From positions 11,315-75,314 of the forward strand of contig CAWJTT010000005.1 of assembly GCA_963845865.1 (NCBI GenBank): a stretch of DNA of 64,000 nucleotides. Reading direction: 5' to 3'. This stretch comes from an uncultured Actinomycetes bacterium. GTDB lineage: Bacteria; Actinomycetota; Thermoleophilia; Gaiellales; JALYLC01. Positions 1 through 64,000 of the stretch are shown here, one piece after another. Position 1 is the first letter of the stretch; the number at the start of each line of letters is the position of its first letter. A model generated the notes under the pieces. The model was not told the DNA's origin. It saw only the letters and a list, made by a program, of their open reading frames with translations, and did not search any database. The position numbers were made by a program, and so were the translations under genes.

Positions 1-1921
1 AGATCACCTTGAACTTGCAGCCCCTGGCGAGCACGGTGATCCGGGCCTTGCTGATCGTCTTGCCCGTGATCTTCGGGACGATGCACCGCTTGACGACCTT
101 CTTCTTCTTGGCCGTTGCGGGCGTGGTGCCGCCGCCGGAGGCCTTGCCGCCGGTCGTGGCAGCGCCGGTCGCGCCGACGGCGCCGCCGGCAGCGGCGGTG
201 CCGGCCGTCGTGAAGACGACGTCGTCGCCGCCGTCCGAGCCGGGCGCGCTGGCGATGACGATGCGCGCGTGATAGGTGGTGCCGGTAGCAAGACCGGAGA
301 CGATGCCCTGGACGTTGACATCGTCCAGTGATGCCGGAAGGGCCTGGGCCACGGTGTGGGCGCCGTAGGCGGTGGTCGTGCCGTACTCGATCCACCAGGT
401 GCTGGCGGAGCCGTTGGTATTGACGATGCCGCTGATGCGGGCCGACGTGCCGGTGACCTGATCCGCGCCCATGGTCGACGCAGCGGGCAGCGGTAGTGGC
501 GGAGGCGAGCCGACCGCGAAGTAGCGCGCAGCCACGGTGGCCAGGCCGGCCGGGTCGGTCAGGCGGCCCGAGACGTCGATCATGCCCTGGGGACTCAGGG
601 CCATGCCTGTGATGTAACCATTGACGGCGGGCGCGCCGAACGGCGTGACGACCTGGCCGCTCGGGCCGAATCCGGGGTCGTGCGCGCCGGTTTGGGCGTT
701 GAAGCGTGTCATGCCGAAGGCAGACTTGCCGGCGAGGTTGGCGCCGCCTCCGACGATGACGTTGGTCGCCTGGAAGATCAGCGCCTGGCCGGTGTTGTTG
801 CCACCGCTGACCTTGGCCTGGGCGATGCCGCCGGCGCCGAAGCCGCCGACGAGGGCGCCGTTCGTGTCGACGCGCGCGGCCAGCATCCGGCGAGCGTCCG
901 CCGTGCCGCCGAGCGTCTCGCCTGCGGCGTACGCATCCGTGCCCTGCAGCTTGATGGCGTGCAGGTTGACGTTCTGAATCGGCAGGCGACCCGCGACGGG
1001 GACGATACTGCCGGCGCCGAGCGGGTTGAAGGTCGTGTCGAGACCGGCGCCTGCCGCGGGGAAGCGGAGCAGCCAGGCGGCGTTGCCCGCAGCGACGTTG
1101 GCATCTGGGCCGTTGGTGGTCGCCACGACGTAGCGGTTGTCCGGGAGCGCCGCCACGCCCTCGTAGTAGCGGCCCGCCAGCGTGGCATCGGTGACGGTTC
1201 CGTCGTGCAGGAGTCCGTCGATCTGGACGCCTGCGGAACCCTGCTCGGGCACTGCAGTGCTGCCACACGCTGTGGCGCTGACGCCGTTTGCCGGGAGCGT
1301 CACGACGGCGCGCTGGCCGTAGAGGACGGCCGCCGTCGGCGGGACAGCCACGGTCGGCCAGCGATCGCGGGCGTAGCCCACGAGCACGACGCTGCCGTTC
1401 GGGCGTACCGACACGGCGCGTGCGGTGTAGTCGATCAGGTGCGGCGCGAAGCAGACGGCGGCGGCGCTGAAGGCCCCGTTGGCGGTGAAGCGCGCGGCTA
1501 CCATCGACTGCGACGCGCCGAAGCCGGCGACGATGATGTTGCCGCCGGCATCCTGCGTCATTGCGGTTGCACCGCTGTTGCCAGGCGCGCTACCTGCGGT
1601 GCCGGCGAACTGTGCCGTGGCGAATCCGTTGACCCCGAACGACGTGTCCAGGGCGCCGCCGGGCGTGTAGCGCGCGAGCGTCATGAAGCCGCCGCGCGAG
1701 CCGCCGATGACGACGCTGCCGTTGGCCTGCACGATCATCGGGATGCGCGTGTCCGTGTTGTTGAACACGGTGCCCTCGGCCACGGTCCCCACGTGGTACC
1801 CGGTGCCGTTGAACGTCGGGTCGAGCTGTCCGTCGGCCAATGCGGCGGCCGGGATGGCGAGGCTGCCGAGGGTGAGCGCCAGGGTGGCAGCGAACGTGCG
1901 CCACCTTCGCCGTCGGTACAT
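1..1921 (-). CDS. secreted delta-60-repeat protein; the C-terminal end runs off the window start
   Basis: ATG at 1921-1919 is followed by the signal peptide MYRRRRWRTFAATLALTLGSLAIPAAALA. Recurring G-x-LD-x-[ST]-F-[GN] units (DGQLDPTFNGTG, GGALDTSFGVNG, AGLDTTFNPLG, GAHDPGFGPSG) resemble delta-60 repeats. The frame stays open to nt 1, which explains its absence from the ORF track. The distal part carries GIVNTNGSASTWWIEYGTTTAYG, a KKKK linker and a PASTA-like CIVPKITGKTISKARITVL. Confidence 0.75.
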   Translation of the reverse strand, partial: MYRRRRWRTFAATLALTLGSLAIPAAALADGQLDPTFNGTGYHVGTVAEGTVFNNTDTRIPMIVQANGSVVIGGSRGGFMTLARYTPGGALDTSFGVNGFATAQFAGTAGSAPGNSGATAMTQDAGGNIIVAGFGASQSMVAARFTANGAFSAAAVCFAPHLIDYTARAVSVRPNGSVVLVGYARDRWPTVAVPPTAAVLYGQRAVVTLPANGVSATACGSTAVPEQGSAGVQIDGLLHDGTVTDATLAGRYYEGVAALPDNRYVVATTNGPDANVAAGNAAWLLRFPAAGAGLDTTFNPLGAGSIVPVAGRLPIQNVNLHAIKLQGTDAYAAGETLGGTADARRMLAARVDTNGALVGGFGAGGIAQAKVSGGNNTGQALIFQATNVIVGGGANLAGKSAFGMTRFNAQTGAHDPGFGPSGQVVTPFGAPAVNGYITGMALSPQGMIDVSGRLTDPAGLATVAARYFAVGSPPPLPLPAASTMGADQVTGTSARISGIVNTNGSASTWWIEYGTTTAYGAHTVAQALPASLDDVNVQGIVSGLATGTTYHARIVIASAPGSDGGDDVVFTTAGTAAAGGAVGATGAATTGGKASGGGTTPATAKKKKVVKRCIVPKITGKTISKARITVLARGCKFKVI

Positions 1922-2326
1922 CGAATGGGACACGCATCGCTCCTGGAGCCGCGTTTGACAGGGGGTCGAGCGCGGTCCCGGAGGGTCCGCCGCCTCTCCA
2001 TCCAACCCCGGTCTCCGGGGGACACCCACCCCAAGAGGTCCGAGGATCCGCTGGACGTTGGTATGGGTTGGATAGGTGGGGCCCGCCCTCGCGACACCCT
2101 CTCACCCCTGCCCCCGCGGGCCGGCGGGCCGTGCTCGGCGCTCCCCGTTCGACTGCGTCGGCGCGCCTGCTTAGGGTATCCTTATTAGGTCGTCCTAACG
2201 ATGTGCGCTGCCGACCGCCGCCACGCTCCGCCCAGCGTGGCGGCGGCCGGGAGCGCACTGCGCCGAGGGACGAGCGACGGCTCCCGATTCGATACGATCA
2301 TCGCCGTCGAAGCGGCGAGGAGAGAC

Positions 2327-2626
2327 GTGGCGGACGTACCGGAGCAACTCGGGTTCTACGAGCGCATGCTGCCCCAGCGAGAGAAGCCGCTGGACGCGCT
2401 GGGCGGCATCTTCAACGGGCTCGGAGCCGGACTGGGCATCCTCGCCCTGTGGACATGGCCGCTCCTCCTCGGCACAGCTGGGGTCGGGCTGGCAGGCATG
2501 AGCCTCGTGTTCGCACGCGAGCGCGGGATCCAGAGTCGCTTCGCCTGGGGCTTCGCGATCGCCGGCCTCGGCTGGCTGATCGGCATGATGCTCGCCGTCC
2601 AGGGCCACAAGCCGCTCAGCCCTTGA
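2327..2626 (+). CDS. small two-helix membrane protein (hypothetical)
   Basis: It is in frame with track ORF 2201..2626. GTG 2327 is preceded by GAGGAGAGAC. There are two hydrophobic segments (GLGAGLGILALWTWPLLLGTAGVGLAG and FAWGFAIAGLGWLIGMMLAV). Its TGA overlaps the ATG of the next gene (TGATG). Confidence 0.5.
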   Translation: MADVPEQLGFYERMLPQREKPLDALGGIFNGLGAGLGILALWTWPLLLGTAGVGLAGMSLVFARERGIQSRFAWGFAIAGLGWLIGMMLAVQGHKPLSP

Positions 2627-4143
2627 TGGCGTTGCTGGAGCAGGCCACTGCCTGGAACGTCTTCGAGCAGTTCGAGCGCGATGTTTGCCAGCTCGGACGG
2701 GTCGGGGGCGTGCTCAATTGGGACGAGCAGGTCAACATGCCGCCGCGCGGCGCTTCGGCCCGCGGCGAGGCCAAGGCGACGCTTGCGGGCGTGCTGCACG
2801 AGCGCATCTGCGACGAGCGCTTCGGGGACGCGATCGCCGAGCTGGGCGGCGATGCAGGCCTCGGCGCCTTCGAGGCGGCGCGCGTACGCGAGGCGCGGCG
2901 CGAGCGCGACCGAGCAGTACGTGTCCCGGCCACGCTCGTGCGCGAGCTGGCGCTTGCCGAGTCGGCGGGTTTCGAGGCCTGGCAGATCGCGCGCGCCGAG
3001 GCGGATTTCTCGCAGTTCCGGCAGCCGCTGGAGCGCCTCCTCTCGCTGCGCCGCGAGGAGGCCGACGCGGTCGGCTACGAAGGCGGCGAGCGCTATGACG
3101 CGCTGCTCGACCAGTACGAGCCCGACATGCGCGTGGCACGTCTCGAGCCGCTGCTGCACGGTCTGCGCGACGAGCTGGTGCCGTTCGTGCAGGAGATCGC
3201 CGCGCGGCCGCGGCCCGACGACGCGTTCGTGCATCGCGCGTACGCGACGCAGACCCAGCGTGCTGTCGGCGCCCGCCTGGCCGCTGCGATCGGGTTCGAC
3301 TTCGAGGCCGGGCGCCTGGACGAGGCGGCGCACCCGTTCGCCGCAGGCTTCGCGCCCGGCGACGTCCGCCTGACGACGCGCGAGCGGGAGGACGACCTCT
3401 TCGCCGGCCTCTTCGCCGTCCTGCACGAGGCCGGCCACGGTCTCTACGAGCAGGGCCTGACGGGCGCCATCGAGGGCACGTTCTGCGGCAACGTCACGTC
3501 GCTCGGCCTCCACGAGTCGCAGTCGCGCTTCTGGGAGAACATGGTCGGCCGCTCGCGGGCGTTCTGGGAGCGGCATCTGGACGAGGTCCGGCAGGCGTTC
3601 CCCGTGCAGCTGAACGACATTCCGCTCGATCAGTTCGTGCGCGCAGCCAACCTGGTCGAGCCGTCGCTGATCCGGGTCGAGGCCGACGAGGTCACGTATC
3701 ACCTGCACGTCTTCCTGCGCTTCGAGCTCGAGCTGGCGCTGGTGCGCGGATCCCTCGCGGTGGGCGACCTGCCCGACGCGTGGAACGAGCGCATGCGCAC
3801 GCTCGTCGGCATCGAGCCGCCCCACGACGGCCTCGGCGTGCTTCAGGACGTGCACTGGTCGGCGGGACTCGTCGGCTACTTCCCGACGTACACGCTCGGA
3901 ACGCTCTACTCGGGCCAGTTCCTCGAGGCCATCGAGCGAGAGCTCGGCCCCATCGAGGTCGTCATCCGAGCCGGCGAGTACGACCGGCTGCTCGGCTGGA
4001 TGCGCGAGCACGTGCACAACCGCGGCGCGCTCGTCCCGCCCGAGCAGATCGCGCGCGACGCGACCGGCGAGGTGCTCGGACACGCGGCGTTCATGCGCTA
4101 CCTGCGAACGAAGTACGGCGACCTGTACGACCTCGGAGGCTGA
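2626..4143 (+). CDS. M32 family metallocarboxypeptidase (carboxypeptidase Taq-like)
   Basis: The start is an internal Met of track ORF 2068..4143 (MALLEQATAWNVFEQ). The zinc motif HEAGHGLYE (HExxH), HPFAAGF and HESQSRFWEN are present. The product is 505 aa, typical for M32. Confidence 0.9.
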   Translation: MALLEQATAWNVFEQFERDVCQLGRVGGVLNWDEQVNMPPRGASARGEAKATLAGVLHERICDERFGDAIAELGGDAGLGAFEAARVREARRERDRAVRVPATLVRELALAESAGFEAWQIARAEADFSQFRQPLERLLSLRREEADAVGYEGGERYDALLDQYEPDMRVARLEPLLHGLRDELVPFVQEIAARPRPDDAFVHRAYATQTQRAVGARLAAAIGFDFEAGRLDEAAHPFAAGFAPGDVRLTTREREDDLFAGLFAVLHEAGHGLYEQGLTGAIEGTFCGNVTSLGLHESQSRFWENMVGRSRAFWERHLDEVRQAFPVQLNDIPLDQFVRAANLVEPSLIRVEADEVTYHLHVFLRFELELALVRGSLAVGDLPDAWNERMRTLVGIEPPHDGLGVLQDVHWSAGLVGYFPTYTLGTLYSGQFLEAIERELGPIEVVIRAGEYDRLLGWMREHVHNRGALVPPEQIARDATGEVLGHAAFMRYLRTKYGDLYDLGG

Positions 4144-4166
4144 CCGCCGGGGCGAGGGGGTGCGGG

Positions 4167-4865
4167 ATGACGACGTTCGTGCTCGTGCACGGTGCCTGGC
4201 ATGGAGGCTGGTGCTGGGAGCGCCTGATCCCCGAGCTCGAGCGGCGCGGGCACGACGCCGTCGCAATCGACCTGCCCTGCGACGACCCGGACGCGGGGTG
4301 CGCTGCCTATGCCGAGGCCGTGGTCGCCCAGACCCGCGGCGCCGGCGACGATCTCGTCGTGGTCGGCCACTCGCTCGGCGGCCTGACGATTCCGCTGGTC
4401 GCAGCCGAGCGCCCCGTGCGCAAGCTCGTCTTCCTGTGCGCACTGCTGCCGGTGCCCGGGCTCAGCCTGGTCGATCAGCTCCGCCGGGAGCCCGAGATGT
4501 TCGTGCCAGGATTCGACCAGGGCGTCGCGCGCGACGAGCTCGGCCGCTCGTACTGGCGGGACTCCGAGGACGCGATCGAGCTGCTCTTCGGCGACTGCCC
4601 GAGGCAGCTCGCCTCGTGGGCGGTGGAGCGACTGCGGCCGCAGGGGCGCGCCCCGAGCCTCGAGCCGTGCCCGCTGGCGGCATGGCCGGCGGTCGATTCC
4701 GCATCACTGCTCGCGGTCGATGACGCCGCGATCTCGCCTAAGTGGTCGCGCGCGTCGGCGCCGGCACGCCTGGGGAGTGCGGCGGTCGAGCTGCCGGGAG
4801 GGCACTCGCCGTTCCTCAGCCGCCCGGGCGAGCTTGCCGACGCGCTCGTCGCCGTGGCCATCTGA
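4167..4865 (+). CDS. alpha/beta-fold hydrolase (esterase type)
   Basis: The start is an internal ATG of track ORF 3780..4865. The N-terminus is MTTFVLVHGAWHGGWCW and the nucleophile elbow is GHSLGG. Length is 232 aa. Confidence 0.85.
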   Translation: MTTFVLVHGAWHGGWCWERLIPELERRGHDAVAIDLPCDDPDAGCAAYAEAVVAQTRGAGDDLVVVGHSLGGLTIPLVAAERPVRKLVFLCALLPVPGLSLVDQLRREPEMFVPGFDQGVARDELGRSYWRDSEDAIELLFGDCPRQLASWAVERLRPQGRAPSLEPCPLAAWPAVDSASLLAVDDAAISPKWSRASAPARLGSAAVELPGGHSPFLSRPGELADALVAVAI

Positions 4866-4892
4866 ACCTTCGAGACCCGCTGAGAAGCTCTT

Positions 4893-5837
4893 CTACGCGG
4901 CGCGCCAGCGGTTGGGCTCGACCTGGACCGCGCGGCCGAGCCGCTCGAGCCGTTCGATGTGGGCCAGCGCCTCGGCCAGCGCGAAGCGCTGCTCGTGGAA
5001 GCCCAGCGTGCCGCCCCAGACGTGTTGTGCGGCCTCGTACGCGCTGCGGGCGCCTTCCCGCAACGCCTGTTCGTGCTCGTCGAGGCGGACGACGTGGTGC
5101 ATCGCGATCTCCTGCGCGCGCACCGCGGGCCGCTCGATCACGCCGCGATGGCCGGGGTAGACCACCGAGGGAGCCAGTTCCTCGATGCGCCCGAGCGTCT
5201 GCAGGTAGCGGCTCAGCGGGTCGGGCTCGTTGTCCTCCCAGCGGCCCACGTTGGGCGTGATCTCGTCGAGCAGCACGTCGCCTCCGAACAACCGCCCGCT
5301 GTGCCGGCCGAGTAGAGCGATGTGGCCGTCGGCGTGACCCGGGAGGACGAGCACGTCGAAGGGCTCGCCGGCGAGGTCGAGGGTGTCTCCCTCGTCCACC
5401 AGCATGGTCGGCTCGACGGGCGCGATCGGAAGCTCGTCCTCCTCGCCGGCCGAGCGCTCGGCGTCGGAGAGCGGCATGCCGTGGGCCAGCAGGTAGCGCT
5501 CGAAGCGGGCTCCCGAGTCGAGATCGAGCCACGTGCGCACCGTCAGCTCGCGATCGCGGGCGCCCTGCACGATCTCCTCGACTCCGGTCAGCTCGGCCAG
5601 GCGGGTGCTCGCGCCGATGTGATCCGGGTGGTAGTGCGTGATCACGAGGCGACGGACGCGCGGGTGTCCGAGCAGTCCGAGTGCCTCTTCCCAGCGGCGG
5701 CCGGTTCCGGGGGTGCCGAGCCCGCAGTCGATCAGCGTCCAGCCCTCGGCGTCGTCGATCGCGTAGCAGTGCACGTGGTCGAGTGCCCACGGCAACGGCT
5801 GCGTGACGCGGTGGACGCCACCGCCGAGCTCCTGCAC
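4893..5837 (-). CDS. MBL-fold metallo-hydrolase
   Basis: THYHPDH (HxHxDH) and PGHADGH motifs are present. GTG 5837 was chosen because it lies 24 nt after the thyX stop. The upstream part of track ORF 4893..6314 is Arg/Gly-rich shadow and overlaps thyX. Confidence 0.85.
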   Translation of the reverse strand: MQELGGGVHRVTQPLPWALDHVHCYAIDDAEGWTLIDCGLGTPGTGRRWEEALGLLGHPRVRRLVITHYHPDHIGASTRLAELTGVEEIVQGARDRELTVRTWLDLDSGARFERYLLAHGMPLSDAERSAGEEDELPIAPVEPTMLVDEGDTLDLAGEPFDVLVLPGHADGHIALLGRHSGRLFGGDVLLDEITPNVGRWEDNEPDPLSRYLQTLGRIEELAPSVVYPGHRGVIERPAVRAQEIAMHHVVRLDEHEQALREGARSAYEAAQHVWGGTLGFHEQRFALAEALAHIERLERLGRAVQVEPNRWRAA

Positions 5838-5863
5838 CTCGAGCTCGCGCCGCGGGCGTGCGC

Positions 5864-6556
5864 TCAGGGGGCCGTCCGTCCCTGATCCACGAATGAGCCG
5901 TGCGTCACCGGCATCGCTCGCGCGAAATGGGTCTCGGCCGCCTCCGCGTAGACGCGGATCTCGTGCTGCGCAGCCGCGGCGTTGCGCAGCGAGAGGAAGT
6001 TCATCAGCGAGCGCGCGTTGACCGACCAGTAGAACTCGGTGTAGAGCCCCACGGGCAGGACGCTGCGCGCGACCTCCTTCGCCACGCCGGCATCGAGCAG
6101 CTCCTGGTAGCGGCCGTAGGACTCGGCGTAGCTCGACTCGATGCCCGCTCGCACCTCCGCGGCCGTATCGCCCGGAAGCGGCTCGAAGGTGTACGCCCCG
6201 GGCTTGCCGACCTGCGTCCGGACGGCCTCGACGGCCGGAATGTAGAACTCGTCCGGCAGCTCCGAGTAGCGCCCCGACCGCTCGTTGAAGGAGCCGATGC
6301 GGTGGCGCTGCCACTCGCGCGTCACGAACAGCGGGGCCTTGATGTGGAATCGGAAGAAGTTGTGCTCGAACGGCGTGCCATGGCGCTCGCGCATGAGGAA
6401 CCGCACGAGACCCGCGTCGCGCTCGTCCATCGCCTCGCGCCGGGTGCCGAACGACACTCGTGCGGCGTTGACGACCGAGAGGTCGTCCGCCATCACGGCG
6501 TCGAGACGTACGAAGCCGTGGTCCAGCACCTCGATGGAATCGCTCGGCCCGGCCAC
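5864..6556 (-). CDS. thyX: FAD-dependent thymidylate synthase
   Basis: QRHRIGSFNERSGRY matches the ThyX signature RHRxxSxxxxSxR. The product is 230 aa with a GTG start. Confidence 0.95.
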   Translation of the reverse strand: MAGPSDSIEVLDHGFVRLDAVMADDLSVVNAARVSFGTRREAMDERDAGLVRFLMRERHGTPFEHNFFRFHIKAPLFVTREWQRHRIGSFNERSGRYSELPDEFYIPAVEAVRTQVGKPGAYTFEPLPGDTAAEVRAGIESSYAESYGRYQELLDAGVAKEVARSVLPVGLYTEFYWSVNARSLMNFLSLRNAAAAQHEIRVYAEAAETHFARAMPVTHGSFVDQGRTAP

Positions 6557-6598
6557 GGCCCCAAGCCTAACGGGCGCCCTCGACGGGACGGCCCGTGG

Positions 6599-7207
6599 TC
6601 AGGTCAGCGGGCCCCAGAGCGCCGTGTCCTTGCCGGGCTTCGCGCTGCCGCCGGCGGGCTCGCTGGTGACCCACAACCAGCGATAGCTGTCGAGCTCCTT
6701 GCGTGGCACCCGGAAGGTGATCGTGGCCTTGCCGTTGGCGTCCGTGCTGAAGGTCCCGAGCGCGTAGCGATCGCCCGTACGCCCGAGCCACGCCTCGTAG
6801 GTGCGTCCGGAGCCGGCGCTCGGCATCTTCCACACGGTGAGCTTGATCGTGCTGTCGCCGTCACCGTGCGCGACGACGTTCGCGGATCCGCCTCCGTGAG
6901 GCGCGAAGGGACGCCCGACGAGGTCGACCTGCTGTGTGCCGCCGCCGCTGCCGTCGCGCAGGACCGCGACTGCCGGCACGATCGCGATCGCCACGACGGC
7001 GGCAGCCAGGCCCGCGAGCGCGATCGGACGCGGCCGGCGCCACGACCGGCGTGCGACCGGCGCGACAGCCTCGTCCTCGGCCGTGGGGCCGCCGTCGGGG
7101 ATCGCCAGGACGCGGCCTCGCAGCGCCTCAGGGGCAGAGGGCAGCGGGCCGGCCGCTGTCAGCATCTGCGCCACGCGCTCGAGTTCAGGTTCGAGCTGAT
7201 CGCTCAT
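6599..7207 (-). CDS. anti-sigma factor (RskA-like, single-pass membrane protein)
   Basis: It overlaps the upstream ECF sigma gene by 4 nt (ATGA). There is one TM helix (IALAGLAAAVVAIAIVPAVAV) and an extracytoplasmic C-terminal domain (TYEAWLGRTGDRYALGTFSTDANG). Confidence 0.7.
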   Translation of the reverse strand: MSDQLEPELERVAQMLTAAGPLPSAPEALRGRVLAIPDGGPTAEDEAVAPVARRSWRRPRPIALAGLAAAVVAIAIVPAVAVLRDGSGGGTQQVDLVGRPFAPHGGGSANVVAHGDGDSTIKLTVWKMPSAGSGRTYEAWLGRTGDRYALGTFSTDANGKATITFRVPRKELDSYRWLWVTSEPAGGSAKPGKDTALWGPLT

Positions 7208-7749
7208 TGCGCCCGTTCCAGGTGATGGGCGAGGCGGGCGAGCCCGCTTCGCGTCCGCGTCTTGACCGTGCCAAGTGGCAATCCCAAATGCTCCGCAATC
7301 TCGCTCTGTGTGAAGCCGTCGCTGTAGGCAAGCGCCAGCACGATACGTTCGCGCTCGGGCAGCGTGTCGAGCGCCAGCCGGAGCCGGAACGCCTCATCTG
7401 CCGCGACCGCGAGTTCCTCCGGGGTCAGGCCCTCGTCCACCGGATCGACCTCTGGTGCTGTTACGCGCAGCGCGCGCCGCCGGTTCGCATCGAGAGCGGC
7501 ATTGCGCGCCACACGGCCGATCCACGCCCCTGCCGCGCCGCGCGCCGCGTCGAACGCGTCGGCATGTCGCCAGACGGCCGCGAAGGCCTCCTGTGCGGCA
7601 TCCTCGGCCGCTTGCGGCTCGCGCAGAACGCGGAGGCACGCACCGTAGACGGCGCTCGCATACCGGTCGTACAACTCCGAGAACGCCACGCGGTCGCCCC
7701 GCGCCACGCGCGTCAGCAGCCGCTCGGCAGTCGTGGTCGTCGTGACCAT
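7204..7749 (-). CDS. ECF-type RNA polymerase sigma factor
   Basis: Sigma-70 region 2 (AEDAAQEAFAAVWRHADAFD) and the region 4 HTH (GFTQSEIAEHLGLPLGTVKTRTRSGLARL) are present. The start is the internal ATG 7749 (MVTTTTTAERLL) of track ORF 7204..7851. Confidence 0.85.
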   Translation of the reverse strand: MVTTTTTAERLLTRVARGDRVAFSELYDRYASAVYGACLRVLREPQAAEDAAQEAFAAVWRHADAFDAARGAAGAWIGRVARNAALDANRRRALRVTAPEVDPVDEGLTPEELAVAADEAFRLRLALDTLPERERIVLALAYSDGFTQSEIAEHLGLPLGTVKTRTRSGLARLAHHLERAQ

Positions 7750-7850
7750 GGCCTCACTCTGCCGATTCTCGTGCGACACGGCAAGGGTTTGGCCGCGAAA
7801 AGTCGCGGACACGCACGCTCTACGTCGCCGCGAGTCTGCCGGATTGGCCA

Positions 7851-8591
7851 CTATGGGCTCGGCGAGCGAGCGCTGTGGCCGCCGTCGACGACGAGCTGCT
7901 CGCCGGTGACGAAGTCGGCTTCGATCAGATAGACGACGGCATCCACGATGTCGTCGGGGGAGCCGAGCCGGCCGAGCGCCGTGCGCTCCGCGTGGCGCGC
8001 GCGCATCTGCTCGTCACTGCCGTCGGGCAGCAGCACCGGGCCCGGGGCCACGGCGCACACGCGCACGCCGGGGGCGAATGCGAGCGCGAGCGAGCGCGTC
8101 AGGTGCGCGAGCGCCGCCTTGGCCGCGCCGTGCGGTGCGAACGACGGCCAGGCCTCCAGCGCCGCGATGTCGGTGACGTTCACGATCACGCCACGATCGC
8201 CCATGGCGCGCCGCGCCGCCTGGGCGCAGAAGAAGCCGCCGGTGAGCGTCGCGCCGAGCGCATCGGCGAACAGGGCGGGCTCGACGTCCATCGGGTCGCA
8301 TGGGGCGAAGCCGCCCGAGGCGGCGTGCACCAGGACGTCGAGGCCGTCCAGGGCGTCCGCCGCCTGCTCGACTGCGCGCCGCGCCGCGAGGCCGTCGGCC
8401 AGGTCGGCGCCGATGGCACGGCCGCCGGCGCCCGCGTCGGCCAGCGCCGCCGCCGTCAGCTCGGCGTCCGCAGCGGAATCGTGGTAGGTGAAGGCGATCT
8501 GCGCGCCGCGCTCGCCCAGGCCGAGCGCGATGGCGCGGCCGAGGCGCCGGGCGCCTCCCGTCACGAGCACGCGGGTGCCCGCGATGTGCAC
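7851..8591 (-). CDS. short-chain dehydrogenase/reductase of the pteridine-reductase (FolM/PTR1) type
   Basis: VTGGARRLGRAI fits the PTR1/FolM signature TGx3RxG. NVTD carries Asp where classical SDRs have the catalytic Ser. HGAAK sits where YxxxK is expected. GTG start, 246 aa. Confidence 0.8.
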   Translation of the reverse strand: MHIAGTRVLVTGGARRLGRAIALGLGERGAQIAFTYHDSAADAELTAAALADAGAGGRAIGADLADGLAARRAVEQAADALDGLDVLVHAASGGFAPCDPMDVEPALFADALGATLTGGFFCAQAARRAMGDRGVIVNVTDIAALEAWPSFAPHGAAKAALAHLTRSLALAFAPGVRVCAVAPGPVLLPDGSDEQMRARHAERTALGRLGSPDDIVDAVVYLIEADFVTGEQLVVDGGHSARSPSP

Positions 8592-8595
8592 CGGC

Positions 8596-8736
8596 TCAGC
8601 CGCCCTCGAGCGTCAGCCGGAAGCCGCGGATGATCGCCTCGACGGCCTGCTGGAGGCCGAGCCCGGTCTGCGCCGCGACCTCCTCGGCGCTGCGCCCACG
8701 GCGGAAGAGCGCCCAGGCGACGAGGTCGAGCGGCAT
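8596..8736 (-). CDS. unlisted small ORF (46 aa, possible helix-turn-helix)
   Basis: It reads MPLDLVAWALFRRGRSAEEVAAQTGLGLQQAVEAIIRGFRLTLEGG. 45 of 46 sense codons end in G or C. Its stop lies 4 nt before the SDR start. An alternative GTG start is at 8754. At under 60 aa it is missing from the track. Confidence 0.4.
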   Translation of the reverse strand: MPLDLVAWALFRRGRSAEEVAAQTGLGLQQAVEAIIRGFRLTLEGG

Positions 8737-8846
8737 GATCTCGGCAGCGGCCACCGCATCGGCCGTTCGACGCCGGCCCGTCCATTCCTGCGAGGGAGGG
8801 CGCGCGGGTGATCGATTAGAGTCAGCGGGCGCCGAGCACCCGCCGA

Positions 8847-9383
8847 ATGACCCCTCCCAACGCCATCACGCTCGCGCGGATGCTCGTCGTCCCGGTCGTC
8901 GTCTGGTTGATCCTGGCCGATTTTGCGAACCACGAGCGCTGGGCGGCGCTCGCCTACGCACTCGCCGCCTCCACGGACTCGCTGGACGGGTATCTCGCGA
9001 GGAGACGCGGCTGGACGAGCGTCGGCGGCGTCTTCCTCGACCCTCTGGCCGACAAGCTGCTCGTGATGGGCGCGCTGATCGCGCTCGTCGAGCAGGAGCG
9101 TGTGAGTACCTGGGTGGTGCTCGTCATCGTCGCGCGCGAGTTCGCCGTCACCGGGCTGCGGCTCGTCGCGGCGGGCGACTCGCGCATCATCGGCGCGTCG
9201 CAGCTGGGCAAGCTCAAGGCGTTCTCCCAGAACGTGATGGTCGTCTGCCTCCTGCTCGCGCCCCGCGATGCCGGCTGGACCGACATCGTCGTGGCTGTCG
9301 CACTCGTGCTCACCGTGTGGTCGTTCGCCGACTACTTCTGGCGCGGCCGTCACCACTTCCTCGCACGGGAAGTGCAGCCGTGA
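8847..9383 (+). CDS. pgsA: CDP-diacylglycerol--glycerol-3-phosphate 3-phosphatidyltransferase
   Basis: The CDP-alcohol phosphatidyltransferase motif is DSLDGYLARRRGWTSVGGVFLDPLADK. The protein has multiple TM helices and is 178 aa. Confidence 0.9.
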   Translation: MTPPNAITLARMLVVPVVVWLILADFANHERWAALAYALAASTDSLDGYLARRRGWTSVGGVFLDPLADKLLVMGALIALVEQERVSTWVVLVIVAREFAVTGLRLVAAGDSRIIGASQLGKLKAFSQNVMVVCLLLAPRDAGWTDIVVAVALVLTVWSFADYFWRGRHHFLAREVQP

Positions 9384-9988
9384 CCGAGGTCGTCCTGATC
9401 GCCGCCGCCTATATCTCGGGCTCGCTCCCGTTCGGCTACTGGCTCGTGCGCATCTTCCGCGGGGCCGACATCCGCACGCTGGGGTCGAAGAACACGGGCG
9501 CGACGAACGTCTGGCGCAACTTCGGCTGGCGCCTCGGAGTGTCGACGCTGCTGCTGGACGCGGCGAAGGGCGCGTTGCCGACGCTCGCGGCGCTGCACTG
9601 GTCGGGCTCGCTGACCGCGTCGATCGCCGGGATCGTGGCCATGCTCGGTCACGGCTACCCCGTGCTGCTGGGCTTCGGCGGCGGCAAGGGCGTCGCGACG
9701 GGCGCGGGCGCTGCGCTTGCACTTTTCCCCGCGGGCGTCGGGCTGGCGGCGCTGGCATGGGCGATCGCCTTCGTCACCCTGCGCTACGCGTCGGTGGCGT
9801 CGCTCGCGGCAGGCGCGGTGTTCCTGATCGCCGCTGTCGCTCTCGACCAGCCCTGGCCCGTCATCGCGTTCGCGGCGCTCGCTTTCGGATTCGTCGCGCT
9901 GCGTCACCGGGCGAACATCGCGCGCCTCCGGTCCGGGACGGAACCGCGTGCGCGTCTGCGTCGTGCGACATCGGAACCAGGTTCGTGA
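9380..9988 (+). CDS. plsY: glycerol-3-phosphate acyltransferase PlsY
   Basis: GTG 9380 overlaps the pgsA stop (GTGA). Motifs GSKNTGATNVWR and HGYPVLLGFGGGKGVATG are present. It corresponds to the internal part of track ORF 8630..9988. Confidence 0.9.
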   Translation: MTEVVLIAAAYISGSLPFGYWLVRIFRGADIRTLGSKNTGATNVWRNFGWRLGVSTLLLDAAKGALPTLAALHWSGSLTASIAGIVAMLGHGYPVLLGFGGGKGVATGAGAALALFPAGVGLAALAWAIAFVTLRYASVASLAAGAVFLIAAVALDQPWPVIAFAALAFGFVALRHRANIARLRSGTEPRARLRRATSEPGS

Positions 9989-10033
9989 CATTCGCTGCTT
10001 GGCCTGAGGCGAGTTATCGGCGAAACTAGTGGT

Positions 10034-10765
10034 GTGCTCGGTTCGTGGCGCAAGGGTGAAAGCAGCGACGTCCGGCGTGCTCTGAAGCAGGCGCGCCGGA
10101 GACAGTCCTGGATGCGCCGCCTGCCGCACCGCGAGCTCGAGCGCATCGTGGCCACGGTCGAATCCGACCTCGAGCGCTTCCCGACCAAGGACAGCCTGCT
10201 CGAGCACCTGGCGCGGCTGCACTTCGACGCGCGCGCGCGTCAGGAAGCAGTCGGGCTCGAGGAGGCACGGCGCCATCCCGACAGCGCGCGCCGCATCGTC
10301 GAGACCGCGATCTTCGAGCGGCGCTACAACGTCAAGCTGACGGAGGCGCTCGACCTCGGCAGCCCGGCCGGAGACGAGGAGTCCGACCAGGCCAACCTGT
10401 ATGTCGAGGGGGTGCTGCGTCGTCTCGGCATCGTCTACCAGACGCTCGATCGTGGCCGCTGGCTGATCGAGAGCGACGGCTGCGCCGTCTACCTGCAGCA
10501 CTACGCAGGCGAGCGTGTGCTCGACGTGTACGCCCCGATCATGCCGCTCGAGCCCGACGACGATCACGGTGAGCTGTTCCGCGATCTGCTCGGCTCCAAC
10601 GGCGGCTCGATCGCCGGGGGCTTCTACGGCATCTGCTCGTTCAGCGAGTCCGGCTCCCATCTCTGCGCGTGCGGTCGTCTCGCGACCGCGCACCTGGTCG
10701 GGCCGGAGGTCGTCTACGTGCTCAACTCGGTCGTCGCGCTGGCCGAGCGCCTGAACGCCGACTGA
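10034..10765 (+). CDS. hypothetical protein with a YbjN / secretion-chaperone-like C-terminal half
   Basis: It matches the track ORF. The C-terminal half (WLIESDGCAVYLQHYAGERVLDVYAPIMPL...LFRDLLGSNGGSIAGGFYGI) resembles YbjN-type domains. The start is uncertain: GTG 10034, or ATG 10112 with GGAGA 9 nt upstream. Confidence 0.55.
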   Translation: MLGSWRKGESSDVRRALKQARRRQSWMRRLPHRELERIVATVESDLERFPTKDSLLEHLARLHFDARARQEAVGLEEARRHPDSARRIVETAIFERRYNVKLTEALDLGSPAGDEESDQANLYVEGVLRRLGIVYQTLDRGRWLIESDGCAVYLQHYAGERVLDVYAPIMPLEPDDDHGELFRDLLGSNGGSIAGGFYGICSFSESGSHLCACGRLATAHLVGPEVVYVLNSVVALAERLNAD

Positions 10766-10795
10766 GACGGGCCGTACGTTCCGAGACCGCCCCGG

Positions 10796-11776
10796 CTAGC
10801 TCCGCAGCCAGTCGTCGAGTGATGCGTGTGCGCCGCCGTCGCCGCCGGCCAGCTCGCGCCGCAACTCGCCCAGGAGGCCTGTCCGCTCGGCGATCACGTC
10901 GTGGGCGTGGATCGTCTCGAAGTTGCGCTGGTGGGCCTGCACGAAGGCGTCGTCCTCGAGCCCCGTGAACTCGGCGACGACGCCGGCCACCATCTCGCGC
11001 ACCACGTCCTCGACGAAGCGCGGGTTGGCGTGCGCCTGCTCCACCACGTGCAGCTCGTCGGCTCGCTTGAGCAGCGTCAGGATCGGCGCGGACATGGAGC
11101 TCTCGGCGATCGCCTGCAGGCGTTCGGCGGGCACGTGCTCGCGCGTGCCCAGGAGCAGCGTCGCCTCGCCTCGCTGATTGTGCGTGGCGATCGGTACGAC
11201 GCCGAGGATGCGCGCCCGGTCGTCCTCGTCGTAGCCGAGCTCGGCGAGCCGCTCGTCTGCGTGGTCGCGGACCAGGCCCTGCGCGCAGGGGCACGCCGTG
11301 ATGCCGTGCACCCGTACGCCCACCGCGCGGCGCGTATGCGCGTCGCTCGCCGTGGCAACGCCGATCAGCGTCGAGATCTCCTGGCTGGGCAGGCCACTGC
11401 GCGGCGCCGTCCGCGTGGTCGACTGAATCGCCTCGATCCGCACCTGCGAGCGCAGCGCGCCCTGGCGGCCCACCATCTCGCGCGCGATTGCGCTCGCAAG
11501 CTCCTCGATATGCAGCGACTCGCCGATCACGAGGCGCTCGATCGACTCGCCGATCTGCTCGGGGAAGCGCGACATGTGCACGCCCTTGTGCGCCGGGTCG
11601 AGATCGACGGTGCATTCGAGCCTGGCCGCATAGAGCCGCTCCTTGCCGCCGTGCGCGATGCGGATGACGCTCTGGATGCCCGTCACCCCCGCGCGCGTCA
11701 GCGAGAGGTGCACGCGGGGCGTGGACGCCTGTACGTCGTGCCGCTGCACCACGTCTTCGCTGGCGGGCCGGCTCAC
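10796..11776 (-). CDS. folE2: GTP cyclohydrolase FolE2/MptA family (type IB)
   Basis: VDLDPAHKGVHMSRF, GITACPCAQ and PIATHNQRGEATL are present. The start is approximate, with GTG candidates at 11776, 11752 and 11749. The upstream part of track ORF 10796..12241 is shadow. Confidence 0.85.
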   Translation of the reverse strand: MSRPASEDVVQRHDVQASTPRVHLSLTRAGVTGIQSVIRIAHGGKERLYAARLECTVDLDPAHKGVHMSRFPEQIGESIERLVIGESLHIEELASAIAREMVGRQGALRSQVRIEAIQSTTRTAPRSGLPSQEISTLIGVATASDAHTRRAVGVRVHGITACPCAQGLVRDHADERLAELGYDEDDRARILGVVPIATHNQRGEATLLLGTREHVPAERLQAIAESSMSAPILTLLKRADELHVVEQAHANPRFVEDVVREMVAGVVAEFTGLEDDAFVQAHQRNFETIHAHDVIAERTGLLGELRRELAGGDGGAHASLDDWLRS

Positions 11777-11831
11777 GCTCGGGATCGTACGCGGGGACGA
11801 GGCCTGCCCGCATCCACTACCCTGGCCCGGC

Positions 11832-12414
11832 GTGCGCGGAGAACCCAGCGATCTTCCGAACCTCGTGGTCGACGCCTGCCACGACCTCCGCACGCCGCTG
11901 GCCGCGGCGTATGGCTTCGCGCGCACGATCGAGCGGATGGGCGGCGTCACCGGCGACAACGCGATGTATCTCCGGCAGGTGATCGAGGCGACGGAGGAGC
12001 TCGAGCAGCTGATCAAGGCGCTCTCTGCGGTCGCGCACTCCGAGCGCGGCACGCTGCGTCTGCGCCCCGAGCCGGTCGATCTCGGCGAGCTGACGCTGCA
12101 GGCGTCCGAGCTCAGCGGCCACGCACTGGAGCGCGACGTGAAGCGCCGGCATGGTCGAGACGGACGCTGGCCGTGCGGTGACCTCGCTGGCGTGGCTCGC
12201 TGCTCCGATCGCGGAGGCGCAGGGCGGGAAAGACCGCGCATGGCGCATCGTGAGCTCCGACAGCGTCAGCTTCGGCCCGCTCGACGGGAATGACGGCGAG
12301 CTGTTCGAGCGCGATCTGCGCGCCTACGCCGGCAAGCGCGTGCTCGAGCTGGCCGGTGCGACGGTCGAGCTCGGAGGCGAGCGCCTGACCGTGCGCTTCC
12401 CGCCTGCTACTTGA
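11832..12414 (+). pseudogene. sensor-less mini histidine kinase (HisKA H-box plus a degenerate ATPase), interrupted by a +1 frame change near 12144
   Basis: Frame A carries the H-box VVDACHDLRTPLAAAYGFARTIER and turns Arg-rich after ...GHALERDVK. Frame B (track ORF 12151..12414) continues with MVETDAGRAVTSLAWLAAPIA ... GERLTVRFPP. Frame B has a TGA at 12139-12141, so the switch lies within 12142-12150. Confidence 0.55.
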
Positions 12415-13255
12415 GCAGGCGCGAGCGCCGACGGTCGGCGTAGACCTGACCGCCCGTCTGGCACGAGGGGCAGTAGACGACCTGGTGATCGGCGAAGTCG
12501 ACGTTCAGCATGGTCGAGCCACAGCGCGGGCACGACTCGCCGGCGTGGCCATGGATGTCGTACACCTCGGGCGTCTTGCCCTTCGCGATCATGCGCGGGC
12601 CGCGCGGGCGAAAGCGCTCGATGCCGTCGGTCAGCGTGCTCCGGATCGCATCCAGCAGGCGCTCCCGCTCCTCCGGCGAGAGCCGGTCGGCGCTCGCGAA
12701 CGGCGCGAGTCGCGCGGCGTGCAGGATCTCGTTGGCGTACGCGCGCCCGATGCCGAGCACGGCGCGCTGATCGCGGAGCAGCGTGTGCAGCTGCCCACCG
12801 CGGGCGAGCGCGGCGTCGAGCGCGGCCTCGTCGAACGACGGCTCGAGCGGCTCGGGCCCGAGCTGTTCGAACTCCTCTTCGAGCTGGGCTGCAGGCACGA
12901 GCCGGACGCGCACGGACTTGCGAGTCACGCGCTCGCTGACGACGAGCTCTCCGTCGTCGGCGAAGCGCACGACGAGCACCGGCCCCGGCGGTCGCTTCTC
13001 CCCCGGCTCGACGTAGGCGAGCTTGCCCGCGGTCATGAGGTGGACGGTGAGCACCAGATCCTCGTCGGTGGGGAACAGCAGGTGCTTGCCGCGGCGGACG
13101 GCGCCCGTGAGTGGACGCCCGGCGAGCCAGTCGAGGGGCGGTGTCGCGGTCTTGACCACGGCGAAGTGCGCGACCGGCACGTCGCGTACGGGCGCGCGCG
13201 TGACAAGCGGTTCGAGCGCTTCGACGAGCGCCTCGAGCTCGGGCAGCTCGGGCAT
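12407..13255 (-). CDS. formamidopyrimidine-DNA glycosylase family protein (Fpg/Nei)
   Basis: The catalytic N-terminus is MPELPELE and the C-terminal zinc finger is CPRCGSTMLNVDFADHQVVYCPSCQ. ATG 13255 is an internal Met of track ORF 12407..14035. Length is 282 aa. Confidence 0.9.
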   Translation of the reverse strand: MPELPELEALVEALEPLVTRAPVRDVPVAHFAVVKTATPPLDWLAGRPLTGAVRRGKHLLFPTDEDLVLTVHLMTAGKLAYVEPGEKRPPGPVLVVRFADDGELVVSERVTRKSVRVRLVPAAQLEEEFEQLGPEPLEPSFDEAALDAALARGGQLHTLLRDQRAVLGIGRAYANEILHAARLAPFASADRLSPEERERLLDAIRSTLTDGIERFRPRGPRMIAKGKTPEVYDIHGHAGESCPRCGSTMLNVDFADHQVVYCPSCQTGGQVYADRRRSRLLK

Positions 13256-13275
13256 GCCGATATCGTACGTGCGCG

Positions 13276-14253
13276 GTGGAGCCGGGCGTCGTCGAGGAGG
13301 TGCGCGGGGGCGTCGTCGAGGCGCGTCACCGTGTGCACGCGGTCGTCGTGGACGCAGCCGGCGCCGTGCTGGCATCCGCGGGTGATCCCGGATGGCCGTG
13401 CATGTTGCGCAGCGCCGCCAAGCCCCTCCAGGCGCTGCCGGCTGTGCGCGACGGGGTCGTCCAGCGCTACGACCTGGAGGCTCGCCACGTCGCCGTTGCC
13501 TGCGGCTCGCACGAAGGAACGCCCGCCCATGCTGCCGCCGTGGCCGACGTGATCGCCCGTGCCGGGCTGTCGGTGGCCGATCTGCGGCCGCGCGGCGTGC
13601 ACCCCCCGCTGGCCGCCGGCGCGGCGCGGGCGCTCGCGCTCGCCGGCCGGACGCCGACCGTGCTCGAGCACAATTGCTCGGGAAATCACGCGCTGATGCT
13701 GCTGCGCGAGAGCATGCTCGGCCGCGAGCCCGCCGCGTATCTCGATCCGCATGGCGTTGCACAGGCCGACGCCACAGCCGCGGTCGCGGTGGCGTGCGAC
13801 TGCGAGCCCGTGATCGCGGGCGACCGCTGCGGCATGCGCGCGTACTCGGTGCCCCTGCGCAACGCGGCCCTCGGCTACCTGCGACTGGCCGGCCACGGCA
13901 TGCCGGACGCCTATGCCGAGGCCGCGCAGGGGGTCGCGCACGCCATGGGCGAGGCCCCGGAGATGGTCGCCGGGCCGGGGTCGTTCGACTCGCTCGCAAA
14001 CGCGCTGCCGCACGTCGTCGCCAAACGCGGCGCACTCGGCGTCTTCTGTTGCGCCAGCGCGCAGACGGGTCGCGGCGGCGCGCTCAAGGTCGAGGACGGG
14101 TCGTTCGAGGCGATGGAGATGGCCGCGCTGCACCTGCTCGAGGCCGTGGCGGGACCTGTGGGCGAGGCCTTCGACCCGTGGCGCGAGCGCCTGATCGGCG
14201 ACGGAAACGGATCGCCCGTCGGGGTCTGGGCGACGACGTTGTCAGTGCTATAG
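13276..14253 (+). CDS. asparaginase II family protein
   Basis: LRSAAKPLQALP, ACGSHEGTPAH and EHNCSGNHALML resemble the L-asparaginase II family. Length is 325 aa. Confidence 0.8.
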   Translation: MEPGVVEEVRGGVVEARHRVHAVVVDAAGAVLASAGDPGWPCMLRSAAKPLQALPAVRDGVVQRYDLEARHVAVACGSHEGTPAHAAAVADVIARAGLSVADLRPRGVHPPLAAGAARALALAGRTPTVLEHNCSGNHALMLLRESMLGREPAAYLDPHGVAQADATAAVAVACDCEPVIAGDRCGMRAYSVPLRNAALGYLRLAGHGMPDAYAEAAQGVAHAMGEAPEMVAGPGSFDSLANALPHVVAKRGALGVFCCASAQTGRGGALKVEDGSFEAMEMAALHLLEAVAGPVGEAFDPWRERLIGDGNGSPVGVWATTLSVL

Positions 14254-14265
14254 CCCGGGCTAGAA

Positions 14266-14284
14266 ACCCCCCGCTTATGGGGGT
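14266..14284 (+). terminator. short hairpin after the asparaginase gene
   Basis: ACCCCC / GGGGGT stem with a 7-nt loop, 13 nt after the stop. The T tract is weak. Confidence 0.35.
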
Positions 14285-14483
14285 ATTCCCGCTGTTGGTC
14301 GAGAACTGACAGCGCTTTTCGGTAGGTTCCGTTTCGCGCAATTTGCGGTCGCGTTTCCGTCACCTATGCTGCCCGCCACCTCGGACTCGCGGCTGAGTTG
14401 CAGGGGGGACAGCGAGGCGTGTCGCTTGATGCGGTGCAGGTTGGTGCCATACGAACCGGGAGGTGCGGTATGAGGGCCACGGA

Positions 14484-15566
14484 ATGCTGACGGTCGAGTA
14501 CTCGCTGCCCGATATCGAGGAGCTCACGCGCCTCGTTGAGGCCGGCCAGGAAAAGGGCTTCTTGACGTACGACGAGATCGCGACCGTGCTCGAAGAGGTC
14601 GAGATCTCGAAGGAGCAGGTAGAGGATCTGCATTCGTACCTGCTCGACCACGGCATCGACGTGCTCGAGAGCGCCGGCGATCCCGCGCCGGACGCGCCGG
14701 CAGCCGAGAAGGGGCCGGAGCTCGACCTGACCGTTGAGCCGTCGCTCGACTCCCTGCGTCTCTATCTCCGCGCCATCGGCCGCGTCTCGCTGCTCACGGC
14801 CGAGCAGGAAGTGCACCTCGCCAAGCGCATCGAGCGCGGCGACATGCGTGCCAAGCAGGCCATGATCGAGGCCAATCTGCGCCTCGTCGTCTCCATTGCG
14901 AAGGGCTATCTCGGTCGCGGCCTCTCGTTTCTCGACCTCATCCAGGAAGGCTCTCTCGGACTCATCCGCGCAGTCGAGAAGTTCGACTACCGCAAGGGCT
15001 ACAAGTTCTCCACCTACGCGACCTGGTGGATCCGGCAAGCGGTGACCCGCGCGATCGCCGACAAGTCCCGGACCATCCGCATCCCGGTCCACATGGTCGA
15101 GAAGCTCAACAAGGCCGTGCATGTCGAGCGCCAGCTCGTGCAGAAGCTCGGCCGCGAGCCGCTCCCGTCCGAGATCGCGCGCGAGCTCGGCATGAGCGCC
15201 GACGAGGTGCGCGAGATCATGCGCATGGCGCTGGCGCCGATCTCCCTCGAGAAGCCGATCGGCGAAGACGAGGAGTCCGAGCTCGGCGACTTCGTGCGCG
15301 ACGACAGCGAGCCGACGCCCTTCGACACCGCGACGCTCAACCTGCGCCGCGAGGACATCGAGCGGGCACTGGAATCGCTCCCCGAGCGCGAGCGGCGCGT
15401 GATCGAGCTCCGCTACGGCCTCACCGGAGATCGCCCGCGCACGCTCGAAGAGGTCGGGCGCGCGTTCGGCGTGACGCGCGAGCGCATCCGCCAGATCGAG
15501 AACAACACGCTCAAGAAGCTGGAGACCCTGCCGGAGGCCCAGAGCCTGCGCGGCACGATGGGCTGA
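14484..15566 (+). CDS. rpoD: principal (group 1/2) RNA polymerase sigma factor
   Basis: Regions 1.2 to 4 are present: [72 protein letters not shown] and [30 protein letters not shown] 14484 has GAGGG 7 nt upstream. The track start at 14463 is less likely. Confidence 0.9.
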
Positions 15567-15618
15567 GCCAGCGCGTTCGATAAGATCCAGCGCGCGGTTG
15601 TCCCAGCAGCCGCGAGCT

Positions 15619-15701
15619 GGGAGTGTGCCCGAGAGGCTAAAGGGGACGGGCTGTAAACCCGTTGGCGTATGCCTACGTTGGTTCGAATCCAACCGCTCCC
15701 A
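15619..15701 (+). tRNA. tRNA-Tyr(GTA): tRNA-Tyr, anticodon GTA, class II with a long variable arm, no encoded CCA
   Basis: The cloverleaf was folded by hand. Acceptor GGGAGTG/CGCTCCC has one G-U pair. Anticodon stem is ACGGG/CCCGT with loop CTGTAAA. The variable arm is GGC-gtat-GCC. The T arm is GTTGG-TTCGAAT-CCAAC. The discriminator is A. Confidence 0.9.
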
Positions 15702-15709
15702 CTGCGAGG

Positions 15710-15733
15710 AAAAGCCCACTACGGCGGGCTTTT
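15710..15733 (+). terminator. intrinsic terminator after tRNA-Tyr
   Basis: AAAAGCCC ... GGGCTTTT hairpin that ends in a T run. Confidence 0.6.
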
Positions 15734-15795
15734 CTGTGCTCTGACCTGCGTAGCGCTCAGACGCGCAGAGGCGCCCGGAGGCGCATGCGAACGCT

Positions 15796-15819
15796 GCAAA
15801 ACGACGCGCAAAACGACGC
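15796..15819. repeat. 12-nt tandem duplication GCAAAACGACGC x2, plus a partial third copy
   Basis: It was read directly from the sequence. It lies in the roughly 300-nt stretch after the tRNA that has no convincing ORF. Confidence 0.9.
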
Positions 15820-16043
15820 GCAACCTCTCGCACCGGGCTCGATCGACGGGCCGATGCCGACGCGCTGGCGCAGCCGTCCTGCTTCGCCATTGGGGCCCTG
15901 CCCCACGGCCGGACGGCGCCCCCGCCGGTGCGTGCGTGCAACGAGGTTGCAGACTGGGGCCCCCCGGGCCGCGTCACTGCTAGGGGCCGGTGGGTCGGGC
16001 TCGTTGGCGATCATGAGGCTTCTCCGTTGGGAACGGCGCACGC

Positions 16044-16075
16044 GAGCGCGAGCGGTGTCCTGACCGCTCGCGCTC
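16044..16075 (-). terminator. perfect 13-bp hairpin downstream of the small secreted-protein gene
   Basis: GAGCGCGAGCGGT - gtcctg - ACCGCTCGCGCTC, 37 nt after the stop at 16112. There is no T tract. Confidence 0.45.
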
Positions 16076-16111
16076 ATTCACGTGATGGCTGGGAGGGGTT
16101 GCGACGCGGAT

Positions 16112-16381
16112 TTACTGCGCCCACGGCCGCGTCTTGGCGGCTTCCCACTTGGCCGCGAGCGCGCTGCCCTCGACGCCGAGGCCCGCAAAGGCGTTCGTGC
16201 CGGACTCGACCTTGCGGAGGGCGCTGCCCTCGTGGCCGAGACCTGCAAAGGCGCTTGACCGCGCGTGAGCGACGATCTGGTGGCGCTTGACCGGCGTGCG
16301 CTGGTCGCCGGCCTGGGAGGCGGGCACGACGAGCGCACTCAGGAGAAGCGCACAGGCGATGGTGTTGACGCGGTGGTTCAT
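16112..16381 (-). CDS. small secreted protein (89 aa) with an internal tandem 13-aa repeat
   Basis: ATG 16381 has GAAGGAG 5 nt upstream. The signal peptide is MNHRVNTIACALLLSALVVPASQA. The mature part contains AFAGLGHEGSAL and AFAGLGVEGSAL separated by 8 residues. The track ORF begins 16 codons earlier. Confidence 0.7.
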   Translation of the reverse strand: MNHRVNTIACALLLSALVVPASQAGDQRTPVKRHQIVAHARSSAFAGLGHEGSALRKVESGTNAFAGLGVEGSALAAKWEAAKTRPWAQ

Positions 16382-16575
16382 CGGGACTCCTTCTCGCCGA
16401 GGGCCGTCCGATACGGCCCAACGAGACAAGCGTCCGAGGTGGCGGTTGGAGATCGGCTAAGGAGCGCTTGCGCGCGGTAGAGAAGCGCTAGAGGACGCGC
16501 GAGCGTCGCGCTGCACTGGCGTGGTAGCTTTGCGCCAGCAGGAGGCGGAGAGACGATGCATGCGGGCGAGCTCGG

Positions 16576-19500
16576 GTGAAGGGCCGGCTTGACTTCCGTG
16601 TCCTGGGGCCCTTGGAGGTCGTAGGCGAAGAGGGCGCGGTGGCGCTGGCGCAGGGAAAGGCGCGCGTCGCTCTCGGCGTCCTGCTGATACATGCGAACGA
16701 GGTCGTTGCCACCGATCGACTGATCGATGACATCTGGGGGGCGCAGCCGCCCGCGACTGCGCTCAAGAGCGTGCACGTCTACGTCTCACAGCTGCGGCGA
16801 AGCCTGGGCGCCGACGCGATCGTGACGCGACCGCCCGGGTACCAGTTGCGACTGGAGCCCGGGCAACTCGACCTCTACCGCTTCGAACGGCTGCGCGAGG
16901 AAGCGGCGCACGCTGAACCGGCCACCGCCGCCGCAAAGCTGCGCCAAGCACTCCGTTTGTGGCGTGGGCCGCCGTTTGCGGACTTCACCTACGCAGCCTT
17001 CGCGCAGGCGACGATCGCTCGCCTCGAGGAGCTGCGAGTCTGTGTGCTCGAAGAATGCATCGCAGCCGAGCTGGAGCTGGGACGCCATGCGGAGCTCGTG
17101 GGTGAGCTCGCGACACTCGCACAGGAGCATCCACTGCGCGAGCGCATCCGCGCCGCGCAGATGCTCGCACTCTACCGCTCGGGCCGGCAAGCAGACGCGC
17201 TCGCGGCCTACCAGAGCACGCGTCGCGCACTCGTCGACGTGCTCGGGATCGAGCCCGGCCGGGCCCTCCACGAACTCGAGCGAGACATCCTGACTCAGGA
17301 GTCCGCACTCGACTTCGTCCCGTCAGAAACGCACGCGGTAGCTCCAGAGAGAACCCTTCAGCCTCAAGGTATGCAGGCAGAGAGGTCCCTTCCGACGGGA
17401 ACGGTCAGCCTCCTCTTCACCGACATCGAGGGATCCACGCGTGTGCTCCAGACTCTCGGCGAGATCGTCGGACGCGAAGAGGAGCTTGCAAGTCTCGTCG
17501 CTTGCCTCGAGCAGCGGCAGCGGCTACCGCGGGAAATCGTGATCGAAGGTGAGGCGGGAATCGGCAAGACGATGTTGTGGCGGCACGCGGTCGCCGAGGC
17601 TCAAGCGCAGGGTTACCGGGTTCTCTCGTGCAGCCCGAGCGAAACCGAGGCGCACCTCGCCTTTTCTGGGTTGCGCGATCTCCTGGACGCGGCCTACGGC
17701 GACGGCGCGGACGCGCTCCCGCCTCCGCAGCGGCGCGCGCTCGACATTGCTCTCCTGCGTGCCGATCCCGGACAGCGGTCTCCCGATCAGGGAGCCGTGG
17801 CGGCAGCGTTTCTCGCCTCGCTCCGGCGCCTTGCGGAGCGCCGTCCAGTTCTCGTTGCGGTCGACGATGTCCAATGGCTCGACGGATCGACGGCGTTCCT
17901 GATGGGCTTCGTCGCGCGCCGGTTGCAAGACGAGCGGGTCGCCCTCCTCGTCGCCCGGCGCGCGGCCTTGTCTGATGCCGAACTGGCGTTCGGAGTGCGT
18001 GATCGGCTGCGAATGACGCTCGGTCCGCTCAGCATCGGAGCGCTTCACCGCATCCTGCGAACGCAGCTGGGCGGCGCTGCGCCGAGCCGGCCGATGCTGG
18101 TACGTCTGCACGAGCTCGCGGGCGGCAATCCCTTCTACGCGCTTGAGATTGCGCGTGCCCTTGAGCGCCGGGCCGACCTGGGGCCGGGCGAGGAGCTTCC
18201 CCTGCCTGCGCGGCTGCAGGATCTCGTGCTCGAGCGGCTCGCTGCGCTCCCGGAGCGCACGGTGGAGGCGCTTCAGGTCATAGCTGCGCTCTCGCAGCCG
18301 ACCGTGACGCTCGTCACCTCGGTGCTCCGCGACAACGCGGAGCCGCTCGAGCCAGCACTTGCGGCGCACGTGATCTCGACCGACGGTGATCGCCTGGTGT
18401 TCACGCACCCACTCCTGGCTTCCGGCGCATACTCCACCGCCGGTCCCGCGCGTCGGCGTGACCTGCACGGTCGGCTTGCGATGATCGTCGAGGAGGCCGA
18501 GGAACGGGCAAGGCACCTCGCGCTGGCCACCCTCCAGCCCGGCGCGGCAGTCGCGGCCGCACTCGAAGACGCGGCCCAGCGCGCGCGGGCACGCGGTGCG
18601 CTAAGCGCGGCCGCCGATCTCGCCGAGCAGGCAGTGCGGCTCACGCCGCCGGACGCGCGCGAGGACGTCCTCCGCCGGACGATCGAAGCCGCGGGCAATT
18701 GCTTCGAGGCAGGCGACGCCGGGCGGGCGCGGGCACTCTTCGAGCGTGCCGTCAGCATCGCTCCCGAGGGAGGACGTCGTCGGGCCACTGCGTTGGTGAG
18801 GCTCGCTCGCGCGAACGCGTTCGGAGCGAACCTCCGGGTCGCCGCCGCGCTCTACCGACAGGCGATCGCGGAGGCAGATCCGGAGAGTGCGACCCGTGCC
18901 GAGGCGGAAGAGGGACTCGCGGTCGCGCTCATGCGGATGCTCAAGGATCTCCCAACTGCTGCTCAGCACGCGGCGAACGCGACGGAGCTCGCCAAGCGCT
19001 TGGGCGACGGTCATGCGCTTGCGGAGTTCCGCGCGTCACACGCGCTTATCGTCGGGCTTCGGGGCGACCCACGAGCGCTCGGGTTGATGCAGCGTGTTGA
19101 GGGCGTGGAGGCGTTCGATGCGGAGAGCGATTTCGGTCCCTCGCGATTTCTGCGCACACTCTGGGGAACAGGATTCATGTCCTCGGTCCTCCGCGTGTTC
19201 GCCGACGATCTCGATGAGGCGCGAGCAGGGCTCGAGCTCGCGCGTGCGCGGGCCGTCGAGGCCGGCGACGAGGCGTCCTTGCCGCTCCTGCTGCGGTACC
19301 TGAGTCTCGTCGAGCTCCTCGCCGGTGACTGGTCTCGCGCGGAGCGCTTGGCCGACGAGGGTTACGAGGCATCCCTCCAGACCGGACAGCCCTCGCAACA
19401 GGCCGTGCTCGCGGCGTCAAGTGCGTTGATCGCAGCTCACGGAGGAAACGTCGAGGCGACGCGGGCGAGAGCGGACGAGGCGCTACGTCTCGGCGAGGAG

Positions 19501-20241
19501 ACCGGGTCGGGGTTCGCAGAACTGCTGGCCCGCTCGGCGCTTGGCCTGCTCGAGCTCTCGCTCGGGAATCCAGACCGTGCGGCGGAGGAGCTCGAGCCGC
19601 TCGTCGACGCGATCGAGGCAGCAGGTGTCGGCGAACCTGGAGTGGCACGATTCGTGCCTGACGCGATCGAGGCCAGGGTCGCGGTCGGGCGGCTTGGGGA
19701 TGCCGGCAGGCTGCTGGCGTCACACGAGGAGCGCGCGATGCGGCTCGACAGGCCGTCCGCTCTCGCGGCCGCAGGGCGTTGTCGCGCGTTGCTGCTCGCG
19801 GCGCGGACGGACTTCGACGGGGCGCTCGCCTCCGTCGGCGAGGCGCTCGCCCAGCATGCTCGGGTAGCGATTCCGTTCGAGCGTGGCCGGACGCTCCTCG
19901 TTCTCGGCGCAGTCCAGCGGCGCGCGACGCGAAAACGCGCAGCGCGAGAAGCGCTCGAGGAAGCGCTCGCGGTCTTCGAGCGGCTCGGTGCACGACTGTT
20001 CGCAGAGCAAGCACGCCTGGAGCTTGGCCGCATCGGTGGGCGCCGCCCCCCCACCGACCGACTGACGCCGACGGAACGCCGGGTTGCCGGCCTCGTCGCC
20101 GAAGGGCGATCGACGAAAGAGGTTGCCGCGACGCTCTTCGTCTCTCCGAAGACGGTCGAGGGACACCTGTCGAGCATCTACACCAAGCTGGGCATCCACT
20201 CGCGAACGGCGCTGGCCCGCGAGCTCTCGGCGTCTCGGTAG
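16576..20241 (+). CDS. chimeric transcriptional regulator: SARP (winged helix + BTAD), cyclase stub, P-loop STAND ATPase, TPR, LuxR HTH
   Basis: The N-terminus FRVLGPLEV...YVSQLRRSLG...GYQL plus ALRLWRGPPFADF...AELELGRH...LMLALYRSGRQADAL is the AfsR/DnrI type. LPTGTVSLLFTDIEGST is the start of a class III cyclase domain. IVGREEEL...GEAGIGKTML is the Walker A region. A long helical-repeat region follows. The C-terminus LTPTERRVAGLVAEGRSTKEVAATLFVSPKTVEGHLSSIYTKLG is a LuxR HTH. Confidence 0.85.
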   Translation: MKGRLDFRVLGPLEVVGEEGAVALAQGKARVALGVLLIHANEVVATDRLIDDIWGAQPPATALKSVHVYVSQLRRSLGADAIVTRPPGYQLRLEPGQLDLYRFERLREEAAHAEPATAAAKLRQALRLWRGPPFADFTYAAFAQATIARLEELRVCVLEECIAAELELGRHAELVGELATLAQEHPLRERIRAAQMLALYRSGRQADALAAYQSTRRALVDVLGIEPGRALHELERDILTQESALDFVPSETHAVAPERTLQPQGMQAERSLPTGTVSLLFTDIEGSTRVLQTLGEIVGREEELASLVACLEQRQRLPREIVIEGEAGIGKTMLWRHAVAEAQAQGYRVLSCSPSETEAHLAFSGLRDLLDAAYGDGADALPPPQRRALDIALLRADPGQRSPDQGAVAAAFLASLRRLAERRPVLVAVDDVQWLDGSTAFLMGFVARRLQDERVALLVARRAALSDAELAFGVRDRLRMTLGPLSIGALHRILRTQLGGAAPSRPMLVRLHELAGGNPFYALEIARALERRADLGPGEELPLPARLQDLVLERLAALPERTVEALQVIAALSQPTVTLVTSVLRDNAEPLEPALAAHVISTDGDRLVFTHPLLASGAYSTAGPARRRDLHGRLAMIVEEAEERARHLALATLQPGAAVAAALEDAAQRARARGALSAAADLAEQAVRLTPPDAREDVLRRTIEAAGNCFEAGDAGRARALFERAVSIAPEGGRRRATALVRLARANAFGANLRVAAALYRQAIAEADPESATRAEAEEGLAVALMRMLKDLPTAAQHAANATELAKRLGDGHALAEFRASHALIVGLRGDPRALGLMQRVEGVEAFDAESDFGPSRFLRTLWGTGFMSSVLRVFADDLDEARAGLELARARAVEAGDEASLPLLLRYLSLVELLAGDWSRAERLADEGYEASLQTGQPSQQAVLAASSALIAAHGGNVEATRARADEALRLGEETGSGFAELLARSALGLLELSLGNPDRAAEELEPLVDAIEAAGVGEPGVARFVPDAIEARVAVGRLGDAGRLLASHEERAMRLDRPSALAAAGRCRALLLAARTDFDGALASVGEALAQHARVAIPFERGRTLLVLGAVQRRATRKRAAREALEEALAVFERLGARLFAEQARLELGRIGGRRPPTDRLTPTERRVAGLVAEGRSTKEVAATLFVSPKTVEGHLSSIYTKLGIHSRTALARELSASR

Positions 20242-20257
20242 ACCCGCCGCAAAGACA

Positions 20258-20281
20258 GGGGATTTTCCCCGTTTCTCTTTC
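20258..20281 (+). terminator. weak intrinsic terminator after the regulator gene
   Basis: GGGGA-ttt-TCCCC followed by GTTTCTCTTTC. Confidence 0.4.
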
Positions 20282-20309
20282 GCGGGCGCCCTCCTAACCT
20301 CGGCTGCAA

Positions 20310-20576
20310 ATGGCGCGGTATCTCGTCGAGGTCTACATGCCGAACCGCGGCGACGCAGTTGCGCGCACGCACGCGGACGCGGCGACGCTCGCGCGCTCGC
20401 GCGGTGTGCGCTACGTGCGGGCGATCCTCATCCCGGAGGACGAAACGTGCTTTCACGTGCTCGACGCAGCCTCCGCGGACATCGTCGACGGAGCTGCAAG
20501 AGAGGGGTCCGTTCGGGTTGAGCGGATCGCCGAGGCCGTCGAGGTTTCGCGCCCGACACAAAGGGAGGAGCCATGA
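20310..20576 (+). CDS. small cytoplasmic protein resembling DUF4242
   Basis: The pattern MARYLVEVYMP...GVRYVRAILIPEDETCFHVLDAASADIVDGAAREG...ERIAEAVEV fits. No clear SD is visible. Its stop overlaps the next start (ATGA). Confidence 0.6.
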   Translation: MARYLVEVYMPNRGDAVARTHADAATLARSRGVRYVRAILIPEDETCFHVLDAASADIVDGAAREGSVRVERIAEAVEVSRPTQREEP

Positions 20577-21076
20577 GAAGGAAGATCATGCTCGGAGTGC
20601 TCGTCGCCGCAATTACGGGGGCGGCAGTGGCCGTGCCGCTCGCGGCATCGGCGGATCGCGACCACAGGCTCGTGATCGGCGTCAGAGTGAATTTCGTCAG
20701 CTCGACGCACGCCGAAGGCACGTTCGCGGCCTGCTGCGCGGTCAACGACAACGGCGCCGCTCAGGCTGACATCACCGCCTTCAGCGTCAAGAATGACGAT
20801 ACGGGCGCGTTCGAGGCGATCGAGACGTTCTCCGGTTCGAAGGGCTCGTTCAGGCTGGCGCTGCGCGGCACGACTGGTCCGCTAAGCAGCCTCCGCCACG
20901 TCGCGCGCGGCCATTGGTCGGTCCTGGATGGCACCGGCGCATACGCCGGCATGAAAGGAGAGGGAAAGCTCACCGCCGTCACAGACGAGACGGACGGCGC
21001 TCTCACCGCGATCAACGACGGCGAGGCGCAGGCGGTCGAACGCTCGGCCGAACCCCGAGAGGAGAAGAAGCAATGA
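20573..21076 (+). CDS. secreted hypothetical protein (167 aa)
   Basis: GGGAGGAG lies upstream. The signal peptide is MRRKIMLGVLVAAITGAAVAVPLAASA. The beta-rich body carries GHWSVLDGTGAYAGMKGEGKL. Confidence 0.75.
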   Translation: MRRKIMLGVLVAAITGAAVAVPLAASADRDHRLVIGVRVNFVSSTHAEGTFAACCAVNDNGAAQADITAFSVKNDDTGAFEAIETFSGSKGSFRLALRGTTGPLSSLRHVARGHWSVLDGTGAYAGMKGEGKLTAVTDETDGALTAINDGEAQAVERSAEPREEKKQ

Positions 21077-21088
21077 GGAAGGAAGCGC

Positions 21089-21922
21089 TTGATCGCTGCG
21101 GCAGCCGGCACGTTGCTCGCCGCCGCGATCGTCGGCGGCGTCGCGTACGCGACGATCCCCAGCGACACGAATGTCTTCACGGCCTGCATGCTCAAGAACG
21201 TGGGGACGATCCCGCTGATTGACCCCTCGCTGTCGAGCAGCTCCCTGCTGAGCCACTGCGCCTCGCTCGAAGCGCAGTTGTCGTGGAACCAGAAGGGGCA
21301 GCCCTCGGCGGCCGGGCTTCCGGGGCCTGCAGGCACGGCCGGTCCAGCCGGTCCGGCGGGCAAGGACGGCGCCGGTGTGAACGGCACCGCGGAGGCGGCA
21401 GGCGCCAACTGCGCCGCGGGCGGCGTCCAGCTCGCCACGGCGAACGGCGTGACCTACGTTTGCGACGGCAAGAACGGGAGGGACGGCAAGGACGGCACCA
21501 ACGGCACCAACGACACCAACGGTCGCGAAGGGAAGGACGGCGTAAGCGTGACGAGTGCCGCCGAGCCTGCCGGCACCAACTGTGCGAACGGCGGCTCGAA
21601 GTTCACTGCGGCGAACAACAACGTGACCTATGCCTGCGACGGGTCCGGTGGCACGGGCGGGATCGGGAGCCTCGATGCGCTCCGCGGATCGCCGTGCAAC
21701 AACGGCGCCGGCACGACCGAGATCACCTACGGCAGCAACGGCTCCGTCTCGCTGACGTGCGGAGCGCAGACCAGGCACGCCCTCACCGTCACGCTGAACT
21801 CGATCTCTGGAGGGAGCGGCACCGTCACGAGCTCGCCCGTGGGTATCAGCTGCTCGGGAACCTGCACCGCGAGGTTCTCGGCCGGGACGAACGTGACGCT
21901 CACGGCGACGCCCGCCGCCTGA
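21089..21922 (+). CDS. membrane-anchored collagen-like protein with Cys-bracketed modules and a partial InlB-B-repeat-like end
   Basis: TTG 21089 lies 3 nt after GGAAGGAAG and 12 nt after the previous stop. The N-terminal anchor is IAAAAGTLLAAAIVGGVAYA. GXY tracts are GLPGPAGTAGPAGPAGKDGAG and GKNGRDGKDGTNGTN..GREGKDG. Two paralogous modules are AGANCAAGGVQLATANGVTYVCDG and AGTNCANGGSKFTAANNNVTYACDG. The C-terminus is LTVTLNSISGGSGTVTSSPVGISCSGTCTARFSAGTNVTLTATPAA. Confidence 0.75.
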   Translation: MIAAAAGTLLAAAIVGGVAYATIPSDTNVFTACMLKNVGTIPLIDPSLSSSSLLSHCASLEAQLSWNQKGQPSAAGLPGPAGTAGPAGPAGKDGAGVNGTAEAAGANCAAGGVQLATANGVTYVCDGKNGRDGKDGTNGTNDTNGREGKDGVSVTSAAEPAGTNCANGGSKFTAANNNVTYACDGSGGTGGIGSLDALRGSPCNNGAGTTEITYGSNGSVSLTCGAQTRHALTVTLNSISGGSGTVTSSPVGISCSGTCTARFSAGTNVTLTATPAA

Positions 21923-21949
21923 GGATTCGGAGCGTCCCCAGCTCGTTGG

Positions 21950-22810
21950 CTATCGAGACGCCCGCATCACGGCGTCGGCTATCGCGCGGTACCCGACATC
22001 TGTCGGATGCGGATCGCTCTTCGAGCAGATGAAGGTGAACTTGCAGAGGCGAGCGCGCTGAGCTTGCAAGCTTCCCACTGGATTGAGCACCGGAAGCATC
22101 CGCGCGATCTTCGCGTGCGACCCGGTTGCCGCTCCGGCGATCGCCGCCTCGAACGAGCGGTAGACCGCTCGGAGCTGCTGGAGCGAATTCGGATCGGGGT
22201 TCCACGCTCCCGTGACAATGATCTCGGCGTGGGGCGCTGCTGCTCGAATCCGTCGAAGGATCGCCGTGAGACGAGCGGCGAACGCTTTGGTCTCACTCGG
22301 CGCCTGCTTGCGAGCGCACGCCACCGAGCCGCCGCAGGTGTTCTGCAACACCGGAAGCCAGTCGTTGCCCCACAGCGTCACCGTGATCGGGCTGACGTCT
22401 CCCGGGTGCGCCCGCAGGAACGACAAGGCCGCGTCGAGCTGCGCGCCCTTGAAGGAACGGTGCAGCCTAACCTCCCTGCGCGTAGGGCATCCGCCAGCGA
22501 CGAACGTCCGGGTCGACTCTCCCGGGCAGCCGTAGTTGACGACCTGCAGGCTCGGCGAGAGCTTTCGCAGACGCGCGGCGAAGACGTCGACGTACCCCGT
22601 ATCGAACGAAGACGGCGCAGCCATCAGCGGCTTGCCCGGCTGGAACCCGTATGCGATCGAGTCGCCAAGCGCGAGGTAGTAGCCACGAGGAGTCGCCTGC
22701 TTGGCCCCCGAGGTCGCACCGGCGGTGAGGGCGAGAACGCCCGCGAGCGCAAGACCCGAGAGCAGAACAGTCACCAACACTGCACGGCGAGTCGTACGCA
22801 GACGCGGCAC
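21950..22810 (-). CDS. secreted SGNH/GDSL hydrolase
   Basis: GTG 22810 has AAGGAGG upstream. A signal or anchor is present (VLVTVLLSGLALAGVLALTAGA). Block I is LALGDSIAYG, block III is TLWGNDW and block V is DPHPTDVGY. Confidence 0.85.
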   Translation of the reverse strand: MPRLRTTRRAVLVTVLLSGLALAGVLALTAGATSGAKQATPRGYYLALGDSIAYGFQPGKPLMAAPSSFDTGYVDVFAARLRKLSPSLQVVNYGCPGESTRTFVAGGCPTRREVRLHRSFKGAQLDAALSFLRAHPGDVSPITVTLWGNDWLPVLQNTCGGSVACARKQAPSETKAFAARLTAILRRIRAAAPHAEIIVTGAWNPDPNSLQQLRAVYRSFEAAIAGAATGSHAKIARMLPVLNPVGSLQAQRARLCKFTFICSKSDPHPTDVGYRAIADAVMRASR

Positions 22811-22896
22811 GCGAGCCTCCTTCGGCTTAGCGTATCGGACGTTCCATCTCGGGCCTCAGCGCCGGTCGAGTTCCGGAGTCTTCAGGCACGGCCGTC

Positions 22897-22918
22897 AAAG
22901 CCCGCTCCGGCGGGCTTT
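22897..22918 (-). terminator. perfect 9-bp hairpin AAAGCCCGC-tccg-GCGGGCTTT
   Basis: It lies about 100 nt downstream of the collagen-like gene stop at 23016. Confidence 0.45.
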
Positions 22919-22963
22919 CCTGCGCTTCAGCGTGGTAGAGCTCGGGCGCACAGCCGGCGTGGG

Positions 22964-23010
22964 GGCGTGAGCGAGGATCGGCGCCGACGCCGCTCACCCT
23001 CGCTCACGCC
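22964..23010 (-). terminator. 13-bp perfect inverted repeat with a 21-nt loop
   Basis: GGCGTGAGCGAGG ... CCTCGCTCACGCC starts 6 nt after the stop at 23016. Confidence 0.4.
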
Positions 23011-23015
23011 GCCGT

Positions 23016-23741
23016 TCAGGAAGCGACGAGCGTCGCGCTCGGGTTGCTCTGTGCGAGTTCGGCCGTCATCGTGATTGGCCCCCAGAACACGGCCGGGCAG
23101 TCGGACGCGCCATTTAGGTAGATGGTGTTAGCGCCTGCGACGATCGGCAGGACGCGTGTTGCCGAGGCGCTGAATCCGAGGAACGTTCCTGCGCCGTTTT
23201 GGGTGGGCAGGTTGCCGTTGATCCACTGATCGGCGAAGCCTGGCGCCGACGCGCCGCCGACCGGAATCGTCGGAGCAGCGGCAGCGGAGGCGATCTGCGA
23301 CTGAACTCGGCAGTCCGTGCCTGCGGTGTTGTGTACGCGTGTCGAGAAATTCGCCGTGACGAGCGCGAAGCCGGCGGTCGTCGAGGTGAAGGTGAGGTGC
23401 GCGACCTCACCGCTCGGCAGCGGAACTCGTGCCGCCGGGTATGCCGATGCGCTCCAGACAGCCGTCAGTCCCGCGAGTCCGGGGGCCCCCGCGGCTCCCG
23501 CGGGACCCGCGGGGCCTGCCGGTCCCCTCGGACCCGCCGGGCCGACGGGGCCACGGCGTCCGCGCAGACCGCGTAGCTTCTTCGGCGGCTTCTTCTTGGC
23601 CGCGTGTGCGTTCTTGGCCGGGTGTGCGGAGGGCGCCGTCGAGGAAGCGACGGCGATCCCGCCCACCGTCGCGAGAGTAAACCCCGCCGCCACGCTAGCG
23701 ATCACGAGTGGCGACCGGGTGAACGCGCGAGCACGTCTCAT
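23016..23741 (-). CDS. exported collagen-like protein with a globular beta-rich C-terminal domain (BclA-like layout)
   Basis: ATG 23741 has AGGAGGAG upstream. The N-terminus MRRARAFTRSPLVIASVAAGFTLATVGGIAVA is a signal or anchor. A Lys-rich linker is followed by 11 GXY triplets (GLRGRRGPVGPAGPRGPAGPAGPAGAAGAPGLAG). About 145 further residues follow. The upstream part of track ORF 23016..23963 is shadow. Confidence 0.75.
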   Translation of the reverse strand: MRRARAFTRSPLVIASVAAGFTLATVGGIAVASSTAPSAHPAKNAHAAKKKPPKKLRGLRGRRGPVGPAGPRGPAGPAGPAGAAGAPGLAGLTAVWSASAYPAARVPLPSGEVAHLTFTSTTAGFALVTANFSTRVHNTAGTDCRVQSQIASAAAAPTIPVGGASAPGFADQWINGNLPTQNGAGTFLGFSASATRVLPIVAGANTIYLNGASDCPAVFWGPITMTAELAQSNPSATLVAS

Positions 23742-23838
23742 GGCTCCTCCTAAGGGGAGAACAGGGTGGAACGCGGAGCATCTCCCGTACGCGCACCGAA
23801 CGCAAGCTTCCCGTGCCGAGCAGCCTGCTACGCGGGGT

Positions 23839-24654
23839 TCAGCGAGACGCGGTGGACGGGTGGACCCGCACGCGCGCGCGGGGGATGTCACGCACTCGCC
23901 GCGAGAGCATGCGATCGTAGTCCGGCCCGTCGAAGAGCGCGTAGTGGTGCCGCATGGCGGCAAGCGCGGCGGCTGGATCGCGCTGCTCGATCGCCTCGAG
24001 GATGGGTAGATGCGATGCGACCTCCCAGGACTCCGGTGCGGCGAGGTCGGGAGGGAGGGAGGTGTCGACGATGATCCGTTGCAACGGACGTAAGAGAATC
24101 TCTAGGCCGGGCAGGTGCACCGACTCGACGAGGACGACGTGGAAGCGCAGGTGCGCCCTTTCGGCACGTGCCCAGTCTGCAACCTCTTCGGCGGCGCACA
24201 GGTCGGTATATGCCGCGCGGAGCCGTGAGACGTCGGCGTCGTCGCGCTCGACGGCCGCGCGCTCGCAGAGCATGAGGTCGACGGCCTCGCGCGCCTTGGC
24301 CAGGTCGGCGAGTGTCACGTCGGAGCGGACGAGGAGATCGAGGAGAGCGTCGGCGTAGGGCTCTTCGGGCTCTCCCCGCACGACCGTGCCGTACCCCTGC
24401 CGCACCTCGACCAGGCCGCGCGCAGCGAGCGAGCGGACGGCGTCGCGTACGACGCTGCGGCTGACGCCGAACGTCTCGACCAGCTCCGGCTCCGAGGGGA
24501 GGCGATGCCCTGCCGGCCACGCCCCGGTCAGCACGCGTTCGGCGAGGACGCCTGCGACCTGGTCGGAGAGCGATGACGAGCGTCCAAGGAACGGCAGCGT
24601 CGTCGTCGCGGGCTGGGTTCTCGGCTTGGGCGCGGCCATGGGTTGACTCATCAT
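23839..24654 (-). CDS. GntR family regulator (FadR subfamily, FCD effector domain)
   Basis: The HTH is LPSEPELVETFGVSRSVVRDAVRSLAARGLVEVRQGYGTVV and the C-terminal domain is helical. The start is uncertain, with ATG candidates at 24654, 24651 and 24639. Confidence 0.85.
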   Translation of the reverse strand: MMSQPMAAPKPRTQPATTTLPFLGRSSSLSDQVAGVLAERVLTGAWPAGHRLPSEPELVETFGVSRSVVRDAVRSLAARGLVEVRQGYGTVVRGEPEEPYADALLDLLVRSDVTLADLAKAREAVDLMLCERAAVERDDADVSRLRAAYTDLCAAEEVADWARAERAHLRFHVVLVESVHLPGLEILLRPLQRIIVDTSLPPDLAAPESWEVASHLPILEAIEQRDPAAALAAMRHHYALFDGPDYDRMLSRRVRDIPRARVRVHPSTASR

Positions 24655-24697
24655 ACGTCTGATCAATAGGCTTACGCCTGGCGAACCGGAGGCGAGC

Positions 24698-26290
24698 ATG
24701 ACCACGGACGGGCAGCAGTTGGACCCCCACACGCTGGGCGAGACGGGGATGACGCGCAGGGCCGCGCTCCTGGCCGGGGCGCTCGGTGCCGGCGGGCTGC
24801 TTGCCGCCCAGGGCGGACTCGGCGCCGCCGCCGCGCTGGGGGCTGCGACTCCGGAACGCGGAGGGCACCTGCGCGTCGGGCACGTCGGCGCGGGCAAGGG
24901 CGAGTCGTTCAACCCCGGCCGCGGCTCGTCGTTCATCGACGCCTCGCGCTACTACAACCTCTACGACCCGCTGGTGCGCGTCAATCCGGATTTCTCGCAG
25001 TCGCCCGCGCTCGCGCTCGCATGGACGCCGAATGCGACGCGCACGGTCTGGGAGGTCAAGCTGCGACCGGGCGTCAAGTGGCACGACGGGTCGCCGTTCA
25101 CGGCCGACGACGTGATCTACACGCTTCGTCAGATGGGCAATCCGAAGCACGTCGGTCATGCGGCGGTCCTGAACATCCGCCTGGCGGACGTCAAGAAGAA
25201 GGGCCCGTTGGTCGTCCGGATCCCGCTGAAGTCGCCGGATGCACGGCTGTCCGACTCGTTCGTGCAGCAGAACACCGTGATGATCAAGAACGGGGAGACG
25301 GACTTCGCGCATCCGATCGGCACGGGCCCGTTCATGTTCAAGTCGTTCGAGGTCGGCGTGCGCAGCCTCTGCACTCGCAACCCCGACTACTGGGAACATG
25401 GCAAGCCGTACGTCGACTCGTGGGAGGACATCTCGATCGACGACAACTCGGCACGCCTGAACGCGCTGCTCGCCGGCCAGATCGACATGATGAGCCAGCT
25501 CGACTTCAATCAGGCCAAGGCGCAGAAGTCGGCCAAGAAGATCCAGGTCATCGATGCGCCGAGCCCGGCCTACCAGGTGTTCATCATGCGCACCGACCGG
25601 CCGCCCTTCAACGACGTCAGGGTGCGGCAGGCGTTCCGGCTGATCGTCGACCGCCAGGCGTTGATCAACGTCGCGCTCGGTGGCTTCGGCACGCCGGGGA
25701 ACGACCTCTTCGGTCGGGGTCTGCCGTACTTCGCGAAGTCGCTCCCCGTGCGCAAGCAGGACATCGAGCAGGCGAAGTCGCTGCTGAAGAGCGCAGGCAA
25801 GACCAATCTCAGCGTGACGCTGCAGACCTCGAACATCGTGCCGGGGTTCACCGCAGCGGCGACGCTGCTCGCCCAGCAGGCGCAGCAAGCCGGCGTCAAG
25901 GTGCAGATCAAGACGGAGCCGGCGAACGCCTACTTCGACACGTCGCTGTTGTACACGAAGATGACCTTTGCGCAGTCGTACTGGACGACGGGCTCGCTGG
26001 CCGCGTTCTACAGCCAGGCGCTCGACTCGAAGGCGGTCTGGAACGAGACGCACTTCAAGCACGCGTCGTTCGACGCCCTGATGCGCAAGGCCACGGGCGC
26101 CACGACGGTCCCGCAGGCCACGGCACTCTGGCTCAAGGTGCAGAAGATCCAGTACGAGCGCGGTGGCTACATCGGCTGGGCCAACCAGAACATCGTCGAC
26201 GCCGCCTCGAACAAGATCAAGGGCATGGTGCCGAGCGCGTTCTTCAACCTCGGCGGGTGGGACTACCGCGACGTCTGGTTCGGGGCCTAG
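24698..26290 (+). CDS. ABC transporter substrate-binding protein, family 5 (peptide/opine/nickel type), Tat signal
   Basis: GGAGG lies 5 nt upstream. The twin-arginine signal is MTRRAALLAGALGAGGLLAAQG. VKWHDGSPFTADDVIYTL is present. Length is 530 aa. Confidence 0.9.
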   Translation: MTTDGQQLDPHTLGETGMTRRAALLAGALGAGGLLAAQGGLGAAAALGAATPERGGHLRVGHVGAGKGESFNPGRGSSFIDASRYYNLYDPLVRVNPDFSQSPALALAWTPNATRTVWEVKLRPGVKWHDGSPFTADDVIYTLRQMGNPKHVGHAAVLNIRLADVKKKGPLVVRIPLKSPDARLSDSFVQQNTVMIKNGETDFAHPIGTGPFMFKSFEVGVRSLCTRNPDYWEHGKPYVDSWEDISIDDNSARLNALLAGQIDMMSQLDFNQAKAQKSAKKIQVIDAPSPAYQVFIMRTDRPPFNDVRVRQAFRLIVDRQALINVALGGFGTPGNDLFGRGLPYFAKSLPVRKQDIEQAKSLLKSAGKTNLSVTLQTSNIVPGFTAAATLLAQQAQQAGVKVQIKTEPANAYFDTSLLYTKMTFAQSYWTTGSLAAFYSQALDSKAVWNETHFKHASFDALMRKATGATTVPQATALWLKVQKIQYERGGYIGWANQNIVDAASNKIKGMVPSAFFNLGGWDYRDVWFGA

Positions 26291-26297
26291 GGCTCGC

Positions 26298-27326
26298 GTG
26301 GGGGGCCTGGCGGAGGCCCGCGCGGTTGCGCCGCCGGGTGCCGCCCGGCGGAATCATCCGGTCGCGCGCTTTCTCGTGCGCCGCGTGGCTGCGGCGCTCG
26401 GGACGCTGCTCGTCGTGTCGATGCTCGTCTTCGCCGCTACTGAGGTGCTGCCGGGCGACGCCGCCGGCGCAGTCCTCGGAAAGACCGCGACACCGGCGCA
26501 GGTGGCGCAACTGCGGAAGACGATGGGCCTCGACAGGCCCATCGTCGTGCAGTACGGCGACTGGCTGAGCGGATTCGCCCATGGCGACCTCGGAGATTCG
26601 GCGGCGGGCTACGCGGCCGGCTCCAAGCTGCCGATCTGGGATCAGATCCGCCCGCGCCTCGTGGCGTCGCTGTGGCTCGCGGGCATCACCGCGCTCCTCA
26701 TGATTCCCCTGTCCCTGCTGCTCGGGATCATGGCGGCGCGCCACGTCGGCCGGCCGGCCGACGTCGTTATCTCGACTACCTCGCTCGCGGTCATCTCGCT
26801 GCCGGAGTTCGTGATCGGCTCGCTGCTGATCCTCGTGTTCTTTTCCTGGCTCGACGCGCTACCTCCGGTCGCGCTGCTCGAACCCGGCCAGAGCCCGGTC
26901 GAGAACCTGCGTCTCATCGTCTTGCCCGTGCTCACCCTGCTCGGAGCGACGCTCGCGGCCTCCGTGCGCATGACGCGCGCCGGGATGATCCAGGCGCTGC
27001 GCGCGGACTTCGCCGAGATGGCGCGCCTCAACGGGTTCCCGGAGCGGCGCGTCGTCTGGCGGCACGCGCTGCGCAACGCGCTCGCGCCCGCTGTGCAGGT
27101 CTTCGCCCAGAATCTGCAGTACCTCATCGGCGGCGTGATCGTGGTCGAGTATCTCTTCGGCTACCCGGGACTCGGCAAGGAGCTCGTGGACTCGGTCGCG
27201 GTACGCGACGTCAGCGCGGTGCAGTCGATCGCACTCCTGATCGCGTTCGCCGTGATCTGCCTCAATCTGATCGCCGATCTGCTCGTCGTGCTGCTCGTGC
27301 CACGGCTGCGGACGGCCGCGCGGTGA
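26298..27326 (+). CDS. ABC transporter permease (DppB/OppB type)
   Basis: FLVRRVAAALGTLLVVSMLVFAATEVLPGD is present, along with the EAA-type loop region. GTG 26298 lies 8 nt after the SBP stop and is approximate. Confidence 0.85.
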   Translation: MGGLAEARAVAPPGAARRNHPVARFLVRRVAAALGTLLVVSMLVFAATEVLPGDAAGAVLGKTATPAQVAQLRKTMGLDRPIVVQYGDWLSGFAHGDLGDSAAGYAAGSKLPIWDQIRPRLVASLWLAGITALLMIPLSLLLGIMAARHVGRPADVVISTTSLAVISLPEFVIGSLLILVFFSWLDALPPVALLEPGQSPVENLRLIVLPVLTLLGATLAASVRMTRAGMIQALRADFAEMARLNGFPERRVVWRHALRNALAPAVQVFAQNLQYLIGGVIVVEYLFGYPGLGKELVDSVAVRDVSAVQSIALLIAFAVICLNLIADLLVVLLVPRLRTAAR

Positions 27327-28153
27327 GCAGGTTCCGTTTCGCGGCCACGCCCTCGGGCGCGATCGGGCTCGTGCTCCTGTCCTTCGTGTTGCTGGTCGCG
27401 CTCGTTGGTCCCTCCTTCGCGCCCCACCCGCCTGCGCAGACGATCGGCCTGCCGTTCGCAGACCCGGCCCACGGCATTCCCCTCGGCAGCGACGTGCTCG
27501 GGCGCGATGGGCTCTCGCGCACGCTCTGGGGTGGCCGCAGCGTGCTCGGGCTCGCCGGCACGGCGACCCTGCTCGCCTATCTCGCCGGCGCCGCGATCGG
27601 GCTCTCCTCGGGCTACCTGGCGGGACCCGTCGACGCCCTCCTGATGAGGGGCGTCGATGTGCTCGCGTCGATTCCCGCGCTGCTCTTCATCCTCCTGCTC
27701 GTGACCGGCGCCGGCACCAGCAACACCACGCTCGTCATCGCCGTCGCGGTGGTACAGGCGCCCCTGATCGCCCGCGTCGTGCGCTCGGCGACGCTGGAGC
27801 AGTCGGTGCGCGCATTCGTCGAGGCGGCGGTCGCGCGCGGCGAGCGCGCGAGCGCGATCATCACGCGCGAAATCGTGCCGAACATCGTCCCGTCCGTCAT
27901 GGCCGACGCCGGCCTGCGGTTGACCTACTCGATCATCCTCGTCGCATCGGTGAACTTCTTCGGGCTCGGGCTCCAGCCGCCGGCGGCCGATTGGGCGCTG
28001 ATGATCTCGGAGAACCGCAGCGGCTTCAATCTCAACCCCTGGGTGATCATCGCCCCGGCCGTCATGATCGCGCTGCTGACGATCTCGGTGAACCTCGTCG
28101 GCGACGCGCTCGCGCGCAGTCTGGGGCGCTCGGACGTGCGGAGCGAGGCATGA
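27323..28153 (+). CDS. ABC transporter permease (DppC/OppC type)
   Basis: GTG 27323 overlaps the previous stop (GTGA). GSDVLGRDGLSRTLWGGR and FVEAAVARGERASAIITREIVPN are present. Confidence 0.85.
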   Translation: MSRFRFAATPSGAIGLVLLSFVLLVALVGPSFAPHPPAQTIGLPFADPAHGIPLGSDVLGRDGLSRTLWGGRSVLGLAGTATLLAYLAGAAIGLSSGYLAGPVDALLMRGVDVLASIPALLFILLLVTGAGTSNTTLVIAVAVVQAPLIARVVRSATLEQSVRAFVEAAVARGERASAIITREIVPNIVPSVMADAGLRLTYSIILVASVNFFGLGLQPPAADWALMISENRSGFNLNPWVIIAPAVMIALLTISVNLVGDALARSLGRSDVRSEA

Positions 28154-29922
28154 CCGCCGCGCTCGAGGCACGCGGGGTGCGCGTCGAGCTGCGAGGTGGG
28201 ACGCCGATCATCGACGGCGTCGACCTGACACTCGCGCCTGGACGCGTGCTCGGCCTCGTGGGCGAGTCGGGAAGCGGGAAGACGACGACGGCCCTCGCGC
28301 TGCTCGGCTACGCGCGACCGGGCACGCGTATCGTCGCGGGGACGGCCGACGTCGCCGGGGCACGCCTGCCGCTCGGCAACGAGCGTGCGCTCCGGCCGCT
28401 GCGCGGCAGGCGGATCGCCTATGTCGCGCAGGATCCCTCGTCGGCGCTCGACCCGACGGTGCGGATCGGCCGAGCCGTGGACGAGATGCTCGAGGTGCAC
28501 GCGCGCGAGCGGAGGGGAGCGGTCGAACGCCTGCTCGGCGCCGTCGGACTGCCGACCGACGCTGCCTTCCGGCGGCGCTATCCGCATGAGGTGTCGGGCG
28601 GTCAGAAGCAGCGCGTCGCGATCGCGACCGCGCTCGCCTGCGAACCGCCGGTGGTGGTGCTGGACGAGCCAACCACCGGCCTCGATGTCGTCACACAGGC
28701 GCGCGTGCTCGCCGAGATCCGTCGCATCCGGGACGAGCTCGGCGTCGCGCTCGTGTACGTCTCTCACGATCTCGCCGTGGTGGCCGAGATCGCCGACGAG
28801 ATCGCCGTCCTCTACGCCGGCCGGATCGTCGAGCAAGCGCCCGCGAACGCCATCGCGACGCGGCCGCGGCATCCGTATACGCGCGGTCTTGTCGGCTCGA
28901 TCCCCGATCCCACGATGCCGCGGCGACTCGTCTCGATGCCGGGAGTCGCAGCGGCCGTGGGAGAGTGGCCGCGCGGCTGTGCCTTCGCGCCTCGCTGCGA
29001 TCAGGTCGTACCTGCCTGCACGCTCGCCCTGCCCGAGCTGGTCACCGCGGCCGCCGACTGGACCGTGCGCTGCCCCGAGCACGAGCGCACCCCGCCGCTG
29101 GCGGCGGGCACGCCGATCTCGGCTTTCGTGACGCCGAGCGAGGGTCCTCCGGTGCTGTCCGTAGACCGGCTGCACGCCACATATGGCACGGGCCGCAGTC
29201 GCACGACCGCCGTCGCGGATCTCAGCCTGGCGATCGGGCACGGTGCCTGCCTGGCGCTGGTGGGCGAGTCGGGCTCGGGCAAGACAACTGCGGCGCGTTG
29301 CATCGCCGGCCTGCATCGCCCGACGGGCGGCTCGATCAGCCTCGACGGCAGTGTCCTTGCGGGGCGCGCGCGGGATCGCTCGCGCGACGAGCGCCGGCGG
29401 GTGCAGCTGATCTTCCAGAACCCGTACGAGTCGCTCAATCCGCGCCATCGCGTGGGCCAGGCGATCATGCGGCCCGCGCGCATGCTGCGTGGCATCGACG
29501 GCGCCGCCGCCGAGCGCGAGCTCGCAACGCTGCTCGAGCAGGTCAGACTTCCATCCCGCACGGCGTCACGCTTCCCCGGCGAGCTGTCGGGTGGCGAGCG
29601 CCAGCGCGTGGCCATCGCCCGCGCGCTCGCGGCCGAGCCGTCGGTGCTGGTCTGCGACGAGGTGACGAGCGCCCTCGACGTCTCGGTTCAGGCGGCGGTG
29701 CTCGATCTGCTCGACGACTTGCGGCGGCGGCTGGGGCTGGCGATCCTCTTCATCACGCACGATCTCGGCGTCGTCGCGGCGATCGCCGACGACGTCATCG
29801 TGCTCGAGCTGGGCGAGGTACGCGAGCGCGGGCCCGCGGGCCGCGTGCTCGTCGATCCGCGCGACCCGTACACGAAGGCACTCGTCGCCGCGGCACCGCG
29901 CCTTCCAAAGGTCAGCCAATGA
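28150..29922 (+). CDS. fused double ABC ATPase (DppD-DppF type)
   Basis: ATG 28150 overlaps the previous stop (ATGA). There are two Walker A motifs (GESGSGKTTTA and GESGSGKTTAA) and two signature motifs (VSGGQKQR and LSGGERQR). Length is 590 aa. Confidence 0.9.
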   Translation: MTAALEARGVRVELRGGTPIIDGVDLTLAPGRVLGLVGESGSGKTTTALALLGYARPGTRIVAGTADVAGARLPLGNERALRPLRGRRIAYVAQDPSSALDPTVRIGRAVDEMLEVHARERRGAVERLLGAVGLPTDAAFRRRYPHEVSGGQKQRVAIATALACEPPVVVLDEPTTGLDVVTQARVLAEIRRIRDELGVALVYVSHDLAVVAEIADEIAVLYAGRIVEQAPANAIATRPRHPYTRGLVGSIPDPTMPRRLVSMPGVAAAVGEWPRGCAFAPRCDQVVPACTLALPELVTAAADWTVRCPEHERTPPLAAGTPISAFVTPSEGPPVLSVDRLHATYGTGRSRTTAVADLSLAIGHGACLALVGESGSGKTTAARCIAGLHRPTGGSISLDGSVLAGRARDRSRDERRRVQLIFQNPYESLNPRHRVGQAIMRPARMLRGIDGAAAERELATLLEQVRLPSRTASRFPGELSGGERQRVAIARALAAEPSVLVCDEVTSALDVSVQAAVLDLLDDLRRRLGLAILFITHDLGVVAAIADDVIVLELGEVRERGPAGRVLVDPRDPYTKALVAAAPRLPKVSQ

Positions 29923-30815
29923 CGATCACCATGGGCGACGGGGTGATCTCGCTCACGATCGCTCCCGATCGGGGCGGCGAGGTTCGGTCCCTGCGAGCGG
30001 CAGGCGTGGAGCTGCTCTACCGCCCGCCGTGGGAGCCCGCGCCCCTTCCCCCGGGCCCTCTCGCTGCGGAGGCGTGGGAGCGGTCGTGGCATGGCGGGTG
30101 GCAGTTGCTCTGGCCGAACGCCGGTGTCGCCTGCGTCGTCGACGGCAGCGCGCACGGTTTCCACGGCGCCGGATCGGTTGCGCCCTTCACGGTCGTGCAG
30201 GAGGATGAGCGGCACGCCCTCCTGCACTGCGATCTCGACGGGCTCTCGTGCGAGCGCGGCTACGAGGTGGACGGCGGTCGGGTGCGTGCCACGACACGCG
30301 TCATGAACTGCGGCGAACGGACGATTCCGCTCATCACCGTCGAGCACCTCGTCCTCGGAGGCCGCCTGGCCGCGGCAGGAACGACGGTCGGGCTCGACGG
30401 CGGGTGGCTCGTCGAGCAGAGCTGGGACGGGACGCCGCACCCGCCCGGCAGCGGCTGGCCGTCGCTCGACCGCGAGGACTACTCGGTGCTTCCAGAGACG
30501 ACCTCGCGCTTCGCGGTCGTGCAGGACCTGCCCGCCGGCCGGGCGCGCATCACCGGAGCCGAGGACGTTGCGCTCGACATCTCGTTCGATCACGCCGCCT
30601 ACCCGCATCTGTGGATCTGGGAGGAGCGCGGCGGTGCCGTGGTTCCGCCTTGGAATGGCGACGGAGAGTGCCTCGCCGTGGAGCCGGCGAGCGTCCCTTC
30701 GACCGATGGGCTCGCCGGCGCGATCGAGCGCGGCGAGGCCACGCTGCTTGCGCCGGGGGACGAGCGATCGAGCTGGATCGAGCTTGTACCCGGAAAGAGC
30801 GGGAGGCTGGAATGA
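29919..30815 (+). CDS. aldose-1-epimerase-like (DUF4432-type) protein
   Basis: It overlaps the ATPase gene by ATGA. WHGGWQLLWPNAG...HGFHGAGS and the beta-rich body resemble a mutarotase-like fold. Length is 298 aa. Confidence 0.6.
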   Translation: MTITMGDGVISLTIAPDRGGEVRSLRAAGVELLYRPPWEPAPLPPGPLAAEAWERSWHGGWQLLWPNAGVACVVDGSAHGFHGAGSVAPFTVVQEDERHALLHCDLDGLSCERGYEVDGGRVRATTRVMNCGERTIPLITVEHLVLGGRLAAAGTTVGLDGGWLVEQSWDGTPHPPGSGWPSLDREDYSVLPETTSRFAVVQDLPAGRARITGAEDVALDISFDHAAYPHLWIWEERGGAVVPPWNGDGECLAVEPASVPSTDGLAGAIERGEATLLAPGDERSSWIELVPGKSGRLE

Positions 30816-31988
30816 CCGCAAGCCGTGTCGTGGACGTCGAGGCGATTCCGCTGGTGACGGGCCGGGGGCCGGGCGATCTCGACGCCGGCAACGAGACGGT
30901 TCTCGTGCGCGTGACCGACGAGGACGGTCGTGTCGGCGTGGGCGAGTCGGACGCGCCGGCACGGATCGTGCAGGAGCTCGTCGACATGGACGATCTCTTC
31001 GAATGGAGCCGGGGCCTCCGCTCGATCGTGGTCGGGCTCGACCCGTTCGAGCTCGCCGCGAACCACGCGCGCATGTTGCGGGAGACGCAGTACCACGGCC
31101 GGCGGGGCCTGGGCGTGCACGCCGTGAGCGCGGTGGACATGGCGCTCTACGACCTTGCGGGAAAGCAGCTCGAGCGGCCCGCCTACCAGCTGCTCGGCGG
31201 CGCGTGCCGGACGGCGCTCCGCCCCTACGCGACGATCTGGCCCGGAAGCCCGAACGGACGCACGATCGGCGAGATGATGGACGTGATCGCCGAGCAGTTC
31301 GAGCGCGCGCTCGCGCTCGGCTTCCGCGCCCTCAAGATGGAGGTCATCTTTCGCGACCTCGTGAACGATCGCGAGCTCGAGCAGTGCGTGCGGGAGGGAC
31401 GCCGGCTGCTCGGGCCCGACATCGCCATGCTGGTCGACTTCGGTTACCGCTGGACACACTGGCGCGACGCGGCACGCGTGCTCACGCGGCTGGACGAACT
31501 GCGACATCTTCCTCGCCGAAGCGACCGTGCAGCACGACGATCTCGACGGGCACGCGCGCCTCGCACGCGCCGCGCCCATGCGCATCGCCGGCGCGGAGTT
31601 CGCCGCCACGGTGCAGGAGTGCCGCGAGTGGCTCGAGCGTGGGCACGTCGACGTGCTGCAGCCCGACGTCAACCGCTGCGGCGGTCTCACCGAGCTGCGG
31701 CGGATCGCAGAGCTCGCGTCGCACCATGGGGCGGAGGTCGTGCCGCACGGCTGGAAGACCGGCATCACGGTCGCCGCGCAGAGGCATTTCCAGGCCGCCA
31801 CCCCGTGCTGTCCGCTGATCGAGACGTTCCATCCCGACCTCTTCGCCTCGACGTTGCGCGAGTCCCTGACCGGCCCCGAGGCGGTCATCTCCGGTGGGCT
31901 TCTCCCGCTGCCGGAAGGGCCGGGACTCGGCGTCGCCGTCGACGAGGCAGTCGTCGACCGCTACCGCATCCCGGAGGGAGCGTCATGA
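30812..31988 (+). pseudogene. enolase-superfamily enzyme (mandelate racemase / muconate lactonizing family) with a +1 frame change at about 31502
   Basis: Frame 1 reads MTASRVVDVEAIPL...AVDMALYDLAGK...KMEV...LVDFGYRW...RVLTRLDEL and then turns into Arg-rich nonsense. Frame 2 continues DIFLAEATVQHDDLDGHARLA...PMRIAGAEF...VDVLQPDVNRCGGLTE...VPHGW. Skipping C31502 gives LDELDIFLAEA and a 391-aa product. Confidence 0.75.
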
Positions 31989-33094
31989 CGCAGACCGCGA
32001 CCCGAGCCGCCGTCCTCCGCGCGTTCGGCGAGCCGCAGAGCATCGAGGACGTCGAGCTCAGGCCGCCGGGGCCGGGAGAGGCGCGGGTACGCATCCTGGC
32101 CGCGGGCGTCTGTCACAGCGACGTGGGTCAGGCGGCGGGGGAGTGGTCCTTCCCGCTCCCCGTCGTGCTCGGCCACGAAGGCGCCGGAGTCGTCGAGGAG
32201 GTGGGCCCCGATGTCAGCATGCCCGTCGGGACGCGCGTCGTCCTGAGCCTCGCGCCTGGCTGCGGCGCGTGCGCGCACTGCCACGCCGGCTCGCCGATCC
32301 GCTGCCAGGCCGCGCTCGCCGCCATGAGCGAAGGGCGCTTGACGACCGGTCCGACGCCGATCTCGACCCCCGCCGGCGAGATTGCGACCTATTCGCTCCT
32401 CTCCTGCTTTGCAGAGCACGCCGTCGTGGCCGCGCGCAGCCTCATTCCGATTCCCCACGACCTCCCCGCCGAGGCAGCGGCGCTGGTCGGCTGCGCCGTG
32501 ATCACGGGCGTGGGTTCTGCGATCGTCACGCTCGGAGTCCCCCCGGGAAGCCGCGGCGCCGTGATCGGAGTCGGCGGCGTCGGCGTGAATGCGATCCAGG
32601 GCGCGCGGATCTGCGGCGCGAGCTCGATCCTCGCGCTCGACCCGTCGGCCGAGCGACGCGAGCTCGCACAACGCTTCGGAGCCACCAGCCTCGTCGACAG
32701 TCGCGACTCGGACGTCGTCGCTGCGTTGCGGTCGGCCGCGCCCACGGATGGGCTCGACTGGACGATCGTGACCGTCGGAAACACGACCGCGATGCGCCTG
32801 GGGGTGGAACTCCTGCGTCCCGGCGGCACGGCCGCCATCGTCGGGCTCGCTCCTGAGGGAACGCCGGCAGCGATCGACATGCTCGATCTCGTGACCTACG
32901 AGCGGCGCATCGTGGGCTCGGCCTACGGCTCGATGGCTCCGCCGATCCTGATCCCGAAGATCATCGAGCTCTACCGCTCCGGCGCTCTCCTGCTCGACGA
33001 GCTCGTCAGCCATCGCTTCCCGCTTGACGGCATCAACGACGCGTTCGCGCTCTCGGCGCGTGCCGGCGGCCTGCGCGCCGTGCTCGAGATGTGA
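31985..33094 (+). CDS. zinc-dependent alcohol dehydrogenase (MDR superfamily)
   Basis: It overlaps the previous gene by ATGA. GVCHSDV, GHEGAGVVEEVG, the structural-zinc cysteines CGACAHCHAGSPIRC and the Rossmann motif GVGGVGVNA are present. Length is 369 aa. Confidence 0.9.
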   Translation: MTQTATRAAVLRAFGEPQSIEDVELRPPGPGEARVRILAAGVCHSDVGQAAGEWSFPLPVVLGHEGAGVVEEVGPDVSMPVGTRVVLSLAPGCGACAHCHAGSPIRCQAALAAMSEGRLTTGPTPISTPAGEIATYSLLSCFAEHAVVAARSLIPIPHDLPAEAAALVGCAVITGVGSAIVTLGVPPGSRGAVIGVGGVGVNAIQGARICGASSILALDPSAERRELAQRFGATSLVDSRDSDVVAALRSAAPTDGLDWTIVTVGNTTAMRLGVELLRPGGTAAIVGLAPEGTPAAIDMLDLVTYERRIVGSAYGSMAPPILIPKIIELYRSGALLLDELVSHRFPLDGINDAFALSARAGGLRAVLEM

Positions 33095-33147
33095 GGCCCT
33101 TGCGTGCCGGCCGGTCGCCGCCGTCTGAGCGCGTGGCGACTCCTCAC

Positions 33148-33186
33148 GGGTTGGCGAGCGGCGCGCCGGGCGCCGCTCGCCAACCC
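33148..33186. terminator. 17-bp perfect hairpin between convergent genes
   Basis: GGGTTGGCGAGCGGCGC - gccgg - GCGCCGCTCGCCAACCC. Confidence 0.6.
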
Positions 33187-33220
33187 TGACAGGACGAGCC
33201 ATTGGCCGCCTGAGGTGCGG

Positions 33221-33718
33221 TCAGGCTGCGGCTCCGTCCTTCTCCCTCGTGGCGAGCCACTGACCCACCCATTCCCCGCTGATCTGCCGCGTCGCGACGT
33301 TGAGGCGGTTCCAGGTGTTGATCGAGGCGATCGCGAGCACGAGCGCGGCGAGCTGCGGCTCGTCGTAGTGGCGCGCGGCGTCGTCCCACACGTCGTCCGG
33401 AACGGGATCAGTGCGGTCGGCCAGACGGGTGGCCGCCTCGGTGAGCGCGAGCGCGGCCCGCTCGGCCTCGGTGAAGTACGAGGCATCGCGCCAGGCGGCG
33501 ACCGCGTTGATGCGCGCATCGGGCTCGCCCGCAGCCTTGAGCTCGCGGGAGTGGATGTCGACGCAGACGCCGCAGCCGTTGATCTGGCTCGCGCGCAGCT
33601 CGACGAGGTACAGCGTCGTGTCGGGGATGGCGGTCTGCATGATCGCGGTGGCGACCGCCTGCAGCCCCTTCAGGGCGCCGGGAACGGTGAGAGCCGGGTT
33701 GTCGATCCGTGTCTGCAT
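33221..33718 (-). CDS. carboxymuconolactone decarboxylase family protein (AhpD-like)
   Basis: ATG 33718 has AGGAGG upstream. The CxxC motif is INGCGVCVDIH. Length is 165 aa. Confidence 0.85.
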   Translation of the reverse strand: MQTRIDNPALTVPGALKGLQAVATAIMQTAIPDTTLYLVELRASQINGCGVCVDIHSRELKAAGEPDARINAVAAWRDASYFTEAERAALALTEAATRLADRTDPVPDDVWDDAARHYDEPQLAALVLAIASINTWNRLNVATRQISGEWVGQWLATREKDGAAA

Positions 33719-33908
33719 GATCGGTCCTCCTGTAGTTGATGGTTGTTCCGTGGGACTCATCTCCTGTGCGACGAACGGGCGCGGCGGACGGGGACAGGCG
33801 GGCGGGATCCGCGACCGGCATGCGGAGAGGGGCCGCCGCCGGCGGCCCCTCGTGGCGTCCACCCGCCGCGGCGGCGTGGCGGGCCCTCGGTCTGCGCCAT
33901 CGCCTCGA

Positions 33909-35387
33909 TCACGCCGCCGGCTCGAGCACGACATCCACGTCGACCCGTTCTGCCTTCGGAGTTGCCTTCGGCCTGGACTCGAGGAAGGCGGCGGCGATCG
34001 CCGCTCCCGCGAGCGCCGCGGCGGTGAGCGCGTAGAACGCGACCTGGAACCCGTGCGTGAGCGCCGGGCCGCTGAAGGCGGGCACCTCGTGGCCGTCGGC
34101 GTAGTGGCTCGTCGCGGTGGCGGCGATCGTCGTCACCGCGGCCAGCCCGACGGAGCCGCCGATCTGCCGGCTCGTGTTGATCAGCCCGGAGGCGACGCCC
34201 GCGTCGGCGGACTCGACGCCTGTGAGGCCGGCGATCGTCACCGGCACGAACGAGAGGGCGAGCCCGAACCCGCTGACGACCAGCCCGGGGAACACATCCC
34301 AGAAGTAGTGCCCGTCGGCGGGCATCTGGGCGTAGAGCGCTGCGCCGGCCGCGGTGAGCAGCAGGCCGGCGCTCAGCACCGGTCGTGCGCCCAGCCGGGT
34401 GGTCAGCGCCTGGCCGAGGTTCGAGACGGCGATGATCGTGGCGGTGATCGCGATGAAGGCGACGCCTGTCTCGATCGCCGAGTAGCGCAGGACCTCCTGC
34501 AGGTACAGCGTGACCAGGAAGAACTGCGCGAACGCAGTCGCGCCGATCGTCAGCGTCACCGCGTTGGCGGCCGACAGCGTCCGCAGGCGGAAGATCCGGA
34601 GCGGCAGCAGCGGCGCGGGGGAGCGTGCCTCGATCCCGACGAACGCCGCGATCAGCGCACCCGCGGTGGCGAGTAGCCCGACCGTCACGCCATCGCTCCA
34701 GCCATGCTCGCTCGTGCGGGTGATCGCGTAGACCAGCGTCATCAGCCCGGCCGTGATCGCGGTGGCGCCGGCCACGTCGAAGTGCCGGTGCGCGACGGCG
34801 GCCCGGCTCTCGCCCACGAGCCACGGGGTGACGGCGAGGACGGCCGCCCCGATCGGCAGGTTCACGAAGAAGATCCACGACCAGCTCAGGTACGAGGTCA
34901 GGACGCCGCCGAGCAGGACGCCGACGGCGCCACCGCTGCCGGAGGCAGCGCCCCACACGCCGAGCGCGATGTTCCGCTCACGCCCCTCGCGGAAGGTGGT
35001 GACGACGATCGAGAGCGCGGCCGGGGCGAGCAATGCGCCGCCGAGGCCCTGCAGTGCCCGGGTGGCGATCAGCGCGCCTTCCGACCAGGCGAGCCCGGAC
35101 AGGAGCGAGCCGAGCGTGAACACTCCGACGCCTGCCATGAACACGCGCCGGCGTCCGAGCAGGTCGGCCAGGCGGCCGCCCAGCAGCAGCGTTCCGCCGA
35201 ACAGGAGCGCGTAGGCGGTGACCACCCACTGCAGGCTCTCCTGGGAGAAGTGGAGGTCATCCTTGATCGCCGGCAGGGCGACGTTCACGACCGCGACGTC
35301 GACGATGACCATGAACTGCGCGGCAACGGTCACCGCGAGCACCAGCCAGCGCCTCCTGTCGGGGTTGGTAGCGAGTAGCGCGTTCAT
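33909..35387 (-). CDS. MFS transporter, 14-TMS drug:H+ antiporter (DHA2/EmrB-QacA) type
   Basis: ATG 35387 has AGGAGGG upstream. LPAIKDDLHFSQESLQWVVTAYALLFGGTLLLGGRLADLLGRRR is present. Length is 492 aa. Confidence 0.9.
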   Translation of the reverse strand: MNALLATNPDRRRWLVLAVTVAAQFMVIVDVAVVNVALPAIKDDLHFSQESLQWVVTAYALLFGGTLLLGGRLADLLGRRRVFMAGVGVFTLGSLLSGLAWSEGALIATRALQGLGGALLAPAALSIVVTTFREGRERNIALGVWGAASGSGGAVGVLLGGVLTSYLSWSWIFFVNLPIGAAVLAVTPWLVGESRAAVAHRHFDVAGATAITAGLMTLVYAITRTSEHGWSDGVTVGLLATAGALIAAFVGIEARSPAPLLPLRIFRLRTLSAANAVTLTIGATAFAQFFLVTLYLQEVLRYSAIETGVAFIAITATIIAVSNLGQALTTRLGARPVLSAGLLLTAAGAALYAQMPADGHYFWDVFPGLVVSGFGLALSFVPVTIAGLTGVESADAGVASGLINTSRQIGGSVGLAAVTTIAATATSHYADGHEVPAFSGPALTHGFQVAFYALTAAALAGAAIAAAFLESRPKATPKAERVDVDVVLEPAA

Positions 35388-35405
35388 AAGGGGCCCTCCT
35401 TGGGC

Positions 35406-35430
35406 GTTCGTGTCTGTCAAGACCACGAAC
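35406..35430. promoter_or_regulatory. 7-bp inverted repeat GTTCGTG-N11-CACGAAC upstream of the MFS gene
   Basis: It was read directly and overlaps a TTGACA on the coding strand. No cognate regulator gene lies next to it. Confidence 0.25.
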
Positions 35431-35556
35431 AGAGCGACGCCCGGGGGACATGGAGCGTGAGAGCCTTTCGATCCGCGCTTCGATGGAGCGCCGCTCGGGC
35501 CCGTCGCGGGCGCGGTCACGTCGCCCAAACGCATCGCTCCGAGTCGTTCTCGCGCG

Positions 35557-36429
35557 CTACGGCACTTGTCGAGTGGGGCTCAGCGACTCGGCGTGTGCGA
35601 TGTCGCGAGGCCCTCGACGCGCGCGGAGCATGCGCGCGTAGTCGTGCCGTGTGCGCGCGAGCCATGGGCGGGCGTCCATGCGCGCGTTCGCGTCGAGTGC
35701 TGCTTCGAAATGGCGGACTGCATCCTCCCAGCGTCCAAGCACGGCTGCGGCGTTGCCGAGGCTGCGTGATACGTCGCCGAGGCTGATCTCGTCTGCGTTG
35801 GAGGCGTTGCGCCCCGCATGTGGACGCAGCAGGTCGTAGAGCGTGCCGGCGTGGTCGGCGGAACCCAGTCGTTCGCTCGCGTCGGCGAGGAAGCTCATGC
35901 AGAAGAGCCATTCGTTGTCGACCGGAATGTCGGTGAACGCGCCGACGGCGAGGTGCTCGAGCGCAGTACGCGCCTCGTCCTCACGGCCGAGATCGCAGAG
36001 CAGGAGAACGAGCGCGCAGCGGAATACCGGCCGCGCCGGATACTCCTGAACGGATCGTCTGATCGTCTCCTCGATCTCGTCCAGACGGCCTTGCTCGCGT
36101 CGGAGCAGGAAGAGCTGGAGGCGCGACGAGAGGGTGGCATCTTGGTTCATGGCGTGGCGGCCGAGCTCGAGCGCTCGCGAGATCAGAGTTTCGGCGTCGT
36201 CGAGTCGCCCGGTAAGCAGCGCCAGGTTGGCGCGCGTTGCCGCGACGTACCAGAGCTGCGCGGGCTGTCGTAACTCGTCCGCGTAATCGCCGCAAACCCT
36301 GTCAGCCCATGAGCGTGCTCCGCGCGAGCGGTCGGGAGACCGCTCGCGCGCGTGCGGGTCGCCGCGAGGTGGGAACGAACGAGCAAGAGGCCGCCGTACT
36401 CCGTAACCTCCTCGATCGCGCGCGCAGGG
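35557..36429 (-). pseudogene. remnant of the TPR region of a large STAND/cyclase/LuxR-type regulator, truncated at both ends
   Basis: The frame is open from the TAG at 36432-36430 down to the stop at 35557. The first ATG/GTG/TTG is at 36150. The product (...LWYVAATRANLALLTGRLDDAETLISRALELGRHAMNQDATLSSRLQLFLLRREQGRLDE...ARPWLARTRHDYARMLRARRGPRD...) looks like the distal helical repeats of such regulators. It has no ATPase or HTH. Confidence 0.5.
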
Positions 36430-36446
36430 CTAGGCTTGGTCGGGCC

Positions 36447-37880
36447 GTGGCGTCGAGGCGCGCAGAGAAGTCCGCGGTCGCGTTCGCGGCCGGGCCTGTG
36501 CTTGTCGTCGTCGCGCTGAAGAGCGCTCTGGCGCTTGCGGTCGCCGGACGGTACGGCTGGCATCGCGACGAGCTGTACTACGCCGTCGCGGGCCTGCATC
36601 TTCAGGGCGGCTACGTCGAGTTTCCGCCGGGGACGGCGCTGTTCTCGGCACTGGCCCGGGAGTTGTTCGGCTGGTCGCTCGTCGGCCTTCGTGCCTTCAC
36701 GATCCTCGCGAGCGCGGGAGCGGTCCTGGTCGGTGCGCTCATCGCCCGTGAACTCGGAGGGTCGCGACGTGCCCAGACGCTCGCGGCGGTGATGATCGGG
36801 TTCGCGCCTGGGATGCTCGCGACGAACCTGCTCTTCCAGCCCGTCGCGCTCGACCAGCTCACGACGATGGTCGTCCTCTGGCTTGCGCTGCGACTCGCGC
36901 TCGGGCGCGGATCGTGGGCGCTCCTGGGAGTCGCCGCGGGCGTCGGGCTCGAGACGAAATACACGATCGCCGTCGTCCTCGTCCTGCTCGTTGCGACGTT
37001 CCTCGTCTGGCGCCGTGACCTACTGCGCTCCTGGGGCTTCCCGCTGGCCGTGGGCATTGCGGCCCTGCTGCTCGCACCCAACCTCGTCTGGGAGGCGAGC
37101 CACGGCTGGGCGAGCGTCCACTGGTTCCTCAACCCTCCGCCGAGCGCCAGCGACGAGACGAGGCCGCAGTTCGTCGCCAACCTGACACTGCTCACGCTGG
37201 TGGCCCTTCCGGTCGCCGTCGCGGGAGTCGTCTCGCTCGTCCGCAACCGCGCGCTGCGCCCGCTCGGCTGGACGGTCGCCGGCACCGTCGTCGCATACCT
37301 CGTGCTCGGCGGAAAGTCGTACTACGCGCTGCCGGTCGTGTTGTTCGCGCTCGCCGTCGGGGCGATCCCGTTCGATCGCTGGGCGACTCGCCCCCGTCTG
37401 GCAATGGCCGGCACTGCCTTCGCCGCGACCGGCCTTCTCGTGCTACCGCTCGCCCTGCCCGTGCTGCCGCTACACACGGCCGTCCGGGTCGGGGTCGTAA
37501 AGGCGCGTAGCGACTATCAGTCGGAGGTCGGCTGGCCCGCGTACGCGCGCCTCGTCGAGCGGCACGCGAAGGGTACCGATGTGATCGTGGCGGACAACTA
37601 CGGCGAGGCGGGGGCGCTCGACGTGTTCGGCCACCGCCTCCCGCCGGTCGCGTCGGCAGACGTGACGATGCGATACTGGCGCCCGCAGGTTTCCGGGCGA
37701 CGCGCGCTCGTGATCGGCTACTCCCGGCACGCCGCGAGCTTCTGCAGCGGCTACCGCGTCGTGGCCCGCATCTCAGCGGCGGATGACAGCGATGAGGGCG
37801 GCGAGCCGATCGCGCGCTGTGCGCTGCGTGGCACACTCGCCGAGGTCTGGCCGAGCATCGTCGCCTCCAACCCCGAGTAG
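36447..37880 (+). CDS. family 39 glycosyltransferase (ArnT/PMT-like, polytopic membrane protein)
   Basis: YGWHRDELYYAVAGLHLQGGYVEFPPG is present with many TM helices. GTG 36447 is approximate. The upstream part of track ORF 36237..37880 is Arg-rich. Confidence 0.8.
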   Translation: MASRRAEKSAVAFAAGPVLVVVALKSALALAVAGRYGWHRDELYYAVAGLHLQGGYVEFPPGTALFSALARELFGWSLVGLRAFTILASAGAVLVGALIARELGGSRRAQTLAAVMIGFAPGMLATNLLFQPVALDQLTTMVVLWLALRLALGRGSWALLGVAAGVGLETKYTIAVVLVLLVATFLVWRRDLLRSWGFPLAVGIAALLLAPNLVWEASHGWASVHWFLNPPPSASDETRPQFVANLTLLTLVALPVAVAGVVSLVRNRALRPLGWTVAGTVVAYLVLGGKSYYALPVVLFALAVGAIPFDRWATRPRLAMAGTAFAATGLLVLPLALPVLPLHTAVRVGVVKARSDYQSEVGWPAYARLVERHAKGTDVIVADNYGEAGALDVFGHRLPPVASADVTMRYWRPQVSGRRALVIGYSRHAASFCSGYRVVARISAADDSDEGGEPIARCALRGTLAEVWPSIVASNPE

Positions 37881-37946
37881 GTCGCCCATGCGCTTGGCGT
37901 CTCATGGAAACACGGCGCCCGCCCACCACTGATCGATGTGGGACTG

Positions 37947-38363
37947 CTAGCCCCAGACCCCGCTCGCGCCTGTTGCGCTGAGTGCGTCGGCACGGTGGAG
38001 GTAGTCCTGCATGAACGTGATGCGCCCGTCGCGCAGGGTGAACACGACACACGCCTGTCCGCGGGGCGGCGAGTGGTCATCGAGTGGAACGCCGACGCCC
38101 GGGCCGCGCACGCTCATGATCACATGCTCGCCAGCCGCTATCAGCTCGAGGGCCTCGACCGCGGGCGGGTTCCCGACGCGCGCGCCGACCCGCTCGAGCA
38201 CCTGATCCCGGCCCTGGCAGACCCAGTCCGGCTTCAGCCCCTGGTGGACGACGTCGGGGGAAAGGCGCTCGCTCATCGTGTCCAGATCCCCGCGCCGCAT
38301 GGCATCGAGCCAATCGCGGAAGATGATCTCAACGTTCGACGAACCGGCATCGGAACCAGCCAC
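37947..38363 (-). CDS. SnoaL-like / NTF2 family protein
   Basis: The pattern IIFRDWLDAMRRGDLDTMSERLSPDVVHQG ... VVFTLRDGRITFMQDY fits. Length is 138 aa. Confidence 0.7.
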   Translation of the reverse strand: MAGSDAGSSNVEIIFRDWLDAMRRGDLDTMSERLSPDVVHQGLKPDWVCQGRDQVLERVGARVGNPPAVEALELIAAGEHVIMSVRGPGVGVPLDDHSPPRGQACVVFTLRDGRITFMQDYLHRADALSATGASGVWG

Positions 38364-38467
38364 GCGCCATCACCTCAAACGCTCGCCCGGACGGATAGAC
38401 AGCACCGGGACGTTACCAGCGCCTCCTGACTCGAGGCCGGACCTCTCGTCGTGGTCAGCCCGCCGCG

Positions 38468-38510
38468 GCCGCCGTTCGCGCCGACGACCTCGCCGTGCGC
38501 GAAGGCGATG
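38468..38510. repeat. left copy of a 43-nt imperfect direct repeat (40/43 identical to 40955..40997)
   Basis: GCCGCCGTTCGCGCCGACGACCTCGCCGtGCGCgAAgGCGATG. On the minus strand it encodes IAFAHGEVVGANGG with no gene attached. Confidence 0.9.
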
Positions 38511-38516
38511 AGCCAG

Positions 38517-38551
38517 TCCGGCGCCCGGCGTGTTGTGCGCCGGGCGCCGGA
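38517..38551 (-). terminator. 14-bp perfect hairpin after the 738-aa gene
   Basis: TCCGGCGCCCGGCG - tgttgtg - CGCCGGGCGCCGGA, 13 nt after the stop at 38564. Confidence 0.6.
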
Positions 38552-38563
38552 CTTGCGGTCAGG

Positions 38564-40780
38564 TCAGCGCACGACGCGCAGCGATCGCGTTGCGGCGAGC
38601 GACTGCAGTCCCTGCGCGTCCTTGGCGGTGACGCGGAGCGTGTATCTGTGCGGTGCGACGTGCTTGAGCGACAGCACGACGGTGAACAGGCCCGCCTTCT
38701 TGCGCGAGACGGTCAGGGCGCGCACGACCTTCTTCCTGGAAAGCACGCTGATCGTGACCTTCGCAGGCTCGGAGAGCTTGAGCTTCAGCTTGAGCAGATG
38801 GCCCTTGGCGAACTGGTGCACGGACACGATGTGCACCTTCGGCTTCGTAGGCTTCGGAGGCTTCGGCGCTGCGATCGTTGTCAACGTCTGATCGGCGCCC
38901 GTGATCGAGCCGAAGTCGCTCGAAGCGACGGCGCGGTAGTGAATCGTGCTCCCGGCGGGCAGGCCCGCGAGAGCGGCGCTGAACGAGGTCGCCGAGGACC
39001 CGACCCCGAGCAGCTGGTCCGGAGTGCTCGAGCCGTATGCGGTCGTCGCACCGAAGTCGAAATGCACCTTGACGCGGGCGCCGCCCGGGTTGACCGTGCC
39101 CGACAGCGTCGCTGCGTGCGTGCTCACGGCCGAGGCAGCGCCAGTCGCGACGTCACTCGGCGCGTAGGCCTGGGCGAACAGGTGTTGAGCTCCGGCGGGG
39201 CCGTCCGCGAACAGGAAGAACGGCGTACCGGCCGCGCCGGCCTGACAGGTGGCTCCATCGGCATTCGTCGGGTTCGCGGTGCAGGTCGACGAGACGGGCG
39301 GGCGGAGGTCGGCGGTGCCCACCTTGGCGACGCCGGTTGGCGTGTCGAGCTTGAAGACCGGATTGGCCGCGCCGCCTTCGAAGTGACCGCTGAACGTGCG
39401 GTGCTGACCGGCGACGTCCTCCTGCCAGGTGATGTACGGAGTGTTTCCAGAGAATGCGATGTCAGGCCGCGAAGCGTCGTTCAGGGTGTTCGAGATCGGC
39501 TGGCCCTGATTGAAGACCTCGAAGTGATCGCCTCCGACCAGGCGCGAGACGAAGATTCCGTGACGTCCCGCACCGATCGTCTCCGACCAGACCACCCACG
39601 GCACCGTCGTGCCGCCCGGCGTGAGCGTGCCTGCCGCGACACGCGGATCCTCGGCGTCGACGGTCGCGTCCTTGTTGAGCGAGCAGGCGCGCTCCGCACC
39701 GGCGCTCGCCAGGCAAGGGCCGAACTGGTTGGCCCCCGAGGTGTCGAGCACGTTGTTCTGCCCGGCCGTGCCATTGCCGACCGCGACCCAGTGGAAACCA
39801 CCGTCCGCGCTGGCGTCCGGAACTGCCTTGGCGGCGAACACGAGCTCGTTGCCGACTCCGTTGAGGCCCGGGTTCTGCTCGTACCAGACGACCCAGGGAA
39901 CCGTGTCCGACGGGCCCGTGAAGGCATCATCGGGCTCGATTCCATCGCGCGTCGGATCGATGCTCAGCGTCGGGTCGCCCGTCGGGGACGAAGCGCCGGT
40001 CGTGGGGTTCAGGCGATCGAGTCCGACCTGAAGCCAGCAGAATCCGTTGACGTTGGCGTTGCCACTCGCGGGCTTCCCGACGCACGGCGTGCCCGGAGCC
40101 GCCTGCTTGACGGCGCGCGAGACGAAGATCTGATTCTTCCCGGTACCTGCGCCGTCGAGTTCCTGCCAGGCCACCCAGGGTACGGGATCATTGCCCGCGA
40201 CGGCGGCCCCGCCGACGACGGCAGGATTCTCCGCGTCGCGAGTGACGTTGATGTTGAGCGACGGTAGCCCGTGGCTCGGCGCGCGGTCCTGACCCGCCGG
40301 CAGCCAGACATTGGCGGCTGCCGAGAAGCGGCTCGCGAAGATCTGCTTCTTGTTGCCGAGGAACGAGTTCGGTTCGTACCACGACACCCACGGCACGGTG
40401 CGGCCCGCCCCGGCGAAGTCGACTGAAGGAGCCTCGGCGTGAACCGTCGGATCGATGTTGAGCGACGCCGGGAACCCTTGCGTCACCCATGCGCCGCCCT
40501 TGAAGGCGCGTACGAAGATTTGCTGCGAGGTGCCGCTCTTCTGCTCGAACGTCGCCCAGGGCACCTGGAGGTTGCCTGCAACCACCGTGCCGCCCTGAAC
40601 GTCGGAGACGCCGGCATCCTGGTTCGGGTCGATGCCGTTGGCGGGGTCGTTGTTGACCTGGGAGCCGTCGGCCGGCAGGCCGACGAAGGCAGCAGTAGCG
40701 GTCGCGGCGAGCACGAGGGCGATCGCCGTCGCCACCGTCGCAAGCAGCGCGTGCCGTCTGTGCGGGACCAATGCCCACAT
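38564..40780 (-). CDS. large secreted protein: six PW-type repeats (putative beta-propeller), an FN3-like TTAYG module and an Ig-like tail
   Basis: ATG 40780 has AAAGGAA 6 nt upstream, and the track starts at TTG 40786. The signal or anchor is ALLATVATAIALVLAATATAAFVG. The repeats are VPWATFEQKSGTSQQIFVRAF, VPWVSWYEPNSFLGNKKQIFASRF, VPWVAWQELDGAGTGKNQIFVSRAV, VPWVVWYEQNPGLNGVGNELVFAAKAV, VPWVVWSETIGAGRHGIFVSRLV and TPYITWQEDVAGQHRTFSGHF. These are followed by LSGTVNPGGARVKVHFDFGATTAYG, a PKPPKPTKPK linker and a Lys-rich beta tail. Confidence 0.8.
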   Translation of the reverse strand: MWALVPHRRHALLATVATAIALVLAATATAAFVGLPADGSQVNNDPANGIDPNQDAGVSDVQGGTVVAGNLQVPWATFEQKSGTSQQIFVRAFKGGAWVTQGFPASLNIDPTVHAEAPSVDFAGAGRTVPWVSWYEPNSFLGNKKQIFASRFSAAANVWLPAGQDRAPSHGLPSLNINVTRDAENPAVVGGAAVAGNDPVPWVAWQELDGAGTGKNQIFVSRAVKQAAPGTPCVGKPASGNANVNGFCWLQVGLDRLNPTTGASSPTGDPTLSIDPTRDGIEPDDAFTGPSDTVPWVVWYEQNPGLNGVGNELVFAAKAVPDASADGGFHWVAVGNGTAGQNNVLDTSGANQFGPCLASAGAERACSLNKDATVDAEDPRVAAGTLTPGGTTVPWVVWSETIGAGRHGIFVSRLVGGDHFEVFNQGQPISNTLNDASRPDIAFSGNTPYITWQEDVAGQHRTFSGHFEGGAANPVFKLDTPTGVAKVGTADLRPPVSSTCTANPTNADGATCQAGAAGTPFFLFADGPAGAQHLFAQAYAPSDVATGAASAVSTHAATLSGTVNPGGARVKVHFDFGATTAYGSSTPDQLLGVGSSATSFSAALAGLPAGSTIHYRAVASSDFGSITGADQTLTTIAAPKPPKPTKPKVHIVSVHQFAKGHLLKLKLKLSEPAKVTISVLSRKKVVRALTVSRKKAGLFTVVLSLKHVAPHRYTLRVTAKDAQGLQSLAATRSLRVVR

Positions 40781-40951
40781 GAGCAATTCCTTTCTCGTGG
40801 TTGACGTGCCAGTCGCAAGGACGCCACGAGCTGCCGCTTATTCCCGCCCCTGTGCAAGAACGCCGGAGACAAGGCCGGCACGGCGCGCCTGTCCGCCTTC
40901 TGAGCGGCTACTGAAGCGAGCACCGAACCCCGTGCCTGACAGCTGGCTGAT

Positions 40952-41251
40952 TCAGCCGCCGTTCGCGCCGACGACCTCGCCGCGCGCAAACGCGATGTGC
41001 ACGGGATAGCCCTCGAGCCGGTCCGGATCGGGCAGCCCGTGCCTGGCCCGCATCGCCCGGAACGGCTCGCCGGCGTGGAAGGCCTCGAAGACCTCCTTCG
41101 TCGGGCAGGTGTCGACGACGATGATCCCGTCGTCCGTGCGCAGGCACAGGTGCAGGATCAAGCCCTCGGCCGGAATCTCGGCGAGCAGTGCGTCGTAGCG
41201 GCGCAGGAGGTCGTCGGGATCTCCTCGCAGGTGCGAGATGGATGCGTGCAT
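40952..41251 (-). CDS. small alpha+beta protein (99 aa), paralogue of 47306..47620, ABM/dimeric-barrel-like
   Basis: ATG 41251 lies 8 nt after the amidase stop. It reads MHASISHLRGDPDDLLRRYDALLAEIPAEGLILHLCLRTDDGIIVVDTC...HIAFARGEVVGANGG. Its last 14 codons form the right copy of the 43-nt repeat (40955..40997). Confidence 0.65.
   Translation of the reverse strand: MHASISHLRGDPDDLLRRYDALLAEIPAEGLILHLCLRTDDGIIVVDTCPTKEVFEAFHAGEPFRAMRARHGLPDPDRLEGYPVHIAFARGEVVGANGG
40955..40997. repeat. right copy of the 43-nt direct repeat
   Basis: GCCGCCGTTCGCGCCGACGACCTCGCCGcGCGCaAAcGCGATG. It forms the 3' end of CDS 40952..41251. Confidence 0.9.
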
Positions 41252-41259
41252 GGCCGTTC

Positions 41260-42697
41260 CTATCGCGTCGTCGTCGGGGTGGGTGACAAGGCGTAGCGAG
41301 GCCAGCCGGCGACCTCCTCGAGCTCCGTCGCCATGGCGAGCAGGAGGTCTTCCCGGCCGGGTGGTCCAACGAGCTGCGCGCCGACCGGGACGCCCCCGGC
41401 GGAGATCCCGAGCGGCACGCTCATCGCCGGCTGGCCCGTGACGTTCCAGATGCGCACGAGCGCGCTGAAGCGCACGGCGTCGTCGGTGACGCCGGCCTGT
41501 GAGCGCATGCCGCCGACCTCGGCGGGCAGCCTGGTCAGGGTGGGCGTGACGAGAACCTCGTCGTCGCCCCAGCCCGCCAGTATGCGCCGGGCGAATGCCC
41601 ACAGGCGCTCGCCCGCCTCGAGATAGTCGACCAGCGGCACGGGCTGCGAGTCGATCAGCCAGGCGCGTGTCGCGGGCTCGAGCCGTTCCGGGTCGGCGCG
41701 GCGGCCGTGCAGGCGCTCGACGACGTGTACCAGGTGCTGCGCGCAGCCCGTCAGGTACGTCGCCCAGCTCGACGGGAACGACTCGTCGTCCCAGTCGGGC
41801 GACCCGCTGCGTACGTCGTGGCCGAGCTCGGCGAGCGTCGCGGCGGCGAGCGATGCCGCGGCCGTCGGCCGCGTCGTCGACCGGCACTCCGAGCGGAGCG
41901 GTGAGCGAGAGGCGGACGGAGAGTCGCTCAGGCCGGATGCGGGCGGCCTCCGCGAACGAGTGCGGGCGAGACGGCGCACCGTGCCGGTCACCCGGCTCGT
42001 AGCCGGCGATCGCGTCCAGCGCGACCGCGGTGTCCCGCACGGTGCGGGTGAGCGCGCCGTCGACGGGCATCCCGCCGGCGATGTCGCCGAAGTCGGGGCC
42101 GATCGAGACGCGGCCGAGCGCGGGCTTCATCCCTACGACGCCGCAGCACGACGCCGGGATGCGAATCGAGCCCCCGAGGTCGCTGCCGTCGGCTATCGCG
42201 ACCATGCCCGAGGCGACTGCCGCGGCGCTGCCGCCCGAGGAGCCGCCGGCCGAGAGCCCCGGGCTCCAGGGGTTGCGGGTGGCTCCGAAGCGCGCGTTCT
42301 CCGTGACCGGGCGAAGACCGAGCTCCGGCGTGTTCGTCTTGCCGACGATGATCGCGCCGGCCTCGCGCAGGCGCCGCACGTGGGCGCTGTCGTGGTCGGC
42401 TATCCAGTCGCCGAACGCGCTGCTCCCCTCGCTGGTCGGGATGCCCTCGGTGGCCGAGAGCAGGTCCTTGATGCCGATGGGCACGCCGCAGAGTGGCCGC
42501 GCGTCGCCGACGCGAACGCGGTCGGCCTGGGCCAGCGCCCGCTCGGCGCAGACGTGAGAGAACGCATTGAGCTCCGGATTGAGCTGCTCGATGCGGAGCA
42601 GCGAGGCCTCGACGAGCTCGCGCGCCGAGAGCTCGCCGGTACGCACGAGGGCTGCCTGCTCGACGGCGCTCAGCTCGAGGACCTCTTCACCGGTCAT
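41260..42697 (-). pseudogene. amidase-signature family amidase with a +1 frame change at about 41860-41866
   Basis: Frame 1 reads MTGEEVLELSAVEQAALV...GIKDLL...GGSSGGSAAAVASG...GGSIRIPAS...LSLTAPLGVPVDDAAD and then becomes nonsense. Frame 2 (track ORF 41260..41991) continues AAASLAAATLAELGHDV...NVTGQPAMSVPLG...VGAQLVGPPGREDLLLAMATELE. Confidence 0.75.
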
Positions 42698-42870
42698 CGC
42701 GGGTCAGTCCCTGCGGGCGACGTCCCGGGGAACTCCTGCGCGCGCTCTGCATCGACGTCGATCACTGCCATCGCCTCCTGTGTTCGCAGGTCGATCGCAG
42801 TGTCTGTGTGCCGCCGCTTGCGCACATGCGTGCCGGTACCCAATTCGCCGGCGGCCGGTACGCATCTTCC

Positions 42871-44484
42871 TCAGGCCAGGCCGTGCGCGTGCGCCCAGGC
42901 GGTCGCCGCGGCGCGCGCGCTGCGGCCGGAGACACCGATCTTGCCGTAGATGTTCTCGACGTGGCGCTCGACAGTGCGTACGCTGAGCACGAGCTCCGAG
43001 GCGATCGCGTCGTTCGATCGTCCCTGCGCGAGGAGGTGGAGGACCTCGCGCTCGCGCGCTGTCAGGAGCGACTGCTCATCCGGCGCCGCTGGAGCAGGAG
43101 CGCCGAGCTCGGCCAGCGCGGAGCGGGCCGCGACAAGAGCTGCATCTGCGGCGTCGAGTCGGCCCTGCGCGCGCAGCACATCTGCCAGATCGAGGCGGGC
43201 CTGCGCAGCCTCGTAGCGAGCACCGCAGGCCGCATAGAGGTCGATGGCATCCTCGAGCGCGCTCCGTGCCGCGGCCGGCTCGCGCTTGGCTTCGACGCGT
43301 CCGCGCGCGAGCAGCGCCGCGGCCCGGAGAGGATCCGTGCCCGCTTCGGCCGCGGTGCGCTCCAGCTCGGCTGCGGCGCTCTCGGCCGTCGGTGAATCGC
43401 CGACGCCCAGGCTGGCCCGCACCTGGAGCTCGAGACCCGGCGCGCGCTCGAAGCGATCCTTCTCCCCGACCCGGCGCAGGTAGCGCTCCGCCTCCTCGAC
43501 CGCCCCCGACGCATCACCACGGTCGAGGCAGAGGGCCGCTCGCACGAGCAACGCCAGGCGGTGCCCCTCCGCCTCCGCCAGCAGTGCACCGGCCTGGTCC
43601 GGCCGGCCCTGCCGGCGGCGCAGCTCCGCAAGGCGCACGAGTCCGTCGGCGACCTTGCGGGGCACGCCGCCGAGATCGCGACATGCGGCGGTGAGCGTCT
43701 GCTCCGCCTCGCTCCACTGCCCGCGCCAGACGAGCAGATCGGCGTAGTGGGTACGGCAGGTCGCGAACATCTCCGCGTCCGCGTAGCGCTCCGAGATCTC
43801 CCCGACGCGGAGGCACCACTCGCCTGCGCGATCGAGATCGCGCACCCGCTGGCAGGCGTCGATCAGGTGGCAGCAGATGACCTCGACCATCCGCACGACC
43901 GCGATCTCGCCCGCGACGGCCGAGGTCGTCGCCTCGTCCAGCAGGCGCATGCCCTCGCGCACCTCGCCTGCGGCGACTTGCGCCAGGCCCTCGAGCGCTC
44001 GGCAGATCATCTCGTAGTCGAGCGATCCCGCCGCGACCGCCGCCGCGACGCCCGCCGCCGCCTGCCGCTGGGCCTCGGCCGGATCGTGGTCGCCGTTGAG
44101 CGCCCGGTTCGCCCGCCAGTACGCAAGTGCCGCGTGCTCCGGCGCAGGGGGCAGTCCCTCCAGCAGATGCCCGGCGCGCTCCAGCCAGCCGTTCGCCTCC
44201 GCCGCGCCGCGAAACTGCGCGCAGTCGAATGCCAGCTCTATGGCCAGCCGCGCCGAGGCCGGCTCGTCGCCTGCCTCACGCGCCAGTCGGTAGGCGCGCT
44301 CGTGCGACGCCAGTGCCGTGGGCCCGTCCATCTGCCAGCGGGCAGCGACGCCGAGGCCCTCGAGTGCCTCGACCGTCTCCTCCGCGGCGAGCGCGGCCTC
44401 GAAGCAGGAGCGCGCCTCGGCCCAGGCGGCGCGCACCAACGCCGCTCGCCCGGCCGGCAGGGAGCTCTCCCCGAGAGCACTCAC
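42871..44484 (-). CDS. LuxR family regulator with a long N-terminal TPR-like sensor region and no ATPase
   Basis: The C-terminal HTH is LTAREREVLHLLAQGRSNDAIASELVLSVRTVERHVENIYGKIG. The start is approximate: GTG 44484 was chosen so the gene does not overlap the divergent gene. Confidence 0.8.
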   Translation of the reverse strand: MSALGESSLPAGRAALVRAAWAEARSCFEAALAAEETVEALEGLGVAARWQMDGPTALASHERAYRLAREAGDEPASARLAIELAFDCAQFRGAAEANGWLERAGHLLEGLPPAPEHAALAYWRANRALNGDHDPAEAQRQAAAGVAAAVAAGSLDYEMICRALEGLAQVAAGEVREGMRLLDEATTSAVAGEIAVVRMVEVICCHLIDACQRVRDLDRAGEWCLRVGEISERYADAEMFATCRTHYADLLVWRGQWSEAEQTLTAACRDLGGVPRKVADGLVRLAELRRRQGRPDQAGALLAEAEGHRLALLVRAALCLDRGDASGAVEEAERYLRRVGEKDRFERAPGLELQVRASLGVGDSPTAESAAAELERTAAEAGTDPLRAAALLARGRVEAKREPAAARSALEDAIDLYAACGARYEAAQARLDLADVLRAQGRLDAADAALVAARSALAELGAPAPAAPDEQSLLTAREREVLHLLAQGRSNDAIASELVLSVRTVERHVENIYGKIGVSGRSARAAATAWAHAHGLA

Positions 44485-44610
44485 GGGCGGAAGCGTACGG
44501 CGAATCCGCGGCAGAGCGACGAGCACAGCGACGGCGGAGCAGGACCGCGAGCGGCGTATACTCGCAACATCCGGTCCACCGCCCTCGAGACCCTGCCGTC
44601 GGGAAGTCGA

Positions 44611-45801
44611 GTGCACGTCATCGGCGCGGGCCCAGTGGGCCTCATGCTGACGGCGCTGTTGCAGTCGATGGAAGGCATCTCCGTTCGCCTCTACGAGAAG
44701 CGACGGGACTACACGCGGACGCGCATGGTCCAGCTCGCGCCGTACCTCGTGGCGGATTCAGTCGAGAGCTACCGCGTGGATCCGATTGATGGAGACAGCA
44801 TCGAGGCGGTCTTCGATCCTCCGGAGCTCGATGAGGGTGTTGCGTTCAGACAGTCGATTCCGCCGGACTTGATGGCCCTTCTTCGCGGCTGGGCCCTGGG
44901 GTTCTGCCGGCTCAATACCATCGAGCGCGCCGTCAGCGATCTGATCGATACGCGCGCGTCGAATGGCGTGCAGCGGATCGCGGCTGTGGTATCGGCGGAG
45001 GAAGCGGTGGCGATGCTCGAGCCGGGTGACGTCCTGGTCGACTGCACGGGCAGCAGGTCGCTGCTTCGAGATCACCTGACGCCCGGCTCCGACGGGGCGA
45101 ACGGCGGCTCGAACACGCTCAAGTTCCGGCTCGAATACGCGCTCGTCATCACCTTCCTGTACGGCCAGAAGTACGACTGCAACGAATACTGCAAGTACTA
45201 CAAGAACATCGAGAACGCACGGTACAAGTTCATTCCGATGGTCCAGCGCACGCATTACGACGGCAGCGTCAGTCACGTGTCGGGAATCGTCAACATCACG
45301 GCCGAGGACTATGAGTCGATGCCGTCCAGATTCGACGGTGAGTGGCTACGAAGCAACCGTCCCGGCGTCGCCCAGTCGATGGATCGCTTCATCGACAAGA
45401 TCAAGCAGGAAACCCAGGGTGAGATACTCGGCGAGCTGGAGATCGTCTCGATACCCCTGGATCTCTACCGGGCCCGGAACGCCACCAGCCGGCAATGGCG
45501 GACAGCAGGCTCCGGTGAGCACCCCTTCACCAGCTCGCCGGTATTCCTCGCGGGCGATTCTGCCATCGGATCGCCGTACTTCCAGTCGATCTCGCTCGGA
45601 TTCGAGTGTGCGATGTACATGGCTGGACTCATTGCCCAGCGCGACATGCCACTTGACGAGATGCTCAATCGGTATGAGCTGCACATCTACAAACAGTGGC
45701 TTCGCGTCTACATGCGCAGCAAGATGATCAAGCACAACAAGGATATTTTCGAGTGCATCGATGACCCCTACGCGGTCCTCGACAAGCTGCACATCTATTA
45801 A
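44611..45801 (+). CDS. FAD/NAD(P)-binding oxidoreductase (group-A flavin monooxygenase-like), atypically low GC
   Basis: GTG 44611 has GGGAAG 4 nt upstream. The Rossmann motif is VHVIGAGPVGLMLTALL...VRLYEKR. VLVDCTGSRSLLRDHL and FLAGDSAIGSPYFQSISLG are present. Single-line hand counts give about 43-48% GC in 45181-45780. Confidence 0.75.
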   Translation: MHVIGAGPVGLMLTALLQSMEGISVRLYEKRRDYTRTRMVQLAPYLVADSVESYRVDPIDGDSIEAVFDPPELDEGVAFRQSIPPDLMALLRGWALGFCRLNTIERAVSDLIDTRASNGVQRIAAVVSAEEAVAMLEPGDVLVDCTGSRSLLRDHLTPGSDGANGGSNTLKFRLEYALVITFLYGQKYDCNEYCKYYKNIENARYKFIPMVQRTHYDGSVSHVSGIVNITAEDYESMPSRFDGEWLRSNRPGVAQSMDRFIDKIKQETQGEILGELEIVSIPLDLYRARNATSRQWRTAGSGEHPFTSSPVFLAGDSAIGSPYFQSISLGFECAMYMAGLIAQRDMPLDEMLNRYELHIYKQWLRVYMRSKMIKHNKDIFECIDDPYAVLDKLHIY

Positions 45802-45838
45802 CGCTCGTCGCTCGTGAAACACCAAGCCGAGGTCTTAC

Positions 45839-46420
45839 ATGCGGAAGCTTCAGAGTCAGGGCGTCCACCACATCACGATCGTCGGTGCCGACCGGCAGAC
45901 GTCGATCGACTTCTGGGAGGGTTTGCTCGGAATGCCCTTCGTGTTCGAGCAGCCGAACCTCGACAACGAGGGTGAGAGCCATCTCTACTTCGAGCCGGGC
46001 GACGGGCGCCTGATCACAGTCTTCACCGACGAGTCGCGCACGCCCGATCCGACGCGCACTCCCACCGATCCGGGCTGCGTCCACCACATCGCCTTTTCGC
46101 TCTCGCAGGCCGTCTTCTACCAGGCGGTGGAGCGGCTCGAGGAGCGCGGGATCTCGCACAGCGGCGTCAAGGATCGCGGCTTCATGGACTCGATCTATTT
46201 CGAGGACCCGCTGGGCCTGACGATCGAGCTGGCGTCGTATCGCTTCGACCCGCCGACGGGGTTCAGCCACTCGCAGGTGCTGCTCGAGGCGCACAGGCTC
46301 CGTGTCGAGCGCGGCGATTACAACATCGACCGGGTGCACCTGGCGGATGCGATCGAGTTGCTGATGACTCGCTCGCGCGAATCGCTCTCCGACGAGAGAG
46401 CATCCAAGAACGCCTACTGA
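45839..46420 (+). CDS. VOC (glyoxalase / bleomycin-resistance / extradiol dioxygenase) family protein
   Basis: GAGG lies 6 nt upstream. The two half-modules are GVHHITIVGADRQTSIDFW and CVHHIAFSLSQ...MDSIYFEDPLGLTIEL. Length is 193 aa. Confidence 0.8.
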   Translation: MRKLQSQGVHHITIVGADRQTSIDFWEGLLGMPFVFEQPNLDNEGESHLYFEPGDGRLITVFTDESRTPDPTRTPTDPGCVHHIAFSLSQAVFYQAVERLEERGISHSGVKDRGFMDSIYFEDPLGLTIELASYRFDPPTGFSHSQVLLEAHRLRVERGDYNIDRVHLADAIELLMTRSRESLSDERASKNAY

Positions 46421-46438
46421 GAAAGCGGAGGCTGCGAG

Positions 46439-47137
46439 ATGGCCACGATGAAGCTCCACGTCCTGAAGCCGAGCGTCAACAACCTCTCGGTCCGCATCTT
46501 CGTGCGGGCCGCCGGGCTCGACGCGGAGGAGGTCGACGTGTGGGGGACGACGACCTCGCCCGAGTTCATGGAGAAGAACCCGGCCCGCCTGACGCCGATG
46601 ATCGAGGAGCCGGGGCTGCCGCGCGCGACGCTCTGGGAGAGCTGCGCGATCATGCAGTACCTCTGCAACAAGTACGACCTGGATCAGTTCTATCCGCGCG
46701 ATCCGGCGCAGCGCGCGATGGTCGACAGCGCGATGTTCTATCTGATCGGAACGCTCTACCCGCTCGTCGCGCGCGCCACGTATCCGGCGCTCAGCTTCCC
46801 GCAGTACCCGGGCGAGGTTGGCACCTCCGACGCCGACGACGCCATGAAGGCCAAGGCGCAGCAGGACGCGGTGGCGGCGATCGCGGAGCCGCTGGACGTG
46901 TACCGGGCGTTCTACATGGACGGCAAGCAGTTCATCGGCGGCGCCTCGCCGTCCATCGCCGACATCCGCCTCGCCGCGACCCTCGAGTTCCTGCAGGCCA
47001 TCGACTACGAGCTCCCGGCCTGGGCCAAGGACTACATGGCGGCGATGGAATCGTCGCTCGGCGAGGCGTACTCCGAACCCGCGGCCGACGTGCGCGGCTA
47101 TATCGCCTACGTCAAGTCTCAGGCGTCCGGAACGTGA
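46439..47137 (+). CDS. glutathione S-transferase family protein
   Basis: GGAGG lies 7 nt upstream. LWESCAIMQYLCNKY and the C-terminal helical domain are present. Length is 232 aa. Confidence 0.8.
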   Translation: MATMKLHVLKPSVNNLSVRIFVRAAGLDAEEVDVWGTTTSPEFMEKNPARLTPMIEEPGLPRATLWESCAIMQYLCNKYDLDQFYPRDPAQRAMVDSAMFYLIGTLYPLVARATYPALSFPQYPGEVGTSDADDAMKAKAQQDAVAAIAEPLDVYRAFYMDGKQFIGGASPSIADIRLAATLEFLQAIDYELPAWAKDYMAAMESSLGEAYSEPAADVRGYIAYVKSQASGT

Positions 47138-47305
47138 GGAACCGCGGCCCGGCTGGACCTGCGTGGCGAGCGCGAGCTCGCAGGCTCTGGCCACCGTTTG
47201 GCGATGCCAATACAGGGGCGCGCCGCGGCGACATCCTAGGCCAGGCGACAGGAGCGAGCTGTCGAGCTGGTGCGCCCGCGCGCACCCATCGATCGCGCGC
47301 TCCGC

Positions 47306-47620
47306 TCAGCGCCCCATCGCGTCGTGCAGCTCGTACCAGCTGTCCCGGGTGGGAGGCGCGAATTCGCCCTCGGCAGCGGAGGCCATCATCGACTCGATTA
47401 TCGGGTTGAGCTGCTCGTCGGTGAACCGCTGTCCCTGCTCGCGGGATTCCCAGACGTCGAAGATGCGGAACACGCCGGCATCGTGATCGAAGCCCGCGGT
47501 GTGGACGATGAGCCCGTCGGGCGCTGCCTTGAGATCGAGCGCCGCGACGACTGCGTCGTAGTTCGCCGTGCTGGCCTCGCCCTCCCGGATCGGGAACTCC
47601 TGGATGTAGGCGATCGTCAT
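47306..47620 (-). CDS. small alpha+beta protein (104 aa), ABM/dimeric-barrel-like
   Basis: GAAAGGAG lies upstream. It shares the pattern YDA[VL]...GLI[VL]H...D.G..[IV].D with 40952..41251. Confidence 0.65.
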   Translation of the reverse strand: MTIAYIQEFPIREGEASTANYDAVVAALDLKAAPDGLIVHTAGFDHDAGVFRIFDVWESREQGQRFTDEQLNPIIESMMASAAEGEFAPPTRDSWYELHDAMGR

Positions 47621-47742
47621 CGTCGACTCCTTTCGTCTCGAGAGCTCCGATCCTAGCGCGAGCGCGTCGCCTGTCGATTCCGGTGGCAGTCGTTCGTCAA
47701 CAGAGCGAACGGTCCCAGGGCTGCGACAGGAAAGGAACGGAC

Positions 47743-48129
47743 ATGCCCGACATCACGGTCATGAGCGTGGATCAGTTCGACTCGCCGAACGGCGGCGGCT
47801 TCTGCCGCGCTCGGGCGGGGCTCGGCGTGCACGCGTTCGGCATGCAGGTCGAGAACTTCCCGCCGCACTTCGAGCACTACCCCGAGCACGACCACTCCGC
47901 AGATGGCCAGGAGGAGGTCTACACGGCTCTCTCCGGAGTTGCGACGTTGCACGTCGGGGGCGAGCAGCATGAGCTCGTGCCCGGCACGTTCGCGCGCGTC
48001 GGCCCCGGCGTCACGCGCCGCATCACGACGGGCGACCAGCCCGTTCAGTTGCTCGCCATCGGCGCGACCCCCGGGCAGCCGTACGTCGCCCCGCCGTTCA
48101 CCGAGAACGGCGCAGCGCTGCCTGGTTGA
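47743..48129 (+). CDS. cupin domain protein
   Basis: ATG 47743 has AAAGGAACGG upstream. EHDHSADGQEEVYTALSGVATLHVGG is present. Length is 128 aa. Confidence 0.75.
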   Translation: MPDITVMSVDQFDSPNGGGFCRARAGLGVHAFGMQVENFPPHFEHYPEHDHSADGQEEVYTALSGVATLHVGGEQHELVPGTFARVGPGVTRRITTGDQPVQLLAIGATPGQPYVAPPFTENGAALPG

Positions 48130-48234
48130 TCACCGCCCGAAGGCCGGCGGGCTTGCCCGCCGGCCCTCGGCGCCGTGACGCCGTCTCCGCCCACCGGCGC
48201 GCGAGGGGACGGCGCCGAGGCGTACGCTCCCGGT

Positions 48235-48966
48235 ATGCCGATGCAGGTGGCGGAGTTGTGGCGCTACCCCGTCAAGTCGCTGCGCGGCCAGCGGCTGGAT
48301 GTCGTGGACGTGGACGAGGCGGGCATCCCCGGCGATCGGCTCGTGCACGTGCGCCAGCAGTCCGGGCGGGTCGTCACCGCTCGCTTCCGGCACAGGCTGC
48401 TCGGCCTCCAGGGATCGCTGGGCGACGACGGTGAGCCACGCATCGAGGGCCAGCCGTGGGACTCGGCCGCCGCGCGGGAGCTCGTGCGCGCGGCCGCCGG
48501 GCCGGGCGTGGAGCTCGTGCGCTACACAGGCGGCGATCACGGTCAGCGCTATGACGTGCTGCCGCTCACGGTCCTGACCACCGGGATGGTCGACGTGCTG
48601 GGCGTCGATCGCAGGCGCTTCCGTCCGAACATCCTGATCGCGGGCACGACAACACTCGAAGAGGCCGGCTGGCCGGGCTACGGCCTGCGCGCGGGCACTG
48701 CCCTCATCGGGGTGCGCAACCGGCGGATGCGCTGCGTGATGACGACATTCGACCCCGACACCCTCGAGCAGGACCTGGGCGTCCTGCAGTGGATCTACCG
48801 CGAGGCCTCGGGCGAGGCGGCTCTCGACTGCTGGGTCGTCGAGCCGGGTCGTATCGCCGAGGGCGACGCCGTCGAGCTCGTCGAGCTGGAGGACGGCGTC
48901 GAGCCGCCGCTCGGCAACGGCACGGAGCCGTTTGTCTGGAGCCGGCGGCGACTCGCGCCGCGCTAG
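48235..48966 (+). CDS. MOSC domain-containing protein
   Basis: The N-terminal barrel carries AELWRYPVKSLRGQ. The MOSC region carries RFRPNILI and NRRMRCVMTTFDPDT. The start is the internal ATG of the track ORF. Confidence 0.8.
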   Translation: MPMQVAELWRYPVKSLRGQRLDVVDVDEAGIPGDRLVHVRQQSGRVVTARFRHRLLGLQGSLGDDGEPRIEGQPWDSAAARELVRAAAGPGVELVRYTGGDHGQRYDVLPLTVLTTGMVDVLGVDRRRFRPNILIAGTTTLEEAGWPGYGLRAGTALIGVRNRRMRCVMTTFDPDTLEQDLGVLQWIYREASGEAALDCWVVEPGRIAEGDAVELVELEDGVEPPLGNGTEPFVWSRRRLAPR

Positions 48967-48968
48967 AG

Positions 48969-49763
48969 CTACTTCTTCTTTTTCTTCTTCGCCGGCGGCA
49001 GCTTCGGGACGCCGAAGCCGTTGGCGACCAGCAGCTTGCGCCCGGCCGGGCTCGTCAGCCGCTTGATGAAGGCCGCCGCGTCGGCGTGGTTCTTCGTGCT
49101 GCTGACGATTGCGATCTGGTAGCGCACGGGCGGCTGCGCCCAGGCGGGCACCGGGATCGTCTTGACCTTGCCTGCGACCGTGAGTGCGTCCGTGACGTAC
49201 ATGAACCCGGCGTCGGCCGTGCCGAGCGCGACCTTGGAGGAGATCGCGTTGACGTTCTGCTCCTGGCTGACGACCTGGGGCAGGACCTTGTTCGTGATGC
49301 CCATGTTGTTGAGCACCTGGCGCGTGTAGGCGCCGATCGGGACCGTGGCCGTACCGATCAGGAGCTTCACGCCCGGGCGCTCGACGTCGTAGATGCTCGT
49401 GATGTTGGCGGGGTTGGAGGCAGGCACCGCGAGCACGAGCTTGTTGGTCGCGAACGTGACGGGCTGCTCGACGAGGCCGGCGTGGTAGAGCGCCTGCGGT
49501 GCGTCGGGGCTGGCGCCGGCGAACACGTCGGCGGGCGCGCCCAGCCGGATCTGCGCGGCGAGCGCGTCGGTGCCGGCGAAGTTGTACTTCTGGCCGCCGT
49601 CGAACTGCGGGAACGCGACGCTCAGCGAGGCGGCGGCGAACACGTTCATCTGCGCCGTGGCTCGGCGGGTGCCTGCAGTCGCGCCCGCGGTGAATGCCGT
49701 GAGCATCGCGATGGACAGGAGCAGCGCGCCGCCGATGCGGCGCAGGCAGGAGATGCGAGTCAT
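48969..49763 (-). CDS. modA: molybdate ABC transporter substrate-binding protein
   Basis: FAAASLSVAF...ADVFAGASPD...VPIGAYTRQVL...GTADAGFMYVTDA is present. An alternative GTG start at 49772 directly abuts the upstream stop. The C-terminus ends in KKKKKK. Confidence 0.85.
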   Translation of the reverse strand: MTRISCLRRIGGALLLSIAMLTAFTAGATAGTRRATAQMNVFAAASLSVAFPQFDGGQKYNFAGTDALAAQIRLGAPADVFAGASPDAPQALYHAGLVEQPVTFATNKLVLAVPASNPANITSIYDVERPGVKLLIGTATVPIGAYTRQVLNNMGITNKVLPQVVSQEQNVNAISSKVALGTADAGFMYVTDALTVAGKVKTIPVPAWAQPPVRYQIAIVSSTKNHADAAAFIKRLTSPAGRKLLVANGFGVPKLPPAKKKKKK

Positions 49764-49772
49764 CGTGGCCAC

Positions 49773-50369
49773 CTAGTAGGAGATGAATTGGGAGAGCTGA
49801 TCGCCGCCGTCTTCGAGGCCGAGCGCGCGCGGTGCGCCATTCGGGAGCGGCGGGCCGCCGGTGAGCACGGAGAGAGCGGAGAAGTGCTGGCCGTCGCCGG
49901 CGACGACGCGTGCGAGCAATTCTGCGACCGTCGGATCGTCGGTCGTCGACGCGGCGCCGATTGCGATTCCGAGCAACATCTCCTCCAGGTCGAGCGCGAA
50001 GTTCGAGGCGTGGTCCAACGACCTGAGCGCGCCGGCCGGGAAGGAGTAGGTGTAGTCGTCGTCGACGGGCGGCGGGTTCAGCAGCGGAGCCAGCAGGCCG
50101 TAGTGCCCCTGCTCCTGACTGCGGATCGCCCGGATGAGGTCCGCGGTGTCACTGCTGTCGACCGCCTTCGGAGTGTTGACCCAACTCGTCAGCCAGTTGA
50201 TGGCAATGCGCTTGCCGACGCACACGATGCGCACGTTCGCGAGATCGGTGATCGAGGGGGCCGCGAGCGCGGGCGCCGCGGCCGTCCCGAGCAGCGCGAA
50301 GACTCCCGCCCCCGTCCCGATTCCCGCGCGCGTGAGCAATGCGCGCCGACTGACTCCCGCTGCACCCAT
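49773..50369 (-). CDS. Tat-exported ferritin-like domain protein
   Basis: ATG 50369 has GGAGA 7 nt upstream. The 10 codons upstream in the track ORF are AT3-rich. The twin-arginine signal is SRRALLTRAGIGTGAGVFALLGTAAAPALA. IRSQEQGHYGLL, ALDLEEMLLGIAIG and AGDGQHFSAL resemble Ferritin_2-type helices. Confidence 0.7.
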   Translation of the reverse strand: MGAAGVSRRALLTRAGIGTGAGVFALLGTAAAPALAAPSITDLANVRIVCVGKRIAINWLTSWVNTPKAVDSSDTADLIRAIRSQEQGHYGLLAPLLNPPPVDDDYTYSFPAGALRSLDHASNFALDLEEMLLGIAIGAASTTDDPTVAELLARVVAGDGQHFSALSVLTGGPPLPNGAPRALGLEDGGDQLSQFISY

Positions 50370-50456
50370 CCGGCTGTCTCCAGTACCTAGGAAAAACATA
50401 AGAAGAGCGCGACGTTATCAAGAATGTGAAGGTTCCTGTCGCACTCGCCCAGAAGC

Positions 50457-51306
50457 TCAGGAGCCGGGCCGGGCCGCTCCGAGGATGAATGCGCCCTCGC
50501 CACCGCGCGCCCTGCCGGAGAGACGCGCGAGCAGCTTGACCAGTATCAGGACGGCCGCACTCACGATCACGAGCAGGGCACCGATGGCGAGCGCAACGTC
50601 GAAACTGAGCTCGAAGTCCTGATAGATCAGCAGCGGCAGCGTCTGCGTGACTGCGCGCAGGTTGCCGGCGAACATGATCGTGGCGCCGAACTCGCCGATG
50701 CCGCGCGCGAATGCCAGGGCGGCGCCCGCGGCGAGGCCGGTCGAGGCGAGCGGGATGCTCATGCTCATGAGCAGGCGCAGCTGGCCCGCGCCGTCGACGC
50801 GAGCGGCGTCGAGGATGTCCTTGTCGAGTACCTCGAACGACGCGATCGCCTGGCGAACGTAGAACGGGCCGGCAACGAAGCAGATCGCCAGCACGACGGC
50901 GGTCGTGGTGAAGACGACGTTGATCTTGAGCGGGTCGAGGATGTCGGAGAGCAGGCCGACGCGGCCCGCGAACGCAGCCAGGAGGCCGATGCCGGCCACG
51001 GTCGGCGGCAGCACCAGCGGGAGCTCCACGAGCGTGATTGCGAGCGCCCGGCCGCGGAAGCGCCGCGTTCCGATGAAGTACGCGGCCGGGGTGCCGAAGA
51101 GCAGGATGACGGCGAGCGCGAGCACGTTGGTGATCGCTGTGAGCACGAGCGCGTCGCGCACGATCGGGTCGTCCAGCTGGTCGATCAGGAGGTGCAGCGG
51201 CACCCGCGCGAAGATCGCCACGATCGGCAGGACGAGAAACGCCGAGCACGGCGACCGTCGCACCGAAGGTCGCCAGCCCGAAGGCGGCGCCGCGGAGGCG
51301 CCTCAT
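50457..51306 (-). CDS. modB: molybdate ABC transporter permease; a full-length N-terminus needs a +1 frame change near 51237-51241
   Basis: LPLVLPPTVAGIGLL and AFARGIGEFGATIMFAGN are present. The track frame starts at GTG 51263 (MRRSPCSAFLVLPIVAIF). A better N-terminal TM, MRRLRGAAFGLATFGATVAVLG, starts at ATG 51306 in the adjacent frame and joins at the TTT run. Confidence 0.8.
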
Positions 51307-51340
51307 GTCACGTCCAGGATCAAGCGAATCCCCCCTGCAT

Positions 51341-51355
51341 CTAGGCAGAACCTAG
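51341..51355. promoter_or_regulatory. CTAGG-cagaa-CCTAG inverted repeat in the modB / regulator divergent region
   Basis: It was read directly. A third CTAGG lies at 51402-51406. Confidence 0.3.
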
Positions 51356-51414
51356 GCGTCGGCGACGATAGCAGCCGACGCGAGCGCTCGTGACGGCTAC
51401 GCTAGGCCCGACGC

Positions 51415-51834
51415 ATGGCTGACTCCGCGCACGAGGACAGCTCGCTCGACGTCGCGCCGACGCGCCTGCGCATCGGCGCGGCGGCCGCCAGTCTGGGTGT
51501 CAGCGTCGACACGCTCCGGCGCTGGGAGAAGGATGGACGGATCCACTTCGAGCGCGTCGGCAACCAGCGCGTGATCTCGAGCGACGAGGTCGAGCGCCTC
51601 CTGCGCGACCGTCCCGCCCGCACGCGCACCTCGAGCGCCCGCAATCGCCTCGAGGGCTCCGTCGTCGCAATCAAGCGGGGGCGGGTGATGAGCCAGATCG
51701 AGCTCGCCTGCGGCCCATTCCGCGTCGTCTCGCTGTTGAGCACCGACTCGCTCGACGATCTCGGCCTCAAGCCCGGCGATGCGGCGATCGCGGTCGTCAA
51801 GGCCACGACCGTGATCGTCGAGCGCGAGGACTAG
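51415..51834 (+). CDS. MerR/excisionase-type HTH fused to a Mop/TOBE molybdate-binding domain (ModE-like regulator)
   Basis: The HTH is LRIGAAAASLGVSVDTLRRWEKDGRI. The Mop domain is SARNRLEGSVVAIKRGRVMSQIELACGPFRVVSLLSTDSLDDLGLKPGDAAIAVVKATTVIVE. Confidence 0.8.
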   Translation: MADSAHEDSSLDVAPTRLRIGAAAASLGVSVDTLRRWEKDGRIHFERVGNQRVISSDEVERLLRDRPARTRTSSARNRLEGSVVAIKRGRVMSQIELACGPFRVVSLLSTDSLDDLGLKPGDAAIAVVKATTVIVERED

Positions 51835-52334
51835 TGGCGGACGCTGTCACGTTCATGCCGATCGGCATCGTGCGCACGCCGTTCGCGACGCACGAGGGGA
51901 TGCCCATCCAGACGGTGGCGGCACGAGGTGTGCAGGGCCGCATCGAGCTCGATCCCGCGTACGTCGCCGGGCTGGCCGACCTCGACGGCTTCACGCATCT
52001 GCACCTGATCACCCACCTGCATCGCACCGGCGCCGCCTCGCTGCGCGTCACCCCGTACCTCGACACGAGCGAGCGCGGAGTCTTCGCGACTCGCTCGCCC
52101 AAGCGCCCGAACGCGATCGGGCTCTCGCTCGTCCGGCTCGTGCAGATCGAGGGTCCGACACTCCACGTCGAGGAGCTCGATCTCCTCGACGGCACCCCGT
52201 TGCTCGACATCAAGCCCTACGTGCCGCCCTTCGACGACCGCGCCGGTGCACGCTACGGCTGGTTCGAGCAGCGCGCGCAGAACGTGCACGCGGTGCGCGC
52301 CGACAGCCGCTTCGAGGAGCCCGGAGCGTCATAG
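51834..52334 (+). CDS. trmO: TsaA/YaeB-type tRNA methyltransferase (TrmO family)
   Basis: IGIVRTPF...EGMPIQ, HLHLITHLH, GVFATRSPKRPNAIGLSLVRL and LDGTPLLDIKPY are present. The GTG overlaps the previous TAG. Confidence 0.8.
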   Translation: MADAVTFMPIGIVRTPFATHEGMPIQTVAARGVQGRIELDPAYVAGLADLDGFTHLHLITHLHRTGAASLRVTPYLDTSERGVFATRSPKRPNAIGLSLVRLVQIEGPTLHVEELDLLDGTPLLDIKPYVPPFDDRAGARYGWFEQRAQNVHAVRADSRFEEPGAS

Positions 52335-52365
52335 CGCGGCGTGCCCGACGCGGTACAAATCGGGG

Positions 52366-53343
52366 GTGGCGGAAACGGCAGTCATCGAAGCTCGTGGGCT
52401 CGTGAAGCGCTACGGAGATGTCGAGGCGGTGCGGGGCCTCGATCTCACGGTGGCCGCCGGCGAGACGTTCGGATTCCTCGGGCCGAACGGTGCCGGAAAA
52501 TCCACGACGATCAAGATCCTCTGCACGCTGGCGCTGCCGAGCGCGGGACACGCGAGCGTCGGCGGCTTCGATGTCGTGCGCGAGCGGGCGGCCGTGCGGC
52601 GCAACATCGGCCTCGTGTTCCAGGACACGACGCTCGACCAGTACCTCTCGGCCGAGCGCAACCTGCGCTTTCACGGCGAGCTGTACGGCGTGCCGCGACC
52701 GGTCATCGCCGAGCGCTCGAAGCAGGTGCTCGAGATGGTGGGGCTCTGGGATCGGCGAAAGGCGCGTGTGTCGACGTTCTCCGGCGGCATGAAGCGTCGC
52801 CTCGAGATCGCGCGCGGCCTCCTGCACTCGCCTCGCGTGCTCTTCCTGGACGAGCCGACCGTGGGCCTGGATCCGCAGACGCGCGCGTCGATCTGGAACT
52901 ACCTGGAAGAGCTACGCCGGCGTGAGGCGATCACGATCTTCCTGACCACGCACTACATGGACGAGGCAGAGCACTGCGATCGCATCGCCATCGTCAACGA
53001 AGGGCAGATCATCGCCCTCGAAACGCCAGACGCGCTCAAGGCGAGCGTCGGCACCGACCGCGTGCAGATCGCGACTGCCGACGATGATGCGGCGATCGCG
53101 GCTCTCGCACAGCTCTTCGAGATTACCGGCGAGCGTCGCGATGGCCTCGTCATGTTCCACGTCGCCGACGGCGAGCGGTTCGTTCCGCGCCTGTTCGCCG
53201 AGCTGCCCGTGCCGATCCGGTCGGTCAGCGTGTCCCGTCCGACGCTCGACGACGTGTTCCTCTCGTATACGGGCACGACGATCCGGGACGCGGAAGCCTC
53301 GGCGGCCGACTCGATGCGCGTGTTCGCGCGGGCCCGCGGATGA
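52366..53343 (+). CDS. ABC transporter ATP-binding protein (DrrA / ABC-2 exporter type)
   Basis: Walker A is GPNGAGKSTT, the signature is FSGGMKRR and Walker B is LFLDEPT. The GTG 52366 start is approximate. Confidence 0.9.
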   Translation: MAETAVIEARGLVKRYGDVEAVRGLDLTVAAGETFGFLGPNGAGKSTTIKILCTLALPSAGHASVGGFDVVRERAAVRRNIGLVFQDTTLDQYLSAERNLRFHGELYGVPRPVIAERSKQVLEMVGLWDRRKARVSTFSGGMKRRLEIARGLLHSPRVLFLDEPTVGLDPQTRASIWNYLEELRRREAITIFLTTHYMDEAEHCDRIAIVNEGQIIALETPDALKASVGTDRVQIATADDDAAIAALAQLFEITGERRDGLVMFHVADGERFVPRLFAELPVPIRSVSVSRPTLDDVFLSYTGTTIRDAEASAADSMRVFARARG

Positions 53344-54215
53344 GCGAGATCGGCGCCGGCTCGGCGCTGCCGGTCGCCGCGGTGCGAGTGGCTCCTCCCG
53401 GGCTGCGCAGTGACATGCGCGCGGCGCGGGTCGTCTGGCAGCGCGAGCTGATCCGCTTCGGTCAGGACCGCATCCGCATCGTCGCGGCCCTCGTGCAGCC
53501 GGTCCTCTTCCTGTTCGTGCTCGGGACGGGGCTGCAGTCGCTGACCAGCGCCTCGACCGGCGGCACATCGCTGCGCACGTTCATGTTTCCGGGCGTGCTT
53601 GCCACGAGTGTGCTCTTCACCGCCATGTTCTCCGCGATCTCGATCGTGTGGGATCGCGAATTCGGCTTCCTGCGCGAGATGCTCGTCGCACCCGTGCGGC
53701 GAGGCTCGATCCTCGTCGGCAAATGCCTCGGCGGCGCCACGGTGGCCACGCTCCAGGGGATGCTCGTGCTCGTCCTGGCCCCCCTGGTGGGCGTTCCGTA
53801 CAACGCCGAGATGATTGTCGAGCTGATCGTCGTGATGTTCCTCCTGGCCTTCGCACTGACGGCCTTCGGCCTCGTCATCGCGGCGCGCATCGCGAACATC
53901 CAGACCGTCATGGGAGTGATGCAGGTCTTGTTGTTCCCGCTCGCGTTCCTGTCGGGCGCGCTCTATCCGATCGACGATCTGCCCACCTGGATGTCGGTGC
54001 TCGTGCGCCTCAATCCGATCACGTATGCCGTGCACGTCTCACGCAACATCGTGTTCTCGCACATCGACGCCACCCCGGCCGCGCGCGCCGCACTCAACCC
54101 GCCCCTGATGTGGGGCGACTGGGTCGTCCCGAACGGCGTTTCGATCGCCCTGGTCGCCGGAATCGGCGCGGGACTGCTCGGTCTCGCGATGGTGCAGTTC
54201 GCCCGCGTCGAGTAG
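53340..54215 (+). CDS. ABC-2 type transporter permease
   Basis: It overlaps the ATPase gene by ATGA. It has six hydrophobic segments and the motif REFGFLREMLVAPV. Confidence 0.85.
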   Translation: MSEIGAGSALPVAAVRVAPPGLRSDMRAARVVWQRELIRFGQDRIRIVAALVQPVLFLFVLGTGLQSLTSASTGGTSLRTFMFPGVLATSVLFTAMFSAISIVWDREFGFLREMLVAPVRRGSILVGKCLGGATVATLQGMLVLVLAPLVGVPYNAEMIVELIVVMFLLAFALTAFGLVIAARIANIQTVMGVMQVLLFPLAFLSGALYPIDDLPTWMSVLVRLNPITYAVHVSRNIVFSHIDATPAARAALNPPLMWGDWVVPNGVSIALVAGIGAGLLGLAMVQFARVE

Positions 54216-54274
54216 CACTCGCGTCGGGGTCAGGCAGCGTGCCTGGCCGCTGAGCATCCCTCTAGACTCGTGCC

Positions 54275-55282
54275 ATGCAATTCGGCGTCACGATCCTTCC
54301 CGATCCGCCGTGCTCGCGCTTCGTCGAGCTCGTGCAGGCGGCAGAGGCCAGCGGCTACCACTGGGCGTACACCTACGACTCGCACATCCTCTGGCAGGAC
54401 GGCTCGGCGTTCCTCGCCGCCGCAGCCGCGCAGACCGAGCGCATCGGCCTCGGGTTCTGCGTGACCAATCCGGGCACCCGGGAGCCGACGGTCACCGCGA
54501 GCTTCCACGCCACGCTCAACTCCATGGCGCCGGGGCGCGTCGTGGTCATGATCGGCCGCGGCGATTCGGCCCGGCGCACGATCGGGCTGGAGCCCGTCAA
54601 GGTGCGCGAGTTCGAGGCGGCGACCGAGCTGATCCGGGAACTCGCGAACGGCCGAACCGCCGACTGGAACGGCAAGCAGATCACGCTGGAGTGGGCCAAG
54701 GATCTGCCGGAGATCCCGGTGTGGGTGGCCGGCTACGGCCCCAGGGCGCTTGCGGTCGCCGGCCGGCAGGGCAACGGCGTCGTGATCCAGCTGGCCGACG
54801 TCGACATCATCGACTGGATCATGGGCCAGGCCCGCGCGGCTGCCGAGGAGGCCGGCCGCGATCCGGGCGCGCTCGAGCCCATCGTCTGCGCTCCCGCGGT
54901 CATCAGCGACGACATCGCGGCTGCGCGCGACGCCTCGCGCTGGTTCCCGGCGATGGTCTCCAACCACGTCGTCGACCTGCTCAAGCGCTACGACCAGTCG
55001 CTGCTCCCTCCCAGCCTGACCGGCTACCTGGAGCGGCGCGAGTTCTACGACTACTCCGAGCACAGCCGCACGGGCGCCAGGCACGGCGAGTTCGTCGACG
55101 ACGAGACCTGCGATCGCTTCTGCATCCTCGGCACGGTCGAGGACCACATCGCGAAGCTCCGCGAGCTCGAGGCGCACGGCGTCACGCAATTCAACATGTA
55201 CCTCATGACCGGGGCACAGGAGGATCACTTCCGCGCCTACGGCGAGCACATCATCCCCCTGCTCGCGGACCAGGGTGGCTGA
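54275..55282 (+). CDS. luciferase-like (LLM class) oxidoreductase, probably F420-dependent
   Basis: The pattern MQFGVTILPD...AYTYDSHILWQD...CVTNPGTREPTV...VWVAGYGPRAL fits. Length is 335 aa. Confidence 0.75.
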   Translation: MQFGVTILPDPPCSRFVELVQAAEASGYHWAYTYDSHILWQDGSAFLAAAAAQTERIGLGFCVTNPGTREPTVTASFHATLNSMAPGRVVVMIGRGDSARRTIGLEPVKVREFEAATELIRELANGRTADWNGKQITLEWAKDLPEIPVWVAGYGPRALAVAGRQGNGVVIQLADVDIIDWIMGQARAAAEEAGRDPGALEPIVCAPAVISDDIAAARDASRWFPAMVSNHVVDLLKRYDQSLLPPSLTGYLERREFYDYSEHSRTGARHGEFVDDETCDRFCILGTVEDHIAKLRELEAHGVTQFNMYLMTGAQEDHFRAYGEHIIPLLADQGG

Positions 55283-55285
55283 GAC

Positions 55286-56521
55286 ATGGAGATCACCTGT
55301 CAACCGCAGCGCGCGATCGCCGACCTGCGTGCGCTGGCCGAGCTGACCGGCGGCCCCGGCGGGGCGCGCCGGCTGGCCTGGACGGACGAGTGGGCGAGTG
55401 CGCGGCGCCTCCTGCGCGAGCGGCTGGCGGACCTGCCCGTCCACGTCGAGATCGACGAGGCCGGCAATCTCTGGGCGCGCCTGGCGGGCGACCGACCCGA
55501 GGCGGTCGTGATCGGCTCGCACATCGACTCCGTCCCGAATGGCGGCTGGCTCGACGGCGCGCTCGGAGTGATGGCAGCCCTCGAGACCTTGCGCACGATC
55601 GCGGAGGCCGGGACACCGCCCTGCACCGTGACGCTCGTGGACTGGGCCGACGAGGAGGGCGCGCGCTTCGGCCGCAGCCTGCTCGGCTCCTCTGCCGTGG
55701 CCGGGACGCTCGATCCCGACGCCGTGCGCGACCTGCGCGACGCCGGTGGAATGCGGCTCGAGGATGCGCTCGCCGCGCACGGCGTCGACCTCGACCGCGC
55801 TCCCGAGGCGACCGCGAGGCTGCGCGACGTGCGCGCGTACCTCGAGTTGCACATCGAGCAGGGACCCGTGCTCGAAGGTCTGGGCCTGCCCGTCGGGACG
55901 GTGCTCGGGACGGTCGGGGTGGAGCGCAACCGCGTGATCTTCCGTGGGCAGGCCGCGCACGCCGGCTCGACGCCGATGACCCACCGTCGCGACTCGTTCC
56001 TCGCGGCCGCGCGTTTCGCGCTCGCCGTGCGCGATGCCGCCGTGCGCCGCGGCGGCATGAGCACGACCGGGGGTGCCGCCTCGCAGCCGGGCGTCGTGAC
56101 TGCGATCGCGGGGGAGACGGCGCTGCTGCTCGATCAGCGGCACCTCGATGCGGACGCGCTGGCCGTCCTGCTGGCCGAGTCGCGCACGCTTGCCGAGGAG
56201 GCCGCTGCAACCGAGCACTGCACGGTCGAGTGGGAGCCGATCTGGCGCATCGACCCGATCCCGTTCGACGCCGAGCTGATCGTCGCGGCCCGCGCTGCCT
56301 GTCAGGACGTCGCAGGCACCGATCACGCGTTGCCGTCGGGCCCGCTGCACGACGCCGCGGAGATGGCGCGGCACGTGCCGACGGTCATGATCTTCTCGTC
56401 CTCGACCAACGGCATCAGCCACGCCAAGGAGGAGGACACCCCGATCGAGCACCTCGAGCTCGCGATCAGGGCGTATGCGCAGACCGTCGGCGCCGCGATC
56501 GACCGCGTCGCGGCGGCATGA
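55286..56521 (+). CDS. M20 family amidohydrolase (allantoate amidohydrolase / N-carbamoyl-amino-acid hydrolase type)
   Basis: GSHIDSVPNGGWLDGALGV, WADEEGARFG, ELHIEQGPVLE and GQAAHAGSTPM are present. Length is 411 aa. Confidence 0.85.
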   Translation: MEITCQPQRAIADLRALAELTGGPGGARRLAWTDEWASARRLLRERLADLPVHVEIDEAGNLWARLAGDRPEAVVIGSHIDSVPNGGWLDGALGVMAALETLRTIAEAGTPPCTVTLVDWADEEGARFGRSLLGSSAVAGTLDPDAVRDLRDAGGMRLEDALAAHGVDLDRAPEATARLRDVRAYLELHIEQGPVLEGLGLPVGTVLGTVGVERNRVIFRGQAAHAGSTPMTHRRDSFLAAARFALAVRDAAVRRGGMSTTGGAASQPGVVTAIAGETALLLDQRHLDADALAVLLAESRTLAEEAAATEHCTVEWEPIWRIDPIPFDAELIVAARAACQDVAGTDHALPSGPLHDAAEMARHVPTVMIFSSSTNGISHAKEEDTPIEHLELAIRAYAQTVGAAIDRVAAA

Positions 56522-56527
56522 CGTTTC

Positions 56528-57337
56528 TCAGCCGGGCCCGCCGACCTCGGCCTTGATCTCCGCCAGCTCGTGCTCGAGCTCGGCCAGCTCGCTGCCGCCG
56601 GCCATCAGGCGCACGAGCTCGGTCTGGTCGATCTCGCCACGCGCGAACGAGCCCAGCATGTGGCCGCGGTTGAGGATCACGAAGCGGTCGCCGACGGGAT
56701 AGGCGTGGTGCGGGTTGTGCGTGATGAAGATCACGGCCACTCCGCGCTCGCGTGCCTGCAGGATGTAGCGCAGCACGACGCCCGCCTGCTTGACGCCGAG
56801 CGCCGAGGTGGGCTCGTCGAGGATCAGCACGCGCGCGCCGAAGTAGATGGCGCGGGCGATCGCGACCGATTGGCGCTCGCCGCCCGACAGGGTGCCGACC
56901 GGCTGGTCGGGATCGCGGATGTCGATGCCCATCTGGCGCAATTCCGAGCGCACCGTCTCGCGCGCCAGCTTGACGTCGAACATCCGCAGCGGCCAGACGC
57001 CCGTGGTCGGCTCGGCGCCCAGGAAGAAGTTGCGCCAGACCGACATCAGCGGCACCATCGCGAGATCCTGGTAGACGGTCGCGATGCCGAGCGCCCGCGC
57101 ATCTCTCGGCGAGTGGAAATGCACCACGTCGCCGTCCACGAGCAGTTCGCCCTCGTCGGGCTGATGCGCGCCCGAGAGGATCTTGATGAAGCTCGACTTG
57201 CCCGCGCCGTTGTCGCCCAGCACGCAGGTGACGGAGCCCGCGTCGACGTGCGCCGAGATGTCCTTGAGCGCGACGACGTTGCCGTAGTACTTCGACAGGT
57301 CGCGCGCCTCGAGCAGGTGCGTCGCGGGTTCGCTCAT
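56528..57337 (-). CDS. sugar ABC transporter ATP-binding protein (single-domain type)
   Basis: ATG 57337 overlaps the permease stop (ATGA). [17 protein letters not shown] and [10 protein letters not shown] are present. Length is 269 aa. Confidence 0.9.
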
Positions 57338-58422
57338 CCCGACCTCGCGCCCGCTGCTCGCGCGCGGATGGCGGCGTTGAGCATCACGGCCAGCACGAGG
57401 ATGGCGCCCTGGAACGCGTACACCCAGTTGCTGTCCCACTGCGACACGATGATCCCGATGCTCGCCATGCCGAGGATGGCCGCGCCGAAGGCCGTGCCGA
57501 CGACCGAGCCGTAGCCGCCGGTCAGCAGGCAGCCTCCGACGACGGCGGCGATGATGAAGATGAACTCGCGGCCGACGCCCTCGTTGGCCTGGATCCCGCG
57601 CAGCCCGATGGCGGTGATGATCCCGAGCAGCGCGGCGGTCGTGGACGTCATCATGAAGAGCGCGATCTTCGTGCGCGCGACCGGGACGCCGACGTTGCGC
57701 GCGGCGACCGGGTCGCCGCCGACGGCGTAGATCCAGTTGCCGAAGCGCGTGCGCGCGAGCATCCACGCTCCCACCACGGTCAGTCCGAGCCACCAGATCA
57801 CGTTGACCTTGAAGTCGTAGGGCGACCACAGGCTCGAGGCGAAGAACGGGCGGGCCGAGTCGAATCCGGGAGCCGCGTCGATGCCGTTGATCGCGACCGT
57901 GCCCGTGATCTTCAGCGTGCCGCCGGCGTTGACGCCCTGGAGGATGAAGAACGTGCCCAGCGTGACGATGAAGCTCGGCAGCTTCGTCTTGACGACCGTG
58001 TAGCCGTTGATGAAGCCGATCGCCATGCCGAACAGCAGCACGACGGCGATCGAGGGCCAGACGTTCCAGTCGGCTCGCGTCGTCAGCAGCCCGAGCAGCA
58101 GGCCGGAGGAGCCGATCATGACGCCGGCCGAGAGATCGAACTCGCCGCCGATCATGAGCAGCGCGACGGGCACCGCGACGATTCCGTACTGCGCCGACTG
58201 GTCCAGCCACTGGCTCCAGATGGCGAAGTCGGAGAGCCAGCCCACGCTGCGCGCCGTCCAGGCGAACAGGAGGAAGACGGCGATGGCACCGCAGAAGGCG
58301 CCGATGTCGGGCCTCGCGACGAGGCGCGCCAGGATGTTGACGCCGGCGATTCGCTCGTCGGGGGCCGTGGGTGCTGCGGTCTCGGACATCGATGGCCGCG
58401 GGGCGGATGGCAACGTTGCCAC
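57334..58422 (-). CDS. sugar ABC transporter permease (ribose/xylose family)
   Basis: [21 protein letters not shown] and [14 protein letters not shown] are present. An alternative ATG lies at 58389. Confidence 0.9.
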
Positions 58423-58438
58423 CCGCCCCGCTCTGCTC

Positions 58439-59458
58439 CTAGCGCGTGCCCTTGGAGGCGAGGGCGGCGACCTTCGCCGCGTTCGCCTTGTTGATGATGC
58501 CCGGCCCGGTCAGCACCGGCTTGCCGCCGCCGACCGTGTTGAGGTTGTTCACGTACAGCACCGCGAACACGACGGGCAGGTAGCCCTGGAGGTACTGCTG
58601 CTGGTCGATCGCGAACAGGATCTTGCCGCCCTTGATGCCCGTGATCACGGCCGGGTTGACGTCGAAGGTGCCGACCTTGGTGCCGGCGGGCGCGACCTGC
58701 TGGGCCGGGACCGTCACGTCCGGGTCGAGGCCCAGAAGGGCATCGGTGCCCTTGTTGGCCGCGAAGTAGGCCTTGATCTTGGCCTGCGTCCCCGGGATGT
58801 CGGCCTTCGCGTTCGGGATCAGGAGTGTCTTGGTGGTGCCCTTGAACGTCTTCTTGACGCCCTTGGCGCGGTCGGTCAGGCCCGAGTTGCTGGCCTCGTG
58901 GATGATCACGACGACCGACTTCGCTCCCGCCGCCGTGAACTGCTTGCCCGCACCTTCGCCGGCGATCTCCTCGTCCTGCCCGACGTGGACCTCATAGGTG
59001 GAGAGGCTGTCGAACGCCCCCTCGCCCGAGTTGACCGTGATGATCTCGATGCCCTTGGAGGCCGCCTTCGTCAGCGGATCCTTGAGTGCGCTCGCATCGG
59101 GGACGGAGGTGGCGATGACGTTCACCTTGGAGGCGATCGCGGCGTTGATGCCCGAGACCTGCTTGGAGACGTCGTTGTTGGCGTAGACCTGCGTGACGTT
59201 GATGCCGCGCGCCTTCATGTCCTTCGTGGCCTGGTCCACGCCCGCCTTGAAGACCGACCAGAACGACCCGGTGTCGCCGTGGGTGACGACGGCGACCTTC
59301 GTCGTCGTGGCGGTGGAGGCAGCCGACGCGATGCCCTCGGCGCCGAACGCGCTCAGCCCGGCGGCCAGAACCCCGCCCGAGACGAACAGGCCGCGGCGCG
59401 AGAGCGCGCTCGACTCCTCGTTCATCGCCGTTTCCGTCGCGTGCTCCTGCGTGCCCAT
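58439..59458 (-). CDS. sugar ABC transporter substrate-binding protein (Tat signal)
   Basis: GGAGGAAACAG lies upstream. The signal is SRRGLFVSGGVLAAGLSAFG. The fold looks like a periplasmic-binding-protein type 1. Confidence 0.85.
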   Translation of the reverse strand: MGTQEHATETAMNEESSALSRRGLFVSGGVLAAGLSAFGAEGIASAASTATTTKVAVVTHGDTGSFWSVFKAGVDQATKDMKARGINVTQVYANNDVSKQVSGINAAIASKVNVIATSVPDASALKDPLTKAASKGIEIITVNSGEGAFDSLSTYEVHVGQDEEIAGEGAGKQFTAAGAKSVVVIIHEASNSGLTDRAKGVKKTFKGTTKTLLIPNAKADIPGTQAKIKAYFAANKGTDALLGLDPDVTVPAQQVAPAGTKVGTFDVNPAVITGIKGGKILFAIDQQQYLQGYLPVVFAVLYVNNLNTVGGGKPVLTGPGIINKANAAKVAALASKGTR

Positions 59459-59494
59459 CTGTTTCCTCCGTGTCGGGTCTGAACGGGCTGGGTG

Positions 59495-60547
59495 TCAGCC
59501 CGCCGGGACCGGTGTGCCGGCGATCTCGTCGATTGCGACGGGCCGCCGTTCGAGTCTCGAGCGGTCTGCGGCGAGCGCGACGAGCAGCGCGGCGCGTGCG
59601 TCGCGCAACGTACAGGCGCTGGGACCGCCGTCCAGTACTGCCGCGACGAATGCCGCGAGCTCGTCTTCGTAGGCCTGGTGGAATCGCTGCATGAAGTCGC
59701 CATAGGGGGGTGAGGCCGGCTGCGCCGCGCCCGTCTCGAGCGAGCGGATCGGGCTGCGCGAATCCATTCCCACGGCAACGCTGTCGCTGGTGCCGAAGAG
59801 CTCGAGTCGCACGTCGTAGCCGAGCGGATCGTGCCGTGTTCCCGAGAGGATGGCAAGCGCTCCGCCGCCGAGCTTGAGCACGGCGGCGGCGACGTCCACG
59901 TCACCGACCTCCGCGAACTCCGCGCTCTCGCGCACGGCGCCGTCGGCATAGACCTCGACGATCTCCTCGCCCGTGACGAAGCGGAGCGCGTCGAAGTCGT
60001 GGATGTTCAGATCCCTGAAGATCCCGCCGGAGCCCTCGATGTACGCCATGGGCGGCGGCTCTGGGTCGTGCGTCGCCGCGCGTGCGATGAGCAGGCGGCC
60101 GAGCGCGCCGTCGGCGACGATGCGGCGCGCCGCGCGGTAGCCCGCGTCGAAGCGCCGTTGGAAGCCGATCTGGACGAGGATGCCTGCTCGCTCGACCTGC
60201 TCGATCGCCGCATCGATCGCCGCGAGGTCGAGGGCCACGGGCTTCTCGCAGAACGCGGGGAGTCCGGCGCGGGCAGCCAGTTCGAGCGCGCGCGTGTGCG
60301 CTGGCGTCGACGTGGCGATCACGAGCGCGTCGGCGGCCGCCACCAGATCCGCGGGCGTCGCTGCCAGGGAGGCCCCGAGCTGATCCGCCAGGCGCCGCGC
60401 ACGCGCGCTGTCGGCGTCGCACACCGTGACGGACGCGACGCGCGCGAGCGACGTCAACGTGCGTACGTGCATGGAACCGATGCGGCCGGCGCCGATGACG
60501 CCGATGCGGAGACTGGACGACCCAGGTGTGCGCGCTCCGGGCTCCAT
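59495..60547 (-). CDS. Gfo/Idh/MocA family oxidoreductase (inositol 2-dehydrogenase-like)
   Basis: LRIGVIGAGRIGSMH and CEKPVAL are present. Length is 350 aa. No SD precedes the ATG. Confidence 0.85.
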   Translation of the reverse strand: MEPGARTPGSSSLRIGVIGAGRIGSMHVRTLTSLARVASVTVCDADSARARRLADQLGASLAATPADLVAAADALVIATSTPAHTRALELAARAGLPAFCEKPVALDLAAIDAAIEQVERAGILVQIGFQRRFDAGYRAARRIVADGALGRLLIARAATHDPEPPPMAYIEGSGGIFRDLNIHDFDALRFVTGEEIVEVYADGAVRESAEFAEVGDVDVAAAVLKLGGGALAILSGTRHDPLGYDVRLELFGTSDSVAVGMDSRSPIRSLETGAAQPASPPYGDFMQRFHQAYEDELAAFVAAVLDGGPSACTLRDARAALLVALAADRSRLERRPVAIDEIAGTPVPAG

Positions 60548-60574
60548 CAGTAAGCGCTTACAGTAAGCGCTTAC
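60548..60574. promoter_or_regulatory. tandem duplicated perfect palindrome (2 x CAGTAAGCGCTTA; GTAAGCGCTTAC at 60550-60561 and 60563-60574)
   Basis: It was read directly. It begins immediately upstream of the dehydrogenase ATG and fills half of the 51-nt gap after tetR. Confidence 0.6.
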
Positions 60575-60598
60575 CGATTGACCGTCTCCTGCGAGCGA

Positions 60599-61261
60599 TC
60601 AGGAACCTCTTTCCTGATCGAGGAGCTGGCCGCTGGAGCTGTCCACGAACCACTGCTCCCAGCGCTCGGCCGTCCAGCCGCGCTGGGTGACGAGCAGCTG
60701 CCACACGTCCGGGTGGTTCAGCGTCCAGAGGATGTCGGCCGCCTCGGCGACCTCGAGGCCCGGGCGCAGTGCCCCCCTGGCGTCGAGTGCCTGCACGATC
60801 GCTCGCTGGTTCTCGTAGAAGTCGGATTGGATGCGAGCCCAGAGGGCTTCGGTGTCCGGATCGAGCAGCGCCGCCTGCCGGATCACGTCCAGCACTCCCG
60901 CGATGCGCGTCTTCACAGCGCGCGCGTTGCGCGCGTTGAGGCGCAGCTGGCGCTCGGCGTCGGGCTCCTCCAGGACCTCGCGGTACCAGGCGCGATCCAT
61001 CACCGGGACGTCCTCTTCATCGCCCCGTAGGAGCGCGTGCCAGAGCGCGCGCAGAACGCCGCTCTTCGTGTCGAAGGCGGCGTACACGGTCTTGAGCGCG
61101 ACGCCCGCATCCTCCGCGATCTCCGACATCTTCGTGGCCGCGTAACCCTGCCGCTCGAACAGTCGCTGCGCCGCGTCGAGGATCTCGCGGCGGGTCGCAG
61201 CCGCCTGCTCTCGCCGGCGCGGCGAGTCGTACGAGCGCTTCGGGTTGACGTGTGGTGGCAT
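60599..61261 (-). CDS. TetR/AcrR family regulator
   Basis: The HTH is TRREILDAAQRLFERQGYAATKMSEIAEDAGVALKTVYAAF. Length is 220 aa. Confidence 0.9.
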   Translation of the reverse strand: MPPHVNPKRSYDSPRRREQAAATRREILDAAQRLFERQGYAATKMSEIAEDAGVALKTVYAAFDTKSGVLRALWHALLRGDEEDVPVMDRAWYREVLEEPDAERQLRLNARNARAVKTRIAGVLDVIRQAALLDPDTEALWARIQSDFYENQRAIVQALDARGALRPGLEVAEAADILWTLNHPDVWQLLVTQRGWTAERWEQWFVDSSSGQLLDQERGS

Positions 61262-61266
61262 TTAGG

Positions 61267-61312
61267 TATAGTCCAAATAACTTCAATACTCTCAGAGAGA
61301 GTCTAATTTGGA
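61267..61312. promoter_or_regulatory. AT-rich divergent promoter region with nested inverted repeats
   Basis: TATAGT lies at 61267-61272. The outer inverted repeat is TCCAAAT (61272-61278) / ATTTGGA (61306-61312). The inner palindrome is ACTCTC-aga-GAGAGT (61288-61302). Confidence 0.45.
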
Positions 61313-61336
61313 GCATGCGCTCCAGGAGGCACAGAG

Positions 61337-62203
61337 ATGGAAGCCAGCAGCATTGTCGCCCCGCCGGACGGGCTCCGTGCGCATCTGCGGGGCATGTGGT
61401 CCGCGGTCGCCGGAGGATGGGGCGAGCACGCCGAGTACGTGGACGCACGCGGCGCGGCCGTGACGCGGAGCATGCTCGCCGAGTCGAAGCCGCAGTCGGG
61501 CGAGCGGGTGCTCGAGCTCGCCTGCGGGGCGGGCGGGCTCGGCCTCGCGGCGGCCGCCCTGGTCGCTCCGGACGGGGAGGTGGTGCTCTCCGACGTCGTC
61601 GCCGAGATGACCGCGATCGCCGCCGCCCGCGCGCGCACGCTCGGGGTCGAGAACGTCGGCACCCGGCAACTCGACCTCGAGAGCATCGCGGAGCCCGACG
61701 AGTCGTATGACATCGTGCTCTGCCGCGAGGGGATGATGTTCGCCCCCGAGCCGGAGCGAGCTGCGAGCGAGATCGCGCGCGTCCTGCGTCCGGGTGGCCG
61801 TGTCGCCGTGGCGGTGTGGGGACCGCGCGAGCAGAACCCGTGGCTCGGGCTCGTGTTCGACGCCGTCAGCGCCGAGACCGGCGCGCCTGTGCCCCCGCCC
61901 GGCGTTCCCGGCCCGTTCTCGCTCTCCGATCGCGACCGGGTGGCCGGCCTCTTCACGCACGCCGGCTTCTCCGACGTGCGCGTGCGCGAGGTGCCCACAC
62001 CGCTGCGCGCGGATTCCTTCGAGGAGTGGTGGGAGCGGACGTCGGCTCTGGCCGGCCCCCTGACGAAGATCCTCGCGGCCCTGTCGGCGGGAGCCGCGCA
62101 GGCCCTGAGCGCGCGGCTGCAGGAGAGCGTGCGCCCGTACACGACGCCCGACGGGGCCGTCGAGATCCCCGGGCTCACGCTCGTTGCGGCGGCTTCCCGA
62201 TGA
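61337..62203 (+). CDS. class I SAM-dependent methyltransferase
   Basis: AGGAGG lies upstream. Motif I is VLELACGAGGLG. Length is 288 aa. Confidence 0.85.
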   Translation: MEASSIVAPPDGLRAHLRGMWSAVAGGWGEHAEYVDARGAAVTRSMLAESKPQSGERVLELACGAGGLGLAAAALVAPDGEVVLSDVVAEMTAIAAARARTLGVENVGTRQLDLESIAEPDESYDIVLCREGMMFAPEPERAASEIARVLRPGGRVAVAVWGPREQNPWLGLVFDAVSAETGAPVPPPGVPGPFSLSDRDRVAGLFTHAGFSDVRVREVPTPLRADSFEEWWERTSALAGPLTKILAALSAGAAQALSARLQESVRPYTTPDGAVEIPGLTLVAAASR

Positions 62204-62264
62204 CGGCGGCCTAAGCTGCTCGTCACCCTCCCGGCGACGGCTGGTTCCCTGAGGGCCGCCCCGC

Positions 62265-62867
62265 CTACGCCGTGCGCGTGTACGCGCGCTGGCGAGCGGG
62301 GCGCGCCTCGAGGCCGTCGAGGTAGGGGACGATGCCGGGTGGCAGCTCGGCGGTCTCCGACGCACGTGCGAAGCTGAGCACGCCGCCGACGAGGATGTCG
62401 GCGACCGAGAAGCCGTCGCCGACGAGGTGGTCGCCGCCGGCCAGAGCCGCCTCCACGACCTCGACGCCCCGGGCGAAGCGCGCGCGTGCCGCCTCCACGA
62501 TCTCGGCGTCGGGCTCGCCCGAGTCCGCCCAGAGTTGGCGCGCCACGTCCATGAGCGGGGCCTCCAGCTCGGTCATCGCGAAGAAGGACCACTGGTACTG
62601 GAGTGCGCGCTCGTGCGAGCCCGGCTCCGCGATCAGGCCCGCCTCCGGGTGCCGGTCGGCGAGATGCAGGCAGAGCGCGGCGGATTCGAACACCGGCCCG
62701 CCGTCCTCGATGTACGCAGGGGCTCGGCACAGCGGGTGCATCTTGCGGTAGTCGTCCGTGAACTTCTGCTCGCGTTCGATGACGACGACATCGATCGGCG
62801 CGCCCGCTTCCTCGGCGAGCCAGAGAACGCGGGCGGAGCGGGAGCGGGGCTGGTGATAGAGGCGCAT
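62265..62867 (-). CDS. glutathione S-transferase family protein
   Basis: MRLYHQPRSRSARVLWLAEE...VFESAALCLHLADRH is present, with a C-terminal GST helical domain. Confidence 0.8.
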   Translation of the reverse strand: MRLYHQPRSRSARVLWLAEEAGAPIDVVVIEREQKFTDDYRKMHPLCRAPAYIEDGGPVFESAALCLHLADRHPEAGLIAEPGSHERALQYQWSFFAMTELEAPLMDVARQLWADSGEPDAEIVEAARARFARGVEVVEAALAGGDHLVGDGFSVADILVGGVLSFARASETAELPPGIVPYLDGLEARPARQRAYTRTA

Positions 62868-62893
62868 CCCGCGACACTACCCACAGCGCCGAG

Positions 62894-62940
62894 ATGGAAA
62901 GCGAGCTTGACAGGATGAAGATGTCAAGCTAGCTTTCCAT
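62894..62940 (+). promoter_or_regulatory. promoter embedded in a 19-bp inverted repeat upstream of the XRE gene
   Basis: ATGGAAAGCGAGCTTGACA - 9 nt - TGTCAAGCTAGCTTTCCAT, with 1 mismatch. TTGACA (62907-62912) is followed by a 17-nt spacer and TAGCTT (62930-62935). The ATG lies at 62945. Confidence 0.55.
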
Positions 62941-62944
62941 CGAG

Positions 62945-63145
62945 ATGAAAAACGACGTACGCGAGCTACGGGCCGCACGGGGGCTCTCGCAGGGTGATCT
63001 GGCGCAGGAGATGAAGGTCTCGCGGCAGACCATCAACGCTGTCGAGACCGGTCGCTACACGCCTTCGCTGCCGCTCGCCATCGCGCTCGCGCGGTTCTTC
63101 CAGCGACCTGTCGAGGAGGTCTTCCATGCAACTGGCAGCCATTAG
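62945..63145 (+). CDS. XRE (Cro/CI) family HTH regulator, 66 aa
   Basis: LRAARGLSQGDLAQEMKVSRQTINAVETGRYTPSLPLAIALARFF. Confidence 0.85.
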   Translation: MKNDVRELRAARGLSQGDLAQEMKVSRQTINAVETGRYTPSLPLAIALARFFQRPVEEVFHATGSH

Positions 63146-63530
63146 CCGGCGCGTCTGCTCGACGCGCTGGTTCCTGCCCGCGTTCACGCTCGTCCTGGGC
63201 TTCGGCCTGGGCGGCGCCCAGTGGAAGGGCGGTGATCGTCAGACGGGCCTCACGTCCATGGCGTTCTTCGTCCTCATCGCCGCCGTGCTCGCGCTCGGCG
63301 GGCGCAGCGAGACGATCAGGATGATCCGCGGCGATGGCCGCGACGAGCGCTGGGCGCGCATCGATCTGGCGGCTACGGCGCTCGCGGGCCTCGTCGTGAT
63401 CTCCTCGATCATCATCGCCTGCGGGTGGGAGTGGGCACACGGTCGCGACGGCACGCCGTTCGTCCAGCTCGGTGCGATTGCCGGCGTGGCCTACATCGCG
63501 GCGCTGGCCGTCCTGCTCAGGCGATCCTGA
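63126..63530 (+). CDS. small membrane protein (4 predicted TM helices)
   Basis: GAGGAGG lies 6 nt upstream. It overlaps the XRE gene by 20 nt. Its hydrophobic segments include FLPAFTLVLGFGLGG, MAFFVLIAAVLALGG, ALAGLVVISSIIIACG and LGAIAGVAYIAALAVLL. Confidence 0.7.
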   Translation: MQLAAISRRVCSTRWFLPAFTLVLGFGLGGAQWKGGDRQTGLTSMAFFVLIAAVLALGGRSETIRMIRGDGRDERWARIDLAATALAGLVVISSIIIACGWEWAHGRDGTPFVQLGAIAGVAYIAALAVLLRRS

Positions 63531-63576
63531 GGGCCGCTCGAGCACCGCACGCTGCCGAGCAGGACCGCAACACCGG

Positions 63577-63605
63577 GGTCAGACCCGCAACGTGCGGGTC
63601 TGACC
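63577..63605. terminator. 13-bp perfect hairpin between convergent genes
   Basis: GGTCAGACCCGCA - acg - TGCGGGTCTGACC. Confidence 0.5.
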
Positions 63606-63607
63606 CC

Positions 63608-63646
63608 ACCTGTGCGGACCTGACCCCGACCTGTGCGGACCTGATC
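63608..63646. repeat. 18-nt tandem direct repeat ACCTGTGCGGACCTGA[CT]C x2, with a 3-nt spacer
   Basis: It was read directly. Its core TGCGGACCTGAYC is related to the hairpin arm TGCGGGTCTGACC. Confidence 0.85.
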
Positions 63647-64000
63647 AGCCCTGGCCAGGCGCGGGCGCGAACTCGCCCAGGAAGCCCTGCGAAATGATCT
63701 TCTGATCGACGGCCGCCTGACCGATGTAGCACTCCCACTCGCGGCCGTCGTTCGCGAGTGAGCGGCAGCCGCCGTTGACGTGTTTCGTCGCGTCGACGCT
63801 CGGCTCGACCGTGCCCTTCCAGGCGGGGTTGCCATTCTGGTCGGTTACCTCTGACGCCGGCGCCCTGGCGAGCACGCAGTGGAACTCGACGTCCTTGGTG
63901 ACGACGGTGCAGGTCGGCTCCGTGCCGGCCAGCGCGAGGGTGCCGGCGGGCATGCTCTGCGCCACGTCGCCGGTGCTGATCAGCTGGTCGGCCGCGATCG
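63645..64000 (-). CDS. hypothetical Cys-containing protein; the N-terminus lies beyond the window end
   Basis: The frame is open from nt 64000 (…IAADQLISTGDVAQSMPAGTL…) to the stop at 63645. There are four Cys residues (CTVV, FHCV, GGCRS, WECY). GC3 is high. Confidence 0.55.
   Translation of the reverse strand, partial: IAADQLISTGDVAQSMPAGTLALAGTEPTCTVVTKDVEFHCVLARAPASEVTDQNGNPAWKGTVEPSVDATKHVNGGCRSLANDGREWECYIGQAAVDQKIISQGFLGEFAPAPGQG

What the first reader, a model, noticed from the sequence alone, without database searches (positions are those of the whole stretch)
16112..23741. Candidate module: exported repeat peptide, STAND-TPR regulator and collagen-like surface proteins
**Layout.** Between tRNA-Tyr and the GntR-controlled transporter the genes lie in this order:
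- an 89-aa secreted protein with an internal tandem 13-aa repeat (16112-16381, minus strand)
- divergently, a 1221-aa SARP / STAND / TPR / LuxR regulator
- a tightly packed trio: a DUF4242-like 88-aa protein, a secreted 167-aa protein and a membrane-anchored collagen-like protein, joined by an ATGA overlap and a 12-nt gap
- a secreted SGNH hydrolase
- a second collagen-like protein with a globular C-terminal domain

**Why it stands out.** None of these is housekeeping. Every effector-like product carries an export signal. The only regulator has a very large helical-repeat sensor region.

**Hypothesis.** A small exported pro-peptide gene next to a TPR+HTH regulator, with an Opp/Dpp-type importer starting about 1 kb further on (24698-29922), recalls RRNPP-type peptide signalling in Firmicutes. 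I do not know of that logic being described for this regulator architecture in high-GC actinobacteria. The functional link is hypothesis only.
Basis: partly seen in the sequence, partly recalled or inferred. Interest (0 to 1): 0.7.

Follow-up and report, generated by a model that had tools for sequence, protein, structure and literature searches.

The report
Regulator paired with secreted repeat protein
A small secreted repeat protein and the DNA-binding head of a large AfsR-type regulator form a conserved two-gene pair in uncultured soil actinobacteria, but in this genome the regulator is a recent chimera and the collagen-like genes and peptide importer nearby are not part of the unit.

Summary

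**Small gene.** The 89-aa gene belongs to a narrow, unannotated family from Gaiellales-type soil metagenomes. Members have a Sec-type signal peptide, 2-4 copies of an F-x-G/N-LGHEGSGL motif, and usually a C-terminal RPWA.

**Conserved pair.** In about five lineages the gene lies divergent from a SARP-ATPase-TPR (AfsR-like) regulator, while all other neighbours differ. Its promoter carries three direct repeats at 11-nt spacing, ending 8 nt from a weak -10. This is the published geometry of SARP binding sites. A derived clade of the family has no adjacent regulator and carries a CRP-like palindrome instead.

**Chimeric regulator.** Residues 1-248 are 80-90% identical to the AfsR-like partners. 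Residues 296-1221 are 94% identical to a SARP-less LAL regulator, which elsewhere travels with the SCO4226-like gene. A deleted second copy of the pair survives at 35.56-36.36 kb.

**Not part of the unit.** The collagen-like genes and the Opp/Dpp-type transporter do not co-travel with the pair.

**Reading.** The best model is a regulator-target pair of the AfsR→afsS kind with a secreted product, not RRNPP signalling. A feedback loop is not excluded.

The parts
16112..16381 (-). Gene for an 89-aa secreted protein with two LG(H/V)EGS repeats and a C-terminal RPWAQ; class-A member of a new small family.
16046..16073 (-). Terminator-like hairpin GCGCGAGCGGT-N6-ACCGCTCGCGC, 39 nt after the small gene's stop. 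It is conserved in L012, L024 and L017.
   Evidence: (I1/D9).
16401..16419 (-). 7-bp leader hairpin GGGCCGT-ATCGG-ACGGCCC between the promoter and the Shine-Dalgarno (16387-16392). It is conserved in both promoter classes.
   Evidence: (96.7% of cells paired, 2 compensatory pairs).
16429..16434 (-). Weak -10-like hexamer GACGCT (GAnGCT or CAGGCT in relatives), 8 nt downstream of the third repeat.
16443..16470 (-). Putative SARP box: three direct hexamers CAAGCG-N5-TAGCCG-N5-CAACCG at 11-nt period.
   Evidence: one match in the window, 0.06 expected; exactly once in each of 9 class-A loci. Geometry rule from PMC10936776.
16576..17319 (+). Regulator residues 1-248: SARP domain (OmpR-type wHTH + BTAD), inherited together with the small gene.
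   Evidence: 80-90% identity to the L012/L024 regulators; DNA homology to L012 ends at 17319; best PDB match is AfsR, E=1e-40.
17320..17460 (+). Regulator residues 249-295: linker of third origin, containing a class III cyclase-like relic LFTDIEGST (17413-17439).
   Evidence: (compare P0084).
17461..20241 (+). Regulator residues 296-1221: complete LAL-type regulator (AAA_16 STAND ATPase, helical/TPR region, LuxR/GerE HTH).
   Evidence: 94% identity to the SARP-less P0059; DNA 94.6% identical to L022 over 17461-20591.
20244..20275 (+). Conserved intergenic element CCGCCGCAAAGACAGGGGATTTTCCCCGTTTC, followed by a -10-like TAACCT (20295-20300). Candidate operator/promoter of the SCO4226-like gene.
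   Evidence: (conserved in the window, L022 and L023).
20310..20576 (+). 88-aa cytoplasmic SCO4226-like (ex-DUF4242) protein, the conserved partner of the LAL regulator.
20573..21076 (+). 167-aa secreted protein (weak DUF3224 hit). It occupies a variable third position in the LAL cassette.
   Evidence: (74% homologue in L023, absent from L022).
21089..21922 (+). 277-aa N-terminally anchored protein with short G-X-Y runs (7+5 triplets) and Cys-containing DUF7151-like modules. Strain-level cargo.
21950..22810 (-). Secreted GDSL/SGNH hydrolase. A 54% homologue lies beside the AfsR-like regulator in L012.
23016..23741 (-). 241-aa anchored collagen-like protein: 12 G-X-Y triplets plus a TNF/C1q-like C-terminal head (BclA-type design).
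35563..36282 (-). Intact-frame relic of the last 240 codons of an AfsR-like regulator (92.5% identical to residues 925-1164 of the L012 regulator).
36283..36361 (+). Relic of the 3' flank of a second small gene, including its terminator-like hairpin of the L012 type (36322-36349). Together with the previous part it marks a deleted second copy of the pair.
   Evidence: (I1/D9).

Best explanation
The functional unit is a two-gene pair. One gene encodes a large SARP-family (AfsR-like) regulator. The other, divergently transcribed, encodes a small secreted protein with 2-4 LGHEGSGL repeats.

[quoted passage not shown] This is the same logic as AfsR activating the adjacent small repeat-protein gene afsS. 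The product is exported and acts outside the cell. Its biochemical role is unknown.

**What happened in this genome.** The ATPase-TPR half of the AfsR-like regulator has been replaced by a complete LAL regulator (ATPase - helical repeats - LuxR HTH). That LAL regulator brought along its own conserved downstream partner, the SCO4226-like gene. The 1221-aa protein is therefore a recent chimera with two DNA-binding domains, each next to the target it was inherited with.

**What is cargo.** The 167-aa secreted protein, the two collagen-like proteins and the GDSL hydrolase are variable cargo. The Opp/Dpp-type transporter belongs to a separate GntR-controlled metabolic cluster.

**Shown:** gene reality, family, synteny, chimerism, breakpoints, promoter motifs.
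**Inferred:** SARP binding to the box, activation, export, and LuxR control of the downstream cassette.
For: - **Pair conserved, context not.** This holds for the window, L016/L017, L007, L010, L012, L024-26 and L001.
- **Orthologous partners.** The partner regulators in L012, L024 and L001 are full-length orthologues of each other, 72-90% identical, with SARP-AAA_16-TPR and no LuxR domain.
- **Promoter box.** The class-A promoter has CAAGCG-N5-TAGCCG-N5-CAACCG ending 8 nt before a GAnGCT -10. The pattern occurs exactly once in each class-A locus and never in class-B loci. PMC10936776 states that SARP sites are direct repeats 11 or 22 bp apart, with the 3' repeat 8 bp from the -10, at promoters with poor -10/-35 elements.
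- **AfsR similarity.** AfsR is the best structural relative of the SARP domain.
- **AfsR/afsS precedent.** afsS is an adjacent small gene encoding 63-87 aa with 2-5 repeats, and it is a direct AfsR target.
- **Chimerism.** Identity to the L012/L024 regulators falls from 80-90% to about 28% at residue ~250. Residues 296-1221 are 94% identical to the SARP-less P0059. The DNA breakpoints are at 17319 and 17461.
- **LAL cassette.** LAL followed by an SCO4226-like gene recurs in L022 and twice in L023, and the intergenic element is conserved in L022 and one of the two L023 copies.
- **Coding support.** The small gene has a Shine-Dalgarno, high GC3, dN/dS of 0.3-0.6 and in-frame repeat gain and loss.
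Against: - No binding, expression or secretion data exist, and the organism is an uncultured MAG.
- The box was defined from the same alignment in which its conservation is scored, and its middle repeat is poorly conserved.
- Adjacency alone cannot separate 'target' from 'ligand source', or from plain inherited synteny.
- The ATPase of the partner regulators is AAA_16-type. Only the SARP part aligns to AfsR, so this is an analogy, not orthology.
- AfsS is cytoplasmic and lies downstream in the same direction. The protein here has a signal peptide and is divergent.
- SignalP was not available, so export rests on sequence features alone.
Confidence: 0.55

Rival explanations
1. Peptide or protein feedback loop. 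The exported repeat protein, or peptides cut from its repeats or its RPWAQ tail, is sensed again by the helical-repeat/TPR region of the adjacent STAND regulator. This would give autoinduction.
For: - Four of the five RRNPP signature criteria are met: small size, Sec signal, TPR present, direct adjacency (PMC10075063).
- The repeat copy number varies from 2 to 4 while the motif is almost invariant, and basic residues often follow each motif. This resembles a multi-copy pro-peptide.
- AfsS binds AfsR through its repeats (PMC10832544).
- In the AfsR-like lineages, the TPR half and the small gene are conserved together.
Against: - In this window the sensor half was replaced by an unrelated one (~28% identity), yet the small gene stays intact in several strains.
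- The class-B clade keeps the protein with no adjacent regulator, under a CRP-like site.
- The motif shows no pherotype-like diversification.
- The receptor is 1136-1221 aa with an ATPase, outside the RRNPP definition.
- The Opp/Dpp genes are not conserved neighbours.
- A re-import route is entirely hypothetical.
Confidence: 0.13
2. Inherited synteny without a regulatory link. The small protein has an autonomous extracellular function. It sits next to the SARP gene only because the two-gene segment has been inherited, duplicated and recombined as a block.
For: - The segment from the small gene to SARP codon 248 behaves as one recombination block.
- The family functions without the regulator in class-B lineages.
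- STAND/LuxR regulators are very abundant in these genomes, with at least three in this 64-kb window.
Against: - The pair persists in about five lineages in which every other neighbour has changed.
- The intergenic region holds conserved, correctly spaced direct repeats exactly where a SARP would act. These are lost precisely in the lineages that lost the regulator.
Confidence: 0.2
3. The small protein is a multi-core RiPP precursor or a metal-binding (His/Glu) secreted protein tied to the nickel-related neighbours (SCO4226-like protein, peptide/nickel ABC transporter).
For: - The core-like motif is repeated and contains an invariant H-E.
- SCO4226 is a nickel-binding protein (PMC4186839).
- The transporter's SBP_bac_5 protein is named a peptide/nickel binding protein by JGI.
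Against: - No modifying enzyme, and no nickel-related gene, is conserved next to the small gene in any other lineage.
- The SCO4226-like gene travels with the LAL regulator, not with the small gene.
- Half of the second repeats have V, I or R in place of H.
Confidence: 0.05

Closest known systems
AfsR / AfsS of Streptomyces (large SARP with an adjacent small repeat-protein gene)
   Same: - Both regulators are large: an N-terminal SARP domain, then a STAND ATPase, then TPR. This holds for the L012, L024 and L001 partners. The window keeps the SARP part, whose best PDB hit is AfsR.
- In both cases the directly adjacent small gene encodes a 63-89 aa protein with 2-5 short tandem repeats and low overall conservation.
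- Both promoters have direct repeats at 11-bp period, 8 bp from a poor -10.
   Different: - The small protein here has a Sec-type signal peptide, whereas AfsS is cytoplasmic.
- The repeat motif (LGHEGSGL) is unrelated to AfsS repeats.
- The genes are divergent, not tandem.
- The ATPase is AAA_16-type, and only the SARP region aligns to AfsR.
- The host is Thermoleophilia (Gaiellales-like), not Streptomyces.
- In the window, the sensor half has been exchanged.
SARP-LAL regulators (PimR, SanG, FilR) and LAL/MalT-type regulators
   Same: Both have an N-terminal SARP domain fused to a LAL-like ATPase/helical region. Residues 296-1221 form a complete LAL regulator (AAA_16 + TPR/MalT-like + GerE).
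   Different: - According to PMC10972967, the characterised SARP-LALs lack the LuxR HTH. This protein keeps it, and so has two DNA-binding domains.
- The fusion here can be dated as recent: its LAL part is 94% identical to a SARP-less LAL.
- It is not in a biosynthetic gene cluster.
- Full-length relatives with both domains exist in metagenomes (P0072, P0087, P0094, P0136).
RRNPP peptide quorum sensing (Firmicutes)
   Same: A small Sec-exported propeptide-sized product is encoded directly next to a TPR-containing transcription factor.
   Different: - The receptor is 1136-1221 aa with a STAND ATPase and SARP/LuxR DNA-binding domains, not 250-500 aa with an HTH_3 domain.
- There is no pherotype diversification.
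- No Opp transporter is conserved nearby.
- The sensor region was swapped without loss of the small gene.
BclA-type bacterial collagen-like surface proteins (for the 241-aa protein only)
   Same: Both have an N-terminal anchor, a G-X-Y stalk and a TNF/C1q-like C-terminal head. Foldseek hits include BxpB/ExsFA, C1q-like and TNF-family structures.
   Different: The protein has only 12 triplets and no exosporium context. Its family is restricted to Thermoleophilia metagenomes. It is not linked to the regulator pair.

Membership tests
RRNPP quorum-sensing pair (signature of PMC10075063) | Propeptide is small (10-100 aa) | tested here: met
   The product is 89 aa; family members are 80-120 aa.
RRNPP quorum-sensing pair (signature of PMC10075063) | Propeptide is exported by Sec (SignalP-type signal) | tested here: met
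   It has a basic n-region, a 15-residue hydrophobic core and an S-Q-A|G cleavage motif, conserved across the family. This is a heuristic assessment; SignalP was not available.
RRNPP quorum-sensing pair (signature of PMC10075063) | Receptor is 250-500 aa, with TPRs plus an N-terminal HTH and no ATPase | tested here: not met
   The regulators are 1221 aa (window) and 1136-1165 aa (L024, L012). They have an AAA_16 STAND ATPase and SARP (plus LuxR) DNA-binding domains.
RRNPP quorum-sensing pair (signature of PMC10075063) | Receptor carries TPRs | tested here: met
   TPR_12 hits are present in all of these regulators, though weak.
RRNPP quorum-sensing pair (signature of PMC10075063) | Propeptide and receptor genes are direct neighbours | tested here: met
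   This holds for the class-A subfamily only. It does not hold for class B.
RRNPP quorum-sensing pair (signature of PMC10075063) | Mature peptide is re-imported (Opp) and bound by the TPR domain | not testable with these tools
   The Opp/Dpp-type genes at 24698-29922 lie in a GntR/FCD-MR_MLE cluster and are absent from the other loci. The sensor half was swapped in the window.
AfsR/AfsS-type regulator-target pair | Large SARP: SARP domain + nucleotide-binding oligomerisation domain + TPR | tested here: met
   This is met in the L012, L024 and L001 partners. In the window only the SARP part is of this lineage. The ATPase is AAA_16, not NB-ARC.
AfsR/AfsS-type regulator-target pair | Target promoter has direct repeats 11 or 22 bp apart, the 3' repeat 8 bp from a poor -10 (PMC10936776) | tested here: met
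   The sequence pattern is present and conserved. Binding itself was not tested.
AfsR/AfsS-type regulator-target pair | Adjacent small protein with 2-5 short tandem repeats | tested here: met
   There are 2-4 motif copies per protein.
AfsR/AfsS-type regulator-target pair | Small protein is cytoplasmic and binds the regulator | tested here: not met
   A signal peptide predicts export. The interaction is not testable here.
AfsR/AfsS-type regulator-target pair | Sequence homology of the small protein to AfsS | not tested
   The small protein has no Pfam, NCBIfam or PDB hit at all. No direct comparison with an AfsS sequence was made.
LAL (large ATP-binding LuxR) regulators | N-terminal AAA/STAND ATPase, helical-repeat middle, C-terminal LuxR/GerE HTH | tested here: met
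   Residues 296-1221 meet this and are 94% identical to the 931-aa LAL P0059.
Bacterial collagen-like proteins of BclA type | Continuous G-X-Y region followed by a trimerising TNF/C1q-like head | tested here: met
   The 241-aa protein has 12 triplets, a Collagen Pfam score of 27.1 bits against a 27.2-bit cutoff, and a jelly-roll head with pLDDT 80-90 that matches BxpB/ExsFA, C1q and TNF structures. For the 277-aa protein the evidence is inconclusive: 7+5 triplets and no Collagen Pfam hit.

The most novel reading that the evidence does not exclude
The LGHEGSGL-repeat protein is an exported counterpart of AfsS. The AfsR-like NLR-type regulator activates its gene. The product is secreted and cut into several identical motif peptides (or the RPWAQ tail). 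The peptide is then sensed again by the regulator's TPR domain. This would be the first genetically encoded peptide autoinducer circuit with a STAND/NLR receptor in Actinomycetota.
Probability: 0.1. Interest if true: 0.85.

Novelty: new variant of a known kind. Interest (0 to 1): 0.5.

Why it matters
AfsR-like NLR-type regulators are numerous in actinobacteria, and most have unknown targets (bioRxiv 10.64898/2026.09.02.748808). This locus offers three things:

- **A candidate target outside Streptomyces.** It is a conserved, sequence-defined candidate target together with a candidate binding box.
- **A twist on the AfsR/afsS theme.** The small repeat protein here is exported, which raises the question of whether AfsR/AfsS logic can be routed through the cell exterior.
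- **A datable domain-swap example.** The locus shows how large regulators evolve. A SARP head kept with its target promoter was fused to a complete LAL regulator kept with its own downstream cassette, and a deleted second copy survives as a fossil.

The small-protein family and the TNF-headed collagen-like family are both unannotated lineage-specific families of abundant soil Thermoleophilia.

Tried and rejected
- **RNA families.** An Rfam scan of 15400-24800 at E<=5 found only tRNA-Tyr. There was no known family for the leader hairpin.
- **Promoter scan.** The sigma-70 consensus scan found no promoter in the intergenic region. This is expected for SARP-type promoters.
- **Small-protein structure.** AlphaFold2 on a 49-sequence alignment gave pLDDT 56, so no fold search was run. 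A PDB profile search found nothing. Pfam and NCBIfam found nothing.
- **Defence systems.** PADLOC gave only an HTH-level hit on the regulator, so a defence-island reading was dropped.
- **Collection scans.** Genome and JGI-metagenome scans with the family patterns gave only 3 and 5 loci, mostly short. Synteny therefore rests on the 12 exact-protein look-ups, one further attempt failed on queueing, and no look-ups remain.
- **Exact look-up of the window's small protein.** It found nothing.
- **Inversion model.** I first read the 3' relic at 35.5-36.3 kb as evidence for an 18-kb inversion. I rejected this after finding that the relic is joined to the 3' flank and hairpin of a small gene of the L012 type. 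A deleted second copy of the pair explains it more simply.
- **tblastn artefact.** A tblastn extension suggested that L022 contains residues 257-295. DNA alignment showed this to be spurious.
- **Nickel theme.** The idea linking the SCO4226-like protein, the peptide/nickel transporter and the His/Glu motif was rejected because nothing nickel-related follows the small gene in other lineages.
- **Lipoprotein reading.** Treating the conserved Cys10 as a lipobox cysteine was rejected, because the n-region is too short before the Cys.

Full report
**1. What is in the sequence**

The window is about 70% G+C. Exact-sequence look-ups place it in an uncultured Actinomycetota MAG. The only named relatives of the small protein are labelled Gaiellales and Baekduia, both Thermoleophilia.

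All ORFs in the finding exist. Frame-specific GC3 supports each of them, including the small minus-strand gene at 16112-16381, where GC3 is about 0.85. tRNA-Tyr is at 15619-15702.

Pfam and NCBIfam confirm the regulator's architecture: Trans_reg_C + BTAD (together the SARP domain), AAA_16, TPR_12 and GerE. They also confirm the SCO4226-like (ex-DUF4242) 88-aa protein, a weak DUF3224 hit for the 167-aa protein, the GDSL hydrolase, and borderline collagen hits. The ATGA overlap and the 12-nt gap are as described.

Two corrections apply. The repeat in the small protein is a 12-13-aa motif with a 20-aa period, which at DNA level is a 37-nt direct repeat 60 nt apart. The SCO4226-like protein has no export signal.

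**2. The small protein is a real, narrow family**

A word-indexed search found 57 clusters. A profile search of 1.84 billion representatives found only 33 clusters. None is annotated.

Members share a Sec-type signal peptide and 2-4 copies of (N/S)x-F-x-(G/N)-LGHEGSGL with variable spacers. Most end in RPWA(Q/N). Repeat copy number changes even between close relatives: L010 and P0050 have three copies.

dN/dS is 0.3-0.6. The gene has an AAGGAG Shine-Dalgarno. AlphaFold2 gives no confident fold (pLDDT 56). There is no PDB, Pfam or NCBIfam relative.

**3. Synteny: a conserved pair, and a derived unpaired clade**

Alignment of the upstream regions splits the loci cleanly into two classes.

*Class A* comprises the window, L007, L009, L010, L012, L015, L016, L017, L024-26 and L001. 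Wherever enough upstream DNA is present, a SARP-STAND regulator is divergently transcribed 190-260 nt away.

The other neighbours differ in every lineage:
- tRNA-Tyr and the SCO4226 cassette in the window
- acetyltransferase and aromatic lyase in L012
- AlkZ-like and DUF2461 in L024
- HhH-GPD and Glu-tRNA synthetase in L001

*Class B* comprises L002-4, L008, L013/14 and L018-21. No regulator is adjacent, and the contexts are heterogeneous: S11 peptidase/Usp, NDH2/MOSC, hydrolase, and MFS-cNMP/beta-propeller.

An NJ tree places class B as a derived clade within class-A diversity. From that tree I predicted that the basal P0035 would be paired. The last look-up confirmed a divergent 1136-aa SARP-AAA_16-TPR gene.

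**4. Promoter anatomy**

Class-A promoters carry CAAGCG-N5-TAGCCG-N5-CAACCG, three direct hexamers at 11-nt period. These are followed after 8 nt by a weak -10-like GAnGCT or CAGGCT, and then after 9-10 nt by a 7-bp hairpin.

The box pattern occurs once in the window (0.06 expected by chance) and exactly once in each of nine class-A loci. It never occurs in class-B loci. PMC10936776 gives this geometry as the common feature of SARP targets: direct repeats 11 or 22 bp apart, the 3' repeat 8 bp from the -10, and poor core elements.

Class-B promoters instead have TGT(G/A)A-CGTCCG-T(C/T)ACG. This is a CRP/GlxR-like TGTGA-N6-TCACA palindrome with symmetric substitutions, lying upstream of a consensus -10, TAGCTT. 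It occurs once in each of nine class-B loci and never in class A.

Both classes share the leader hairpin. In it, 96.7% of cells are paired, with two compensatory pairs and G-U variants that fit an RNA structure on the sense strand. No Rfam family matches it.

So the same secreted protein has been placed under different regulators during evolution.

**5. The regulator is a recent chimera**

The partners in L012, L024 and L001 are full-length orthologues of one another, 72-90% identical throughout, with SARP-AAA_16-TPR and no LuxR domain. This is the architecture of a 'large SARP' such as AfsR (PMC10972967).

Against these partners, the window's regulator is 80-90% identical over residues 1-250 and about 28% identical thereafter. 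Conversely, residues 296-1221 are 94% identical to P0059, a 931-aa LAL regulator with no SARP domain. The next-best hits are all LAL proteins of about 925 aa.

At DNA level, L012 matches window 16046-17319, and L022 matches window 17461-20591. The 141 nt between them encode a linker with the motif LFTDIEGST. This motif resembles the start of the cyclase domain in SARP-cyclase-STAND proteins such as P0084.

The LAL part arrives with its own partner. LAL followed by an SCO4226-like gene and then a small secreted protein recurs in L022 and twice in L023. A conserved 32-nt intergenic element and a -10-like hexamer lie before the SCO4226-like gene. The third gene of the cassette is variable.

The 277-aa and 241-aa collagen-like genes were found only in near-identical strains, L016 and L017. 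A GDSL paralogue, 54% identical, lies beside the regulator in L012.

**6. A fossil second copy**

Window 35563-36282 (minus strand) encodes, in an intact frame, the last 240 residues of an AfsR-like regulator. It is 92.5% identical to L012's.

It abuts, at 36283-36361, the 3' flank of a small gene, including that gene's terminator-like hairpin in the L012 sequence variant. The simplest reading is a second copy of the pair from which about 3.3 kb has been deleted. The deleted stretch would have held regulator codons 1-924, the intergenic region and the small gene.

This suggests that the pair duplicates and decays as a unit, and that the locus is prone to rearrangement. L012 also has a resolvase fragment at the regulator's 3' end.

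**7. Mechanism and comparison**

The best-supported model is a regulator-target pair of the AfsR to afsS type.

The published facts about that system are as follows:
- AfsR directly activates the adjacent small gene afsS (PMC10972967).
- AfsS-like proteins are 63-87 aa, poorly conserved, and carry 2-5 short repeats (PMC2267785 and PMC10832544).
- AfsS binds AfsR through those repeats.

The present pair shares the regulator class, the adjacency, the promoter geometry and the small repeat-protein design. It differs in that the product carries a signal peptide, the genes are divergent, and the motif is unrelated.

RRNPP membership fails on the receptor criteria (PMC10075063).

Three observations argue against the TPR region of this regulator sensing the peptide:
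- The sensor half was exchanged while the small gene was retained.
- Class-B lineages keep the protein without the regulator.
- The motif is almost invariant rather than diversified.

A feedback loop in the ancestral AfsR-like pairs cannot be excluded. It is the most novel reading that remains.

The Opp/Dpp-type transporter at 24698-29922 is divergent from a GntR/FCD gene at 23839-24639. It is followed by MR_MLE and ADH genes, and it is absent from all other loci with the pair.

**8. The collagen-like proteins**

The 241-aa protein belongs to a family of about 45 clusters from Thermoleophilia metagenomes. It has 12 G-X-Y triplets. Its C-terminal domain is modelled with pLDDT 80-90 as a jelly roll that matches BxpB/ExsFA exosporium proteins, C1q-like heads and TNF ligands. 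This is a BclA-type design.

The 277-aa protein has only short G-X-Y runs.

Both are plausible surface proteins, but neither is linked to the regulator pair by comparative evidence.

**9. Verdict**

The regulator's sensor is a recent import, and the RRNPP analogy is weaker than the AfsR/afsS analogy.

All functional steps remain inferences from sequence in an uncultured organism. This covers SARP binding, activation, export and LuxR control.

Noticed in passing
window 35563-36361: This is a fossil of a second regulator/small-gene pair. It holds the last 240 codons of an AfsR-like regulator (minus strand, intact frame, 92.5% identical to L012). These are joined directly to the 3' flank and terminator-like hairpin of a small gene. 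The 40-nt arms at 16034-16073 and 36322-36361 are the two copies of that hairpin.
   Followed up: yes
L002, L003, L004, L008, L013, L014, L018, L019, L021 (about 100-113 nt upstream of the small gene's ATG): Class-B small genes carry a CRP/GlxR-like palindrome TGT(G/A)ACGTCCGT(C/T)ACG, whose two halves change symmetrically, plus a consensus -10 TAGCTT. This suggests cAMP-type control has replaced SARP control.
   Followed up: partly
window 16401-16419 (-) and the same position in all related loci: A conserved 7-bp 5'-leader hairpin lies about 9 nt after the -10 and 8 nt before the Shine-Dalgarno. It is shared by both promoter classes and shows compensatory and G-U changes. No Rfam family matches it. 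It may be a 5'-terminal stabiliser or a translational element.
   Followed up: partly
L010 524-978; P0050, P0178, P0182, P0184, P0200: The copy number of the LGHEGSGL repeat varies from 2 to 4, even in a relative whose N-terminal 75 residues are 91% identical to the window's protein (L010 has three copies).
   Followed up: partly
L017 1-1746 compared with window 22856 onwards: There is strain-level structural variation. L017 is 99.7% identical to the window up to 22855. It then carries a 270-aa stand-alone SARP gene running into the GDSL gene, in place of the second collagen-like gene and GntR.
   Followed up: no
L022 5107-5637: In L022 the third gene of the LAL cassette encodes a different exported or anchored protein, with four perfect 20-aa tandem repeats (IRDAGDATAAKLALQSSPLV). 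The variable third slot of the cassette again holds a repeat protein.
   Followed up: no
L011 2-760 and 886-1205: A distant family member (54% identical) lies directly downstream of, and co-directional with, the C-terminus of a LAL-type (helical repeats + LuxR HTH) regulator. This may be a second, independent association of the family with STAND regulators, but it is a single case on a 1.5-kb contig.
   Followed up: partly
window 42871-44616 (-): This ORF is a further TPR_MalT + GerE regulator. Such regulators are dense in this genome, which raises the chance-adjacency background.
   Followed up: no
window 14463-15566 (+): A principal-type sigma-70 factor with regions 1.1, 1.2, 2, 3 and 4 is encoded immediately upstream of tRNA-Tyr.
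   Followed up: no
window 22961-23013: A 26-nt-arm inverted repeat (81% complementary, 1-nt loop) lies just after the stop of the 241-aa collagen-like gene and upstream of the GDSL gene. It is probably a terminator. It drew chance-level miRNA hits in Rfam.
   Followed up: no
L012 1205-1408: A 67-aa resolvase fragment abuts the 3' end of the AfsR-like regulator, between it and the GDSL gene. This hints at past site-specific recombination at this locus.
   Followed up: no
window 45000-47200: G+C drops locally to 0.59 over genes for a glyoxalase-family protein and a glutathione S-transferase.
   Followed up: no

What the first reader, a model, noticed from the sequence alone, without database searches (positions are those of the whole stretch)
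16576..20241. Regulator with DNA-binding domains at both ends (SARP N-terminus and LuxR C-terminus) around a STAND ATPase-TPR core
The N-terminal 250 residues are a complete AfsR/DnrI-type unit, with an OmpR-like winged helix plus BTAD. The C-terminal 60 residues are a canonical LuxR/GerE HTH. Between them lie a P-loop NTPase (GEAGIGKTML) and more than 600 residues of helical repeats.

The known families are normally one of two types. AfsR-like proteins are SARP-ATPase-TPR. The other type is cyclase-ATPase-TPR-LuxR. This protein looks like a fusion of the two, so one polypeptide could in principle read two different operator types.
Basis: partly seen in the sequence, partly recalled or inferred. 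Interest (0 to 1): 0.65.

Follow-up and report, generated by a model that had tools for sequence, protein, structure and literature searches.

The report
Young SARP–LuxR fused STAND regulator
One intact 1221-residue gene in a soil actinobacterium (class Thermoleophilia) joins an antibiotic-regulator-type DNA-binding head (SARP) to a complete ATP-switch regulator with a LuxR-type DNA-binding tail; it is a rare, uncharacterised, evolutionarily young fusion that still carries a 24-residue scar of a lost cyclase domain at the seam.

Summary

The "fusion" reading is supported and can be sharpened: the gene is a three-piece mosaic.
- The promoter and SARP (residues 1-248) are 86% identical in DNA to the 5' end of a paralogous SARP-AAA_16-TPR gene.
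- Residues 272-295 are the first strand-helix of a class III cyclase domain and are predicted to be disordered.
- From residue 296 onward the gene is 94.6% identical in DNA to a stand-alone 931-residue LuxR-STAND gene. That gene family always starts about 7 codons upstream of the seam.

At least seven other contigs carry the same seam, so it is not an assembly artefact.

The architecture is rare. It occurs in 12 of 348 retrieved relatives and in 1 of the top 150 representatives among 1.84 billion. It is absent from published SARP classifications, and it arose independently at least five times. One older fused clade conserves both DNA-binding domains better than the core, so dual output can be maintained.

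Whether both domains bind DNA in this protein is untested. Verdict: a new variant of a known kind (a SARP-LAL that keeps its LuxR HTH), of moderate interest.

The parts
16576..20241 (+). Complete fused ORF, 1221 aa: SARP, cyclase scar, STAND ATPase, TPR, LuxR HTH.
   Evidence: The exact protein is present in public collections (P0348, from an 86-kb NCBI/ENA contig).
16672..16845 (+). OmpR-type winged helix (Trans_reg_C), residues 33-90.
   Evidence: Pfam 34.1 bits against GA 26.2. Superposes on the AfsR SARP domain.
16867..17292 (+). BTAD domain, residues 98-239.
   Evidence: Pfam 140.4 bits. pLDDT is above 95.
17329..17451 (+). Predicted disordered linker, residues 252-292.
   Evidence: This is the only segment of the AF2 model with pLDDT below 50.
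17389..17460 (+). Scar of a class III nucleotide cyclase domain, residues 272-295 (LPTGTVSLLFTDIEGSTRVLQTLG). It covers the first strand and helix, including the FTDIEGST metal-Asp motif. The rest of the domain is deleted.
   Evidence: The two best PDB hits for the 55-aa stretch around the seam are the N-termini of cyclase catalytic domains (1fx4, 4wp3; E about 0.4). The peptide LLFTDIEGSTRVL occurs at 14 metagenome loci. In 10 of them a full-length cyclase domain continues from it; in the other 4 the cyclase match is cut short on short contigs. There is no Guanylate_cyc Pfam hit.
17461..17463 (+). Fusion seam: the first codon (E296 of EIVGREEEL) that is homologous to unfused LuxR-STAND genes.
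   Evidence: The DNA identity of 94.6% to L001 begins at 17461. Unfused relatives start with MAVEPEEIVGRE, VRNNPLVAVEAQEIVGRE or VVVETREIVGRE.
17464..17943 (+). AAA_16 P-loop NTPase of the STAND nucleotide-binding (NOD) module, residues 297-456. Walker A is at 17548-17571 and Walker B at 17848-17883.
   Evidence: Foldseek matches to Apaf-1, 6mfv and NLRs.
18256..20025 (+). Helical arm and TPR sensor region, roughly residues 561-1150.
   Evidence: Four TPR_12 stretches. Homologues carry TPR_MalT / TPR_12 annotations.
20059..20220 (+). LuxR/GerE helix-turn-helix, residues 1162-1215.
   Evidence: Pfam 59.7 bits. PDB hits to GerE (1fse) and DevR.
16037..17319 (+). Mosaic segment 1: terminator hairpin, divergent small gene, promoter/leader and SARP residues 1-248. 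It is paralogous to the 5' end of a SARP-AAA_16-TPR gene ('gene A').
   Evidence: 85.9% DNA identity to L083 9465-10744, and 82% to L084.
17461..20591 (+). Mosaic segment 3: the LuxR-STAND body plus the SCO4226-like gene, shared with unfused cassettes.
   Evidence: 94.6% identity to L001 1966-5093. The cassette is conserved in the contigs carrying P0003 and P0004.
16112..16382 (-). Divergent small gene (89 aa, signal-peptide-like N-terminus) that was duplicated together with the SARP module.
   Evidence: Sequence reading. The same 89-aa gene is called in L003, L083 and L100. No Pfam hit.
16476..16493 (+). Candidate SARP box: heptamer direct repeat GGTAGAG-N4-GCTAGAG with an 11-nt period, in the divergent intergenic region.
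   Evidence: The repeat is perfect in the L084 paralogue and degenerate in L083. It is the only match in the 64-kb window, but the search pattern was derived from this site. Weak evidence.
20298..20576 (+). SCO4226-like small protein, the conserved downstream partner of the LuxR-STAND gene.
   Evidence: Pfam 27.9 bits, just below GA 28.5. Present after every relative examined.
20573..21076 (+). Third cassette gene: about 167 aa, signal-peptide-like N-terminus, weak DUF3224 match.
   Evidence: A protein of similar size follows in the P0003 and P0004 contigs.

Best explanation
This is a real, intact gene for a STAND-type (signal-transducing ATPase) transcription regulator that carries an output domain at each end. 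A SARP unit (OmpR-type winged helix plus BTAD) sits at the N-terminus and a LuxR/GerE HTH at the C-terminus.

Origin. A recent in-frame fusion created it. The promoter, leader and SARP-coding 5' end of a SARP-(cyclase)-AAA_16-TPR paralogue were joined, inside the first helix of a cyclase domain, to codon ~8 of a stand-alone LuxR-STAND gene. That gene heads a conserved three-gene cassette: regulator, SCO4226-like protein, and a ~150-aa secreted protein. The 24-residue cyclase stub now forms part of a disordered linker.

Inferred mechanism. This part is by analogy with AfsR and MalT and is not shown here. In the resting ADP state the TPR arm and the nucleotide-binding domain hold the protein closed and restrain the SARP unit. 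A ligand on the TPR sensor, together with ATP binding, opens and oligomerises the protein. SARP dimers can then sit on heptamer direct repeats near a -35 element and contact sigma region 4 and RNA polymerase, while LuxR HTH dimers bind palindromic sites.

Likely consequence. The ancestral LuxR regulon is probably the downstream cassette. It is now expressed from, and coupled to, the promoter and targets of the SARP paralogue, probably the divergent small secreted-protein gene.

Confidence is about 0.85 for the anatomy and the fusion history, and about 0.35 for both outputs being used. The overall figure given reflects both.
For: Domains and folds.

Mosaic structure:
- Segment 1 is 85.9% identical to the 5' end of gene A.
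- Segment 3 is 94.6% identical to unfused L001, starting exactly at residue 296.
- The cyclase scar lies between them.
- The nearest relatives of the body are all unfused (94, 88 and 69%).
- The SARP is 75-90% identical to those of SARP-AAA_16 genes, but only 49-58% identical to the SARPs of other fused proteins.

Not an artefact: the same seam occurs in L002 (99.7%), L003 (98.2%) and L100 (96.0%), and in proteins P0361, P0362, P0363 and P0366, all from separate contigs.

Purifying selection: dN/dS is 0.26 for the body against L001 and about 0.18-0.19 for the SARP against its paralogues. It is 0.22-0.30 among population alleles.

The architecture can be maintained: in fused clade A (P0079, P0090, P0241, P0242, P0244) the wHTH (86%) and GerE (87%) are more conserved than the NOD (75%) or TPR (69%).

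Mechanistic precedent: in AfsR, the NOD and TPR inhibit SARP activation and ATP binding relieves this; SARP dimers bind direct repeats overlapping the -35 element (PMC10936776).
Against: There is no experimental or binding-site evidence that either DNA-binding domain is used.

The fusion is young. The body differs from an unfused copy by dS of only 0.12, so selection has had little time to test it.

L002 lacks SARP residues 1-186. L003 and L100 carry frameshifts in the body. If these are real, the gene is dispensable in some strains.

The donor gene with an intact cyclase was not found. A one-step (two-piece) origin therefore cannot be distinguished from a multi-step (three-piece) origin.

The candidate SARP box is statistically weak.
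Confidence: 0.6

Rival explanations
1. The gene is a chimera with only one working output. The LuxR-STAND body keeps its ancestral job, and the SARP head is a passenger that mainly donated a new promoter and leader (or the reverse). On this view the fusion is neutral or mildly deleterious and will be lost.
For: - The fusion is very young (94.6% DNA identity to an unfused copy).
- The architecture is rare: 12 of 348 relatives, and 1 of the top 150 representatives.
- L002 lacks the winged helix and half of the BTAD domain.
- The linker is a non-functional scar.
- The fusion replaced the body's own promoter.
Against: - The SARP part is virtually invariant across strains and shows dN/dS of about 0.18 against its paralogues.
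- Fused clade A keeps both DNA-binding domains as its most conserved parts.
- The open frame is preserved across at least three diverged body alleles.
Confidence: 0.3
2. The long ORF is an assembly or sequencing artefact. Either two adjacent or paralogous genes were joined by a chimeric contig, or a frameshift 'correction' produced the open frame.
For: - The related contigs come from long-read metagenome assemblies that show indels.
- L002 diverges at a conserved BTAD motif.
- SARP and LuxR-STAND paralogues are abundant in these genomes.
Against: - An identical seam appears in at least seven other contigs from different samples.
- No stop codon or intergenic remnant lies at the seam.
- The codon-position GC pattern is uniform across it.
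- The window frame agrees with the unfused JGI metagenome protein P0002 over 925 codons.
- The L003 and L100 indels fall at sites where haplotypes differ and look like merged-haplotype consensus errors.
Confidence: 0.04
3. The gene is decaying (a pseudogene in the making). The frameshifts shared by L003 and L100 at 17492, 18227 and 18771 are real, and the window copy merely happens to be still open.
For: - Three frameshift positions are shared by two contigs that differ by 5% in this region.
- Four cluster members stop at about 322-325 aa.
Against: - Substitutions remain concentrated at third codon positions (131/56/40 in L100), and dN/dS is 0.22-0.30.
- Other contigs read through those positions: P0363 to residue ~354, P0361 to ~733, and P0001 to the end.
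- Each shared indel looks like the union of two real haplotypes.
Confidence: 0.1
4. Two products come from one gene. As well as the full-length protein, internal initiation at GTG (V289), preceded by GAGGGA 9 nt upstream, re-creates a near-ancestral stand-alone LuxR-STAND protein. The fusion would then add a SARP-tagged isoform rather than replace the original.
For: An SD-like GAGGGA and an in-frame GTG lie 7 codons before the seam. This mimics the ancestral N-terminal length (sequence; N-termini).
Against: The evidence is purely sequence-based. There are no promoter or ribosome-profiling data. In high-GC DNA, such GTG/SD-like pairs arise easily by chance.
Confidence: 0.1

Closest known systems
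SARP-LAL regulators (PimR, SanG, PolR, FilR, PteR, ScnRI of Streptomyces)
   Same: Both have an N-terminal SARP (winged helix plus BTAD) followed by an AAA_16-type ATPase and a helical region homologous to the LAL / guanylate-cyclase-LuxR family. Both are a single polypeptide of about 1100-1200 aa (PMC3367932, PMC10972967, PMC12224297).
   Different: SARP-LALs are described as lacking both the cyclase signature and the C-terminal LuxR HTH. This protein keeps a full GerE domain (59.7 bits) and a 24-residue cyclase stub. It is not in a biosynthetic gene cluster, and it comes from Thermoleophilia rather than Streptomyces. Its fusion is independent and recent.
AfsR and other large SARPs (SARP-NB-ARC-TPR)
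   Same: The SARP unit superposes on AfsR (TM 0.92, 41% identity). The overall logic is the same: an effector, a STAND nucleotide-binding domain and a TPR sensor, with ATP-relieved autoinhibition as the expected control (PMC10936776).
   Different: The nucleotide-binding domain is of the AAA_16 / MalT-LAL type, not NB-ARC. The NCBIfam AfsR equivalog scores 184 bits against a cut-off of 1430. AfsR has no C-terminal DNA-binding domain.
LAL / MalT-type LuxR-STAND regulators (AAA_16-TPR-GerE, about 920-940 aa)
   Same: Residues 296-1221 are a complete member of this group. They are 94% identical to the unfused protein P0002 and sit in the same downstream cassette.
   Different: About 295 extra N-terminal residues carry a second DNA-binding and activation module. 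The gene's own promoter and first ~7 codons have been replaced.
Actinobacterial class III cyclase-ATPase-TPR-LuxR proteins (Rv0386 / Rv1358 / Rv2488c type)
   Same: The layout is the same, with an N-terminal output domain before an AAA_16-TPR-LuxR body. Locus L091 shows this architecture, and its cyclase starts with a peptide 75% identical to the region spanning the scar.
   Different: The cyclase is reduced to 24 residues with no catalytic core. A SARP unit occupies the N-terminal output position instead.

Membership tests
SARP family (AfsR/DnrI/RedD type) | OmpR-type winged-helix DNA-binding domain (Trans_reg_C) | tested here: met
   34.1 bits against GA 26.2, residues 33-90. Foldseek to AfsR gives TM 0.92.
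SARP family (AfsR/DnrI/RedD type) | BTAD domain immediately after the winged helix | tested here: met
   140.4 bits, full-length match to 1-146/146 of the model.
SARP family (AfsR/DnrI/RedD type) | Binds heptamer direct repeats at 11-nt spacing near the -35 element and activates transcription | not testable with these tools
   Only a weak candidate site was found, GGTAGAG-N4-GCTAGAG at 16476-16493.
AfsR orthologue / large SARP | NB-ARC type nucleotide-binding domain; AfsR equivalog score | tested here: not met
   No NB-ARC (PF00931) hit; AAA_16 is found instead. NF053617 scores 184 bits against a cut-off of 1430, and only over residues 3-279.
SARP-LAL (PimR class) | SARP N-terminus plus an AAA_16/LAL-type ATPase half | tested here: met
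   classification taken from PMC12224297.
SARP-LAL (PimR class) | Lacks a LuxR-type HTH at the C-terminus (as the class is described) | tested here: not met
   GerE scores 59.7 bits at residues 1162-1215. Class description in PMC3367932 and PMC10972967.
SARP-LAL (PimR class) | Cluster-situated activator of a biosynthetic gene cluster | tested here: not met
   The ten neighbouring genes scanned include a sigma-70 factor, asparaginase II, FolE2, an SCO4226-like protein, a GDSL lipase and a solute-binding protein. No biosynthetic enzymes were found. Only about 16 kb around the gene was scanned.
LAL / MalT-type LuxR-STAND regulators | P-loop AAA_16 NTPase with Walker A and B, followed by a helical/TPR sensor | tested here: met
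   STAND fold matches.
LAL / MalT-type LuxR-STAND regulators | C-terminal LuxR/GerE HTH | tested here: met
LAL / MalT-type LuxR-STAND regulators | The ATPase domain is at the N-terminus of the protein | tested here: not met
   295 residues precede it. The unfused relatives start about 7 residues before EIVGRE.
Class III cyclase-ATPase-TPR-LuxR proteins | Catalytic class III cyclase domain (Guanylate_cyc) | tested here: not met
   No PF00211 hit even at E <= 1. Only the first 24 residues of such a domain remain, and they are predicted to be disordered.
STAND NTPases | ATP-dependent oligomerisation switch controlled by a sensor domain | not testable with these tools
   The fold and motifs are consistent, but the function was not assayed.

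The most novel reading that the evidence does not exclude
Both DNA-binding domains are functional. The protein would then be a single ATP/ligand-gated switch that reads two unrelated operator grammars: SARP direct repeats at the -35 element and LuxR palindromes. It would either bridge them at composite promoters or couple two formerly separate regulons. Nature has assembled this design independently at least five times in Thermoleophilia, and it has been kept long-term in at least one clade.
Probability: 0.3. Interest if true: 0.65.

Novelty: new variant of a known kind. Interest (0 to 1): 0.45.

Why it matters
SARP and LAL/LuxR-STAND regulators are the main handles used to switch on silent pathways in actinobacteria. 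Their current classification has no class with a DNA-binding domain at both ends.

This locus is a dated natural experiment in regulator domain shuffling. The donor-type and acceptor-type genes, the exact seam, a scar of the lost domain and several population alleles are all visible. One can therefore ask what a STAND switch does when it is given a second output, and how quickly such chimeras are kept or discarded.

If both outputs work, the protein offers a compact natural template for synthetic two-input or two-output regulators. If only one works, it is a clean example of promoter capture by gene fusion.

Tried and rejected
1. "The head comes from a small stand-alone SARP." The best non-self hits, P0123 (255 aa) and P0125 (262 aa), looked like small SARPs. 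Their contigs show that they are the 5' pieces of SARP-AAA_16-TPR genes, split into several ORFs by frameshifts. Rejected.

2. "The seam is an assembly chimera." Rejected, because at least seven other contigs carry the same seam.

3. "The L003 and L100 frameshifts prove a pseudogene." Judged unlikely. The indels sit at polymorphic sites and look like merged haplotypes, and dN/dS is about 0.25.

4. Search for the pre-fusion donor. The 15-residue seam peptide gave 0 hits in JGI metagenomes. A 13-residue version gave 14 cyclase genes, none with a SARP upstream. The donor was not found.

5. GTDB genome scan. The best hit was only 49% identical, and none of the 79 loci had a SARP or a cyclase directly upstream. 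No species-level source was identified, and this route gave no census of the architecture.

6. The first profile search of the representative library failed because the profile exceeded 1200 positions. It was repeated with alignment A4.

7. A look-up of the contig encoding the exact window protein returned nothing.

8. A literature search for a regulator combining SARP and LuxR DNA-binding domains found none. A BTAD/GerE/AAA_16 text search gave nothing relevant beyond the SARP-LAL papers.

9. The heptamer-repeat pattern was searched across the window. Only the founding site matched, so there is no regulon evidence.

Full report
**1. The observation**

The window has about 70% G+C. A single ORF runs from a GTG at 16576 to a stop at 20241 on the + strand and encodes 1221 aa. 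The codon-position GC pattern is constant along it (GC1 0.80, GC2 0.51, GC3 0.78), so one reading frame is used throughout.

Pfam places the following domains, all above their gathering thresholds:
- Trans_reg_C at residues 33-90 (34.1 bits)
- BTAD at 98-239 (140.4 bits)
- AAA_16 at 297-456 (66 bits)
- four TPR_12 stretches
- GerE at 1162-1215 (59.7 bits)

Walker A (GEAGIGKT, 325-332) and Walker B (VLVAVDDVQWLD, 425-436) are intact.

The PDB sequence search finds AfsR (E 1e-40, residues 3-278), EmbR and GerE/DevR-type HTHs.

An AlphaFold2 model of residues 1-640 is confident for the SARP unit (pLDDT 95-98) and for the ATPase module (about 90-95). It has one disordered stretch, residues 252-292. 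Foldseek puts the SARP unit on AfsR (TM 0.92, rmsd 1.7 A). It matches the ATPase module to STAND proteins such as 6mfv, Apaf-1, CED-4 and plant NLRs.

**2.

Residues 272-295 (LPTGTVSLLFTDIEGSTRVLQTLG) are the first strand and helix of a class III nucleotide cyclase domain, including the FTDIEGST metal-binding signature.
- There is no Guanylate_cyc Pfam hit, because nothing else of the domain remains.
- The two best PDB matches to the 55-residue stretch around the seam are the N-termini of cyclase catalytic domains (1fx4, 4wp3). They are individually insignificant, at E about 0.4.
- The peptide LLFTDIEGSTRVL occurs at 14 JGI metagenome loci. In 10 of them it is the very start of a full-length cyclase domain. 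In the other 4 the cyclase match is cut short on short contigs. One locus (L091) shows cyclase-NOD-...-GerE.
- The stub lies in the disordered linker of the model.

**3. The gene is a young mosaic**

*Right part.* From residue 296 (EIVGREEEL; nt 17461) to 20591, the window is 94.6% identical in DNA to JGI contig L001. There the homologous gene (P0002, 931 aa) has no SARP and starts MAVEPEEIVGRE. A peptidase gene lies upstream of it.

The next relatives start at the same place and also lack a SARP: P0003 (88%), P0004 (69%) and P0005-P0014 (about 65%). They head a conserved cassette of regulator, SCO4226-like protein and a ~150-aa protein. The window retains this cassette at 20298-21076. The unfused state is therefore ancestral for this clade.

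*Left part.* Positions 16037-17319 comprise a terminator hairpin, a divergent 89-aa gene, the promoter/leader and SARP residues 1-248. This stretch is 85.9% identical to the 5' end of a SARP-AAA_16-TPR gene ('gene A', no GerE) in contig L083, and 82% identical to the corresponding region in L084.

*Middle part.* The 141 nt between them (17320-17460: linker plus cyclase stub) match neither.

The simplest history is a single illegitimate join between a SARP-cyclase-... paralogue and the 5' end of the cassette gene. A multi-step, three-piece origin is not excluded, because the donor was not found.

**4. Not an artefact**

The exact protein is in public collections (P0348, from an 86-kb NCBI/ENA contig). 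The same seam is present in:
- L002 (99.7% identity)
- L003 (98.2%)
- L100 (96.0%)
- proteins P0361, P0362, P0363 and P0366, from further contigs

L003 and L100 carry single-base indels in the body. Each indel lies at a site where haplotypes differ, and each looks like the union of two variants. For example, GTCGTCGAG and GTGCTCGAG give GTCGCTCGAG. Other contigs read through those positions. I regard the indels as consensus errors of mixed-strain long-read assemblies, but this needs read-level confirmation.

L002 differs from the window to the left of residue 187, within a conserved BTAD motif. This may be a strain rearrangement or a misassembly; it is unresolved.

**5. Selection and population structure**

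dN/dS is 0.26 for the body against L001, and 0.18-0.19 for the SARP against its paralogues.

Among the near-identical strains, the flanks and the SARP part show almost no differences. Divergence jumps at the seam, reaches up to 37 substitutions per 200 nt in the NOD region, and fades after about 20900.

The alleles differ by 3-9%, are not simply L001-like, and have dN/dS of 0.22-0.30. This pattern fits repeated recombination or gene conversion of the body with diverged functional copies, bounded on the left by the point where homology to unfused paralogues ends. It also shows that the fused layout persists across several body alleles.

**6. How common is the architecture?**

- Among 348 proteins retrieved by three searches of 5.8 billion sequences, 12 have SARP-NOD-GerE, 210 have NOD-GerE, 4 have SARP-NOD and 2 have SARP-cyclase-NOD.
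- An exhaustive profile search of 1.84 billion cluster representatives lists only one full-architecture protein among the best 150 (P0369, confirmed by Pfam). Four more hits have SARP-NOD-TPR without GerE.
- All examples come from metagenomes or MAGs of Thermoleophilia (Gaiellaceae, Solirubrobacterales and relatives).
- Identity matrices indicate at least five independent origins: the window lineage; P0015 (body 71% identical, in the trimmed alignment, to unfused proteins); P0030; P0031; clade A (P0079, P0241, P0090, P0242-P0244); and clade B (P0037, P0247).
- In clade A the two DNA-binding domains are the best conserved parts: wHTH 86% and GerE 87%, against NOD 75% and TPR 69%. This argues that a dual-output protein can be selectively maintained.

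**7. Literature**

SARPs are classified as small, medium (NB-ARC), large (NB-ARC-TPR) and SARP-LAL (PMC10972967, PMC12224297). The SARP-LAL class (PimR, SanG, PolR, FilR, PteR) is explicitly said to lack both the cyclase signature and the LuxR HTH (PMC3367932). No paper combining SARP and LuxR DNA-binding domains in one protein was found.

For AfsR, the NOD and TPR inhibit SARP-dependent activation and ATP relieves this. SARP dimers bind direct repeats overlapping the -35 element and contact sigma region 4 (PMC10936776).

**8. Mechanism (inferred)**

The protein is most likely a ligand- and ATP-gated STAND activator. The fusion did two things.
- It put the LuxR-STAND gene and its cassette under the promoter and leader of a SARP paralogue. 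The leader includes a conserved 7-codon uORF overlapping the GTG start.
- It attached a second output domain through a flexible linker.

A candidate SARP box (GGTAGAG-N4-GCTAGAG, 16476-16493) lies in the divergent intergenic region. It is perfect in L084, but the evidence for it is weak.

Nothing here shows whether both outputs are used. I put that at about 0.3-0.4 for this protein, and higher for clade A.

**9. Context**

The neighbouring genes are a sigma-70 factor (14430-15566), asparaginase II, FolE2, a GDSL lipase and a solute-binding protein. There is no biosynthetic cluster.

**10. Verdict**

The fusion interpretation is supported and refined. The dual-operator idea is untested. This is a new variant of a known kind (a SARP-LAL-like regulator that keeps its LuxR HTH). 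It is rare, has arisen repeatedly and is uncharacterised. Interest is moderate.

Noticed in passing
window 35550-36283 (- strand); junction near 36283: This is a remnant of a second SARP-AAA_16-TPR gene ('gene A'). Only its C-terminal ~240 codons remain, at 96.6% identity to L083 12771-13503. Relative to L083, the window has a clean 3.2-kb deletion that removes the small divergent gene, the SARP, the AAA_16 domain and half of the TPR region. A ~74-bp hairpin-containing segment is repeated in inverted orientation at 16037-16110 and 36283-36356.
   Followed up: partly
window 17461-20900 compared with L003 and L100: The NOD-TPR body is a polymorphism hot spot among otherwise nearly identical strains. 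It shows up to 37 differences per 200 nt, against 0-3 in the SARP part and the flanks. The elevated divergence starts exactly at the fusion seam. dN/dS is 0.22-0.30, which suggests recombination or gene conversion with diverged functional copies.
   Followed up: partly
window 16557-16579: A 7-codon uORF (ATG CAT GCG GGC GAG CTC GGG TGA) has AGGAGG 10 nt upstream of its ATG. Its stop overlaps the GTG start of the regulator (GTGA). The arrangement is conserved in the L083 and L084 paralogues, which suggests translational coupling or a leader peptide.
   Followed up: no
window 22855-23826, compared with L002 8778-9851 and L003 7198-10002: After the GDSL lipase gene, the related contigs carry an extra small SARP gene on the minus strand, plus an IS481-family transposase in L003. 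The window lacks both. This is another sign of SARP-gene turnover at this locus.
   Followed up: no
L002 1-3065, compared with window left of 17135: Contig L002 is 99.7% identical to the window from residue 187 onward. To the left of a conserved BTAD motif it has unrelated sequence, including a different BTAD-like gene on the opposite strand. This is either a strain-specific truncation of the SARP head or a misassembly.
   Followed up: partly
L085 2-2974 and 8329-11886: Two tandem paralogous copies of the cassette (LuxR-STAND, SCO4226-like protein, ~150-aa protein) lie on one contig. The cassette therefore duplicates as a unit.
   Followed up: no
window 17434-17442: An in-frame GTG (V289), preceded by GAGGGA 9 nt upstream, lies 7 codons before the seam. 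It could allow internal initiation of a near-ancestral, SARP-less isoform (sequence).
   Followed up: no
window 42919-43065 (- strand): This is the only other GerE-type HTH detected in the window (45% identity to the C-terminus of the regulator). The window contains no other SARP or NOD copy.
   Followed up: no

What the first reader, a model, noticed from the sequence alone, without database searches (positions are those of the whole stretch)
38468..40997. A gene cassette (promoter, 738-aa gene, terminator) bracketed by a 43-nt direct repeat copied from the neighbouring gene's 3' end
The 43 nt at 38468-38510 and 40955-40997 are identical at 40 positions and lie in the same orientation. The right copy encodes the last 14 codons (IAFARGEVVGANGG-stop) of the 99-aa gene 40952-41251. 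The left copy encodes IAFAHGEVVGANGG but is attached to no gene.

Exactly between the two copies lie the 14-bp terminator hairpin, the 738-aa gene and its upstream region, about 2.44 kb in total. This is what a target duplication would leave after a discrete insertion into the end of the small gene. A duplication-mediated rearrangement is the alternative. No recombinase is present.
Basis: seen in the sequence. Interest (0 to 1): 0.6.

Follow-up and report, generated by a model that had tools for sequence, protein, structure and literature searches.

The report
Orphaned gene end: a recombination scar
The 43-base repeat is real, but it is the decaying remnant of a roughly 110-base duplication left by a one-off recombination event beside an accessory gene, not the footprint of a mobile gene cassette.

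Summary
Window 38468-38513 and 40955-41000 match at 42 of 46 bases in direct orientation. These are the only two copies in the 5.2-Mb assembly. Five other assemblies of the same species carry both copies.

The repeat is longer than it looks. A sister haplotype, V, still has an intact 335-nt spacer after the 99-aa gene. V is seen in ENA contig L057 and in Logan contigs from three soil runs. In V the gene end, the stop codon and about 65 nt downstream match the window's left copy plus the sequence that follows it (89 of 97 aligned bases). The window's right-hand copy lost about 164 nt just after its stop codon. The left copy lost 12 nt, including the stop.

A third lineage (L037/L044, 92% identical) has the same gene order and hairpin but no left copy. 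No empty site was found in relatives or in 12 soil runs. Homologues of the 740-aa gene elsewhere share only the coding region. No recombinase, terminal inverted repeats or extra repeat copies are present.

Best reading: an orphaned 3' gene end left by Campbell-type or homology-facilitated illegitimate recombination. This is ordinary genome plasticity and of low interest.

The parts
40952..41251 (-). 99-aa gene of unknown function. It is the last gene of a regulator-amidase-99aa module.
   Evidence: ORF. No Pfam hit. 453 homologues, mostly from Thermoleophilia-type soil MAGs. It follows an amidase gene in L036-L038, L042, L043 and L058-L060.
40955..41000 (-). Right copy of the repeat. It forms the functional last 14-15 codons of the 99-aa gene.
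40946..40954 (-). Stop codon TGA plus ATCAGC. Directly after this (40945/40946) the window lacks about 164 nt that haplotype V still carries, namely the 'tail', B' and segment d.
   Evidence: MAFFT alignment of the right-hand spacers of the window, L036, L038, L037 and L057. The X12 Logan contig agrees.
40787..40945 (-). Upstream region and ribosome-binding site of the 740-aa gene. It is shared at 93% identity with haplotype V and in part with L037.
   Evidence: No sigma-70 consensus match and no Rfam match.
38564..40786 (-). 738/740-aa secreted repeat protein, an accessory gene. The start is TTG at 40786 or ATG at 40780.
   Evidence: ORF. No Pfam hit. Absent from the 9 other species of the genus, with a paralogue on own contig C50. 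Homologues at 75-83% identity lie in unrelated contexts, and similarity stops at the ORF ends.
38512..38556 (-). Terminator-like hairpin after the 740-aa gene. It has a perfect 16-bp G+C-rich stem, a 7-nt loop and no U tract.
   Evidence: (inverted repeat I17). Unique in the genome. Conserved in L037 and L044.
38468..38513 (-). Left copy: an orphaned, non-coding copy of the 99-aa gene 3' end. It lacks 12 nt (TGAATCAGCGGC, including the stop codon) compared with haplotype V's right-hand unit.
38408..38467 (-). 'Tail' (38436-38467) and B (38408-38435). This spacer follows the left copy and is homologous to the spacer that follows the 99-aa stop codon in haplotype V. It therefore belongs to the duplicated unit.
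   Evidence: BLAST of L057 1013-1125 against window 38508-38408. Global alignment gives 89 matches, 8 mismatches and 14 gap columns. Logan contigs in X3, X12 and X15 agree.
37947..38363 (-). SnoaL-like gene downstream of the scar.
   Evidence: Pfam SnoaL_2, E = 3e-11.

Best explanation
The 43-nt repeat is the surviving core of a direct duplication of about 110 nt. The duplicated unit, U, consists of the last 46 nt of the 99-aa gene, its stop codon and about 65 nt of downstream spacer. The two copies of U bracket a 2.4-2.6-kb segment, X. X holds spacer and promoter sequence, the accessory 740-aa secreted-protein gene and a strong hairpin.

The structure U-X-U is the scar of a single recombination event that placed X between the 99-aa gene and the SnoaL gene. 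There are two candidate mechanisms. One is a single crossover (Campbell-type) between the chromosome and a circular piece of related DNA that carried U and X. The other is homology-facilitated illegitimate recombination, with a homologous anchor in the amidase/99-aa region and an illegitimate join at the microhomology GCACA(T/C)CGC next to the hairpin. Either way one copy of U completes the gene and the other is left downstream as an orphaned 3' end. This resembles the 'C-terminal displacement' described for Rhs and T6SS loci.

The orphan has no function and both copies are decaying by deletion. The window lost about 164 nt of the right copy and 12 nt of the left copy. The L037 lineage lost most of the left copy and the spacer part of the right copy.

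Shown: the duplication, its true extent, the lineage-specific deletions, and the absence of hallmarks of a mobile element. Inferred: the type of recombination event, and that the form lacking the left copy is derived.
For: 1. The repeat is real and occurs only twice in the genome.

2. Haplotype V has the 99-aa gene end, TGAATCAGC, the 'tail' and B' in one piece. L057 is 97.7% identical to the window across the amidase and 99-aa genes. An independent 1037-nt Logan contig in run X12 and 148-nt contigs in X3 and X15 show the same form. This unit matches the window's left copy plus tail plus B at 89 of 97 aligned bases. So the sequence after the left copy was once contiguous with a 99-aa gene end.

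3. In run X12 the only right-hand form is V (depth 6.3). Contigs carrying the left copy sum to a depth of about 5.1. V genomes therefore probably carry the full U-X-U structure.

4. The 740-aa gene is accessory. It is absent from 9 other species of the genus, and its homologues lie in unrelated contexts with similarity confined to the ORF.

5. Relatives with the amidase-99aa pair but a different downstream gene (L042, L043) put a synteny break at the end of the 99-aa gene.

6. The 10 bases kept after the hairpin in L037 (GCACACCGCC) match the start of the left copy at 9 of 10 positions. That includes the left-copy-specific C of GCC.

7. There is an experimental precedent. Single crossovers between a circular molecule and the E. 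coli chromosome produced duplications of 109-950 bp of the homologous segment (PMC3240628). Orphaned 3' regions have been attributed to homology-facilitated illegitimate recombination at Rhs and T6SS loci (PMC5361080).
Against: No empty site (99-aa gene, then U, then SnoaL with no X) was found. I looked in GTDB relatives, JGI contigs, ENA contigs and 12 soil runs.

The L037/L044 lineage has the same gene order with no left copy. Under this model that needs two independent deletions, and I could not polarise the indel with an outgroup.

The three copy-specific substitutions are too few to date the event.

Linking the left and right sites of haplotype V rests only on metagenome depths.

L057 is a low-coverage contig (1.9x) whose far end may be chimeric.

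The ENA contigs carry apparent frameshifts, so 1-2-nt indels in these alignments are unreliable.
Confidence: 0.6

Rival explanations
1. Secondary patch copy. The 740-aa gene was already in place and the L037-type arrangement is ancestral. A break next to the hairpin was later repaired by copying about 70-80 nt from the 99-aa gene end, 2.4 kb away. The mechanism would be template switching or synthesis-dependent strand annealing, primed from microhomology or from the B/B' similarity. In this reading the repeat says nothing about how the 740-aa gene arrived.
For: L037 and L044 share gene order, hairpin and flanks with the window but lack exactly the left copy plus tail. The junction carries GCACA(T/C)CGC both at the source (GTGCACATCGCG) and at the L037-type target (TTGCACACCGCC). 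A long perfect hairpin is a plausible break site. At the six sites where the window's and L037's right copies differ, the left copy has the window's state. Outgroup states suggest these are ancestral, so the point is weak.
Against: Haplotype V carries tail plus B' at the right site. B and B' are therefore duplicated as well, and this model needs a second, reciprocal copy event or an older B/B' duplication. The tail has no other source in the genome.
Confidence: 0.28
2. Site-specific mobile cassette. X is, or was, an integrative element or a cassette mobilised in trans. Its attachment site would overlap the 3' end of the 99-aa gene, and the repeats would be attL and attR.
For: Direct repeats that include a gene's 3' end and bracket a self-contained gene are the classic footprint of integrase-mediated insertion (established knowledge of actinomycete integrative elements). 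The repeat geometry is shown.
Against: X contains no recombinase; its only ORF has no Pfam hit. The nearest tyrosine-recombinase match on the contig is 43 kb away and weak. The repeat and the hairpin each occur only at this locus. Homologues of the 740-aa gene in other genomes, and the paralogue on C50, share no flanks. No excised or empty form appears in 12 runs. There are no terminal inverted repeats and no integron core sites.
Confidence: 0.04
3. Tandem duplication of the whole unit (U plus X), with its junction at GCACATCGC. The second copy of X was then lost by recombination between B' and B.
For: It gives the same end product, U-X-U. The microhomology sits at the hairpin/left-copy junction.
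Against: It needs two events and a pre-existing B' at the right site. No haplotype with two copies of X was seen.
Confidence: 0.06

Closest known systems
Campbell-type (single-crossover) integration scars
   Same: A direct duplication of the homologous segment brackets the inserted DNA. In E. coli conjugation experiments the duplications measured 109-950 bp (PMC3240628). That range includes the roughly 110 nt seen here.
   Different: No circular donor, plasmid backbone or donor genome has been identified. The event is old: the copies are about 92% identical and both have suffered deletions.
Homology-facilitated illegitimate recombination and 'C-terminal displacement' (orphaned 3' regions at Rhs, CDI and T6SS effector-immunity loci)
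   Same: Incoming DNA is anchored by homology in a conserved upstream gene. The old 3' end is displaced and survives as an orphan downstream of the new DNA (PMC5361080, and the de Vries & Wackernagel 2002 and Jackson 2009 papers cited there).
   Different: The gene is not a polymorphic toxin. The new and old 3' ends encode almost the same peptide, so nothing was functionally replaced. There is only one orphan, not an array.
att sites of actinomycete integrative elements (identity segments that restore the 3' end of the target gene)
   Same: Direct repeats of tens to about 100 nt include a gene's 3' end on either side of the inserted DNA (established knowledge, not tested against a reference here).
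   Different: There is no integrase, excisionase or replication/transfer gene. The target is not a tRNA gene. No second occurrence and no empty site were found.
Transposon or IS target-site duplication
   Same: Direct repeats flank an insertion.
   Different: The repeat is 46 to about 110 nt rather than 2-14 bp. There are no terminal inverted repeats and no transposase.

Membership tests
IS/transposon insertion with target-site duplication | Short target duplication of fixed length (about 2-14 bp) | tested here: not met
   The duplicated unit is 46 nt in the window and about 110 nt when compared with haplotype V.
IS/transposon insertion with target-site duplication | Terminal inverted repeats at the ends of the inserted segment, and a transposase gene | tested here: not met
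   The only inverted repeat near either end is the terminator-like hairpin. The single ORF has no Pfam match.
Integrase-mediated integrative element (attL/attR at a gene 3' end) | Direct repeats that contain the 3' end of the target gene and bracket the element | tested here: met
Integrase-mediated integrative element (attL/attR at a gene 3' end) | A tyrosine or serine recombinase encoded inside or next to the element | tested here: not met
   Pfam scan of the bracketed ORF and its neighbours. PF00589 hits in the genome: the nearest is at C5:6123-6548, 43 kb away, at 32 bits. Serine recombinases were not searched separately.
Integrase-mediated integrative element (attL/attR at a gene 3' end) | The same element with the same ends elsewhere, and unoccupied sites in relatives | tested here: not met
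   Similarity of 740-aa gene homologues stops at the ORF ends. No empty site in relatives or in 12 soil runs.
Integron gene cassette | A promoterless ORF followed by an attC site (imperfect inverted repeat with GTTRRRY-type core sites), in an array next to intI | tested here: not met
   The hairpin is a perfect 16-bp G+C stem with no such core sites visible at its flanks. The gene has its own conserved 165-nt upstream region. There is no array and no intI.
Recombination scar (Campbell-type or HFIR; orphaned 3' gene end) | One repeat copy completes the gene and the other is a non-coding orphan downstream of the inserted DNA | tested here: met
Recombination scar (Campbell-type or HFIR; orphaned 3' gene end) | The duplication runs past the gene end into formerly contiguous flanking sequence | tested here: met
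   In V the right site has gene end, stop, tail and B' in one piece, homologous to the window's left copy, tail and B.
Recombination scar (Campbell-type or HFIR; orphaned 3' gene end) | Microhomology at the illegitimate junction (HFIR variant) | tested here: inconclusive
   GCACA(T/C)CGC lies at the hairpin/left-copy junction and in the 99-aa gene. The same bases could simply be the first bases of the copy.
Recombination scar (Campbell-type or HFIR; orphaned 3' gene end) | Identifiable pre-insertion (empty) form and a donor form | tested here: not met
   Neither was found.

The most novel reading that the evidence does not exclude
The spacer between the 99-aa gene and the SnoaL gene is a recurrent break-and-copy hot spot, seeded by the perfect 16-bp hairpin. 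Accessory genes would be captured or exchanged there without any dedicated recombinase, through att-like repeats of about 110 nt. The three co-existing haplotypes (V, window type, L037 type) would then be snapshots of capture and scar decay. The odd contig L057, which has a different ORF behind the same ribosome-binding site, would be a real gene swap rather than a chimera.
Probability: 0.06. Interest if true: 0.5.

Novelty: new member of a known kind. Interest (0 to 1): 0.2.

Why it matters
It matters mainly as a worked example. A short repeat that seems to frame a gene cassette neatly can be the eroded core of a longer duplication. Its apparent exact boundaries, such as ending at the stop codon, can be produced by later deletions.

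The three co-existing haplotypes in soil populations of one uncultured Thermoleophilia-type species show how quickly such scars decay. They also show that this chromosomal region is a mosaic of relocated modules. The finding points to no new mobility mechanism and no new function.

Tried and rejected
1. GTDB relatives were not useful at this scale. Same-genus genomes have 99-aa homologues at only 52-63% identity and no synteny. None has the 740-aa gene, and the best SnoaL homologue is 63% identical.

3. An apparent empty-site joint in run X3 (38470 joined to 40946) looked like the predicted unoccupied site. Following it through X12, X15 and L057 showed it is the right-hand site of haplotype V, where the tail follows the 99-aa stop codon and the 740-aa gene still lies downstream. 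I rejected it as an empty site.

4. I tested whether the spacer after the 99-aa stop codon is a longer relic of the rne 3' end seen next to the module in L042. Only 13 of 14 bases right after the stop match, and free local alignments are no better than shuffles.

5. A 29-nt match to the repeat near the C50 paralogue lies in the 3' end of an unrelated convergent gene. I take it as a chance match between G+C-rich sequences.

6. The ORF 'Y' behind the shared ribosome-binding site in L057 has no Pfam hit and is absent from the own genome. Its only relative among GTDB genomes is in a Polyangia MAG. L057 has 1.9x coverage, so I treat this as a possible chimera and not as evidence for cassette exchange.

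7. There is no Rfam family, no sigma-70 consensus promoter and no marked composition shift across the segment. G+C is 68% in the segment against 70-75% in the flanks.
Full report
**Observation.** All relevant genes lie on the minus strand. In reading order they are:
- an amidase gene (41260-42697, frameshifted in this assembly);
- a 99-aa ORF (40952-41251);
- a 165-nt spacer;
- a 738/740-aa ORF (38564-40786);
- a hairpin (38512-38556);
- the left repeat copy (38468-38513);
- about 100 nt of spacer;
- a SnoaL-like gene (37947-38363).

The two copies match at 40 of 43 positions, or 42 of 46 when extended. None of 100 shuffles of the window gives two matches to the consensus. The 5.2-Mb assembly holds only these two copies. 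The left copy reads ...LIAFAHGEVVGANGG in a frame with no start codon and no further similarity to the 99-aa protein. The hairpin has a perfect 16-bp stem, a folding energy of -45 kcal/mol and z = -6.5, and is unique in the genome.

**Who else has it.** Species representatives of the same genus are too distant to help. Their 99-aa homologues are 52-63% identical and sit in other contexts, and none has the 740-aa gene. Strain-level relatives come from metagenome assemblies.

Contigs L036, L038, L058, L059 and L060 are about 98% identical to the window. They share the whole arrangement and both repeat copies, with the same three copy-specific differences: GCC/GCG, TTC/TTT and CAC/CGC.

L037 and L044 are about 92% identical. 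They have the same gene order, the same hairpin and the same SnoaL leader, but no left copy. After the hairpin they read TTTGCACACCGCC and then run straight into CTCAAGAGGGCGCTGGTAACG, which is the B segment.

**The repeat is longer than it looks.** Laying Logan contigs from soil runs on the region gave a joint between 38470 and 40946 in run X3. At first this looked like the predicted empty site. It is not.

A 1037-nt contig in run X12, from a different study, reads in order:
- the 5' end of the 740-aa gene and its upstream region, up to 40908;
- 167 further bases;
- window 38436-38472, the 'tail';
- TGATTCA and the 99-aa gene.

ENA contig L057 is 97.7% identical to the window across the amidase and 99-aa genes and gives the full sequence. 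In this haplotype, V, the spacer after the 99-aa gene is 335 nt instead of 171 nt. It reads:
- TGA ATCAGC;
- the tail (GGCCGAGGCGGGCTGACCACGACGAGAGGTCCGGC);
- B' (TCGAGTCAAGAGGGCGCCGGTAACGGCC);
- about 100 nt also present in L037;
- the upstream region shared with the window.

The stretch from CAC(A/G)TCGCG to GGTAACG in V aligns with the window's left copy plus tail plus B. The alignment has 89 matches, 8 mismatches and 14 gap columns. The main gap is a 12-nt deletion in the left copy (TGAATCAGCGGC, flanked by GGC repeats) that removed the stop codon.

The duplicated unit U is therefore about 110 nt: 46 nt of coding sequence, the stop codon and about 65 nt of spacer. The window's right-hand U lost about 164 nt immediately after TGAATCAGC. 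That loss is why the repeat seems to end exactly at the stop codon. L037 lost the tail and B' on the right and the copy and tail on the left.

In run X12 the only right-hand form is V (depth 6.3). Contigs carrying the left copy sum to a depth of about 5.1, close to the 5.0 of the contig covering the 3' end of the 740-aa gene. V genomes therefore probably carry the full U-X-U structure. This is an inference from depths, not a physical link.

**Is the bracketed segment a mobile cassette?** The evidence says no.
- The 740-aa gene is accessory. It is absent from the 9 other species of the genus. It is present in two other genera of the family, and a paralogue at 81% identity lies on own contig C50.
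- Homologues at 75-83% identity lie in unrelated neighbourhoods: cyclase/DsbA, sigma factor/anti-sigma factor, and others.
- In every comparison, DNA similarity stops at the ORF ends. No common promoter, terminator or repeat travels with the gene.
- The segment has one ORF with no Pfam match.
- The nearest tyrosine-recombinase-like match on the contig is 43 kb away and weak.
- There are no terminal inverted repeats, no Rfam hit and only a mild composition difference.
- No empty site and no excised form were seen in 12 soil runs from at least seven studies.

**Context: a mosaic region.** In L042 (86% identical) the regulator-amidase-99aa module sits inside the rne-rplU-rpmA core cluster. The own genome has that cluster on contig C47 without the module. 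In L043 the amidase-99aa pair is followed by a PAP2 gene. Synteny with both relatives breaks at the end of the 99-aa gene.

In L037 the SnoaL gene is followed by a different set of genes than in the window. Earlier notes on this genome also report a truncated regulator relic and a low-G+C gene nearby. The locus is plainly rearrangement-prone.

**Mechanism.** Two copies of a formerly contiguous 110-nt piece, bracketing 2.5 kb, are most simply made in one step. One route is a single crossover between the chromosome and a circularised piece of related DNA that carries U and X. Experiments in E. coli produced exactly such duplications of 109-950 bp (PMC3240628). The other route is homology-facilitated illegitimate recombination, anchored in the amidase/99-aa genes with an illegitimate join at GCACA(T/C)CGC next to the hairpin. 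That route leaves the resident 3' end orphaned downstream, as proposed for Rhs and T6SS loci (PMC5361080).

Under this model L037 is derived by two deletions. Its 10 retained bases (GCACACCGCC) match the start of the left copy at 9 of 10 positions, including the left-copy-specific C.

The main rival is that L037 is ancestral. The left copy would then be a later patch of 70-80 nt, copied from 2.4 kb away during repair of a break at the hairpin. This explains L037 without deletions. It needs a second event to explain why B is also duplicated at V's right site, and the tail has no other source in the genome.

I could not polarise the indel. No outgroup carries the junction between the 740-aa gene and the SnoaL gene, and the few informative sites in the 46-nt copy appear to be shared ancestral states.

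Both readings are recombination or repair scars with no dedicated machinery. My estimates are about 0.6 for duplicative insertion, 0.28 for the patch copy, 0.06 for tandem duplication followed by deletion, and 0.04 for a site-specific element.

**Caveats.**
- The ENA contigs carry apparent frameshifts, for example fragmented amidase calls in L036 and L042, so 1-2-nt indels are unreliable. The 12-nt, roughly 68-nt and roughly 164-nt indels are supported by independent assemblies or short-read contigs.
- L057 has 1.9x coverage. Directly behind the shared ribosome-binding site it carries an ORF unrelated to the 740-aa gene. The only relative of that ORF among GTDB genomes is in a Polyangia MAG. 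I treat that end of L057 as a possible chimera. Its spacer sequence is corroborated by the X12 contig.

**Verdict.** This is a new instance of a known kind of scar and is of low interest.

Noticed in passing
window 40969-44511; L042 2733-6284; own genome C47:13763-13937: The 3.55-kb regulator-amidase-99aa module is itself relocatable. In L042 (86% identical) it lies between rne and rplU/rpmA. In the own genome that core cluster is on C47 with only a 173-nt spacer at the same place. In haplotype V, 13 of the 14 bases after the 99-aa stop codon match the reverse complement of the rne 3' end in L042. This may be a relic of that location.
   Followed up: partly
window 41260-42697: The amidase gene needs a frame change in the window. 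It is an intact 478-aa ORF in L037, L038 and L058-L060. This is either a real recent pseudogene or an indel error in the assembly.
   Followed up: partly
L057 1392-1637; L061 221-568: In the low-coverage contig L057 the shared upstream region and ribosome-binding site are followed by an unrelated ORF (MPSNNTTDLRTKV...) instead of the 740-aa gene. That ORF has no Pfam hit and is absent from the own genome. Its only relative among GTDB genomes (88% aa) is in a Polyangia MAG. It is either an assembly chimera or a rare gene swap at the start codon.
   Followed up: partly
window 33900-37900 compared with L037 8800-14223: In the L037 lineage the SnoaL gene is followed directly by an alpha/beta-hydrolase gene and the Zn-ADH / MR-MLE / ABC-importer cluster. 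The window has about 4.8 kb in between, holding a PMT-family glycosyltransferase gene, a truncated TPR relic and an MFS gene. This is a second structural polymorphism next to the scar.
   Followed up: no
own genome C50:11362-13575: A second copy of the 740-aa gene family (81% aa) has its own, different terminator-like hairpin. Similarity to the window's gene stops at the ORF ends.
   Followed up: partly
window 38460-38496: Many unrelated soil contigs match this G+C-rich 36-nt stretch at about 89% identity, with unlike sequence on both sides. This produces a depth spike in read-laying tables and could be mistaken for a common repeat.
   Followed up: partly
window 40787-40945; L037 5806-6000; L057 1228-1391: The upstream region of the 740-aa gene is conserved at about 93% between haplotypes, while the spacer beside it is riddled with large indels. 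There is no sigma-70 consensus and no Rfam match, so the promoter or leader is of unknown type.
   Followed up: no
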